Shown here: positions 1-64,000 of the stretch, piece by piece
How the letters are laid out: each line of letters begins with the position of its first letter
How positions within the stretch are numbered: position 1 is the stretch's first letter
From: Bugula neritina
Lineage: Eukaryota; Animalia; Bryozoa
Assembly: GCA_964035545.1 (NCBI GenBank)
Contig: OZ037765.1
Coordinates: 24,179,504-24,243,503 of the forward strand
Reading direction: 5' to 3'
Length of the DNA: 64,000 nucleotides
Translations under genes and position numbers: made by a program
The notes under the pieces: generated by a model
The model's input: the letters and a program-made list of their open reading frames with translations, nothing else
Database searches by the model: none
Told to the model about the DNA's origin: nothing

Positions 1-159
1 TAGTTTATTCAACTGTAGTATAGAAGTTTATGTTAACCGCATATTGAATCACTTAGCAGCTACTTATATATTTGTAGCATGTAATTTTCAAAAAGTAAAA
101 AGTTTATGCAAATATTTTTTATTTAAACATATGTTCATAGTATTTCTATTTATTCACAG

Positions 160-2346
160 GTGCTGCCTTTGATCCGGATACAGGAGGCAATAAAAAGGAG
201 CTGCCAGCTTCTGTTCACTCTCAGAATCGGTATGTATCACTTCATGTTACTTATTTGCTCAGAGTTTTGGATAGCTAAGTTTGAAATTTGCAAGTATGAT
301 TTATACAATAAAATGTTAGTAAATTACCACATTATCCATGAAATGTTCTTTTTTTATAATTTTCTTCTAAGTAAAACATTGCTTATGTTTTTTGAAGATG
401 TTTTTATGCCAATACTTCTTGGTTTTATATGTGGGTTTATAACTATGTGGTTTTGGCATATACTGTTACGCATCACCCACTGCACTGGAGATTGTTTGTG
501 GTTAGATATTTTTCCAAATTAATAATACTTTAATATAATATGTTTCGCTTTGATGTTATTTTCACCAAAATGGCTTTAACCTGAAATCAATATTTAGTTC
601 AATGCCTAATAATTGATGTTTGTAGAGCTTCAAATGCTACTCTCTCTGGGTTGCCTAGTGCATCAGATATTTGCTCAACAAGCAGTACCTCATCATTTTC
701 TGATAGAAATAATTCAACATTCAACAATCCAACATCAAGAAGGTATGTGTATATGGTTCCACGATATAGTCTACTCTTTCAATTAATTTTATATTTGAAA
801 AGAAATTCCGAAGATTGTATAAACATATTATATGTTGTTGTTGAGTTGATTCTTGTATTTCCCCTAATGTCATTGTTCTAGACCCAAAAGTGTTGGAAGA
901 GGAAAATCACCATTTATTTTTGAAAAGCCGAGGATTATACAAACATCTGGAGACTCTGATAGTGGAGTAGAGAGCGGCAATAAGATGTTTAGGCCCCAAA
1001 CTCAACCTGCTGGAGATCGAGTGGTTTGTTTTTATTGTAATAGTTCAGCACCAGATCAATTATTAATCCTAATAACATTTTTGATCACAGATGAATGAGT
1101 TTGTCATCAGGAAATAATATAACTGGTTTCAAGGTTCATTTTTTGAACAAGTTCTGCAAGCTGCAATATTTGAAGATAATGAACTTTACCTCCCAGAAAG
1201 AGTCAAGACAAATAGGAAAGATACAACAAGGACTAGAAATTAGTTGTCTCTTGCTCATTCGCGAGTCTTTTCATTTGACAAGCCTCTTTTTCAAGTGTTT
1301 CAGTTGAAGGTTTTATTTTAGATTTGTTATCAAGTTTAGCACGAATCACAAATAACATTTAGAATGCACTTTGTAGGGCGAGGTGGCTGGTTTCCAGAAC
1401 TTTGAGATTATGGGCACTGCACCTCTTACTTTAGAAAACACGCCAGAAGACTTTGATATTCGATCAACCAACGTTCGAGAGCTTAAACTCTTGAAAGAGG
1501 GTAAATTGAAAAAACCACCAAAGAAGGTACATGACTGAATCCCAACTCATCTTATTAATCAGCATGCATATATGGACTGTAGTACCATGTGACTGTAACA
1601 GTGTGTGACCATATATAACTTTATTCTAGTCTGAAGCAATCAAAGTTATAATAACTTTTATGTAATTTGAATGATGGATAATTCCCATCATGGCTTTATG
1701 TGTGATTTAATCTATTATAATGATGGCTGTAAAGCTTGCTTCATGTTGACATTTCCACAGGAAAACATTTTGCTGAAAGGTTTGGCATTCCAAAATAAAG
1801 AAGATATCCCTGTTGTGCGTCAGCTAGTTTGCCGAGATGGAAGTATCGAAGATATGGAGGGAAGTGTGATATTGAATAGTCCTACTAATAACTGGTGTAC
1901 TCCACATCCTAATTCTCACTTCAACTGGGATACACTTTCATCACAGTCAGCTCAAAGGTGAAAATCTCAAGTTGTATTAAAAACTTGAAGCATAAATTTC
2001 TGGTCGGATATGCAGTTTTTCTTCATAAGAGAACAAGTGATCATTACACTCTGACTAGATCGACTACATTATGATGTAATAATAACAATATTGAAGTGAA
2101 TTAAAATTATTAATAGTTATTTACAGCTGTCATTTATAATAATTGGGCTTACTATATTTTTTCAACAAATATTTTTCCATCAATCAAGATACAAGATTAT
2201 GGCTTTTATTGAATGTTCATTGCTCTATTCTAGATTCTGTGTCTTTTAGAAAGGGTGGCACTGAACAAAGGCCAGTTTCAGCTTCAGCAGTGACAGTTAA
2301 AGATACATCAAAAGACGAACATTCCGATATTGAATGGGATGATTAG
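160..2346 (+). CDS. 3' part of an unidentified multi-exon protein-coding gene (starts before the window)
   Basis: Phase-consistent AG/GT exons 160-229, 626-742, 882-1023, 1377-1526, 1761-1957 and 2250-2346 join into one frame: ...AAFDPDTGGNKKELP...GDSDSGVESGNK...GTAPLTLENTPEDFDIRSTNVRELKLLKEGKLKKPPKK...DEHSDIEWDD*. No family recognised. Confidence 0.75.
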
Positions 2347-3449
2347 AATGACATAACTTGGAGCTTTAAATACTATAATATATGCTATTTGATGATATCT
2401 TGTCAGCTATTAGCACTAAAAACATGGTGCTCCTCTTATTATTGGGAAAGAAATTACAAGGATGCCACATAGCAATACATCTGGTGTACCCTTATAATGC
2501 CCATTTTTTTAAAATTAACAGATATTTTCAACCTACAAAGCTAAAGTTTGGTTTTAGGACTCTACAATTCTTGTCTCTAGTCATTAAAGATATTTATCTC
2601 AACAGGTTATTTACATTTTATTTGACTACATATAATTTACCTGCAGAAGATGAGTGATTTACATATGTAAATGTGTATATGCAGAAAATTTTATGTGATG
2701 CTTCGGTAGCCATTGTTTTATATTAACACATAATAATAAGATTCATAATTATATATTGTTAATTATATATTGTTCCTTCAAAAAACTAAATAAACTTACT
2801 TTAAATTGTAGAACAATTAAGACAAGTCGGCAATATGAGTCAGATGGGAACTTAATTTAATATCAACTTTTCTGTTTGCCATCAATATTAATAGGGCTTG
2901 GTGTGAAGTAGTATTTAGTGAATGAGCTGTAAAAACTATTAGTGTCATGATTCGTCACTTAGAAAAAACAACATTCAATAGCAACAGTATGTTTAATAAA
3001 AATGCACTTGGTCTAAAATTATATAAGTTTTACAAATACATGTTTTCGACAATTGATCAGCATACAATTTTCAACCCAACTAAGCTATAATATGAGGTAT
3101 ACAGCATACAAAATAGCTAATGATCAACAAGCTTTAGCATGTCTTGGTTCCATACAAAATTAATTGTGATTTCAACACCACACAAAAAGTCTATAGCTGC
3201 ATTTATTATATTATTATGTAGAGCTACCCTACTCTCTTTTTGGTGGGATAACTCGAAAGCGCACACACCTGGATCGAAAATTTTATTTACGCACACATTT
3301 TACGGAATTTTTGAAGCTTATACTTATACTTTATAGTAATAAAACATTAACTAAGAAAAATAATCAGAATGACTCTCTGCCCTGGTAGACATTCACATTG
3401 CTGTTACAGTGGTTTCATATATTGACAACAACTCATCAAATAACCCAAT

Positions 3450-4400
3450 GCTTGAATTTTCTCATTGCCCTAGTCACTATCATTCGTATTCAATTTCATA
3501 CTGATAGTGATACTTATACTCACCGTGAAAGTGAAGGCGAACTCACAACTGTGAATCAGAATCAGAATGTGATACTCACACTCATACTCATACTTATAGT
3601 CATACTGATAGTGATACTGTATGATACTGATAGTGATACTCATGTCTCATACTCATAGTATTAGTATGGCTATCAGCCATAGTGATACTGCTCACTATCA
3701 AGTATCATGATTCATGAGTCTTGTCCTTGGTGATACTCATACTGATACTCTTACAGTTACTGTGATACTGATAGTCAATATCACTCATTGTTATTTGTCA
3801 GTGTCACCCACAGTTACTGAGTTACTCTTAGTCTTAGTAATATTGATTATCGATAGTGATACTCTAGACTCTAGAGTCTAGCTCATAATGATAATCTCAA
3901 TCTGTCTCATACAGTCATAGTGATAGGCTGATAGTGATAGTCATACTAACTCATACTGACAATGACTACTCAAATTCAATACTGATAGTGATAGTCATAA
4001 TGATGTTCGTACTTACTAAAACTAAAAGTGAGCAGTGATACTATCATTGATAGTATATCTTATACGTACATCATAATCATCGTATTGATAATCATAAATA
4101 TAGTGGTTTAAATGTTATGGTAATCTGAGTTTATCAATGTGAGATACTGAGTTTCAATTTGATATGACAATCACTCTGACCACTGATTCTGATGATAACA
4201 TTAATAATAGTCATTAGTCAATTAATATTATAATAATTAAAGATAGTCATAATTTGAATTATAATGATAAACACTAAGCTAGAAATAAAAAACATGACAA
4301 CTTTAAATAATGAAACTTAAACTGAAAGTAAAACATTTAAGTAAAACTCGTATGATAATGATAATGAAGAACGGGTATCACTATCAGCATGAGTACGCCT
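3450..4400. repeat. Degenerate hexamer-periodic tract (ACTGAT/AGTGAT/ACTCAT/AGTCAT type) 5' of the RBM17 coding start
   Basis: Runs such as atactcacactcatactcatacttatagtcatactgatagtgatactgtatgatactgatagtgatactcat, with T at every third base. Boundaries approximate. Confidence 0.75.
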
Positions 4401-4421
4401 TCTGAGTTCAATGTTTAATTA

Positions 4422-4567
4422 TAAAGCCTGAGTCAGTAGTCATAGAGAGGGTCTTTAGACTTCAGTGGCAGAGATACTCTTACACCCAACTTGTGTAAGT
4501 AAATGTGTAAAGTAACTGTAACTCTAAGAGTAAGTCTGAAGAATGTGGGTACTGACTCCAGGCTTTA
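4422..4567. mobile_element. Short MITE-like palindromic element
   Basis: Left end TAAAGCCTG-AGTCAGTA matches the reverse complement of right end TACTGACTCCAGGCTTTA. Internal segments (tctttagactt / aagtctgaaga, ttacac / gtgtaa) are also inverted. Confidence 0.6.
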
Positions 4568-4993
4568 AAAATATTATGAACATCAATAACAAGTTTTCAA
4601 AAAATTATGTAAACACTGTGCTCACAGAAATTTAACAGTTTGCTCATTTACAGTAGTTTCATAGTTTTTTACCATCAACTGCTATTTGTACTCTGACAAA
4701 CTTTGATGTCAATAGATATAATTTGAAATATTCATGGTCATAAATTTTTTAAACGCTTCCTAATTAGTAGCGTAATTATTTCGCTTCAAATAATTTTCTA
4801 AACTAAGTTTAAGAGGAGGGATTTGAGCATGCATGCATTAACCATGTGTTTTGTATGTCTCAGTAAGCATTTCTATCAACTTATTATTGTGAAATGTGTC
4901 TTAATAAGCTACATTCATGTATCCACCTATATAAACTTGACCAATAAATTTTTGAATTGCTATAAACCTGCGTTTTATGCATAATTTGCTAGG

Positions 4994-7900
4994 ATGTCTT
5001 TGTACGATGATATTGATTTGGACAATAAATCTGGAGATGCCAAAAGTGACATCTGTAAGTATACATATATCCTAAATGCTACATAACATCTGCAGGTTTT
5101 TAGGCTTAAAAATTTGAAGTTGTTTAGACCTTTGAATCGCTTTTTGATCTACTTTTTATATTTTAATTGTTATCTAATGAAAAGATAGCTGCATTTTAAA
5201 TTTGCTTGCTCTGATTTTAGCCGGATGGTCAGTAGGACACAAGCTGTTGCACTCACATTCAAAAAGTAAAAAGTCGGCAATGCCTAGTTCTTCATCGCAA
5301 TCTAAGGTATTTATATTGCTTTAGCTTACAATAATGCAATGTTAAATAGTATATCAACTGAATTTTTTTCTCTCAATTGACTTTTTATGTAAACAAAATT
5401 TTGCATGTTTTAATTTTTTATAGAAGCGCCAAAATACAGCCCTGGCTCCTGTGGTGGATCTGAACAGTGGTGGAGGCATGAGCTATGGAGGGGGAGGGAG
5501 CATTGCAGCTCAAGATGGAGAAATTAGATTTAATCATATAACTGGAAAGGTCATTTTTCCCACTCTATATTGAAATAGCAGGAAATTCTTTGCTAATAAT
5601 CACAAAATTGTTGTTATATGCAAACGAGAATGCATAATTTCTTATTTGTTTATATACAAATGTTCATGTCTATAATGATTAAAGTATTGTAAAAGATATT
5701 TGAAAGATAAGTACGAGCATCCATTTGCATAACGCGATGTAAAGGAAACGCTGTGAATTTGGAAAATAAGTTAATTTATTTTATCATTAGATGGAAGCTG
5801 GTCCTATGCCGAGATCATATGCTCAGCTTGGAATGAAGACATATCCATTAAGTTCACCATTTGCTGACATGAGCATAGAATATGATCCTGGCTTTCCTAA
5901 TGAGTACTCAGATTTCTCAAAGAGGCTAAAGAAATTACGTTATCAGGAACGAGAAAGAGAAGAACAGGAACAAGAAAATGAACGGCGAAAAGAATCTGAA
6001 GAACGTCAAAAGTTAGTATTTACAGTATTTGAGCTTGAATTATTAAACATCTGCTTCATCCCTAAAGACCTGCAGTGGCTAATGCTTTATATTATATCAG
6101 TTCATATAACAAGGCTTTGTTCCTAGCTTCTTTTTTTATTGAACTGAACTTTTTTATTTCTATACTTCTATACTGCTTATTTTTCTTCTATTTAGCAGTC
6201 TGTCTCTGCTCTTTTAGTGTGCTTATCTAAGCGATTCTTTTCATTTTGTAATTTTACATGTGCTGCGTGCGCACGTCTCTGTCTGTAAAGCATGGGTTAT
6301 CTTTTGTTGAACAGAAGGCGTGAGGACGAACGTAAAGAAAGATTAGAAAAAATTGCTGCATCTTTTAAACCACCACCTAATTTGTACAACGAGTCACCAA
6401 AAGAAACTGAAAGTACAAAGAGACTTGCGTTATACGATTCATCTTCGGATAGTGACGATGATGAGAAAAATAAGTACAACAATAAAGGTGAATACTCTAT
6501 AAAGAAGATATGTGTTTAATGAAAAAATACTTGTGATATTAATATACTTTTTCGTAAATATTATCGTTCTCAGCTGTTTCTTGACTGCTTTACTAGAATT
6601 GTAGAAATATACATTGCCAGTTAACGTGTATAGAGCAAATTTTTTTTGTGTATTGTCTGTAGGAAATATGGAGTTTGCTCCACCACCAAGTCTTGTAGAA
6701 GAATCAAAACCAATGACCCCTCCTTCATACTCTAGCCCTTTGAACCAAGCTGCTGAAGATGAGCTAACAGGTTTTAAAATAGAAGGCAAAGGGTGAGTCA
6801 TAAAACACTGAAATTACAAGCAACAAGTTGTAATGATATGACAACTCCAGATTAGTGAATGGCTTATAAAGATGACTTCTGCTGATTTAAAACAATACTA
6901 TACTATGTAGTATGTGTTCAATAACTTTTTACATAACACATACTACATTGTAAAGTATTGTTGTAAATCAGCAGAAGTTGCCTTAAATAAGTCATTTACT
7001 AATGTAGAGTTGTCATATCATTGCATTAGTATTATTCCTATATATTTTAACAGCAGGTAATCAGTTTATGAGTATATTGCTTAATTGAAATTATAGTTAG
7101 CATTTATGCTATTATTTACATAGGTCAAAAATGGATTGCACTAACAAATGCATTTATTTGTTGAATGATAAATTAAATATAGGTTATGAAACTTACATAA
7201 TGCCATTAATATGGCTTACAAAATATAATGTTAAGTTGTAATAATTTAAAACTTTTCAGTGGCAAATATTTATTCAATTGAGAGTGTAGTTTTAGTAGAA
7301 CTGAAGTAGATGTACTTTGAGTCTCAATCGGAAATAAATATTTTTATAACTGTTCTGAGTAGAAGTTTTTGTGTTCTTTTTAAAGATTGCCAAGTGCACA
7401 GATGTAAATTGTTATTTAGCTAGAAGCTTTTAATTTTTTATATCTATCATTTAGGATATTTTACAAGCAGACAACTTCACATTATGCAAACTCAAGTTGC
7501 TTTTTCTCAGCATTGGTGAATTAGCACCTGCAAAGCTACTAATCATAGCAGTACTTGAAAACTAAAACCAACTAGATAAATAACAAAGTTTTTGAAATGC
7601 ATTGTAATTGCTGTGAATGAGAAATCTATAATTGTGAAACATGTTGATGTTTGTTACTTTTAGTGGAAGTGTAGCCTCAAAGATTATGGCTAAAATGGGG
7701 TATAGGCAGGGTAGTGGTCTTGGCAGAGATGAGCAGGGCATGAGTCGGGCTCTTCAGGTGGAGAAAACTAGTCGAAGAGGCGGAAAAATCCTACATGAAA
7801 AAGATATTGCTTCTAAAGGTTACTTTTACGCTATTAGGTTTTTCAGAGCTATCTATAGCTTATGTGAGATGGGAGGGTTCACATACCTTCCTTAAAGTTG

Positions 7901-10900
7901 ATAGTAGTCCATAAACAGGATCAGGGCTATTAAGCAAATACTTGACTCAATGTTAAAAAGATTAATATATGGTAAAATCCGGTGTTAAACAAACCTCGTA
8001 GTTTACATAGTTTGATTGTTTGTAGCTTTTTCAAAGGAATGTTTTCCTAAGGGAATAGAGTTAACCTCTCTTGAATAAAACAGAATAAAACAAACTCCAG
8101 GTAAAAGTTAGGCTTTGTGGGAGTTTTTGTACATGAAAGGCATATAAGCATAACCTAGAGTTTTATAACCAAAAATTAAATAAAGATAAAAAAATTCAGT
8201 TCAACATGTGCTATCAACTATTTTATAATGTGAATACATAAATTCTAAACAACTGTTGGAAGGAGAAACTATCATTATGTAAAAGTATTGTACATTTTCA
8301 TGGATAAAAGATAGTGGAAAATGCTGCCATTCTTAAATTAAACATTTTGAAATAGACAATGAGCAATTTTGACAATGGGCCGGTTTCAAAATAAAAGCTA
8401 AGCAAATTTATGGCTTTCTTTCAACACACTATAAAATATAAAATAAGGACTGTAAGCCACTGTGATACTAACCTAAAAATAAAATCACCCATTGTTAACA
8501 GTTTCACACTAGGCCTAGATTAAAAATGTCCTATGAATTCAAATGTAAGTTCCTGAAAACTAATGATTAAGTTAAGGGGAAGTGTTAATTAGATGTTGGG
8601 TAAATTTAATGCATCCATGTGGCTTGTACTAAGTCATAATAACAGTGTAGTTTGCCTCTGATAGTCATATGCATATCCTGCCATTGGCTCTACTATTTTA
8701 TATGAAAATACAAAGATTGTAAATACACTAATTACTGCATCATCTTGCATAAGCTAAAACCTACATCATTACTATTATATGGATTATTGTATGTTTACAT
8801 ACACCAGATATTATGTATTAGTGATGTCATGCTTGCTTCTCAGTTAATTGGCTGCTTCTATTTGCATTATAATTATATTTTGCTGCAGTAAAAATAACTC
8901 ATTAGAATCTATTTTTAACATGTTGACATAACCAATTCCCAAAGATCTGTCTAATTTTCAAACTTGTGTTCCATCTCTGATAGTGTGGGCTGAACAGCTG
9001 CTATATTTATTTATTGTGTAATGACTGAATGTAAGTAAGATTTCCATCTTCAATGACCTTGTGGTACCCTTTGATAAATACCTCTCTATTTAGACAAATA
9101 ATTACACCCGGATCATGGTTTGTATTATTTAAATTTTTTTTTGGATTTGGCCAAATTCTCGAGTTTTAAATTCAACTCTTTAATAGGATACATCTGATAA
9201 TACAAAGTTTATGATTATACATTTCTACTATGACTGTACTGAAGTGGGCAGTATGGTCTAAACTCTAAAGTATAAACAGTTATTTGTTTACTCTTCTGAC
9301 AATAAATTTGAATGATGTTTTCATGAAGACTGTTAAAATGCAATTAACTACGTCTACCTGTGCCTGAAAAGGCGCTTTCAAAATTTTGCGTTGGCAAATT
9401 AGCTTGAAGCATGGCATCAAACGTGCCTTTGACTAGTTGCATGGCTGGTGTGAGAAAGTATGAACAGATAGACTCTGTCTATTAGACTCAAGTATGCTCA
9501 TCATACTCTCTATGCTCATTGTTGCTAAGTGTGCCTGCTTTGTTCTCCTTGTAGAAATGTCAGCTGCCGGTGGACCAGTTAAATCTGACACCGGTGTCAC
9601 ACACACTGAATTGTTACGTAATCCCTCTAAAGTGTTACTTCTAACGGTAATAATCAATTTATCTATTTATTTTGTAAGAAGTCTCAACTATGTTTACTGT
9701 TTCTTTTCATAGCCAAAGCTTTAGAATTTAGATGTTCCATCAGATATCTTCTTGTGTCACAATATAGACGTATTAGTATACTGAGATATAAATATAAATG
9801 GCTGTCATTACTTTGGATCTATTTTTTCTATTTCTGCTTCTAAAAGTTATTGATGAGCACTAACTCAACTTGAATCTATTTTACTACTAGTTTCACTGGT
9901 TATTTTATTTATTGTTACCATGTAATACAATGTCATTAATTATAATCTCTGAACTTTGCAGTAAATTCTCAGTAAATATATTATGTTATATAATTGGTAT
10001 ATTGTTTATTTGTTTATAAAAGAACATGGTTGGACCAGGAGAAGTGGACAATGAGCTTGAACCAGAGACAGCTGAAGAATGTAGCAAATATGGAAAAGTT
10101 ATAAAGTGTGTAATATATGAGGTAAATAATGGCAGCTGAGGTTTTACCAACAAACTGACTTTGGCAAGCAGTAAGGACCTCAATCCTGCTGCTAACATTA
10201 ATTGCAGTAAAATACTGCAAAGGGGGACAGGTTTTTAAAAGAGGGAAGTTTCCGGAAAAATTTCTTCAAATAGTTCCAGCAATTGTAACACAGACTATGC
10301 AAGCAACTGTACCACAGGCTATATATACCATGAAGTGTACCTTGACGGTACTGCACATGTATTTGAATTTTTCTGTAAATACATGATTGCTGGATAAGCT
10401 TGCACCAGTTGCCCACCAACTTCTTTGTTTTGCCATATTTATATCTGGTAAATCAATATTTGTGATTTGAGTTGAGACTAATGATCAGGTGGGTAGAATT
10501 AAAGAGCAGTCCGGAAATAATGAAATCTCTTCATGTAATGATGTTCAACAAAAGAAAATTGACTTTTATGGCATAGACTACGGTTTAATGGTATCGGATT
10601 AGAGTATAATTGTGTGAAATCGATACTAAATATATCTTATTTGTATTATTATTATGGCAGAAACTATGGTGATACTTCACCAGCAGTGCAAATTGCTAAG
10701 TCAACTGTCAGCTTACGTATGTGGAGACTTGCCGTGTCAAACTGTCAGCGTATGAAGCAATCGCTGCCCTCCTCTGTATGCCAATTAATGCTTTCAGTCT
10801 GAGAAAACATAGTCAATTATATGTGATAATTACAAGTTTTGAGCCTATCGCTGTTACACAATTTCTTGTGTACAGATGCATTATAATCGCATGTGATGTT

Positions 10901-11992
10901 GGTGTCATTATGAATCCTATATTGTATATCATTTATGAATTCTGCTTGTGTTTATTATATACTTACCCTACAATGCCACTACTTTTATGATGCTTTTTTT
11001 AATACTTTTCATATATCACTAATGTTAAAAAATATGTGTTTTGTAGCTGCAAAATGTTCCAGAAGTCTTAGCAGTTCGAATATTTGTGGAATTTGAAAAA
11101 ATCTCTTTTGCCATCAAAGGTGAGCACAAAATGGTATCTCAGTATCTTCGTAACTAACAATTTTGATCTTCAGTCCATTTTATGTAATTGTTGATTGAAA
11201 AAAAATAAAAGGTAGATGTAATTCATAGATTTGATTCAAGTTGTACAACATCTCTGACGAGTTTGGAACTTTTAGCCTCTGTTCTAGTTTAAAATGTAGC
11301 AAAAGAAGTTATGTCTTCTCGCATAGCAGTATGCATAGCCTGTGCTCAAACTTTAAAACTACCCTAGTAATTATACTGTGTATTGCGGCAGTTAGGAATA
11401 GCATCAAATAAAAGTAAGCAACAATTAGTATTAGTTTACTTGGTAGCTATCAATAAGTGAATCAAAATTTCAAATTATTCGAAGACATGTGTGTCCAAAA
11501 ATTGTTAGGAAATGAAATCTCTTAAGAACACAACTCTGATACTTTTAGTATTTATAAATCATTCAATACTAACTGGGCATCCACTATTAGGTCACAAATC
11601 CTCGAGCAAGTCAAAGATAATGTTAATAAAATATTTTTTACACTTTGTTTTAGTTATAAAAAATCAAGTAGCATTTTTATGTTGCTAATTAGAAATCTTT
11701 TAGTTCTATAATGGTTTAGTCAAGCTGTTTAGAAAGTAAATGAGAAATGAAGTATACTTGGTTGTATTCACTTTCATATTCACAAACTTCTTGGAAAAGT
11801 TTTCTCCAGGATGTTATTCTTGTGGATTGAAGTTTGCCGTTGCTATTCATCAGCCCATTATATTTTGATGCGCTTTTCTTTGTAGCTGCTATTGATTTGA
11901 ATGGGAGGTATTTTGGAGGTCGTGTAGTCCGAGCTTCATTTTATTCCCATGAGAAGTTTCTAGAAATGAAATTAGATGACGATCCTTTATAA
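4994..11992 (+). CDS. RBM17: Splicing factor 45 (RNA-binding motif protein 17); G-patch plus C-terminal UHM/RRM
   Basis: N-terminus MSLYDD...GWS, SPF45 motif EYDPGFPNEY, G-patch VASKIMAKMGYRQGSGLGRDEQG, UHM NPSKVLLLTNMVGPGEVDNELEPETAEECSKYG...VRIFVEF...DLNGRYFGGRVVRASFY. Exons 4994-5054, 5221-5306, 5424-5549, 5791-6011, 6315-6487, 6663-6792, 7664-7818, 9555-9646, 10023-10121, 11047-11119, 11886-11992. Confidence 0.96.
6829..7024. repeat. About 195-bp imperfect palindrome (roughly 90-bp arms) in an RBM17 intron; MITE/foldback-like
   Basis: Left arm tgtaatgatatgacaactccagattagtgaatggcttat...acttctgctgattt...tgtagtatgtgtt pairs with right arm aacacatactaca...aaatcagcagaagt...ataagtcatttactaatgtagagttgtcatatcattgca. 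Confidence 0.85.
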
Positions 11993-13024
11993 CCAATACT
12001 CCAGAGGAGGAGAAGCAGGAAATACTGAACAGCACTTTCCAACGCTGCTATATAATATTCCTGTAATAGTGTAGTGACATTAAACAACTTTGAAGTGGGA
12101 TCTAATCTTGTTTGAAATGCGAAAACACTATTTAAGCATTAATTGATGATGCTAAAATTTTACCTACCAACTCTAACTTTTAGCTTACATGCCTGTGTGT
12201 AGCTAATAGTAGAAGTAAAATGTATAATTGTAATGATGGATTGAAGTCTGATATTTTTAAATGTATTCTACTTGGAAATATTTGTTAATATACATTTTCA
12301 TGTGTTAAGAATAGCATAAAATCTGTACATACATCGTTCTACTTGCTATCTTTTATTATTATAAATGGAAATTTAGATATTGTCATGTTTTCTATCATCA
12401 TCTGTGGCATTTAAAGCTTGAATTATATTATATGCCTATGAATATTATCTCCGCCACTTTGAGCATGTTTTTTTTAAACAAATCACAAATCTATAGTAAA
12501 TAATTTGCAGTGACAGAGATTAAACTTGTATATTTTCAAGATATGATTATTCTCTCATGATGCAATAAGATGCACTATGCCGGGTGTAACCAGACCCTAC
12601 GTCATGTACAGTGCATTGTCAACGTCTGAGTGCGTTATAGGTAGGGCACAATATTGCACATAACAAGGTGAATCATACAAAACTCCTTCATTCAAGTACT
12701 ACGGGAAGGAAATTGTTTGCATTTCCTGCTGCATTCAGACTGCCAGATAACGAATTCTAAAGAAATGTTGAGGCTATTACAGTAAATCAGAAAGAATTAC
12801 ATTCTTTTGTTGGTAAATTCAATGTTGTCTTGCACGTAACAGAAACAATTGAGAATCTTAAAATCAATATCAAAGGTTTCATTTTAGGTCATATAAGAGT
12901 CATTTAGTCAAATAAAGAATTATTTATCAGATAATTCTTTGCTTTGTGAGCATCTCATGTTTCAGGGCCGACTAAACGCTACAGACTGTCAGAAAGGTTA
13001 ACACTTTGACTGTCTCCTAATACA

Positions 13025-13065
13025 GGTATAAAGCAGAGCAAATAAACCCTGCAAACTTTCATTAA
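13025..13065 (+). promoter_or_regulatory. Candidate core promoter (TATA box + Inr) of RFamide precursor gene A
   Basis: GGTATAAAG at 13025-13033 and TCATTAA at 13059-13065; the same two motifs at almost the same spacing precede gene B. Confidence 0.55.
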
Positions 13066-13250
13066 GCTACTTGCATCATTTATTCATGTCGGTCAGCGGT
13101 TTAAGAACTTATTAGACTTGAATTAGGCTAATATATAATATATTAGAGTTGCTCAGTCAAAGTTGAATGTTTTTGAGGCTTGTTTACTCTGTTGGTAATG
13201 GCATACCTGTCTCATCTTAGAAGTCTACTCTGAAATCGTCTACACTAGAA

Positions 13251-15375
13251 ATGCAACTTACATGTCCACTGCTATCTGGGGCTATTTTCATCTGGCTGGC
13301 TTGCATGTGCACAGGATTTCCCATCATCAATAACCCAAGGCTTTATAATTGTGACAAATCATCAGATAGAGAGCTTTACTATCTATGTCTGACATTGACA
13401 GAGAGTAAGTTTACTATGATACTATGTTTATGGTGGTTTCTGTTTAATAAAATAGTGGCAAACTGGTATAATTATGCGTTGTATATAGAACTGACAATTT
13501 ATATTTTCTTCTATTTTCAACTTTCGAACTATTTTGAATAAAACATAATGAGTAATTTAAATTTAATAGATATGCACATCTATGAAAATGTAATAGTAGC
13601 TTATCTTTTCATTTTTTAGAAATTGGCAACATTTTAATGCAGTTCCACTGTTCCAGGGTACATATTTCTAGGCTACTCAGCAAGCCTAACTGTACAAACT
13701 ATAGCTATATAAACATATTTTCACATTTTAAACCAAGAGCCAAGTATTCTTATTTTATGTCATAACATGCAATTTTAAAACTAATATGTTTCTAAATATT
13801 TAATGAAGTATTTTTAAAATTATTCATCAAAAACATGCATAACTTATATTTAAAGTTTTAATATAATCTTGTGCTTATATTAAGTCTACTAGAAAAGGAT
13901 CTTGTTCTGGCACTTATTTAGGTGTAGAAGTTGAGATTTTAATAGTTTAAGTTCTTTAATTTTCTTAACAAATTTTGGTTTGGGGCACAAGCTGAAGTTC
14001 TCATGAGAGCATAACTTCTTTTACTACATTTCTGATCTAAATCACAGGGTTTCCTTAATTTTTCCATTACTACACCTACCTGTGGAAGCTTGTATTTAGT
14101 AGGTCTAAAGCTATTTTAACATTCTTATTTGAGTCCGGAAGTGTTAACTACGTCATGTAAATAGTATAATTTAAATTCATTGCGCTTCTATAATTAAGAC
14201 TACAAAAAATCTATTTTGTTTTTTTAACATTCAATTTTTTTCTAACCATATATTCTGAGACATAACATACCAACCAGTTTCAGCTGTGAACTGTTTCCGC
14301 TGGGTTTATAGTCAATATATAATGTTTGCATTATGAAGTTTCAAATTTGCAATAACTGTAGCAAAAAAATATTGGTTGTTTCATTTTTAATCAAATGCGT
14401 ATGTTACCAAAATGGTAATTAAACTAAAAACAACAAGTACGGCACCTAATTTCTTTACAAAGTGTCTTTTTCATACTATTTCCTTAAGGCAATTAGCATA
14501 TACTATATTGTATTGTGTTTGAACAATTGTTGATGTTCTAAATCTATAAACATGTTTTTCTTCCTTTGAATCCCATTTCTATTACCTAGTTTAAGATTTC
14601 ATATATAATTGAAATTTCAGTGATGGATGCAGATAGAGAAAAGTATAATAATCCCTATCAAAGGCAGTGGGAGTCACTATATTTTTCTGGCAGCAACACT
14701 AATCAACTGAACTACCTTGCCAGGTACAAGATATATAGGTACAGTTACACATTACCATACTGCACCACACCATGCCGTACCATACTATATAATACTATAC
14801 TACACCATATGCTATATCATAACTTGTTGGCCGCACCCTGCTGTATCATATGTGCATTAAAACCACACATATAAACCGAATGCATATATATTAAGGCATC
14901 TACATTTTTGTTTCAATTAGAGAGCAATGTTGGCTGGCCTCATAAGTTAAAAATCAGGTTTCTATTTTTGTTTAATGAATTCTGTTTTAGTTGAATGACA
15001 TTATTTATTTAGTGTCAAGTTTTTTAGTTAATTTAAAAAAACATGCTAGCATATAGGAGGCTTATTCGTGATTGCTGACTGATGCTTAAACATAAAATGT
15101 CCTGAGGCTGTGGGTATCTCATTTTTAATTAAGGTAGATATCAATTATGAAACGATAAAATTTCCCCTGAGAGGCCAATAATCACAAAACAGCAACTCAC
15201 CTTTTCACAATCAGGTCAGACTAAAGTGACAATTTGTTTAGAAAACCTGCCATACTCATTGTCAATTACGGTTGACTCATTTTTTTACAGAGCCTTGAAC
15301 TATCCAGATGCACAGAAACAGCCTACCTTCACTAATAAAAGAGTTGAAACTGGACATTTCAATAGATTTGGCTGA
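13251..15375 (+). CDS. Neuropeptide precursor A (113 aa): signal peptide, Cys pair, C-terminal KR-VETGHFNRF-G-stop, predicting VETGHFNRFamide
   Basis: Exons 13251-13404, 14621-14723 and 15291-15375 (342 nt, phases 1 and 2 consistent). Hydrophobic N-terminus MQLTCPLLSGAIFIWLACMCTG, C-x11-C, dibasic KR site, amidation Gly directly before TGA. A possible 15-nt in-frame micro-exon lies at 13643-13657. Confidence 0.8.
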
Positions 15376-16339
15376 ATGTTGTTCTAAAAACTATATCTAA
15401 GTTTTACTCGTTTAATTTAGTCAAGTTTACCTGTGATTTCACATGACTGTAGATGTAATATATGTTATAAGTCTTGTTTTAAATGTTTTTAATTCATATT
15501 ACTATAGTTTGAGCTATATTATGATGCACGGTTCCTGCTAATAATCTTAAACCATTATAAAGTGCATTGCTTTTATCATAGTATCTTGTTATAAACTTTA
15601 TATAAAACAATAATAATAATAGTAACAATAACATATAGGCTAGTATTCAAATGCTCATTTGTTGTGCATGTCATGTTGTTTATCTAAGTTATAATTTTAT
15701 ATAATATTATAATTGCTAAGGTTATAGCTATTCTATTGGCAGTTCAAAAACTGCAAGGGCTTAAAATTTGCTAGTAAATTTTAAACCCTTGATCTTTCCA
15801 ACATTTTTTGATTATTATAAATATTTTGTGTCACTAAACAGGTTTTGTTATATACCTAATATCATAATAATTACTATATTATATTATAGTATGAGCAGAA
15901 ACTTATACAGAAATAGATATACTTATTTAGCATAAAATTTTTTATTATTTCATCATTGCTATGTTCAGCCTATGCTGACGGAAGCAACTGTCTATGCTGT
16001 CCTATGAAACACTCAGCATGTAATGATGCCTTATTTATTGGCAGCATACAAAGAAAACTGTTTAATGCAGCTTATTACAGGTTGATGCAATTACATTGAA
16101 TCCTGTTGACTTTTCCTCTACAAAAGTGACTGCATTCAAACAACCCGATAACAATTCAATTAACATATGTAACCCACATTTCTCATTTAGCAGAAAATCT
16201 ATAAACTAACCATTATGTAAGCACCTTTATAACTAAAAGTAATGAAAAATATAGACAGCATAAAAATTGAGAAATAATTTACGAGCTTGATGATGGTGTT
16301 TCCTCTACCCTTTCTGTCCCAAGAGGAAAGACATTTGTT

Positions 16340-16456
16340 GGTATAAAGTGTACATTCTCACCACTGTGCATATCATTAATAAGTTCTCTACGAATAAAGC
16401 TAGACTAAGCCAATATTTTTATTTGGAGAGTAATTAACAAGCTTAGTAATTTGAAG
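16340..16456 (+). promoter_or_regulatory. Candidate TATA box, Inr and non-coding first exon of RFamide precursor gene B
   Basis: GGTATAAAG 16340-16348, TCATTAA 16373-16379, consensus donor AG|GTAAGT at 16456/16457, acceptor TTTCAG ending 16785, 14 nt before the ATG. Confidence 0.6.
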
Positions 16457-16799
16457 GTAAGTATGATATAGAATTTGTGACTTTGCTGCTAAATCCAATT
16501 TCAATCTAGGATATACTAAATTTAATTCTGTTCTGTAGTATGTAACACTATTACAAATTATTATAATATAGTGTACTTAGTGCTTGCTTTAGCATTATAT
16601 AAAATTGAATGTTTGCGTATCAAGTAAATCAGATAATATTTACCGGGAAAATTTTTAGCTCATACTAAGTGCATTTAATAGGTTTTGGAAATTAATAATG
16701 TTAGCAGCTATACAGCGGACTGAATTTAATTTATCAAATCTTATAAAGAAGAAATAGTGAATCACAACACATGACTATGTTTCAGAACAGCTAGGAACC

Positions 16800-17999
16800 A
16801 TGTACAAGAAGGTTATCTTGATAGTAGCAACTTTTGCAACTATTGGAAGCATTTTAGCAGCCCCTGTGATTGAAGACAGCTCAAGTACCATATATGAAAG
16901 AGTTGAACGTGCTAGGCACCTGTGTTTGAATGCTGAAACAGATTTTTTCGATGCCATTTTGTGTGAAATATTGTTTCAACATGAAAATGTGACACCATAT
17001 TTACCAGGTAAGTTTGAATAGTACTAATTTAGTCATGACCCAATCAGTAATATAAAAATTATAATTTAAAGTTGTATTTCAACCTAGTAAATTTTATAGC
17101 TAAAAAACTTGAGAACTTCTAAATTTAGTTATCCTAAATGTATGTTCATTAGAAATTCGTATTGGGTTTGACATTACTGTAAGATGCCATTTAAAGCGTT
17201 GTGCAGAGTGCTAACTTGAATTGATACCTAAAAATATGCATTCAGATATTTTTGTCTTTCTAGATTGTCACATATTTCCCATCTTTAAATGCAGTAACCG
17301 ACAAATTTCAATAGCTTAAAGGTTTTTTTTAGTTTTAGCTCCAGCCTAAAATCTTGCAAACAAACAACTTCTTTCAAGATATTTATTCCCACCAGAAAAC
17401 AGGATTTTTTAGATTTCTTCATTACTGCCTCTACCCCGTTCTCTACACTGTTCAAAATACAATGCTGAGTGCAATCTTTAGGTCTCAGCTTTTAAAATAA
17501 ATCAAAAAAGTCTTATGTAGGAGAAAATACTTAATAAATGAAGCATCAAAACCTTTCAATGACAAAGGTTTTCTGTATATGGGTATAATAAGTATGAACA
17601 AAACTAAATCTGACTAAATTATAGTGAGATCAGTAAAGCTTACCATGCCGTGCATTATTATCAACTATATTCTATACGTGCTAAAATTACTACTATTGAA
17701 TTTAATAGCACAATAAGATACTGTACTTTATTATGGTAATTTAATGAATGCCTTTTTTAAGTTGAGAATAAAACTGCTGTGAGTAACAAGCTTTACTCAC
17801 CTGTTTGTAATGTAACTTGCTGTGGTTAAATCTAAAATGAGTTTTTATCTTTTTTGGGGTTTTAGAATCTGCAAAAAGAACTGGCCCTAAAAATCCCAGA
17901 CCAAAACTCTCTCCTTATGGAAATTTGCTTTCCAACGTGAGATTTGGCAGGAAAAGAAGAAATAGTTTAGCTGCTGCTGCGCATCCCAAGTCCAACTAA
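16800..17999 (+). CDS. Neuropeptide precursor B (113 aa): signal peptide, Cys pair, KR-TGPKNPRPKLSPYGNLLSNVRF-G-RKRR, predicting a 22-residue RFamide
   Basis: Exons 16800-17007 and 17866-17999 (342 nt, phase-1 intron with GTAAGT donor). Signal peptide MYKKVILIVATFATIGSILA|APV, C-x12-C, KR cleavage, RF-G followed by polybasic RKRR. Confidence 0.85.
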
Positions 18000-19938
18000 T
18001 TGACTTAAATTTGTTGTCTTATATAATATTATAGAGCTATTAAATTGAGGTGCAAAAACAAATATGTAGTGTGTATATGGCTTAAGCTGAACTGAACGGT
18101 TACTAGCATTAATACATAGCAGTTTGTTATAGTTTATAGCTAGCAGGTAATAATATTTGAATAAATCCAATTACAACAATATGGTGTCTAGTTATTATAT
18201 TTTATTAGAAGAAATATTATCATAAAATAACTTTGTGTCACATTTTTTGAGATAGCAGAGAAGACATACTATACACATACACAGCTACAATAGACTTCAA
18301 ATTATGCAATTGAAACTCCTACGGATGGTCTAATTCGATGCAACTGTTTCCCAACATCAAATGAAAAATTCAGTCGCATAATGCAAGCTTGGAAATATAT
18401 AGTGATATCTAGACTATAGCAGCTTAATCCATGTGTGGTTTGCTTACGTGCTTAAAAATAATAATTCTCAACTTGAAGCATAATATAAATTAGTTGCCTT
18501 ATTTCGCATTTACTAAAAGAATGTATCTTGTTTTATTCATTTTTGCATTGCTAATATATTATACAACTAACTGGTACGCATACAGACAAATCTTCCCATA
18601 ATTACTCAATAAACAAATATATGTTACAAACAACATTGCAAATATGTTATATTGACATGCTTTTCTTCCTACCAACCTTGGCTTGAGCAAATATAAATAT
18701 ACAATTTAACATAGTTAATGCCAATATTATAATGCATGTTTACTTTCGTGAATCTATCAAAAAAATTATAGCAGCCAGCATTTTTAATGAAGAGTTGTTC
18801 TCCTTGTATAATATTTTATTTTTCTACATACGGTACTTTAATATTTTTATAGAATAATACAAGACGTATAAGCTTCAAATAAGTTGTTATTTGCTACCCA
18901 CTCACCATTAAAATGTGCAAATGTAATGTTTATTAATAATAAAGATTTTCTAGTTCAAAGTCGTTAGTGCATTTTATTCCCAGTGTTCGCTAAATTGTTC
19001 GTAATTATCGAATAGATAGATTTAAACATCACAAAAGTTAGAGATTTTACATTCAAAAAGTCATTTAGTCTAAGACAATTCAATTTTATTCCGTTTTTAC
19101 CTTTAAATAGCTAGAAAAATATTTTCATATAAATACATGATAGATTAAATATGGGTAAACAATAATTGATGCACCTATCCAAGTAAATATTTTAAAAATG
19201 TAAATAGCCTTGTAACAACTTTTTTTGTCGACACATAGCAAAGACTTTGACAAATTATTTTAGATTTTCTTTGTGAATTATTGAATTCTTAAGCAACTGC
19301 ATAGCTACTTCATCTATTAATAAAAAAGCAAAGGGGCAAAAAATTAAAACATTCCAAAACAATTCGTTAGCACATAGGTCAAATATTACGTTAACCTGAC
19401 ATGCAGAAAATACATTAAAAATTCAGTAAAGTCATGCCCCCCAGTCTAAAACATGTAACTGTGATGAGAAAATTCTACATATAATATAATATGATTGATA
19501 ATATAAAAAAACACTAGTGTTACACTTTTATTGATCACATCTATGCAGAAAATAACAACCAACTTAAAAGCAAATTTGTTTTGAAAAAAAAAATTGATCC
19601 ATGTGTTCAGTTTGAACTATTATTTGAAATATTAAATGCAATTTTAAATGCAAATAAGTAAATATAAAGGTATTCAAAAACTTATAAAAACAGATAGTCG
19701 AATATCCATTTAGCAAATGTGCATAAAGACAAAAGCCACTGAATGAAGTTATGCTAACAAGTATTCTTCAAATATTATTTTACACAGCTATAATTAGTTT
19801 CACAATTGCAACTAAATTATAAATAATATAATTATATAGTCCTAAAACATGAGCAAGTTTTACTTGAACTTAATTTATCTTCAGCCAATAAATTTGTTTT
19901 TTAATATCTTATTGCATTTTAATGCTTTGGAAAGTCAC

Positions 19939-20580
19939 TTAACGTATATCTTGTAACAGACTTTTTGGGTCACAGTTAGCCTGACTGAGACATTTCTCTA
20001 CTTTAATCAAGGTGAGTTTACAATTATGAAACACTAGTGTTTCCTCCGGGGGATCATCAGCTCTAATGCAATAACTTTGTCGATGGTAATACCAGCAGCA
20101 ATTGTTACTCCTACATTATCAAAAGGGAATTATTATTATTATTTGTTTGCAACAAGCCTGCAGCTTAATTAAATATTATTGTTAGCTGCTTGCAGGGTGC
20201 CAATGATGTAGCTTGGATAAAAACTGTTCTTAAATTCAACATTTGAATTGATTTTTTGAAAGATATAGTCCTAATATAAAACAAAAATTTTAACAAATTG
20301 CACCTGCTAGTTTAAATATCAGAGCTCTCTTTAGACTATAACAAAATATTACATATCATATGTTTTATTTCGTAGGGTAGTATTTAATAACAATGCATAA
20401 GAATATTTGTTTCAATAAGTAATTACCAACACATTTGCAAACTCACCTCACGCACTGAAACCCTGAAACTAGCATATATAAAATTTGAGCACCTTTATAT
20501 GTATTGTTGTTGTGTTATATAGATAAGCACTGCAATAAATTACTACCAATACAACTTTCTTACTGTCACTACACTTTATT
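19939..20580 (-). CDS. Possible small cysteine-rich peptide gene, 3' exons only (5' end unresolved)
   Basis: Minus-strand exons 20580-20564 (donor GTAAGA; may extend 5'), 20462-20447 (TTTCAG acceptor, GTGAGT donor) and 20110-19939 join in phase to IKCSDRFQCVRSNNCCWYYHRQSYCIRADDPPEETLVFHNCKLTLIKVEKCLSQANCDPKSLLQDIR*. A minus-strand TATAAAA lies at 21918-21912. Confidence 0.4.
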
Positions 20581-21300
20581 CTATCAAATCTCAAAGCTAA
20601 CTGAATGCTTGATAAACTAACAGTATGTCAACACAGTTACATAGCACTTTCAAAACCACAACATAATTACTTTGACAGCATAATTGTATCGCTATAACAT
20701 TCCGTAATATAAGGCTACTAGAAGGTATGAGTCATGGGATAATACAAACATAGCTTTAGTAAACAGATACAAACATTTCATGTATATTATCAGTAAACTA
20801 TGTGACAAGTGAGATTGCAGATTTTGGGGTCTTTCAATGACTTTAAGGACAAGTTTTAGAGTAAAGCAACGAACAAAAACCATAAAGTTTGTATTGTTAC
20901 CTTCTTCATATTTCACATAATATTAGCCAATAACTTTCATTGTATAATTGTAATCTAAAATAAGTGCAATAAATCTTTAAAGTGGAACAAATGAATGACA
21001 AAATAAACTTCCATATGTTATCTGTACAAATAGTATGCATCAATAATTATTGTCTCAACTAGTTATGATAACGTAATTTATTTAGATTTTATTAGAAAGA
21101 CATTAATATATACAATGCAATAAGCTTATAACTAGATATTAAATAATCAAACCGAGACTGCAGTTTTTTATTGTTTGTTCTGCTAACACCTCTGTGTTTT
21201 ACATTAACTTATCTAAACAATTTTTCCACTAAGTTTATTGACTCTTATAAATAAAGATAAGCCAAATTTATGATTAGAGTTAAAAGTGGTGACTAACTAT

Positions 21301-21582
21301 CCCCTCATTTACACTTTGCCGTATCGTAAGCCATAACGTAAAATATCAGCCATTTTGTCTGAGCTTCCTGTACGGCCTTGCGGTACGTTAAGATCAAGCA
21401 CTGCTTGATTCAAACAAGTTGGACAGAAAAACTTTTGCTTCAACTCATTGGATATAATTGTCCAATGAAGTGTCATATATACCGTACCTAATAGCGGACT
21501 TTGAAAACTTTAGCCTGGACACATTAAAAATGGCTGATATTTTACGTTGCAGCGTACGATACGGCAAAGTGTGAATGAGGGG
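21301..21582. mobile_element. MITE (282 bp) with about 56-bp terminal inverted repeats
   Basis: Left CCCCTCATTTACACTTTGCCGTATCGTAAGCCATAACGTAAAATATCAGCCATTTT vs reverse complement of right end CCCCTCATTCACACTTTGCCGTATCGTACGCTGCAACGTAAAATATCAGCCATTTT. No coding capacity; TSD not clear. Confidence 0.88.
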
Positions 21583-22369
21583 AAAAGCTGTGGCCCTTTT
21601 TTGTAAATGCATTGTGTCTATGTATTATAATGATTATAATATGTATGATATAGCTTGTGCCGATCCTCAAATTGCTATGCAGCATATAATAGTTCTTCGC
21701 ACTCTGTAGGATTTTGTACATTCAACTCCAAGCATAACGTATATATCATTTTATTGCATGATATTATAGTGAAATGCATATGGCAAAAGAACACTTGAAA
21801 TTGAATTGATTGGTTGAATTTGGCCAAATTTTGATTTATACAATTAGCATAAGCAGACATAATTGAGAAGTTCCTACTGCTGATGCAATTGTTGGACCAA
21901 AATTATCTCACTTTTATAGGCGTTTCAACTCTCCACAATTATATATCTCAGCTTATTTTTTCATAAGAATTGCTTGCAAAGGCAATCCATTTCAACTTGT
22001 GACGAGTTGTCCTGTTTAGTTAAGGTAGGATAACTCTCATAGTACGTGGTGTAATCAAAGCGTATAAATTTACCGTGTGCATGAAGACTTGTGCGGAAAA
22101 ATTCCGGTCGGGCTACACCCACTCAAAGGGCATAATATATAATTATGTCACTCTGCACCCACTAATGACCGAATGTACGAGGTAATGAAAGCCCTATATT
22201 CATCACAAAGTTTGAGTCACTGAGTGCAAACTTTGTGTACACATATATTACAACCCCCTCCGAACCACTGCAGCCACCCCAAACTCTGTGCTACATTAAG
22301 TCAATTTCATATTGATACGATGCGTGCAAACCTGCAAGTGTAAGTCACTTGGCTGCAGCAGTAGAACTA

Positions 22370-23100
22370 GATGTAATACTAATACTTAATAGCTAAGTTA
22401 CTGTTAGGCATAATGATAATGATAATCACATCACTGTCCTAAAGTTACCAAAAGCCGTAAAGGCAAAGTCGAATAATTAGTCGCAAAGTTGAAGTTTAAT
22501 TTAAATTTGAAATTGACTATTGACTTTGAGGTAGGGTCAAACCGAAATCCGAGTATCACGAACTCTAAGTGTAAGTATCAATATGACTATGAGTATCAGT
22601 ATAACCGACTATAACTATAACATTAGCAAAAACTATAAGTTAAAGTATAACGTTAGTCATTAACCTATTGGCTATTGCCTATTACTACTCCTATGCCTTA
22701 GGCTTATGCATAGCCATGGCCATAGTGATAGTCACAGTCATAGTGATACTGATAGTGAAAAACATTCAAATACTGAAATAGTATCACACATACTCAAGTA
22801 GTAATAGCAATACTTATACTTAGTCTTGTGTCGTATCACTATCAGTATGAGTTTGAGTATACTTACACTTGTAGTTATACTATAACTTTAACTACAACTA
22901 TAAATATAAGTTAGAGCTTATGGCTATAGCCATAGGCATAGCCCTATAACTATAAGTATACTCATCACTATGACTCTATGAGACACTAATACTATTAGTA
23001 TTATTGTATAATTTAATGTGTATTAATATAAATATACTTATAAATTATAGGCTATATCATTATGATCATCATAGTATTGATACTCATTTTCAATAAGATT
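22370..23100. repeat. Degenerate hexamer-periodic tract 5' of the ACOX1 coding start
   Basis: For example atgactatgagtatcagtataaccgactataactataac and agtgatagtcacagtcatagtgatactgatagtg. It follows a CpG-containing patch (about 22040-22180) and a GTAAGT donor at 22571. Confidence 0.7.
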
Positions 23101-23723
23101 ATTACTTCAAGTTTATAATTTATAAATTTATATTTTATAATTTAATCAAATAAATTAATAAATGCTTTTTTTCTTTGAATTAGGTAGTGTTTATACTTAT
23201 AGTCGAAGCATTTACTTAACTGAAGTTGTAAAGAAACAAGTTATAAATTAGCAAAAATAAATGATGCATAGTCTTTTTAGTAGAGTTGTTTGATTTTATG
23301 GCTTGTAAAGTCAATTATCTATCACTAAGTTTTTATAGCTTTATCAATGTTGAAATAAAATTATAACTTGACTTTTTTCAAGGGCTCCCTATGTTTATTT
23401 GACTCAAGTCACTCCCGGAATTGGACTTGGCCTGGATTTTTGTTTTGCACCATGACTACTTGATTAGACATTGACTTGAATTGATTTGTTGTGACTTGGG
23501 CCTAGCTCTGATGATGTTACTGGCATTTGTAACACATCTGATATCTCATCTACCAATTTAATTTCTTTTTATTCAACTTTAGATTTAACTTACAATAAAT
23601 GGATACAGAATATAACTTCAAATAATGCATACTTTTTTTGCATTCTATGTAAACTTTAACGCAGCATAATGCTATGGGCAGATTTATATAATGTTTATTT
23701 TTTACAGCACATGTTTAAATAGG

Positions 23724-26700
23724 ATGCCAACAAACAAAGATATTGCTGCTGAGCGAGCAAACTCAACTATCAGCGCCAAAGACTTGACATTTACATTGTA
23801 TGGTAAAGATGGGACATATAGAAGAAAATTGGCTTGTATGTTCATTTCATTCGGATTTCTGAATTACTGTATGATATAGTATTAACGGGCACAATACATA
23901 TGGCTGTAGAGTTTACTGACAAATATAAGTACTCTTTTTCCAAAGCAAATGTAGTTATGTTATTTGGAAAATATATTACGGTTTTTTTGTTACTAAGCAT
24001 GGTTTTACCCTCTAATAGTTTTTTTTAGTTGAGAGAGCCGATAAGAATCAGGCTTTTGCAAAGTCTAAAAAGTTTTTACTGATGGATCGTGATGAGTTGT
24101 ATGATGAAGCCATACGTATGGAGACGGTTGTCACTCAATGTTTGCAGGAATATGGGTATAATAATTCCAAAGATATGCAAACATTTCTTGACCGAGGGCA
24201 CTTTTTAAGGTATAATAAATAATTATTGCGCTATATCTGTTGTAATTTAATAAAACATATGTTTGAAATATCTAATTTTACAGTTGAGTTTGCTGTTCAT
24301 ATCATTTTCATATGTGCAAAAATTGTCTAGTACAAGGATGCAAAAATAATTTTAATTTTATGTTTTATGCTTTATTAAATTTTGTTTTTTTTTATAGCGC
24401 AGTTTTTCTTGGTGTTCACCCATTTGCTATTCATTTTGGTGCATTTATACCGAGTATTCTGGGCCAAGGCACGCCTGAGCAGATCCAGAAGTTTCTCCCT
24501 GAAGCTGAGTGCATGGAGTACATTGGTACATATTGTCAGACGGAACTTAGTCATGGTGTGTGTACAATCCTATCTCTTGTATAAAACTGAATTATGTAAC
24601 GCTAGACTTAGGATCTTAAATATTACAAACTGGCAAGTATTAAAAGTTGTTCCTTCGTGGTCTCAATATTGCCAAACATATTCTCCAGGCTCATTTGTAA
24701 GAGGTTTGGAGACTACAGCTACCTATGATAAGAGTACTGAAGAATTTATTCTACACACTCCTAACCTTTCTGCCATCAAGTTTTGGCCTGGTGGGCGTAA
24801 GTATAGTTTCTTTTTCATAAAAATATTACATAATTTCTTGTATTTTGTCTGTTGAACTGACAAAAACCCAGAGCAGTTTTTATTACACTTGATTTCAACC
24901 AAAATGAATATTTTTTGCTGCAGCTTTTTTCTATTAAACTACTTTACTCAAACTCAGGATTGTGTGCTTCTCAAGTCAACACAGTTCATTCATTTATTCA
25001 ACCTAAAATCTAAATTTAGTAAATCTAGAGAATCTTTAAATAATTTTGCTCAATCTAAAAGTTTCAAATTTTTAAAAACACAAAGAAAACATTTCTTAAA
25101 CTTTATTCTCTAAAATTGATGCTCTCTTTGATGGGGCAACTTATTCTTAATTTATAAAGTTAAAAATTACTGTTGAAAAATATTTGCACTATCAAAAAAA
25201 GGTTGTCTAATTAATAATATGAAGTAATTTTTTTTTTCCTAAAATATAAAGAGTTGAAATAATTTTAAAAGATTAGCTACATCTATTGGGAAATATTTTT
25301 AGCCATGTGTTTATTTTTGAAAAAATGCCCAACTCAACATTTTTTAAAAACAATTGTAAGAAAAAGTTCTTTAATTTACATCAACTCAGTATATGAAAAA
25401 TATAAATAGACTATTTTACCAAGTTTTAACATGAAAGCTAGTGTGACAATGTTTTAGAAACATTTCTTCTTATATTCTTAGTGGGCAGATCTTGCAACTA
25501 TGCAGTCCTTATGGCCCAACTAGTAATAGATGGAAAGAATTATGGAATTCATCCATTTATGTGTCAGTTGAGAGATTTAAACACCCACCAACCACTTCCA
25601 GGTTAGATTGTTTATAGTCTGGACTCTAGTTGAACAGTTTGTATATTGTTATAGTGTGTTTTTAAATGCCATTTTTTTGTATTTTAAATGTTATGTTTGA
25701 CCATCATTTATCTTTTTTATGAAACATTTTGCTGGGTCACTTATGTAACTTACTGATTTTAGTATGTATGCAATTTCTGTTATATTTTAGTATGTATGTA
25801 ATTGTCTGTTGAATGATGTTGTTTAGGTGTAGAGGTGGGTGACATCAACTATAAATTTGGTGGGAATGCACTTGATAATGGCTACCTGATATTGACTCAC
25901 TACCGAATTCCTAGAACTAATTTACTAATGAAGTATGCACAGGTAACTGGCTGATTTAAATTTTTGTTTATTTTACTTACTTTACTCCTGCAGTTTTGAT
26001 TCATTTTTCTGTTTTAAATCATCTGTCAACACAATATACTTATAGCTAGCAGCTATTTATTGTCTTTAAACTGATACTCTATAACACATTTAGGACTTGA
26101 CTTCTACTCTGTTCATGCTGCTAAACTTTCATTGGTTCACCAGGTATCACCAGATGGCTCTTACACTAGACAGGATGTTCCTCCTCAAATAGCTTACCTT
26201 TCCATGACTTTCCTCAGAACTATTCTGGTCACAGCAAGTGCTAGCAGTCTTGCTAAGGCTGCTACTATTGCCACAAGATACAGCGCAGTTCGAAGACAGA
26301 CTGCTAATAGAGATGGGTATGTATCAATGCATCCCTTAGATAAGTCCTACATTCACTTGACTCCTTAGCTATTTTTTGGTGGCAGATTTTATAGGTATGT
26401 TTACTCCTTGCTTATTTACCATCTCATTTATTGCTAAATAATAGCTGAGTGCAGGTGAAGGCAGCTGAGGTGTGTTGCAATCCCCTCATGTTTGTTGATA
26501 GAATTGAACCACAGATATTAGACTACCAGACACAACAGATGAAGCTGTTTCCAGCCATTTGTACTGCATATGCTCTACACTTTTCTGGAGCTGCTTTACA
26601 GTGTGCATACAACGACATACTTGTATCTGTTGGTAACGGGGATATGTCTAGACTAAGTGAAGTATGTGTGATACAAGAACTATTTTAACTGCTAAATTAT

Positions 26701-29485
26701 GTGAGTTTAGTGATAACAACTTGGTGATGGTTCATTACATCGGCTGGTTGTCAACTTTTTTTTGTTGTTGTTGCTAGTACTCAGTTTGTTTGTGCACACA
26801 ATCAAAGAGTGAGAATGGAGAAATAGTAACAAATAGTAAGTTAGTAATTAAAATACTGGAATGATTGTAGTTATTTGCGTTATAATGTTGAATTTAGAAA
26901 AGAAGCTGTGTTGTAGCTGCACTGCCTTACTTCTGGATTGAAAGCTTATTCAGCTGATGTAAGCAGTTATCATATAGAAGTTTGCCGAAGGTCATGTGGA
27001 GGTCATGGCTATAGTCATGCTAGTGGAATTCCTGATATTTATCAACAGAATGTGATAAACTGTACGGTTGAAGGTGAAAGCACAGTTCTTTACCTTCAGG
27101 TGGGAAGGTAAGTGAGTGTACTACTATAGAAGGTAGGTAATTCCTTTTGATAACATCAATGCTTTAATTTATTTGTAAAGATCTCTTGTATTAATCATCA
27201 AATAACATTGATTTGTTTTGCTGAAGTATTTTTATGGGCAGAAAATGCTTGCTGCAAATATGTGATCATCTAAAAAGTATAAATTATACCTCTTTTAAAA
27301 ATTGTTTACAATCCTAAACATAAATATACCATCACCTACAATTTTTTCAACACAACTTCTACCATGTGAATAAACTGTATGCGCTGTACTTGGGTTTATA
27401 GATCCCTTGTGAAGTTTCTTAAGAAGGCTGACTCAGGAGAGAAGCTGCCACCTGCACTGGCATTTCTATCAGAGTCTTCACCTCCAACAGCAAAGTTTAC
27501 ACTGAGAACACAGTCTTCTCTGGACTTTTGTGTTTCAGTGTTCAAGTACAACATTGTCCAGTATGCTAATATTCTTTGTTCTCATTAGCCACCTCTGGCA
27601 AATTTTCTTGTCTATTCACTCATTGATATGTAGTATACTAGGAATTTTCTAGAACTATAATATTCATTGAACCAAACTTATTTTGCTAACATCGATGTTA
27701 TCTAAGTAACCAAACCTCTTCTTATAAGACTTGTGCTAAATATTCGCTTAAAATAGGTTATAGTTTTGTTACATAAGGAGCAGTTGCAGTCTAGTGGTTG
27801 GGTGCTGATCTAGTAAGCCCTTTCAATCAGGGGTTTTTACAGGGATGGTGATTTTAAGCAATCGCATATTTTTTATTGGTTTTTAAATTTATTAGTGAAT
27901 TAGTTTTGTTCCATCATAGATGTGCATAAGAACTCGTGCTCTAGCACTTGCTTAGTAATCTCTATTTTAAATCAATGATGCAGGCTGACTAGAGCTGTGA
28001 CTCATCAGATTGCTCAGTCACTGTCTGCCGACTCAGTGAATCTAGAAGCTGCACTAGCACTTCACTCATTAGAACTAGTGAAAACTGCTCAGGTAGGATA
28101 TGTATATATAGTTTACATTGGGTAGTTGTTTTTAAACGGCTAAAGCATTTAGAGTAGGTGTGTTTTTAATCTGAAATATGAAGTTATTAATGGGGCTTGA
28201 TTATTTATGGTAAGCTCTTGCCTAGCGATGTGGAGTGAAATATTTTTACTAAAACCCAATCATTAACTCTAAAAAGGAAAGCTGAGTAATTTACGATTTT
28301 TACTCACCACACCAACAGTTTCCTAGGTTGTAGTGTGTGTATTCTAAATTTAGTTTTTTTTTCAAGTAAAGAAAAGTACATGGAACCTTTAATGGCATTA
28401 AGAAAATGTAATTGCCTGTAATACCAACTCAGCATTACTGGCCAAAGACTGTCATAAGCTTTCACACCATAATTACAACTTGTCTAAGTATATGTTTTTC
28501 GATGCAGATATTCGATTCATATGCATATATTTGCTTTTTTTAGGCATTTGCTCAATATCTTACAGTAGTTATGTTTGTTGATGGTGTAAAGGGATCAAAA
28601 TTAAATGCAAAGGAGAAGTTGTGTATGCTGCATATGTGCGAGTTCTATGCTATCCACAATATTGTTGAAGAAAGTGGACAGTTTTTAAAAGTGAGTTTGG
28701 TAACATTAAATAACAATAACAAATAGTTGCTGATCTATTACTTCAACTAAATTAACAATTTATGTACAAAACCTGAACTGTTGAAATTTTTAATTTTTAA
28801 ATTGGCTCATTTTGTTTTTAGAATGAAGCATTAAATGCTGAGCAGCTGTCACAGTTGTGTCAGCATCGTACATTCTTGTTGACACAATTAAGACCAAATG
28901 CTGTAGCACTGGTTGATGCATTTGATTATCCAGATCGTCTGCTGAATAGTTGTCTGGGAAGATATGATGGGAATGTATATGAAGCTCTGTATGAGTATGC
29001 AAAGAGTTCTTCACTCAATCAACATCAGGTATAGTTAATATCTTATAGTATAATTATGTAGAGGTTTTATACTCAGTAATAGTAACTAGATGAAGTAGTA
29101 TGAACTATCTACACTCAATCAACATCAGGTATAGTTAATATAACATTATTTAGTTCAAATGTCTTTTGCTTGATCAGCATTATAGGTGCTTAGATTGGTG
29201 CATTTTTGTGTCACTTGTTGGGGGAAATTAAACACACTTTGTGCTATATACATCGAACACTAAAATCTTAACAGGCGGTGACTAGTTGCCCATATATTAG
29301 TATTCTTTGTAATGTACGATTGTTGAAGTTGATTGAATGGTTTGAGTTGAAAGATTGTGTCAGTTTGTAATAATGTTTTGTTGGGAGCAACATAGTTGTG
29401 TAAAGTATAATATTTGTTTCAGGTTCACCCATCTTACCACAAGTACATCAAACCAATGCAGCAGGCACTCAGAGCCAACTTGTGA
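23724..29485 (+). CDS. ACOX1: Peroxisomal acyl-CoA oxidase 1
   Basis: Motifs [99 protein letters not shown], catalytic-region [36 protein letters not shown]. About 14 exons; last exon 29423-29485 ends ...RANL*, a PTS1-like tripeptide. Confidence 0.95.
27777..27865 (+). mobile_element. Internally deleted copy of the tRNA-derived SINE
   Basis: Head ggagcagttgcagtctagtggttg...ctagtaag is joined directly to tail ccctttcaatcaggggtttttacagggatgg; both parts match the copy at 40996. Confidence 0.55.
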
Positions 29486-30750
29486 CTTAATACCATTCCA
29501 AAAATCTTTTGTAGTCAATATTTATAGACTTACCTATAAATATATTTTTAAATCATTTCAATTTTTTAACATTCAAGTTTGTGAAATTTATATTTTTTAC
29601 ATTTGCTGGTATTAAGTTGTTAGTTTAGAGATGTAGTAACATATTCTTGTTCAACAATTTGTCCATGTACTTGAACTAATGTATTTCAGATTTTAGAGTT
29701 GTCTTCTCTATTGTTTCTACTCGAATGGCCTGCAGCAGCATATTTTATTTATGCATACACATCATAAATGTTGGTTTTTTATAATGAATGGTGCTCAATT
29801 TTTTTAGACAAAAAATTCTTATATTTTTTGATTTAGTTATTTTAACCTTCCTCAAAACAATTTCATGAGGGAGTTTTACAAGTCAAAAATTACCTGAAAT
29901 ATCAATATTTCAAAATCCAACAATAAATTTATTGAAGAATCACTATTGCTGAAATTATCATTCTAAAGTTAACTTACAAAAGTGAATGAGAGATTTCAAT
30001 GCTATTGCTAAAATTGAGGAGTGTGATGACGGCATAAAGGAAATGAAATGCAGTCACATTGATTCACTTTTGCAATTAAAGGCGAGTATATATTATAAAG
30101 ATGTATTACATTAGGGTGGAGATTATTACTGTTTGCTGACAGAAACAACACAAATTTAACTTAAGATACCCCAATAATAGGCTTAGTACTAGCATGTTTT
30201 AACTTGTATCAGGATGTTATGCATACCCTACATACTATGTTTTAATTCTCCACTCAGAGTTATCCTCTAAAAAATATAACTCAGTAGCGTAAAGTTATCT
30301 CCCTTCTTAAAAGATTATTTTATTACCTACACTAGTTTAATGACATTCTGCAGCTTCATAGGAACATGTGTTATAGTGATACACTACATGTATATACTAT
30401 ATTTTAATTTGCCCTTTGGTGTAAGGAAGAATCAACCCTATAAAATGCAAGGCTATAGTCAGGGAGTTGTATTCTCTATCGACGTGCTCCGGCACTGAAC
30501 TGAAACTATAACCCTGGAAAGGACATCCGGTTGCTTTATAATGTAACCCCGCGTCCAAAGAGCAGCCATATTGGTGGATTGTTAGTTTCACTTTGAAGTA
30601 AGATTTTCGGGCAGTTTATCACGTGACCTGTTCATTTTTTCACGTCAACTGGAGCCTCTTTTCGAGAAGTATTTTAATTTTAGCCAGTTTGCCGCCATTG
30701 TTAAATTTTCAAATGTCGTGGTTTGTCACTAATAGTAAGCATTACTAACA

Positions 30751-32225
30751 ATGGATACTTCTGAACACACTTATCACGCAGTTTCAAAAAGCCAAAGAAC
30801 ATCAGGATTACAGTGCTTTGCTTATAATTGCTTCAATTACTCAAATTCATCGCGTTGATAGCAAAGAGAGAAACACTTCATTTCACAGGTTGAGGTTAGT
30901 TTGAGTGATACTAATACTTCTACTAATATTATCACTAATAGTAATACTTACACTAATACTAATAGTTATTAGTAATTGTATCCGTATCAATTATTATGGT
31001 AAAGATGATTTATAAATATATGACAATGACTATACTTTTAGTTTGAGTCATAATGATGATCTAAATCTTAATTTATTGTAATTCAAATTGACTAACTTTT
31101 TATAGCCATTACCCATATACTTTTAGTCATTTCAATTTGATGATTTAGCTATAAAACTGAACTACAACTTGAATTAGAGTCTAATTGTAACACTAACGCT
31201 ATATAAGTATATAATAAAATATAGCCAAAGGCTTAAGTTTTGTTGACAAATAAATGATCCAAGGCAAAGTAGATCTTACACAAAATTGTACTAGAAGTTG
31301 GCTAGTATTAGGATTTAGCAAAAGCTTTTTTATAAAAACATTATAATATGCAGCAAAAATTAATAGTTTGTATACTAAATTTACTTAGCTTTAGCTTTAA
31401 GTATTCATATATTTTTATTTTAGATTCTCTAACAAAATGAGAATAAAGGATTTCAGCATGTGTAAGGAATGGTGGCAAGTGTCCAGGGGCTAAGAAGAAC
31501 TATCAGAAACTGCAAAACTGTGCAGTGAACATTTTTATCCTCAGCATATTGACACCACTGGCCAAACTGGAAGGTTGCATGAAGGAGCTGTCTCATTAGC
31601 AGAGTTGGTTTCTATTCTATCTAGACTTTTATTAAGTTCTGAACTATAGTGTAAAATTAGCATTCTTTCAAAGTTGTCCAAAAATTATATTTGTTATGCA
31701 AGTTACTTTTAAAATTCTTTTTAGAAACCAGTTACACCACAGAATACGAATGTGAGTAAAAATTCCAGCAATGAAGATCTACCAGTTTACACAGTTTTAA
31801 CAGCCATAATTAATTAGGTTTAAATACTTGTCAAGTCATTTTTAAGAGAGAATTAGTATTTTCATTTTGTGCAGCATACAGCATAGCAAGTTGAATGTTT
31901 TTGGAGTACACCTGTGTTTTCTAAAAAGATTAAAAGCTTTTGAATTGTTTTACTGGCTTGATAACTTGAAATTATTAGAATGGTATTTTAGGATCATTCT
32001 TACAGTGAAGGGGAAGATTGGTGGATACGATATTTTTGGCATTGAAAAGCATGCTATGGAAACTTCTACTGACATTGAGAACCACCACTCTACGTTACTC
32101 AACCTCATTGTTGAAATATATTAAGATTTTTTTTAACACAATTTGTCTAAAATAAAAAACTTGTTTTACATAAAGTGAGCTGTCAACAGAGAAATAATGA
32201 AAATGTTCTTTTTAAGAGTCAATAG
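30751..32225 (+). pseudogene. Decayed THAP-domain (P-type) transposase remnant
   Basis: Exon 30751-30888 gives CFAYNC then, after a frameshift, SFHR. Exon from 31424 gives F...EWW..(TAA stop)..AKLCSEHF...RLHEGAVS, the THAP C2CH signature with AVP degenerated. About 31990-32225 gives DIFG..ENHHSTLLNLIVEIY*...NVLFKSQ*, resembling P-type transposase C-termini. No room remains for the catalytic core. Confidence 0.8.
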
Positions 32226-32257
32226 ACTTTTTATTTCTAGTTTTTATTTATATTACT

Positions 32258-32516
32258 TATATTATATATCAGGTTTTTAATTGATATCTACTTGCTTTTG
32301 TTGTTTTAAAGTAAAATATTTTTATAACAACTAGCCTCATTTCTCCATTCTATAGCCAACAATTATTACCAGCAGCTAAATTTAAGTAAATGTTATATTA
32401 TATACTAGGTTTTTACTTGATATCAACTTGCTGTTGTTGTTTCAAAAAAGAATATTTTTATAACTACCAGCTTTATTTCTTTATGCTATAGCCAACCCTT
32501 ATTACCAGCAGATAAA
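32258..32516. repeat. Two diverged tandem copies of a roughly 135-bp unit inside the P element
   Basis: aggtttttaattgatatctacttgct...ctatagccaacaattattaccagcag repeated as aggtttttacttgatatcaacttgct...ctatagccaacccttattaccagcag. Confidence 0.8.
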
Positions 32517-32895
32517 AATAGAGTAGATTTTGAAATTATTCACTTGTGTGGTGTGATGCCAAAGGTTTTATAAATACTGCAAAGTATAGTAATTTCCATT
32601 ACTTTTACATTAGAAAGTAAGCGGTGTCCAAAAATAAGAATTCTTCAATATGGCTGAAATATTTGGACGTTTAAAATTTACATTGGCCATTCCAGGGGAT
32701 TATAGTTCAATGTGCTCCGGTTCTATCTGACTATCTAACTTGTGCATACTAAAGAAATTTAGGCTATTAACTCGTGATCACTCTTCACTTTCGCTTAGCT
32801 TTGCGAAAGAAGCAATTGCAAGCGAGCAAAATAGTCACCTGAAATTGAATGAATTCGCTTAACCAAGAGTTTGTGCACTAGTTTATAGCCGTAGA

Positions 32896-35800
32896 ATGTA
32901 TAACTATACCATATACTTAATACTTGGCTCCTTTCTAATAACTTCTTCATTTGAATTGGAGCAGCATGCTGCGAAAAAAGCAAATTTAAATCGAAGTCTG
33001 TGGCCATTGAAAAGCTCAGATTCATTGAAATACTCACTGAAATTTCAATATACTTATAGCACTGCCTACTTCACTCTTCCTGTAAGTATTATTAAGTTTA
33101 CTGCTGACATTGAATTCAATGTCGAATTTTACTCAGTCATGTAAAAAGTTACAATAACAATTGTTATAATTTCCAATGGATTTTAAAGTTAAACTTGAAG
33201 TTAAAGTTAAACACTAACTTAGTAACTCTAACAGTTGGACTTGGCGTTACACTTTTGGTATGTTGTATGAGTATCACATTCACTGCCGTCTATCACTGTA
33301 TCAGTATGACTATGGGTGATACTAGCAGTAGCAGTGTGAGTGTAGCTCGGACACTAACACAGTAACACTAACTGTAAGTGTAACAGCCAACAACTACAAG
33401 GCTTGAGCGAACTTGGTAAATTAATTCTTTTTTATAAATTATATAAACGGTTGGTATTACTAAAATAAAAAGTATAAGTTAATGCTAGTACTTAATCACA
33501 GTAGCCGTAGCTGTCATTGATAAATTCAAATAGTTTGATACTTGAACTTGGGCCAAGTAAAGCACTTGGTTAATTTTCACATTGTTGCACATGACAACTA
33601 ACAACTCTCTGATTATATTGTCTCTTAAGATGCACTGAAAAGTCATTATATTCTACAAACATTAGTATCAACAAAAACAAGCCATTTTTATTTTTTAGTG
33701 GGAGAAGGGGGTGCGAATATGCTATTTTATGTTCACTGTTCTTGGTTTAGAGTTTGGCATACGACTGTTTTATTAGTTTACAGTAATACTAACAATTGTG
33801 TGTTAGCTTTTTGCTGAAGAGCTGATTTCTAAACCTACCTTTAAACCTACAATGACAGTGTTGAAACTATCCACAATCTACAATTTTCAGCCTAATAAGA
33901 AAATAAATTTATTAGGAATAAAATAATATACAACTTTCAAACACAATGCAGCTGCTAAATTACAATTATGACATTTTAATCCACAGGTTGACCACTTTGG
34001 TTTTGCCACTACAGACACATATCAAATGAGGTATTTATACAATATGGACTATTGGGACAAAAATGGCGGACCGATTTTGTTTTATTGTGGAAATGAAGGA
34101 GATATTGAAGACTTTGCCATTAATACGGTAAGCTAGTAATTGTAGAAGAAACTTTATTTAGTGTGATCTTGATAATGGTGAGATGACAGAAAAAGATTTA
34201 AATGGTTATTATATTATATGTATTTACATCTTTAGCTAAAGTTACCACAGCAATTTGTATGTCACTCTGTTGAAAAAATTTTGACTTTTAAACTTGCAGC
34301 ATTCTTTCTAAACACTTAGGCTATATTTACTTTTCAGTAACTTGTGTTGCTATCAATTTTGTAGGGGTTCATGTGGGACATTTCTAAACAGATGAAGGCA
34401 ATGGTGGTGTTTGCTGAGCATAGATATTATGGTAAATCATTACCATATGGAGACAAGTCATTCAAGGTCAAGTGATAAAATGCTAGTTTTTAATAATTGG
34501 TTTAGTTATATGCTGATCAAAAAAACATGCTTTTTATATCAACAATTTTGTATCTAACGTCAGCTGGTTGAAGCTGCTGAATTTCTAACTCTGCTTGTAT
34601 AACCAGTTATAATATAACATTGCATATGCTTTAATACAGGATGCTGCCCACTTGGGTTATTTGACAGCAGAGCAAGCTTTAGCCGACTACGCCGTGTTCT
34701 TGACCTCATTCAAGGCCACTACAGCTGGTGCTGCCAATAGTCCAGTGGTTGCTTTCGGCGGGTCATATGGAGGAATGTTGGCTGCTTGGATGAGGGCAAA
34801 ATATCCTCAAATAATCATTGGGTTTGTTTGGTTTTTCTCTATACATCTCAATAAATGCCATATCAAGACCTTTTTAAAACAATGTATTACTCTCTGTCTA
34901 AGTATAGCATGTGGCAGTGTTGGTTTGACATATTTTATGGTAAACTGGAGTCAGACTCAGCAGAATGATGGTAATGTCGTAACGAGCATTCAATCTAAAT
35001 GTTTCTTGTATCACTTTCAAGTTGTTAACCAGTGTGGTTTAATTATAAAAACAAATTTTGTCAGGATATCAAAGGAACCATAGCCTAAGCAAACTTGAGC
35101 TTTTGTCACAATTAATACATACATGTATATATTTTGCCGTTTTACAGGGCACTGGCAGCTTCTGCCCCTGTGCTGCAGTTTGAAGGAGTCACCCCATGTG
35201 AGGCGTATAATGAGATTGCCACAAAGACATTCGCCAGATATGGCTCTAATTGTGTTGAAAATGTTCGGAAATCGTGGAAAGCTATGACTGACCTCTACAA
35301 TTCTGGCGGTATAACCTGACCTGCTTTATACTCTTCTTACCTGTTTTATCTCTTCTTACCTGCTTCATACTCTTCTTACCTGCTTTATACTCTTATTACC
35401 TGTTTTATCTCTTCTTACCTGCTTCATACTCTTCTTACCTGCTTTATACTCTTCTTACCTGCTTTATACTCTTCTAACCTGCTTTATACTCTTCTTACCT
35501 GCTTTATACTCTTCTAACCTGCTTTATACTCTTCTTACCTGCTTTATACTCTTCTTACCTGCTTTATACTTTTCTTACCTGCTTTATACTCTTCTAACCT
35601 GCTTTACACTCTTCTTACCTGTTTTTTTACTCTTATTGGTGCAGTTTTCCATATGCACATAATTAGCCTCCTATAGTTTTACTTTTTGTGCTTTGGATGT
35701 TGTGAACAAAGCAGGTTTCAAGAGAGTGACAAGTTAGTAAATGTGACCGTATCCTTTCCAATACTTTTATGTCATAACTTTGCTATATGCCACCATGTTG

Positions 35801-37448
35801 AAACTGTCCATGTATCACATCACCTACCATATTACTGTTGCAAGCTACTGGATGTGCTATTCTGCATATTATAGCCACTGGACAAGCATACCTTAAGAAG
35901 GCCTTCAATCTGTGCGGTGACGTCAAAACTACGGATGACCTGGCAGCTCTGAAAGGGTGGCTGACAGGTGCCTGGGGAAATATTGTCATGGTGGAGTACC
36001 CCTACCCTGCAGACTTCCTGCAACACTTGCCTGCGTGGCCTGTCAAAGTATGTGCTAATATCTAGGTCTAATGTATATATCTCTTTACTCAATTAGATTT
36101 TTGTAATGTGAAGGCAAGTCCACTTAGTTAAGCACCTCTACCGCCTATAAAGTGAGTTAGACTTTTACTATGGCTGCTTTGGTTTCTTTTATACCTGTAT
36201 ATAGTGTTTAGTAGTATAGTTTATTGTGATACAACAATAAAGCTTCTATTATAAATGATATTTCAGGGTGTGTGTGATATCCTGCAGCAGCCATATTGGG
36301 ATAATCCTTCTACTCTAGTAACTCAAATATCATTGGCTGCTCAGGCATTTTTCAACTACTCCAACAGCTTTAGTGGGAGCTGTTTCAACACGACTTCCGA
36401 ACCAGACAATCTGGGTGCTGATGTGGGCTGGGGCTTCCAGGTAAGTGTGTCAAGTATAAGAATAAGACTTCTTGAGAATAACGCCATGTACTTTTACTAG
36501 AGTTGCAACACCCAAATAAACTTTCTGGCCAATGGTTACATACTTTATAAGGTACAACCTATTAAAAATTGTTTTAAATTTTTCTTGACATTTAAAAAGC
36601 ACTATTTTGCTAAGCATACTTGGAGTATATTTCTAAATTTGAACTGTTGACATGTAACGTTGCTTATTGTATGCTAGGCTTGCAGTGAGATGATCATGCC
36701 AATGTGTGCCGACAACAAGAATGACATGTTTGAAGCCTCGGCCTGGGATCTCGCCTCCTACATCAAAGAATGTGCGAAAAATTATGGAATAGTCCCCAAA
36801 CCCAACTGGATCATGACCAACTTTCTCGGTGTGAATATTACCGGGGCAACTAATATTATATTTAGGTGAGCTGCATTAATGTGTATATAATTTATTGTAG
36901 CTTTGGTTCTCTCTTTACACAGAGTTGTGTGTTTCCTCCTTTTACATCTTGTCATTTTTAGAGTGTTTTTAAGAAGTAGCGGATGCAATAATCGGTGCAA
37001 TGATTCGCTTGCAATAAGCTATAATAATAATAATACTAATGATAATTTGAAGCTGTTCCTATCCACCTTAGTAGCTACAGGAAGTCCTCATCATGTCATA
37101 TTTTCATTATTTCAGAAATTCAACAAGTATACATTGCATGTTTTGTTTTCATCAAGAGATGCAATTACTTGCTGGTCATTGGCTAGAGATATCCAGATGT
37201 TTCTTGTTAGCTTTCCTGTAGTACTGTACTATTTCTGTAGCAATGGTCTTCTGGACCCCTGGCATGGCGGAGGGGTGCTGAGGAGTTACCCTGAGCAGAA
37301 CATCACTGCTATTATCATACCTAACGGTGCTCATCACTTAGACCTCAGAGGACATAATGCTGCTGACCCCGTGGATGTTATTGCTGCCAGAGATATGGAG
37401 ATCGGCATCATTACTCAGTGGATTGCTGACTATCAGAGAGAGCATTAA
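32896..37448 (+). CDS. PRCP: Lysosomal Pro-X carboxypeptidase (peptidase S28)
   Basis: Signal peptide; VDHFGF, GGPILFYCGNEGDI, VFAEHRYYGKSLPYG, YLTAEQALADYA, catalytic Ser in GGSYGGMLAAW, EYPYPADFLQHLPAWPVK, WGFQACSEMIMPMC, Asp in NGLLDPW, His in GAHHLDL. Nine exons, first 32896-33081, last 37241-37448. Confidence 0.95.
35319..35636. repeat. Minisatellite, 20-bp unit ACCTGCTTTATACTCTTCTT, about 16 copies, in a PRCP intron
   Basis: Direct tandem array with minor variants, starting about 10 nt after the exon 5 donor. Confidence 0.95.
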
Positions 37449-38372
37449 CTCTGTTCTTATTGTATCGACTGTATTGAATATTCCAGCTAGTCTCACTTGT
37501 CGTTGTATTTATATGGTTAGTTTTATGCATTTGAATAGCTATATGATTGATATACATAAATATTTATATGATTTATTTTCACTGTTTCTATAAGATACTC
37601 CAGGTTCATAATAATTTCAATTTAGATGCTGCTTCTGTTATGCACTCTTCATATTCCAACTTTATAATTCATTCAATATATAATGTACGTGTGTAAGTTT
37701 TTAATATAGTCATTAAGATTTTTTTAATATAGCTGTACTAAATTTATACTCCAAGATTTAATTTTTTTAAATTTTTGCTTGAGTACATTTTATTATTGAC
37801 AGTAATAACATGCAAATATACTCCAACTGAGATATATTTATGCTATTTTTTACTTCATTGGATTTTTGTAAAGGAAATAGCACAATAACATTACTCCAAG
37901 TAGAAAAATATGTTTATACAGTATGCAACTGTTAATATTGACCACAATACTAATGGCTGCAGGCAAAAGACACAATATATACAGTTATCCAATATATAGT
38001 ATTTATATTTAGGAGGCTGTTTTGTACAGATTTTACACACCAAATAGGTTTTAGTCGTTTACTTATCTTACAGGCATGCGCTGTTGAGCCATAGCTAATG
38101 AATGTGATTGTAATAGGAGCCAATTGCAGCATTGGACTTGCTTTTCACACAAGTCACCGTTGAATACCAATATGAGCAATCTATAAAATAACCTTGCAAA
38201 GGATTATGGGTACTATATTCTAGCTAGCTTTTTAACTTCAAATCTTTCTCCACACATCTGCATGATGAGTATCTTTTGAGGGTTAATTAATCTTATTTCT
38301 CTAAATCTGCTATAAGTGTTTATAGTCATCTAGAAGTGTGCTTTGCGTAGAGAGGTGTGTCTTGCAAATAGT

Positions 38373-41300
38373 CTAGCTGTTAATGTGCTTTAGCTTATCA
38401 GGAAAGTCATGTGGCTTATAGCTAGAAGTGCTTAGCCTAGGTTCCACCGTCAATGATTGCTGGTAAGTTTGTTCATCACTGAGAAGGCAACTCCTGTCTA
38501 GTAGGTAAGCACACACGTTGGCATTGTATTGGATTGTGTAGCTTTGTTGCTGGTATTGCTGAATCTCACCAATCACATTTGAGATCTAAATACACATCAA
38601 CATCATTGCAAAGTGTAATCAACACATCAATATAACTGCTGAGTGTAACACAAAATGCATTCAATTGAAATGTTTATGATATTAAAATTTGAATAGTTAT
38701 AGTTAGACGAAATTCAAAACAACGCAATATATTTATGCCGCTACAATTTTAATTACTCTTACACAAGTAAAACACTGGATCACTTTAAGCAAATTCATAA
38801 TAATATAGTTTTCATAATCGATTGAGCAGCTACGCTTTACATTCCTACCATTCTCATTTTGGAGTAGTTTACCAATCCATCCTCCACAAAGTCTGGTGCA
38901 CCTTCTTCAATGAAACTTAGATCTGACAAGTACATGCCTAGGTATGGTATTGCTGGACCATCACACCTGTCAATGTTGCCAACATGCTTAAAAATTTTTA
39001 ACAAATATCGATAATAGTGTTGAAAATTCAAGTGACTTAATTTGATAATGAGCCACCATGAGGTCTATAATATTTTTAAAAAAACATACACGGTGAACGT
39101 TAGAACACATATTACTTGCTAACTAAGAAAAGTTCCTAAGTCTACAATTTAGGGTTAAAGTTTTATGTTTAAGTTCAGTAACATTAAACTGTGCTTTTTT
39201 CTTTTAACTTACTTATGCAGTGCTTCTCTCATGTTCTTGAACCTTCCATCAGATGACACAATTTGCTGAAGCTTGGCAATAATCTGCTTGGTATGCTTTG
39301 AGATCTTCTCCCATGTTTTACTCAGTCTGTACACAGAGCTGTTGACAAATGCAGCATAGATCTGCAGTACTCCATTATAGTTCTGCATACAGTGCAGGAT
39401 ATCAGCAATGGCCGCCCACTTCTCTATACAAGTTACTCTGTCTTGAATGTTGGATCTGAGGACTATTTCTGTGACCACCAACTGACTGACCTGTTGTATG
39501 TATTACCACAGAATTACTGTGTGTGTGTGTGTGCGTGTGTGCGTGTGTGCGTGTGTTGTGTGTGTTGTGTGTGTTGTGTGTGTTGTGTGTGTTGTGTGTG
39601 TGTGTGTGTTGTGTGCGTGTTCATTTCATTTTTGACTTGCTGTACTGAAAGAACTTAGGTACTCGTACATTGTAAATATATTATTACTGCAAGATAACGC
39701 TGACAAAATGCACAATAGTTAACATTTGTGTTCCATAAGGCTCCTGTCACTTGCATACAGGTTAATTTTAATATATTTGAGTATAGAAGTGATAATTAAA
39801 AACTCGCGTAGTTGGCTAAGCACAATACTTGACAAGTAGAGTGTTTTTTGTTTCACCAGTCCAACATTTGCCCTAATATTCAAGTAGCGTGTAACTCAAA
39901 TTCATCAAGTCAAGAGTTGCTTAAATCAACTTTTTATAGCGAACTTTGTTTTTGGGCTTTTAAGGAATGTATTTTTTTAGTTATTCTAAAATCAGCATGG
40001 CAATGTATTGATACTTACTTCATTGAAACGCTGACTTGCTTGAATTACATGCGGAGCCTTAGAAGCTTTGTCTACTTTCATCCAAGCTTGTCCAAGTAGC
40101 TCTCTAATAGACAAAACTTAGTTCAACATTATTTTAATACGATATGAATTATCAAAAGGTAACATGCTGATAATGGCTGGGTTTGGACTTTTACAGTACC
40201 ATTTGATGTTGCAAACTCTATTAATAATTCTTTCATTATAATATAACGTGTAGCTATAGTATTGCGTGTGCAAGAATCTAGATATTTCACATGTTTACTT
40301 CCAGTAATTTTAAAGACTCACTCGCTGGATATCCCCATGATTATCTGATGGTCCAAATAAGTGATTTGCTCAGCAATGTCAAGGGCCGCAATCGATTCGA
40401 ATGTACCATGACTCATCAGTGGCTGTGTGGAGTGATTCAAAAATATTTTGAGGTTCTCTGCATCAACATACTCATCCAGTTCCTGTAACAAATAATGAGA
40501 ACAGAAATACAACACCTCAAAATAGGAAGGTATAGAAGTTATATAATCTTCATTTATCTCTCAATTATACTACTCAGTTTATTTCACTGGTGCAGCAAAA
40601 TATTCAGAATTGCTTTTGTAAAAAAAGAATTTGCAATATATGATATACATTATAATCGAGAAAAATGAGATAAAATTAAATTATAAAAATTTATTCAGAT
40701 AAAGATTTTCACCTTGGTTAAAGCTTTGAATATGTTGGCAGCTAGCTTCTGTTCGACTGGTACCAACTGTGAACTAATGATTAGGTCTTCTAGAAATTTC
40801 TTTGCACTTGCAGCTAAATTTGCATCTTGCTGAAAGCTCTTGAAAAGAAAACAATTCCAAATAATTATTGGAGTACCGTTACTGATTGCAAATAAAAGCA
40901 CTAATATACATAAAATACCTTTTAAAAAAAATTAATAGTGGTTACATCAATACATCAACACATCAACGCATCAATATTATATCATATAAATGGTGGGGGC
41001 AGCCGTGGTCTACGGGTTAGAGCGTTTGTCTAGTAAACACGAGGTCATGGGTTTGAGCCCGGACAAAGGCCATTGATGATGTTAGGAAGAGCATCCAGTC
41101 ATAATTGCTCCTCTGCCCCATCTGAATAAGTTCTTAGCCCGATTTAACAGAAACCCTTTCCATCAGGAGTTTTCTCCCAGGGATGGCAACTATAAACTTG
41201 CGCTATAGCATTTCGCTTAGCAGTGATTGGTTGGATGCATAGTACACCAGTTAGATGGTTGGCCGTAGACTATCTGTAGTTTGTACAGAACCTTACTTGA

Positions 41301-41683
41301 GGGTATTTAGACACCCAGTGTTTGAAGACATTCAATGCTCTCATTATGGCTGTTGATGTGCTGCTCACTGAACACTTGGCAGACGCTGAAGTAAAAATAA
41401 TAAACATTTGATTGGTTAGAGAAAAGTTTGTTACAAATATTCTGGAAATAATATAACATGTTGATCATTAGAAATATTACAAGAATAAAACCTAAATAAG
41501 GTTTATTTAACTGCTATTACTTCTTTCTAGCATCTAATACAGTGTGTTGAGTGTGTGTTGAGTGTGTGTTGAGTGTGTGTTGAGTGTGTGTTGAGTGTGT
41601 GTTGAGTGTGTGTTGAGTGTGTGTTGAGTGTGTGTTGAGTGTGTGTTGAGTGTGTGTTGAGTGTGTGTTGAGTGTGTGTGTGT

Positions 41684-41734
<51 letters not shown>

Positions 41735-44700
41735 TGTGTGTGTGTGTGTGTGTGTGTCTGTGTGTATGTATATACTATACAGTATATACATAACAGTACT
41801 TACGTGCAGAGCCAACAGAAGGATGTTTAATATACATGGCAGCAGCTGATGCCCCAGCAGTGGCAGCAGCAAAAGCTGAGGTAGCTGCCGATGAGCTGCA
41901 CCTATAAGCAACAGTAGCAGATGATGAGGTGCTAAACAGTAGGCAGCACGGAACATTTGTAGATCAAAACTTATAATACTTTTCAAATATGATCGTTGAG
42001 GCAATTTACTCAATATCATGTCAGTTCAATAAAAGAATGAAAGAGAAGGAATCATATTCACCTCTGGATTTTGCCATCTTGTCTGAGCAAATGATAAATG
42101 TCAGATAAAATGACTTGCGGCTGTATACATTTAATATAAGTGCTAATAATCTTGTAAAATTTAGAGTTAAATTATGTGAGTTTATAGCATAACTCATTGT
42201 GTAGCCAAGCCTAAATTATTGGTAAAATATTTACAATATTTATAGCAAAGCTAAAAATTAATTGAAACTAAACCTATCAGCTGTAAATGTATTTGTTAGA
42301 ATATATTATTTCAAAGAAGTCTCTTTCATAGAAATGAAAGTTTAAGTTTTGTGGTTTCTCCATCTTACACTTTAGGGCTCAGATAAATCCCATGATTGTG
42401 GTGAAACTATTTACTGACTTAAGTAACTAGCTATAAACATCAACCAAATGTTACGTAGAAAATAATCAGAAACTCAATTAATATCATCATAATATATGTA
42501 CAATAAGAATGTAATAGTTAGCTAGTAGCAGCCAAAGTTTTCAGCCGAAGCATGACATTTTGTTAGCTTGTTCTAGAATCCACATTACTTTTAATATCAA
42601 CACGCGTTGAAGCAACTACACTTGAAATTTGATGCTTTCTAAAAATTATTATTTCAACTTTAAAAAATATTTTCTAATATGTTTTTAATGGTTATTAATA
42701 CAATTTCTAATCTACAGTATTAGAAGAAGTTTAACGGATTTAGAAAGAAACTTTCTAAAACTATAATACGACAATGATTATATTTATGGATAGTATGCCA
42801 TATTAAGATTAATTTAAATGTACAGAAAGCAAACATAAAACTGTTGCAATGTTTTTTTCATCTTTTCAACTGAAATACCCACCAAATTTTAATTTTGAAA
42901 TTGCATGCAGTATACCAAATAGTATATGTATTCAATGGGGATTAAATCCACACATCAAAACATAGATTCACAGCTAAATTTACCTTCGCCAAAATTGTCT
43001 GTCTGTATTCATTGAATATGACCTGATTGATACCATAGTACCATGAAGTGGACACAAATCCTAATACAAATTATATGTAATGAACCTCCATTAGGCTAGC
43101 TAGCTGAGGGGTAAAACTATGATCTATTTAAAAGTCCTTTTGGGTTTCCTGTGGTTAGGGGGATTTTAAAGCGTCATACAAGCACAAGCGGAAGGAGAAA
43201 ATTGAATGACAAATCATTTCCAATTTTAATACGTTTGAAATAGTATTGCATTTACCTGCGCCGTGATATCCTAGAAGATGTGATAATACCTCCCATTTGA
43301 GCATGACTCTCTACGTTCTTGTGTGCAGAAGGTATCAATGGTCGAGCTACATTTACAGATCACATGAATACATGTATTGCAAATGATTTTTGAGAAACAT
43401 ATGCCTCACAGAAGTTTTCAACTTACATTCTTTGTAGTTAAATAAGAAATTGGCTAAAATTTTAATTGTATGAATCTTCTTAAAGAAGTATTTATAGCAA
43501 TGCATGTGAGAGAACTTGCAAAAAGTAAAGCATATTTTAGCAGCACATTCAAGTAAACTATAACTATAACACTTTTATAATTAAATGTGATAACATATAG
43601 ATCTATAATAATATATAGAGAGTTGGAACTGGTAGATAATTTTAACTGATGTGCATATATCCAGTACTAGCACTAAAATTACTGGGATTGTATCTCATAA
43701 ACTAAAAACAAACTAATAGTGTCTCACTAGGGCACATAAAAACCAAATTTGGAAAATTAACACAAACTGTGCTGAAAACTAAATTTTCTTCTGTTGTTTT
43801 CATATCACTGCTAGTCTTAAACCTTGTCACTTCAGTAAATTGAATTTTTTTTCAATAAATTGATAATAATTGCATCAGTGAATTGCCATTTTGAATTTAC
43901 AAAGATTTGACAGAAAACTTACGAGAGGAAATACGTGGTGACATAGGTAACTTTGTGGTGGGAGATATAGAGGTCGGTGATTTTACATCACTATTCTTAG
44001 TTGTAGAACTACATTTAGAGATCTTGTTACTGTTTTCATCTAACTTGTTGTCTGCTATAAAGACAGTATCTTCCGGAATTGTTTCAGTGTTCGTTTGAGC
44101 AGTGATCAACGCTTGCTCACCGCTCTCCAGGTCTGATAGAGGTGCAACACTGGATCGAATCTGCAACTGTATCAAGTTTATGATAGTTACAGCTGAAAGA
44201 AAAGAACTTCTACTGTTAGAGTTGTTTTCTCTTTTTATAGGAGCGACTCTTAGTTCTGGCACACCACTTGTCGCGTGATAGCAGAGCAATCTGCATCTCG
44301 ACATCTATTAGATGCAGACATTGAAATATAATCAATTCATTGAGTGTATAGATTTTCATTCAAGTTAGGTTTTTAACTTTTTGTCTCAAGTTGGAAGGAT
44401 CTGCATGTTCAACTTTACCAGCACACAACCTCACAGGCTAGAGACACCCATTAAAATTAACACTACTTGAAAAAGCTGCAAGTCTGCCTCTATCACAAAG
44501 AGGATTGTATTAAACAAATAATCCTTTGTTTATTTGCTGATCAACAGAGTTACCATTTTCTTTATTTGCAAAAAACTAATTGATGCCAGGCTTAAGTTCA
44601 ATTCATAACCAAATATTACTGACTAAATAAATGCTAATGTATTTTATACGTTGTCTAAATAATTCTGGACATTGCTGTGGCTGGGGTCGTAAGTATTCAG

Positions 44701-47700
44701 AAACTTAGAGAAGAATCAAACTACCAGGTACTATATAATATTATATACTCACAATTTTGGATGATACACATTTTATTAAGACGCATGCTTAAATATATGT
44801 ACCTAGTATATCACAAGGTTTATTGTTCATTACATTCTTACTAATACTATTTTAATACTCGGGCAAAATTTTCTTCTATACATTTTAGTATTTTTGCTTA
44901 AAAAAAGTTCAAAGAGTTTGCAAAGTATTCAATTATATAATCAAATTGTATGTCTGCTGTGGCATTTTCAAATTTCACGTACCTTGGGGCAGAAAGAGAG
45001 TATTAGCACACACATATACCTCTAGATACGTGTTTGGCTATATACTAGTTATTCAAAATAGCTTATTTTTGTAACCAACACAGAATTAAACTGCAAAAAG
45101 AAAGTAAACAACCTACCTACTAACTTGAGGGCAGGGTGACTTAATAATCATAATTATTTGCATCAATCTATAAACCTATACAACTGCATAAGTTTGTTTC
45201 GACTTATTTCCAAAATGTTGGTGAACAATAGTTTACAGAATACTTCAAATATGGCTAAAAAGTATAGCCAAATAATATTCTCTAAAATTCATCGATTGTT
45301 AAATGCTCTGTACAAATATCTGCAAACTGCATCTGTTAGCAAATAATAAATAAATTGCTAATATAATGACCATCTTGTGTTTTTCAACTACTTATTTTAA
45401 AGTAGCAGGCAAAAAATACCATAACAAACTAGTTTAACTCAGCTTAAAGTTCATGCCGTTATAACACCAAACTACATTTTCTGCATTGCATGATTGATTC
45501 ACAATTACATTTTAAAATACAAAGTGAATACCTTCCGATTCTCAGCATTATTGTTAGGTGGTGACTCTGTGCTTGCAGAAGATAGTGATGCAGATTCGTG
45601 TATAGAGTCCAGTAAACCCCTTTTCAATTTTTCTGAAAAAAAATTACATAATATTAGTCATGTTGGTTGTTGTGCTCTGAGTAGCAATGTCGGTTGCATA
45701 GCCATTCACTGAGTCACCAAAAAACAACGTTTTATATTACTAGCCAGAAGCTTTATGGAAGCAACATATAAGTTATGTGAAATAATAATTATATTTTTTT
45801 AAAAAATTGCAGTGAAGACTGCAGAATAAAGGTTGTGCTTTTTATCTACACTCTGAACACTTGAATTAAAAAATTCTATTAATTGGCAAAAATATTGTTT
45901 CTTGCATACAATTGTCATAGTTATAGCCTAACTTAGTAATTTAAAAAAATACATTTATAATTGAACCTTTGAAATTTCTGTTCATAGAGTACAAAGTAGT
46001 AGATTCTTTGTCTACATCATCATCTTGTGTTCTGTAAATAGAAATTACTATCATGGTTATTATTTGAGATAAAATGGTGAGCAACGTGTATAATTATTTG
46101 GCACTATCAAATTAGTAAATGCTTATCCCTGTCATATTTACATAAAAAACAACAGACAAAGTAAGATAAAATGCATACAACTTACAAGCTATTTTCTTCA
46201 TGCTCTCTTGCTAAGCATGCTTTCCTTACAGTCATACGGAGGGAGTTGATCACAGTCTCGTTGTCAGTAAACACTTTGTAAGTAAGAAGGAAGCTATTCA
46301 GAAAGTCAACACTCAAAAACCTCAGGTCTGTCAGCCTTTCCAGTAGCTTCTCTACAGTTGCATGTCTTATCTGCAAAATTGAGAATATAAAGTTTGCCAA
46401 CGCACTGCTGATATGCAGAAAGTATATATTAGACACTGAATGAAACTTTTTGTCCTCTTTAACATTTGTGCAGTTGATGCCATCTTTTGCAAGCCGGTTT
46501 TGGCTACATGAAAGAACTCTTCATTTTCGCATCATTGATTTGCTTATAATAATATAAGAAACTCTTGTAATTATTTTGCTTGGCATACTATACAGTCATG
46601 TCAACTGTGTGAAAGCAATATAAAAATAGCATAAAATAATAATTACAACTTTTTAAAAATAGTATAGTATAACATTAGTATAACTCTTCAGTTCTATATT
46701 CTACATTCAGAGTGTCACTTGTTGGTGGAAAAGTTTATACTCAACTCTGAATACTAATAAATGTTTTAGCTTTGTATTTATATAAAGTAAAGCTTTGCAA
46801 CATGTGATAGCATACACAAGAAAGTACACCAAAGCAGAAGTAAATACATAGACAAAAAGGATAGTATTCATAGACATACTAAAACTATACAATGTCGTAT
46901 CTATAGTAAAGAAGTATCACTCAGTTTTATAAAAGATTATTTTCGTAAATAAAATAATTATATGAAATAGTCAGTTGAAAAACTACTAACCTGTGGTATC
47001 TTACACGAGTTCTTCACAGTTCGGCAATATTTGACAGACTTATCATCTTTGAACACCTTGTGGTCTACCCTACACAGTAAAACTACAGCATGAGTACAGG
47101 CCTATAGCTAGTTGTAACAATTGGACCAACAAGTTTAAACATTATATAAATAATAGTAAGGCATAGGTAAAACGAAATAGTTGATAGCACAAGATGCAAA
47201 TGATAGCTTACCTGACCGATTGTGGTAAACTGCCAGAACTAAAATCATTTGTTGTGTTTTCAGTGTAATGCAGGTTCTCCATGCACTACAATATAGCACA
47301 CATTTCACTAACTATATATATATATCTTGTCAGGCATCACATTACTACACGCTGCATTTAAAATAACTTATCATAGACTACTTTCACTTGGAGCCCCACC
47401 GTACTGACCACATAGTCTAAAAGCATTGCTTCCCCTACAGCTAACCAACATAACCTACAGGATATCTAAATGTTACTGATTAAAATAAAAACTGGAGTTA
47501 ATCTCCCAGGTAAGTAAAAACATACTAACTCACCAAACCTTGTACAAAAGGCTATGAGTTTAAATAAAAGTTGTATAGGATCATGATATAATACCCTTTG
47601 CTTATGTTAATATTTTTGTTTCTTTTTGTTTTGCAGTACAAAATCTCTATTTCATCAGCAATGGATTTCATTATTGAAATTTTTTTTTATTATCATCAGA

Positions 47701-50700
47701 TACATATTATAAACTGCTACACATTATGTAAACTTTTTCACCTAACAAAAAAGACTTGTAATAAAAAGTGCTTCAAGCAGCTTTATTTACATAAAATAAT
47801 TGTGTTTTATTTCTGAGAAAACTTTCCTTAAATTCAGAAGATTTAAAATTATTCAAAGTAATTCACTGACTCTCTAAGAGCTCTAGTTGATCACATACTG
47901 AAATACATGTATAAGAGTATTGTGTATACAGGTTAAATTAAAAAAAGTGGTTGGATAAATAGTCATGACATACTGCTTCTAAAAAACTGCGGAGAACTAA
48001 GTTGAAAATACTTCAATAGTTGAATAACCAGCTGTACACACCTGACTAATATCACTGCACCAAGAAGATTTCTCTTGCAGGGATGAAGCCACGAATGTAA
48101 GAGATACGGCTGGCACATCTTTATCCTTGGAATGCACAATTATTCTAAAGTCAAATCGATTGCACCAACCATTCTGTGAGGCAATAGAATTTCCTGTGAT
48201 GGAAATGGGTCACATATATAAAGCAACTGAGCTGTTAATGGCAATGAATGTTTCTTGCTAAGATTTAATATGAGTGCAGGATTTCAGGGTGATTAGTTTG
48301 TATGGCAAATGATTGTTAAATGAGAAGTAGTTAGATTTTAAAATAGATTTGAAGTGTTGCTAATTCTCATTTTCTCTAATTTTCTAAACTTGGACAAAGG
48401 TTTTTGCTTGTAGCATATAAGAACAATTGATTGCTATAAGTTAATATTTTGAAAGCAATTGAAAGGATTCAGAGTATCTTCAAAAGATATTTTAAGAACA
48501 TAAAGTTATTTTGGAACTTTTCATAACACTAATTTCTCGAAGACATCAATTTGAGCAGCTTACCTTCCTCCTCACAAGTGTTGGCGTCAAAACAGGTATC
48601 CTCAATTAGTGTGCACTGTGCTAAAGGAATCTTCCCATAATTCTGCAATTTAAATCTAATACTGTGAACATTAGTGCTCAAAAAAGTAGTTGGTTTATGT
48701 TAATATGTAGGCTATAAGTATAATAGGAAATCTCAACTTTAAAATTAAGTTACGTATAATAGTTGTTTATCGTTTACATGTAATATGTTAAGCCTGCACA
48801 AGACAATATCTAATCCTAAACTCGTATCTATAGCTTGTCATCAATCATAATCTATCTGTATTTTTGCAAAGCCATTTTACTATTTTATATAGAAACAAAT
48901 TTAGTGAAAATAGTGTTATCAGCTATGTTTTATTAAAATAATTTGAAAATCTACAACTTAATTTTTAAAGATGTTAAACATATCAGAAGAATATGTATTT
49001 TAGAAGACTTCTAAATATTGAAACAATTAATTTAATATTCAGCTGAAATATTTTCAACACATCAAGTTTGTGTAAGTATAAGCAAGCCTGCAGAAATGTA
49101 TCAACATATATAACTCTTGTAACTTTAATTTATGTAAATATCTCCCACATAGGCTAGATGTATGTATGTGGGTGAAAATTATAAAAAAAACTTATCATGT
49201 AGTGAACTAACTGAAACATCCCTCAATAATATATTGTAACTTGATAAAAGATGCGTTTATGAACACTTACCTTAGCTAAATGAAGACGGCCATTGGATGC
49301 TCTGTTAGTTATCAGCAAATGATGAGTGAAAAGAAACACTTTCCTCGGTATTTCTTTATCCTTGAATGTGGAACTGAGGTTTGAGAGCTTCAAGCCTCCA
49401 TATTTAGACTTGTCACTCGTCAACTGCAGCAAAGTTCCTGTAAAACAGTAGCAAACAACAGGAAGTATAATCTGTCCTGCTTTGGAAATATCTTTAACTG
49501 ACTTTGTTAATGTAAAAGTTATGTGAAATTTGTAGAATACATACATATTAGTTTAGTCAGCAGGCTGTAATGTTTTGGTTTTTTTTGCAGATTTTAATAA
49601 TTTCTAGAAAAATAAACATTTCAAAATTTGGATTTTATTATGCCCATTTTTAGTGACTAATACTATAACGCATTTTACCATTAATCAATGGCTAAGTTGG
49701 TCAACTAAGCGTATGTGTATGTTATTGAACATTTAACATTTTAAATTAAGTTATAGTATAAAATATGAAGTAAATAAAGCATTTCTCTTTTTATAATTTA
49801 TAAATGATAATAATTATTTTTCAAATAGTCCGTCACTACTCATGAATGTGATTTATTACACCAACAGTACAAGATTATTGCTGATGTTATATATTACGAT
49901 TCCAATTTAAACACAAACCATTATATAAAGTTTATGCGGCATTACTGCAACGCCATGAAATATCATCACAAAATATAATTTATATACTAACATTTACACC
50001 TGAATAACCAAGAGAACACTTTGGAATATGCATAAAGTTTAAAATAATACAGCATAGTGAAACACTCTTATAGTAGCTGACAAAACAAACTATTTGCAAA
50101 TCATGAACAACTAACCTTGCCTGACAAACACCTGAGAAGTGTCTAGAAGAATGTCACATCCTTCTGTTATCATTCGCTCTATTGCTAAGTTCTTCCTTAT
50201 GTTCTCAGTCTCACTAACTTCATCATGCATTATCTAGATCAGTGAACAAAGCATATAACTGTATGGGCATAAATATTTTTACGACATTTATACAAATTAA
50301 ATTTGCTTAAAAATGAAAATTGCATTGTGACTATGAACTATCAGCTTTTATAGGGGTTCAGTTAGGAAAAGTTTTCCCATTTGTATAGTTAGCCTTTTAA
50401 GAACTGCAAAGACTTTCCCCATGCCACTCAATGTAATAGCAAGTTTTTTCAATAACAAACATACATATTATATAACTCATCATATAATTATATAATATAT
50501 TTGACTTTCAGCTATCTGATTCAGTAGTTATTAAGGCCAAAATATTCACACAACTTGTTAAAATTATTGCAATTATAGTGTCAAGTTTTAAGGGCTTTTA
50601 AAGAGCGAGACATCATTTTTAAATATTCATCACAAACAACTTCCTTACTGGCTACAATTGAAAAACTAGTTTAATGTTTAACATAGACCCTGGCCATCAT

Positions 50701-53700
50701 GTACAGTAAAGTTAAGTGATATAAAAACAGCTCACCATTTAAAATCCTTCATATTTAAATACTGCTGAGCATATAATATAACTAGACTTATTGTTTGTAC
50801 TAGCATACCAAGGAAAGTTCATCTAGTTTACTTCTAGCATACTCTAGTTGTGTCCTCTCCACGTGCTCATAAGGTGTATGAGCTAACAATTCATGAAGAG
50901 CCAAAATATACTTGGGTATCTGAAAAACAAAATTTTGACAGAATATTAATAAAAATAAACTTTAGCAGTGTGTATGCATAGTGATGTAAGCTTCCAGTGC
51001 TTTAAGTTCTTTTTGAAACAACTGCAACACTGATTAAAAAAGTTTTACATAGTGGGTGTTAATATGTATATTGTGTTATATAGTTACATTGCATAGAGTT
51101 ATGCTGCATTTCTTTATTGAGTTTTTCACTGTATTATTAATTATATTAATGATGAATGTATATTATTTAGTATATATAGAGTGCATAGCTGTATTTTCCT
51201 ATGATGCATGATTATTAAGAATATTAGGATTGATACTACAGTGCTTGGCTCTTACTGTCTCCAATAAAAGAAAGGATTCGATAAATTAACATACAGGCTT
51301 TGCAATAGAATACAAGAAAAATAACTAATATAATGTTATGTAAGTGGGATAAAACAACTCCAATACCTGGTGCATAGGGTATGTGAGAAACGTTTCAAGA
51401 ACTCTATTCTCACAAGCAGGTTTTTCTTCAAACCTTTTGAGCAGAGAGTTAAATTCTGGTTTCTGTTTGTATTCTGTGAGCACTTGAAGACTGTAGTGGT
51501 GGTTTCGGACGTATTCCTGGTAGATGCCAAGCATGGGCAGCAGCATGTCAAACAGGTCACCTTGTAATGACATCATAGGTTTACATTATTTTTACTGATT
51601 TTTAGTACACTATTGTATGTGGCATTACTATGTATTAACGTAACTTTTAGCAACTAACCAATGACTAGTGTAGGCCAGTTTTCCATCCGTGCGGTCAGAC
51701 CTTTGAGAAATATTTGATGCAAGAAAAGAACAGTCTCACTGCAAAATTATGTCATGTTTTATTTTCTTGCAACGTTTAAGCAAATGTCATTCGAAGCAAG
51801 TCCACCTACTAAATGTCAACTGTTCATCTAATGCCCATTGCACAAACCCATGCATACAACAATTATCACCTAAAAGTTAAATTGCATTAAATATTGCAGT
51901 GTGTTTAACCTGTTGAGGAATATGGAGTTGACATCATCGTGTGATATGACTGGTTTCTTGGAACTGGCAGCCATTCTCAGGGGTCTTAGAAAGCATGTAA
52001 CTAGTGTGGACAAGTCCCTAACATAGTCTTCTTCGTCTTCCACCATTCCTGTGAGTAGGAAACACTAGAATCACAGTCTATCACTGTGCTGGTAGCGGTT
52101 TGTATAATTGTGAAACAACCACTTAATGTAGTATTACTTTATACTGTGATCTGTTTTCTAGAGATATACAAACTTCAATTTTCGACAGAAATGCATTTAT
52201 TGCTGACTAAAGGTGGGCACTCATGGCAAGAAGGCAACGATAAAGACTGAAGTTTTATATTTACGCTATTAGTTATTTATTTTCATATGTGGACTCAGTT
52301 TAATAAACATATTGGCCGTTTTTTGATCTTGAACTTTGACCTAACCTGAAGACACCTAAATTGCAGTATATTGATAATATTGATAAGTTCTACTTGCCAA
52401 AGACTACATTATTTCTGGTCTTCATACTCTCTGCATGTGGTGACTTTATGTACATCTCAACTATCTGTTTCCATCTTCTGCGGCATAACCAACCCCGAAA
52501 GAAGCTCTGCACCTGTTAGTTTCACATAAAAAGTGCTTAAATTGAAAGGAAGAATTAATTAAAACACATTATAGTAAAAATTTTGTTTGCTATACACATG
52601 CATGCATATGATAAGGTTGGTAGCTTGCTTGAAACATCCTTGAAATGAGAATGGGCTTGGTCGAAAGCATGCTATGAAACAGGAGTGAGCTTGAGCATAT
52701 GGGTGTTTGAATTTAGCACTATGCTAGTTGCTAGGCTACGAGTGAGCACTCATTACTCAAGTTTAATAAATGCACATACCATTTATTATTCATGATATGA
52801 TAAGTCACTATATTTTATATTTCTAAATTCAAATAATGAAAAACACAGCTCTGTGTCTTCTTGGAATACATTATCAAATATAATTGAGACAACAATACAT
52901 GCTAAATATATGCATGAAAGTAGATTCATATAGTATTTTTAGTACCATGTAAATAGTTTTGAAATTTTTAAGTTTTTATCAGCTACAACCAGTTTAAAAG
53001 GTGGAAGGTGTGTAAAAGGTTCCTCACTAATTTGTTAACTATAAAGTTTCATTATTATTTTCTGCATGATTCCTATTTATGATACAATTTTTAGTCTATA
53101 TAGTTCAAATTAATAAAAGGGCATTTTATTTTTTTAGATAGGAAAATACAAAAACATAGATCTTGAATAAAACACTATTCCAACTATTTTTAAAAGAAGG
53201 AATAGTCTAATCACATTGAAAAACCTGGTAAATTTTTTTGATTAATTGCAACATTGCGCCAAAGATTTTCATGCCCTAAAAGGGGGTATTTTATAGGTAA
53301 TAGTTTATGACTTTAAATTTAAAGTGTACCATCCATATTAGTATGATAACAACCAGAAAAAGGTTAATTAGTATACATGCTAGGATTAGAGAACATGAAT
53401 AATAATACTATATAGTAGAATTAGCTGTGAAAAAATGAATTGATGTAATATATTACTCAAAAACGACATCATTTGAAATCTGAAAAAGTTTAAACTATGT
53501 TCACTATTTGATCAATAGGTTTCTTAAACTTAGAAAAATCTTGGTTTTGATGCGAGCACATCATTGGGGAAGCTATAAAGGTTGTTAGTTATACAACAGC
53601 AAGACACAACTTCTGAAGTGAAAGAAAAACAGCTCAGAAAATTAGCTAGCATATAAGGTAGAGTGATTCTTCATCCATGAAAATGTCTCAAATGTGTGAG

Positions 53701-54487
53701 TTTTTAAAGTAAACATGCATTAATGTCTAGCTTTATAATAAAAAATATGTGTCATGTAAACAGTTATACAGCAAACAAACTACACTGTGACAAAATTGGG
53801 TCAGCTAGAGAATGCATTCTAATGGGATGCTAGCATCTAGTTTCTACATAAAGCTAGAAAACTAATAGTGGGAACTCAACACACGCCGTTACCTTAGCTA
53901 CCACCTCAGTAGTTACAGGTGGATCTGAATCCGGAGAGGTGTCTGGCTGCTTGTAAAGATGGTTAAGCAGAGACATAATAGGTTACATAATCAGCAACAT
54001 AAAATAAGCATAAGTATAGTGGTAAGTCAGAAATTTAAAGAGCCCTAACAGAAAGAAATAGACAGAATTTAAAAAAACATTAGAAATGTGTGAGGGTAGA
54101 AAACTGTACAGAACTAAATGACGGGATAACGTAAAAGACTCTATCATTTATTTGAAAGAGGATATTTAGAATATTGATCTTCAATAAACATTGTGATCAA
54201 CATCTTTTGTTGTAACCACTAACCTTTTTAATTTTACAAATTTCTGTGTACTCCTTTTCTTTCTGCTTGTTAACTGTTTCTACTTTGTATTTTTTCAACT
54301 AAAATTTAAATAAAATTATTTAATCACCCTTGTTCAATTACTGCAACTGTTGCTAAGATGTTAAGTCTAAATATGATTTTTAATTATGCCATATTTTGAA
54401 TTAGATATATACATAATATAAAATAATATTATTTGAAATAGAAGACAAGAGTGAAAACCACACAAACACACGCACACACACGCACGC

Positions 54488-54530
<43 letters not shown>

Positions 54531-54940
54531 CACACACACACTCACACACACACATGCACGCACACACACACACACAGACAACCTCTGCATTTAGCTGCCG
54601 ATTCTCCTTTACAAGCTCTTCTATTTGTCTCATGCTATGCCACTTGGCATGTCTCTCAGCTTCTAGTATATGCAGCACATGATCATGTTTCTGCTCCAGC
54701 TGCTCCTTGTCTTCTTGCAGCTTGCTGTACCTGCAGTGTAGTAATAAGCGCTTCAAAGAATTATCGACTTTCTTTCTGTGCATATGAGAACGTGGGTTTC
54801 ATATTTGATATTTTAGGTGAGCTTTAGAAAAAATTTAAACAGTCATCTAATCTAGACTCAGATCTGTGAAGCTTAAAAACAACAACTATTTCTATAGTAA
54901 TAAAAAGCACAAATAAATGGCTTTAGTATTCTGCTACTGC

Positions 54941-55020
<80 letters not shown>

Positions 55021-57960
55021 ATAATAATTTGTTTACTCAAAACATAAGGATTTTGACCTCTACCAAGAAAATCATTTGACAATTCACTTATTTATAGTAG
55101 GCTATTGGTAAAAATACTTTATTAGGAATATACTAGTTTCGAACACTGACATACTTATTAGCCAAAAGCTATTACTTGTCATAACAATAATTTTTTTATC
55201 AGTACATTTTTATTTCTGCTTTAAAGAAAACTCCTTCCTTTAGAACTCAAAAGTCAATCATGGTACAAACAAAGTATTCAGCTTAGGTTATTATAGCACA
55301 ATGTTATGAAGTGCTTCAAATTAATAATTGTTATTCTATTTGCTGAAGTGCTGGAAGATACTCACTTGGCATTGTTTAGACAATCCATCCAGTTACGTAA
55401 ATCTGCCTCACTATCAGATCGGAGCTCAAACAACTTGTTATGATCGTTCATCAGATATACGGCTAATCCATGCTGTCGTAAACAGTCAGTATTCATTAAC
55501 AGGATGTTGAATAATTAGACAAATGAAAATGTCAAAACAACAAATATTTCAGCAGGAACAGCTCAGGAAATTGTTAAATATCTGTTTACAAAATATTAAG
55601 TAATAATAAAGCAGGAGACGATAAGTTGATGAGCAAAATTACCTAAACCGAACCTCCTACATAAAAACATTGATTACTTTGGGGAATTAATTAATCAGAA
55701 GAGAAGACACTGCATTATGTGTAAGCTACGCTTATATAATCATACTGCAAGTAAACTGTGTTCAGGCTCAGCACTCTTGCAGATTTTTATATAATTTAAT
55801 TTTAGCTGCCGGACTTGCATTAGAGCTTTAGTAACTGTTTTATTGATGAATTCAATATAATTATACAGATATCTGTTGAAATTTATTATTACTGTAATAA
55901 TCTCTACAAGTGTGCTTAAAAGTAACGGATACCAGAAACCAGAGTTCTCTCCACCTACTAATTATAAACTAGGTGTATTACTGATTATTTGCTACTGGCT
56001 AGCCGCAGCCATAGAATATATGCTAAGTGCTCTTTGATGAATGAGTTGTTATACCTGTCTCCTTCTGTTTCATGTTCACCGGCTTTAACTCAGTTTCAAG
56101 AGTTGTCCTTTCTTTTTAATGTAATTCAGTGTGACCTATTTTGCTACTAATAAAAAACTCACACATGTTTATAGATGCCACCACTGTGAGAAACCCCTGA
56201 TGTGGTTTTTTGTTAAATTGGGCTAAGGACTTATTTAAATGACCAGGAACAGAAGTAATTATGAATGGATGCTCTTCTTAACATCACCAATGGCCTTTAT
56301 TGGGTTCGAACCCATGACTTCGTGCTTACTAGGCAAACGCTCTAACCCCTAGACCACAGCTGCTCCCTAATCTATATTGCTACTAATGTTTATGCTATTT
56401 CACTTTAAAATGCTACAAATACAGCACACCTAAAATTCAAATAATGTTGCCATATTTTCTTTAATTTGTTTCCTTCACATTGTATGCATGCTTGATATTT
56501 CGACTATTGCTTTAAAGCAGTCAAATCATACTGTTAACGAGTGAAGATACAAGCTGTACAATTATAATAAAACATTGTTCATTCAACAGGTTGGTATTTT
56601 TTTGCTTTTTGCCCAAGCCACATCAAAATATTTTGAACTTTCTATATTTCTATTGGAAAAAATTCTGTTGGAAAAGACCAACGCATAATTATGTTAGCGC
56701 TATTACAGCACTAATTCGGATCAACTTATCTAAGTGCATTAGTTAGGTAGTTCTGGTAACATATCCTGTATATCGTAGAAACACTTGACTTGTACTTTCA
56801 ATGTCAACTAATATACCTGATAGCCCATTGTAGCTCTGATATAAACCTATCACATGTATCGTCTAAATACAAGCTTATGTAACTCAATCAAACTTTACAT
56901 ATGTATTTTATTTCTTTAGTAAACTTACACAACTTACTAAGGTATTGATTTTAAGAAGAACATATGCCCCAGGTGACAGGTTTGCTGAATCCTGGTTGCT
57001 CTTTTAGTAGTATTGAATATGACACATTACTCTTATTTGCAATGCAACTTTATGTTTAAATATGCATTAGTAGACACGTTTGAGGTACTTGTGTGACAAG
57101 CTGGTGCATTCTATTATAACGATTTTCTGTTTGAAATAGAAATTCAATCTCTATTAAAGCATATTATAATGCAGATCCACAATATTGCTGGTCCTAATAA
57201 CAAGGTTGTATTTAAGCAAGAAAATGTTTTTATGAACAAATCACATATTTAAATACCAAAAACTGATATATAGTTGATTTTCCGACAAAACAGATGCATT
57301 TGTTATTAGTATAGATATTTTTAAATCTGATGTGGGTCAGGTCATTGCTCTAAGATAATGGTTCAAATTCAATACTGTCATCATAACTATTAGAGGTCAT
57401 TCTATAACCCTAAGGACAGAGTAGACAGCAACATGCTATATACGCTACTAAAAAACAAGTGTGCAATCTATTTTTATGAATTTATGACCTAATTCTTCCT
57501 AATTTCAATTTATTGTTAAGTAATTGCTTAATTAGGTTCTTCCTTCTTGCATAGCTTGGAAATAATACTGGCAATAATTGGCCAACCAAACGAGAAAATG
57601 ATCAACCGCTTTCTATATTTCCCAGAATAATGTAATCTAAATTACGTAATATACTACAACTTGTATTGTAAAACCTTCACACTGGCATCTAAACTAACTT
57701 ACCTGCATTTGTTCCTTAACAGTTGGCAATGCAATCTCCTCAACGTAGCAGCCTTCTAAAATTGTGTAACTGTTGAGCTTTTGGCTGCCTTCCGCATCGT
57801 AACAGTACAGAATGTTGTGCTGCAGAGCAAACCATTTCAGCTGCCATTTGGCTGAGTCGATATACCTTCTAAATAAAGGTCCACTCAGTGAGTTCTCCAC
57901 CTTGGCCTTGTTTGCCAACAGATTCAGCTGGTGTTCGTTTATTCTCATTCCCTTCTGCAT
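38373..57960 (-). CDS. RASGRF1: Ras-specific guanine nucleotide-releasing factor (RasGRF1/2 family): PH, coiled coil, IQ, DH, PH, REM, CDC25
   Basis: N-terminus [12 protein letters not shown] with PH motif [14 protein letters not shown]; [17 protein letters not shown]; [46 protein letters not shown]; [34 protein letters not shown]; CDC25 [41 protein letters not shown]. An in-frame upstream stop supports the ATG at 57960. Confidence 0.96.
39518..39620. repeat. (TG)n-type microsatellite
   Basis: TG dinucleotide array with GTGTGTGTT variants in a RasGRF intron. Confidence 0.95.
40996..41203 (+). mobile_element. tRNA-derived SINE (head resembles tRNA-Thr AGT), near full length
   Basis: A box tggtctacgggttag, anticodon-like loop ctAGTaa, B box ggtttgagccc, then a tRNA-unrelated body ggccattgatgatgttaggaagagcatcc. 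Related copies at 56162-56367, 61821-61932 and 27777-27865. Confidence 0.85.
41541..41765. repeat. 11-bp tandem repeat (AGTGTGTGTTG)n merging into (TG)n
   Basis: Visible directly; explains the HTHT and CVCV ORFs in the track. Confidence 0.95.
54458..54576. repeat. (CA)n microsatellite
   Basis: CA/CG dinucleotide array next to a RasGRF donor site. Confidence 0.95.
54944..55017. repeat. (TA)n microsatellite
   Basis: Perfect TA run. Confidence 0.97.
56162..56367 (-). mobile_element. tRNA-derived SINE copy, near full length
   Basis: Reverse complement reads gggagcagctgtggtctaggggttagagcgtttgcctagtaagcacgaagtcatgggttcgaaccc...ggccattggtgatgttaagaagagcatcc..., with a consensus B box GGTTCGAACCC. 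Confidence 0.85.
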
Positions 57961-60900
57961 TATACTCGAGAAGATTCACTTTGTGGAGTGTAATAGTGCC
58001 TGTCAGAAGTTAGAATTATCTAATGATCAGCGCTTATAAAGGCACAACAGAATTGATGATTTAGTATAAATAAATTGCAAGTAACTACATCATGCAACAC
58101 ACAATACTGAATACTGTGTGGTGGTACGTGCAGAGTCTTGCTACTATCTAGTTGACACTTCTGTCACAATGCCAGCACGTTGTCATAGGCTAGCAATGTA
58201 ATGCTTGCAGATGTGGCCAAGTTTTGACAAAGTACCCTCATGTCTGCCTTGTTTTTACACAATTACTCTTACAGTTTTAGGGCTTAATGGTTCAAATAAC
58301 TCTATTGCAGTTTAAACTACTTGTAAAAAAATTTACCGTTGTTGAACCTACTTTATAGATATAATAGGTAAGTGTTAAACTAAAATGTTGTGTAGGTACT
58401 ACTACTCCAACAGCAACAGTATTTACTATAATATAAGCTATGAGCATATTGCATCATATGCATTATATACATTATTGCAGCAGTAAAATAGTCGTAAATT
58501 GCTAATTGGCATTGTTTAGTTATCAGTAAGACCAAAGGATGAGAGTAGCCCTGATGATAGTATATAACATACTAAACTAGGAAGAAACTTACTTTCTTTA
58601 TAACTTGATGAACGATATCCTATCTATACAAGTGATTAGGAACCAGGAAAAAGCAGTCGTTACTGCTTCCTGAAGCCATTTTTCTTATACATCGTAAATA
58701 AATAATGAATGAAAATTTTAGAAATTTAAAAGCAGAAACAGTTTCTAACTTTTAATTAAATATGCATTAGCTTTTAATTTTCTAATTTCTAAATCCACTT
58801 GCAAATCTACAAACTGACTTTTGGAATAATGCAAAGCATAGACTACTTGAAATGATGCCTTACCATTAGACTAATTACCAGCAGTTAATCTAAGAGTTGA
58901 GCGAATCAGGAGGTAGTATTTAGTCAAAAACATCAACCATGAAATGTAGCCAAAGTACTTAAGTAGTTGAGTTGCAATAGACTAAACTTTCCGAGTTATT
59001 GCACATGTGCGCATGAAATGCCATGTGCATATCATTGATTTCCCCTGAGAGTCTCTAGAAACACATGAAAAGAGTTAATTGGTTCTCACATTTATTTTAC
59101 ACTCAGTTCGTTTCATAATATTCTTGGCCTCTGAAAATAGGTGACTTTTATATAAATCTATAAACTAGTCCCTAGATTTTATTGAACTATTTATATTCCA
59201 TCAACGTATCAGCAAGCAACTAATTGACAAGATTGGCAAGCTAAGTGGTACACGGAGTACAGACTTCAAGTTGCATAACTAGTCATGCTATTTAGTTCAG
59301 TTTCATAGTTTCTCAACTCATCTAACTAGCTTCACTTTCCTTTCAAGTAGCTCTTCCCGCTATATGATCACCGCAACTTTAGCTAATTTCCTTAAATGGA
59401 ACTGCAATAAAATAATGCTAAGATCCGTTCACAAATATCACGCTGTATATAAAATGTTATTCAATATTGTTTTTGCCAGCTATTCATGTAACTGTATCTA
59501 CCATAATACAAAGCTACTATAATGTCAAATAGTAAAGTAATTCAGGCATAATTCTAATTATATAATTAATTTTTCTCATGTATCTACAGTAATTTTAAAA
59601 ATCAATTTTCTTTGCAAAATGTTCATTCAGGTATAAGTACGTGCATCGTATCTTAAAATATAGTGAAACAGCTAATCTGACATTACTAAATAATTTGATG
59701 AAACTGCTGCTTGCTGGCATAAAACTGACAAGCAAAGAGTAGAGCAAACAACTAGCTAACTGTCATGACCAGATTTTAAATGTCACAATACTTCAGTCAA
59801 GTGTAAGGAATGGTATTTATAGTAATTAGGGTGACAGGCATTCTCAAGTTGAAGTCAACTGATATTATACTGTCTGCATATGATTTACAATACAAAAGCT
59901 AATTTAGATTTAGATGTATTGAATTTCATGCACTAAAACTATTTTGAGCAAAACATTATTTTAAATAACTTGATTTATATAATTTCAAAACCAATAAAAT
60001 AGTTTATGATTATAAAAAGATTCCGGTATTTGCTGATAACCAATTTTATCTCACACTATCATAAATAATACACTAATAATTGTGCAGTTGCACTCTATAA
60101 ATTCTAAAAGCATATACTATAATAAAAAACATACTTTATACCAAATGCTGAAATTGAAGCCAGTTTTAAGAATGTCATTAACGTTATTAAAAAAAGCTGA
60201 GTAATCTTTAAACAGTTTTGCAGAAAAATGTATTTAGTTTAAACTATAATTAGGCTAAAGTTAAAGAATAGAATATTAATTAGTTTGTAGAGTATACAGG
60301 TATATAAGAAAGAATGAAAGCAACTTACGCGCTATGCTTTAAGGTTCAGCACATTGGACTGATGTAAAACTGTGTTTCTGATATACTGACAGCGACATAT
60401 TTCTACAAACCTATGAAAGGTAAAGAACACAAACGAGTTGTTGATGTGCACACTTGAAGGCTAATGAATGCCTATCACGCGAGCATTTTGTAGCTTTTTG
60501 CCTTTTATAATTATGAACTGCACATTTACGTTATTACTCTGTAACTATATATTATATTGATTTCTACTAGACATTAAGCTTTGACCACTGTAGTATATTA
60601 ATGATGGTATAATAGGCCTATGTGTTTACAGCTAATGTAGTAACAAAGTGATAACAGCTAACGTGTAGATAGCAACTTGAACATGCTGACAGACTGCTTA
60701 TATAATATTGAATTTTGCAATGTCAACCGCTAAAAGTTCAACTGCGATGGTCATTGACTGCCACTTAATTTTTTGCTGCCGCTAGTATCTTAACCCCAAC
60801 TCATTATACAGCTAAAACTTTAAAGCGCATCACAATCAATATTAATTCATTTAATCTGATATAGCAACACTAAATATCTAGTCATGAACTTAACATGTTT

Positions 60901-61820
60901 TGAGTTGGAGCATCATTAAGGTCTTATAGTTGCTAATGAGTTATTCTACTGTTTGGTTAAATGGTAGAGCTTCATTTGCTGTAGGCAGGTTTGCTGAAAC
61001 AAATTAGCGGAGAAATTTCTTATGCATAACTTGAATTTTTTGACACACAATATTCTCCGCCTCTCAAATTCCTTTACGTATCAGTTACCTATACTTACAG
61101 CTTTATTTTTGAACAATTTTTTCTAGTATTGGTATCATTTTGAGCTTGTAATTAATACAGTCTTGTTGGGTGGTTGCTATTGCTTTTACATGTAATCAAT
61201 GGAAAATGTATAGGTAATATCAGCATTATATAAAAGCATAAATTAGCCATGCCGTGCCTGAGGTCTGCTGAGGGTCTCTTTAAACTATTAAGCACCTCAA
61301 ACATAAAAATAAAAATTGTAAAATAATTAAGCTATAGTCAGCTTAGATTAATATTTTCTACACTATAGAGTGCCAAATGGTCAAAAATTCGCTTAGAGAG
61401 TAATATGGCTAGATACTTTATTATATAAGCATATGAGATGCAATAATAAGCAAATTTTTGACCATTTGGTACTCCGTACTACACAGTAGCACCTTTTTTT
61501 CAGCTGATATAAATAACATTTTTAAAACTTTTATGCACATCACCAACCTTACTGCAGCACAACTGTGACTATAACATTTTGGCTCAAATAACAGGCAAAA
61601 TAAATTATGTATACGATTAAAAAAGCACACAGTTACATGCTCGTACTGTAATGTATAAAAAATTATTACGCAATCAAAATACCTTCATAATCTGACGCAC
61701 TGTTAATGCAACAGCTAGCATAAACGTTTATATTTGACCATAAACTAAGTCTAGATTTTAAATAAAGTTGTACAGCTGAATGCTGTATAAAAACTCACTA
61801 CATAAATGAGGTGCAAGAGA

Positions 61821-61932
61821 AATTGTGACTCGATGCTCTTGCTAACATCACCAATGGCCTTTGTTGAGGTTCGAACCCATGAATTCGTACTTACTAGACA
61901 AAAGCTCTAACCCTTAAACCACGGCTGCTCCC
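61821..61932 (-). mobile_element. tRNA-derived SINE copy, 3'-truncated
   Basis: Reverse complement reads gggagcagccgtggtttaagggttagagcttttgtctagtaagtacgaattcatgggttcgaacc...ggccattggtgatgttagcaagagcatc. Confidence 0.8.
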
Positions 61933-63116
61933 TAGCTGAGTACTGTATAGATACAGCTTAAAATAATTATGTGTACATATAATGTACATATAATCATATT
62001 CTTGAATAACTTAGTAAGAGTTATCCTCTCTTTACCATTATCCTAATTATTGAAGTGTCGATAGATTTTAGTGTAAACTGTTTTCATATGTTGCCATCCA
62101 TGTTTTTACATTTTACATTTCATTACAATATAATTATTACTACTGAGAAAACCTATCGATTATAATTTATTTATCTTGCATGTACACCTATTATATGATA
62201 TTGTGCATAAACTAGAGTTTTCTAAAATTTAATTTCCAGTCATTATATTGTATATAAAATCAATGCTATTCTGACTTGGCCTACCTTTTGATGGCTTTTT
62301 GATACAAATGTTTGCCAGCACTTAAGTATTTAGTGTAATTTTGAAACCTTATAATATTTTAATTGCAGGCAACTCTCTTTAATTAGTAGTCATTCATTGA
62401 ACCTGTGACCCAAGACCTGACTGCAGTGTCATCGTGGTGTGCTTGTGTTAAACAGTTGATAGCAGCTTTATTGTGCATACTCCGTATAAGTTTATAACCT
62501 TATTACACTTTATGAAGCATATCCAAATCTTATATAATGACTGCAACGGTGTTTACGCAATATTAAAAAAAGTTTTGTAAAATAACACTGCATTGGGTAC
62601 CTTGCGGTTAAATAGTATATCAGCAATATGCTAATAGTACGTTCTATTACAAAGTATATTAAATAACAATAAATTGCTCTTTTTAAAAAGTAATAAAACG
62701 ATGTAATTCAGTTGTTCTTTAAATAATAGGCTATTTGGTATTGACTTTGATACTCTAAATCTGTGTGGTTTAGCTTTAACAGTCTAAGTCAAATTCCGAA
62801 GACCATATATCATACTATGAAAAAATTGAACAATTTATTTTAAATTTGTTATAAACAAGTTATTAAAAATCATAATAAGCAAGATGCAGGACAACCTTGA
62901 AAATTATAAAAACTGATTTACTAATGTCATATGTAACATTTAAAACTAATGCACTATGCTGAACAAATCAAATGTTAATTGATCATCTTAGATCAACATA
63001 ATCGCTTGAGCTTGGATACCTTAGTCAGTTATTTTGAAACCTAAGCTGTTTGGTGCTCTAACTAAAAAGTAGTTAATCGTTGGGGGTTATTATGGGAGAA
63101 AGCTATTAATAATGCT

Positions 63117-64000
63117 CTACAAAATTATGCAAACTTTGCTGCTAGATTTCTTTTCTTGGTGCTCCAAGTTTAATGCAAATTCAGCTGATTCTTTCATGAT
63201 TTGATTCATGCTCTTTAGTACAAGCTGAATGTCTCCTTTATAACCTGCTCGAGCTGCTCTTGCTACTGCATTTATCAGCACCTCCTATATAAGTAAGTAA
63301 GTAAGTGGTTTTATATATATATATATATATTATATATATTATAGTGCTACCAATTATGAAATATAGTAATACATACTACATCTCCTGCCACTGCACTATG
63401 TTCATTATATGATACATCAAACATAAAATGTTACGCAACATGCTACTAGCTGCACACCTAGCTATTAATTACTATTCTATAAAATAATTAAATCTATAGA
63501 AGCCGTATTTTCTCTTTGGGACGAAGCATAACCTAAGTATATGCATAAGGAACAAAATTTCCAAGATTTATTACTTCTAAAGCCTTAAACAAAACTGATT
63601 TGATAAACTAACCTGTTTAGTAGAGACGTTTCCATGTGTAGTTAAGAGTGTAGCCATTGCTGAAGCTAACACGGAGGTGACTAAAGATCGGGCAATCCTT
63701 TGAAGTTGTCTGTTTGCAGACCTACTGGAAACTGTAACAGGTTTCTGAGACTCTAAAAGCTCCTTGCTTTTCATGTCAATTATTTCTGATATCACAGGCC
63801 TCCAACTGACTGTGCAAGTTTTCTGCATAAAAAGTAATATATATGTAACATAATTATTAAATTTCTGACTGTAGGTAATTATTATCATTGTAATAATCAT
63901 TCAAACTAATATCATGTGTTTTTATTATATATATATATAAGTGTCTAGTGAATCTCACAAGTTTTCTACTTCTTGTCTTTTCTGGAATGTAGACCTCACA
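63117..64000 (-). CDS. 3' end of an unidentified gene whose product ends in a CaaX box (KKSSSKVCIIL*)
   Basis: Phase-0 exons 64000-63959 (partial), 63822-63613 and 63284-63117 join to ...CEVYIPEKTRSRKLKTCTVSWRPVISEIID...NVSTKQEVLINAVARAARAGYKGDIQLVLKSMNQIMKESAEFALNLEHQEKKSSSKVCIIL*. Confidence 0.8.

Follow-up and report, generated by a model that had tools for sequence, protein, structure and literature searches.

Within the 64-kb stretch of DNA analyzed here (the window), the interval between an RBM17/SPF45-type gene and an acyl-CoA oxidase gene carries two small genes for predicted RFamide precursors, which lie side by side on one strand. The 3' part of the RBM17/SPF45-type gene occupies positions 7641-11992 of the + strand, with a G-patch exon (Pfam G-patch) at 7641-7892 and, by translation, a last-exon stop codon at approximately 11990. 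One exon of the acyl-CoA oxidase gene (Pfam Acyl-CoA_ox_N) is located at 24312-24581, also on the + strand. A preliminary description of this locus had proposed RBM17-ACOX1 synteny as a check; in the B. neritina assembly, the RBM17-type and acyl-CoA oxidase flanks occupy the same positions around the gene pair, and gene order is kept.

Gene 1 (+ strand) is preceded by a weak TATA-like box (13027-13033), a putative promoter element judged by its sequence, of which two nucleotides are missing in the B. neritina assembly. Exon 1 (13251-13404) is predicted to encode a signal peptide of approximately codons 1-22 (13251-13316), followed by Cys34 (13350-13352) and Cys46 (13386-13388), which form the pair C34-x11-C46, and it ends in a phase-1 donor. 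Exon 2 (14621-14723; phase-2 donor) encodes propeptide sequence that contains monobasic Arg sites and may include a spacer peptide beginning with Gln. The coding part of exon 3 (15291-15375) contains the cassette KR-VETGHFNRF-G-stop, in which KR is at 15337-15342, the peptide at 15343-15369, the amide-donor Gly at 15370-15372 and TGA at 15373-15375. The predicted introns are GT-AG, and exon-by-exon phase bookkeeping yields 339 coding nucleotides, or 113 codons. No canonical polyA signal is present within 625 nucleotides of the stop codon.

Gene 2 (+ strand) has its own TATA box (16342-16348) and a putative non-coding first exon ending at 16456, with a GTAAGT donor at 16457; both elements are kept in three B. 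neritina sequences. The first coding exon (16786-17007, ATG at 16800) encodes a predicted signal peptide of approximately codons 1-20 and the pair C42-x12-C55 (Cys42, 16923-16925; Cys55, 16962-16964), and it also ends in a phase-1 donor. In the last exon (17866-17999), KR (17874-17879) precedes a 22-residue RFamide ending in LSNVRF (17880-17945), Gly (17946-17948), the tetrabasic site RKRR (17949-17960) and a short tail that closes with TAA (17997-17999). The predicted intron is GT-AG, and the coding segments 16800-17007 and 17866-17999 give 339 nucleotides, or 113 codons. The NCBI protein of the B. neritina orthologue agrees with the 17007/17866 junction. Among the sequencing runs consulted, no RNA run contained this stretch, and run X1 behaves as DNA, with no splice joints.

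The pattern KR..RFG followed by a basic pair or a stop has exactly two occurrences in the window, in the cassettes of genes 1 and 2, and none in 40 simulated windows generated by a third-order Markov model; the two cassettes are thus not expected by chance. Between 11.9 and 24.3 kb, the + strand encodes no RF-G beyond the one in each gene.

The preliminary description had presented these as two neighboring genes on the same strand, each of 113 codons, and the phase bookkeeping and GT-AG introns agree with it. The matching lengths are correctly counted, but they are a coincidence rather than a shared trait, because the product of gene 2 in B. neritina has 104 amino acids. Both genes do possess the reported Cys pairs (C-x11-C and C-x12-C, with Leu before the second Cys), a phase-1 intron after the pair (13404/14621 and 17007/17866), and KR, one peptide and RF-G, a cassette that is kept in B. 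neritina. The proposed common architecture holds for the signal-like N-terminus, the Cys pair and the KR-peptide-RF-G unit, but not for the extra intron, which is confined to gene 1. The distance from the Cys pair to KR is approximately 55 residues in gene 1 versus 17 in gene 2. By hydropathy, each putative signal peptide has a hydrophobic core, and its plausible cleavage sites carry small residues. BLASTP detects no similarity between genes 1 and 2, and so the proposal that they are old duplicates is one that we infer from layout and adjacency.

Comparison with B. neritina provides evidence of selective constraint. At a background identity of approximately 88%, gene order, all splice sites, Cys residues, KR and RFG are kept, as is the succession of dibasic site, peptide, Gly, and basic residues or stop. 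In gene 1, exon 1 is 85% identical (pN/pS 0.33), exon 2 has 94% amino acid identity (pN/pS 0.11), and all 12 codons of the cassette are identical, with the same peptide found in B. neritina metagenome contigs. Overall pN/pS is 0.29 in gene 1 versus 0.55 in gene 2, and gene 1 is under purifying selection (P about 3e-5 versus a neutral rate of 12%). Gene 1 is unannotated in the B. neritina assembly. The gene 2 orthologue (KAF6031641.1, A0A7J7K108, EB796_010051) is a 104-amino acid "hypothetical protein" with 80% identity; it has the same exon structure and flanking genes as gene 2 but a shorter tail, and carries no neuropeptide annotation. Six of the 22 residues of its peptide are substituted, the C-terminus reads LTSMRF, and KR, G and RKRR are unchanged.

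Some observations would fit an annotation that is partly wrong, with gene 1 in decay or with exons joined differently, for example gene 1 exon 1 to the gene 2 last exon in one alternatively spliced locus. Both of those junctions are in phase 1, the B. neritina reference assembly has a 1-nucleotide deletion in gene 1 exon 1 as well as the damaged TATA box, gene 1 has no polyA signal nearby, and Lymnaea FMRFamide transcripts join a common first exon to alternative peptide exons. We nevertheless consider this explanation quite improbable, given the purifying selection across gene 1, a reading frame that is intact both here and in a second individual, whose gene 1 exon 1 lacks the indel and whose coding exons contain no frameshifting indel, and separate starting elements for gene 2, namely a conserved TATA box, a leader exon, an ATG and a signal sequence. 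As judged from sequence, both genes are very probably real precursors of amidated peptides.

Both peptides are undescribed. They are absent from the 11 published Bugula neuropeptide precursors (PMC4990251), and the search against known precursor sets suggested by the preliminary description, which covered these 11 and, by motif, the Thiel 2021 supplements, matched neither. Pfam assigns no family to any exon of either gene, and the sole NCBIfam match of the B. neritina gene 2 protein, to a bacterial family, scores far under the cut-off. A phmmer search with gene 2 exon 1 against 1.84 billion representatives recovered the Bugula orthologue; a single further match, to a repetitive protein, was attributed to chance. 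Word-index searches led from gene 2 to Bugula only and from gene 1 to nothing; two metagenome scans gave no match, and searches of the genome itself gave no paralogues.

These results, together with the lack of a match by motif in about 1,300 spiralian precursors, could indicate an independent RFamide family restricted to bryozoans, whose layout arose by convergence or derives from an ancestor that is no longer recognizable. The endings of the peptides, which depart from the strict FMRFamide-related peptide (FaRP) consensus, are consistent with this idea, as is the lack of an ESM Atlas match for gene 1 exon 1; an Atlas fold search, in which TM was at most 0.37 by query, was uninformative. Single-sequence AlphaFold models, of low confidence (pLDDT 59), place a helix over the second Cys of gene 1 and predict a helix-loop-helix in the gene 2 orthologue. 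However, short, fast-evolving precursors are easily missed by such searches, and the sequences sampled included no other bryozoan. Three features also converge on FMRFamide: the Cys module, an H-aromatic-x-RFa ending in peptide 1, and a canonical gene that the pattern searches did not find. We therefore regard an independent family as unlikely, though worth keeping in view. The earlier suggestion of an undescribed family thus stands as regards the peptides, but its exclusion of FMRFamide was probably too strong, in light of the Cys pair with Leu, the likeness of peptide 1 and the failure to find a canonical FMRFamide gene.

The preliminary description had also noted a layout like that of arthropod myosuppressin precursors, and this likeness is corroborated by comparison of precursors and by the top match in the ESM Atlas (0.92). 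Myosuppressin precursors have approximately 100 residues, a signal peptide, C-x15-C with V-C-x-x-L, KR, one C-terminal FLRFa, and an end of Gly plus basic residues; the Bugula genes share this size and order, and both have L-C-x-x-L. Myosuppressin clusters rank first and third (0.90) in the Atlas, and a nematode FARP cluster ranks sixth. These features could mean that the Bugula genes are spiralian precursors of myosuppressin type, which would inhibit muscle through a receptor of the myosuppressin/myomodulin clade; a tandem myomodulin gene was not found by pattern, and the genome has at least 20 loci for PF10324-type GPCRs. However, the xDxDHVFLRFamide motif of myosuppressin is absent from both peptides and the Cys spacing is 11 or 12 rather than 15. 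Also, myosuppressin is undescribed from spiralians, where the accepted orthologue is myomodulin, a multi-copy precursor with no post-signal Cys pair (PMC8557429). The Atlas ranking suggests a generic short-precursor signal, because neuropeptide S and DH31 closely trail myosuppressin, whose match shares 155 of 256 features. A myosuppressin identity is accordingly rather doubtful.

Other known families differ in layout. Myomodulin precursors encode multiple RLamide or RMamide copies, unlike both Bugula genes. Insect RFLamide resembles the Bugula genes in having one peptide at the C-terminus, built around an N-[IV]-RF core, and a Cys pair upstream, but the pair is C-x28-C directly before RKR, the peptide ends in RFL-amide, and the precursor is longer. 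CCRFamide has four Cys residues inside an RFamide located right after the signal peptide, and in luqin and SIFamide the peptide is near the N-terminus with the Cys pair C-terminal to it. Lophophorate sNPF/LFRFamide and sulfakinin are defined by multi-copy [LM]FR[FY]amide or by DY-G-x-GGRFamide, with no Cys pair, and lophophorate NKY also lacks the pair. NPF/NPY has a long peptide directly after the signal peptide and an intron in the last Arg codon; NPF of Bugula is a separate gene on contig 4 near 19.885 Mb. HanSolin was rejected on layout. Peptide 2 does loosely resemble insect RFLamide (PASAIFTNIRFLa) and Sepia GNLFRFa, and a search of the rest of the genome revealed no sNPF tandem. Given the differences in layout, it is very improbable that either gene is a divergent sNPF/LFRFamide, RFLamide, sulfakinin, CCRFamide, luqin, NKY or NPF.

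Our preferred explanation, to which we assign a probability of roughly 0.5, is that both genes are reduced, tandemly duplicated precursors of the FMRFamide lineage. FMRFamide precursors are known from nemerteans, brachiopods and phoronids. By eye, C-x9..15-C follows the signal peptide in FMRFamide precursors of three phoronids, three nemerteans and Platynereis, and in three of four brachiopod precursors for which the N-terminus is available (the pair is absent in Novocrania); the residue before the second Cys is hydrophobic and mostly Leu, as in both Bugula genes. This likeness is unscored, and the motif itself, two Cys residues ahead of a helix, is simple. The spiralian precursors (Phoronis, Lingula, Laqueus, Hemithiris, Lineus, Platynereis and mollusc FMRF) also share with the Bugula genes a dibasic-flanked RFamide with a Gly donor, extended peptides of the form H-aromatic-x-RFa, and a tetrabasic site. 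The end of peptide 1, GHFNRFa, is similar to AGGHYMRFa of Platynereis and ALAGDHFFRFa of Mytilus. In molluscan FMRFamide precursors, a tetrabasic site parts the N-terminal domain with its extended peptide from the repeat domain (PMC4208409), and gene 2 terminates shortly after RKRR.

A canonical FMRFamide gene was also sought elsewhere in the genome. Four patterns, which detect motifs within one exon of assembled DNA, found no multi-copy FMRFamide gene in this genome, and a PF01581 profile search, which matched nowhere at all, was uninformative. The same pattern method recovered a seven-copy FDSIG gene, as a positive control, and NPF, and none of twenty single FxRFG matches that were inspected is precursor-like. 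Tandems of sNPF and myomodulin were not found either, so that absence of this kind does not set FMRFamide apart. The sole survey of Bugula neuropeptide transcripts likewise recovered no FMRFamide precursor, despite immunoreactivity (PMC4990251).

Several characteristics separate the Bugula genes from FMRFamide precursors as currently defined. Spiralian FMRFamide precursors are long, contain many [FY][ML]RFa repeats and are encoded by one gene, whereas Bugula has two genes for products of approximately 110 residues, each with a single RF-G. The FaRP consensus aromatic-[FMIL]-RFamide (PMC4208409) is violated at the second position by gene 1 (F-N-RF) and at the first by gene 2 (N-V-RF here, S-M-RF in B. 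neritina), unlike spiralian FMRFamide. No scored homology to any FMRFamide precursor emerged from Pfam, phmmer over 1.84 billion proteins or word-index searches. The receptor criterion for spiralian FMRFamide is the FMRFamide type-2 GPCR (PMC5577450).

If the genes do belong to the FMRFamide lineage, an ancestral spiralian FMRFamide gene would have lost its repeated tetrapeptide domain and kept the N-terminal one, with the signal peptide, the Cys pair, a single extended RFamide and a basic site, and the remaining unit would have been duplicated in tandem. Both precursors would enter the secretory pathway, where the Cys pair may form a disulfide-clamped helical hairpin in the propeptide. Processing by prohormone convertase, carboxypeptidase and PAM is established biochemistry: the convertase would cut at KR and, in gene 2, also at RKRR, the carboxypeptidase would remove basic residues, and PAM would convert Gly to the amide. 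The predicted products are VETGHFNRF-amide from gene 1 and the 22-residue ...LSNVRF-amide from gene 2. These peptides might be released from neurons and act on rhodopsin-type RFamide GPCRs, either of muscle or of ciliated cells, and some of the FMRFamide-like immunoreactivity seen in Bugula might be due to them.

Bryozoan nervous systems are routinely visualized with antibodies to FMRFamide, and the gene pair, together with NPF, provides concrete candidates for the antigen behind this staining in Bugula. Both peptides can be synthesized and applied in this major fouling species to test for effects on muscle and on the swimming and settlement of larvae. If the genes derive from an FMRFamide gene, they represent an unusual loss of the repeat architecture that is kept across spiralians. 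A Cys pair is common to spiralian FMRFamide and arthropod myosuppressin precursors, and we found no discussion of this fact in the literature searched. A more specific proposal, which we consider distinctly speculative and improbable, is that Bugula exchanged a repetitive FMRFamide precursor for two genes that keep the unit of a Cys hairpin plus one RFamide shared with myosuppressin. If this view of the unit is true, spiralian FMRFamide and arthropod myosuppressin precursors would be one family, the pairing of myomodulin with myosuppressin would be questioned, and orphan RFamide receptors of lophotrochozoans, for example those of the FMRFamide type-1 clade, would gain candidate ligands.

Two adjacent plus-strand genes, lying between an RBM17-type (G-patch) gene and an acyl-CoA oxidase gene, form a real tandem pair, and both are very probably real RFamide precursors, as predicted. 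Exon-by-exon reading with codon-phase tracking reproduced the exon models, cysteine pairs, phase-1 introns and KR...RF-G ends proposed in the preliminary description. The coding exons occupy 13251-13404, 14621-14723 and 15291-15375 (gene 1), and 16800-17007 and 17866-17999 (gene 2). Every intron is GT-AG, and both coding sequences run to 113 codons. Both encode a hydrophobic N-terminal stretch of ~20 residues and a cysteine pair (C-x11-C in gene 1, C-x12-C in gene 2) with Leu before the second Cys, and both carry a phase-1 intron 3' of this pair. Gene 1 ends in KR-VETGHFNRF-G-stop (peptide 1), and gene 2 in KR, a 22-residue peptide closing in LSNVRF (peptide 2), G, RKRR and a short tail. Cassettes of KR, peptide, RF-G and a basic pair or stop occur in the window exactly twice, at these two gene ends, and not once in 40 Markov-simulated windows. 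The TATA box of gene 2 is conserved, and we infer a non-coding leader exon.

The genome holding the window (216 Mb; invertebrate mitochondrial code) is ~84-88% identical to the B. neritina reference assembly, and so belongs to a near relative of that reference within Bugula. A search with gene 2 exon 1 returned a single protein cluster, which includes B. neritina KAF6031641.1 ("hypothetical protein EB796_010051"); this 104-residue protein is consistent with the proposed 17007/17866 junction. Its gene is flanked by the same G-patch and acyl-CoA oxidase neighbours, so the synteny is kept. All gene 1 exons are also found there, in order and without annotation, probably because exon 1 carries a 1-nt deletion in the reference (VXIV02001583.1, at 6320-6335), which is either an assembly error or a real loss. 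No frameshifting indels occur in either gene in a second individual (~98% identical), and the splice sites, cysteines, KR and RF-G of both genes are all conserved in B. neritina. A mis-annotation, or a single alternatively spliced locus, is very unlikely.

Compared with B. neritina, pN/pS is 0.29 for gene 1, with 12 of 12 cassette codons identical, and 0.55 for gene 2. The DNA encoding peptide 1 is unchanged, whereas peptide 2 (17880-17945) has 6 of 22 residues changed and no synonymous changes. Because these changes are too few, positive selection is not called; the contrast, in small numbers, may reflect fast divergence between cryptic species. Gene 1 exon 2 (14623-14723) is strongly conserved (pN/pS 0.11), and its Gln-initial stretch, bounded by single Arg residues, could be a second, non-amidated peptide.

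High-copy interspersed repeats, marked by very high depth and numerous loose ends in a DNA-like read run, occupy introns and downstream sequence (13820-14187, ~17290-17405 and from 18333). A probable 284-bp MITE (21300-21583; 57-nt terminal inverted repeats, 91% complementary) is unaligned in the B. neritina reference. Farther on, plus-strand exons (34652-37448) belong to a gene for a peptidase S28 (prolylcarboxypeptidase/DPP7-like), and minus-strand exons (51325-57960) match RhoGEF and PH domains. Elsewhere in the assembly (G000), a 48% GC contig encodes a bacterial cbb3-type oxidase subunit (G000:C17:12213-13505; symbiont or contaminant DNA). Within a large contig, G000:C6:11174072-11175412 matches mitochondrial COX1 at full length and is a nuclear insertion or assembly artefact; lower-scoring COX1-like contigs C214 and C73 may derive from other organisms.

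Pfam, phmmer, word-index and metagenome searches, run with individual exons or the B. neritina database protein, gave no match beyond Bugula for either gene. Neither is among the 11 Bugula precursors described previously (PMC4990251), and both peptides appear to be undescribed. Each gene is apparently single-copy. The proposal that they are highly diverged duplicates fits their layout and adjacency; BLASTP detects no similarity between them, so duplication is argued from layout and adjacency only.

The cysteine module, compared by eye and unscored, is common to two families. Insect myosuppressin has the proposed layout of a Cys pair, KR and a single C-terminal FLRFamide with a basic end, with C-x15-C spacing in place of C-x11-C or C-x12-C. 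ESM Atlas features of the B. neritina protein placed arthropod myosuppressin clusters first and third (0.92 and 0.90; 155 of 256 features in common), a lead, with neuropeptide S and DH31 scoring close behind; a myosuppressin-type origin is improbable. Another known family is more improbable still: CCRFamide, RFLamide, HanSolin, NKY, luqin, SIFamide, sNPF, sulfakinin and myomodulin have different layouts, and Bugula NPF is encoded by a gene of its own on contig 4.

In spiralian FMRFamide precursors a C-x9..15-C pair directly follows the signal peptide, and a Leu mostly precedes its second Cys, as it does in both genes. Published supplementary sequences (PMC8557429, PMC3890597) show the pair for three phoronids, for three nemerteans, for Platynereis and for three of the four brachiopods whose N-terminus is available. 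Peptide 1 resembles extended FMRFamide-precursor peptides (Platynereis AGGHYMRFa, Mytilus ALAGDHFFRFa). In molluscan FMRFamide precursors a tetrabasic site separates an N-terminal domain of extended peptides from the repeats (PMC4208409); gene 2 stops soon after RKRR. Because each gene encodes just one RFamide copy and both peptides depart from the FaRP consensus, we do not file the genes in the FMRFamide family; an independent family is rather unlikely.

FMRFamide antibody localisation was reported in earlier work, yet an FMRFamide transcript could not be recovered (PMC4990251). Genome-wide, four degenerate DNA patterns for FMRFamide repeats gave no more matches than reversed-pattern controls and no clusters; 20 of the best single matches, when inspected, were not precursor-like. 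Tandem sNPF-type and myomodulin-type patterns found nothing, and profile PF01581 had zero matches, with controls equally silent, so that it carries no weight here. Such patterns are blind to intron-split motifs, divergent motifs and unassembled DNA. As a positive control, the method recovered a seven-copy FDSIG gene with no control matches, and also an NPF exon. The former (G000:C3:27770559-27770875, plus strand; at least seven copies of the FDSIG/pedal-peptide motif) matches the published BnFDSIG-like gene; the latter gene (G000:C4:19884.4-19885.6 kb, minus strand) matches the published BnNPF-like peptide and has an intron within the Arg codon preceding FGKR. Several repetitive RF/RY/RL-amide precursors may have been lost or remodelled in Bugula. 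From the unscored resemblance and these absence tests, we assign a probability of roughly 0.5 to an origin from a reduced, duplicated FMRFamide gene.

Both precursors would be secreted and cleaved at KR, and that of gene 2 also at RKRR, after which trimming and amidation at Gly, all established biochemistry, would yield one RFamide from each. The propeptide Cys pair may form a disulfide-clamped hairpin; low-confidence models place the second Cys within a helix, and a fold search returned nothing informative. By analogy with brachiopod FLRFamides, shown to act in this manner (PMC5577450), muscle or ciliated cells might respond to the peptides via RFamide GPCRs. Lophotrochozoan FMRFamide type-1 receptors have been described as orphans. 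Matches to PF10324, whose members include the protostome RFamide/Wamide receptors, lie at 20 or more loci of the genome. The tandem pair is directly testable and of use to specialists: in Bugula, these single-peptide RFamide precursors probably take the place of the FMRFamide gene.
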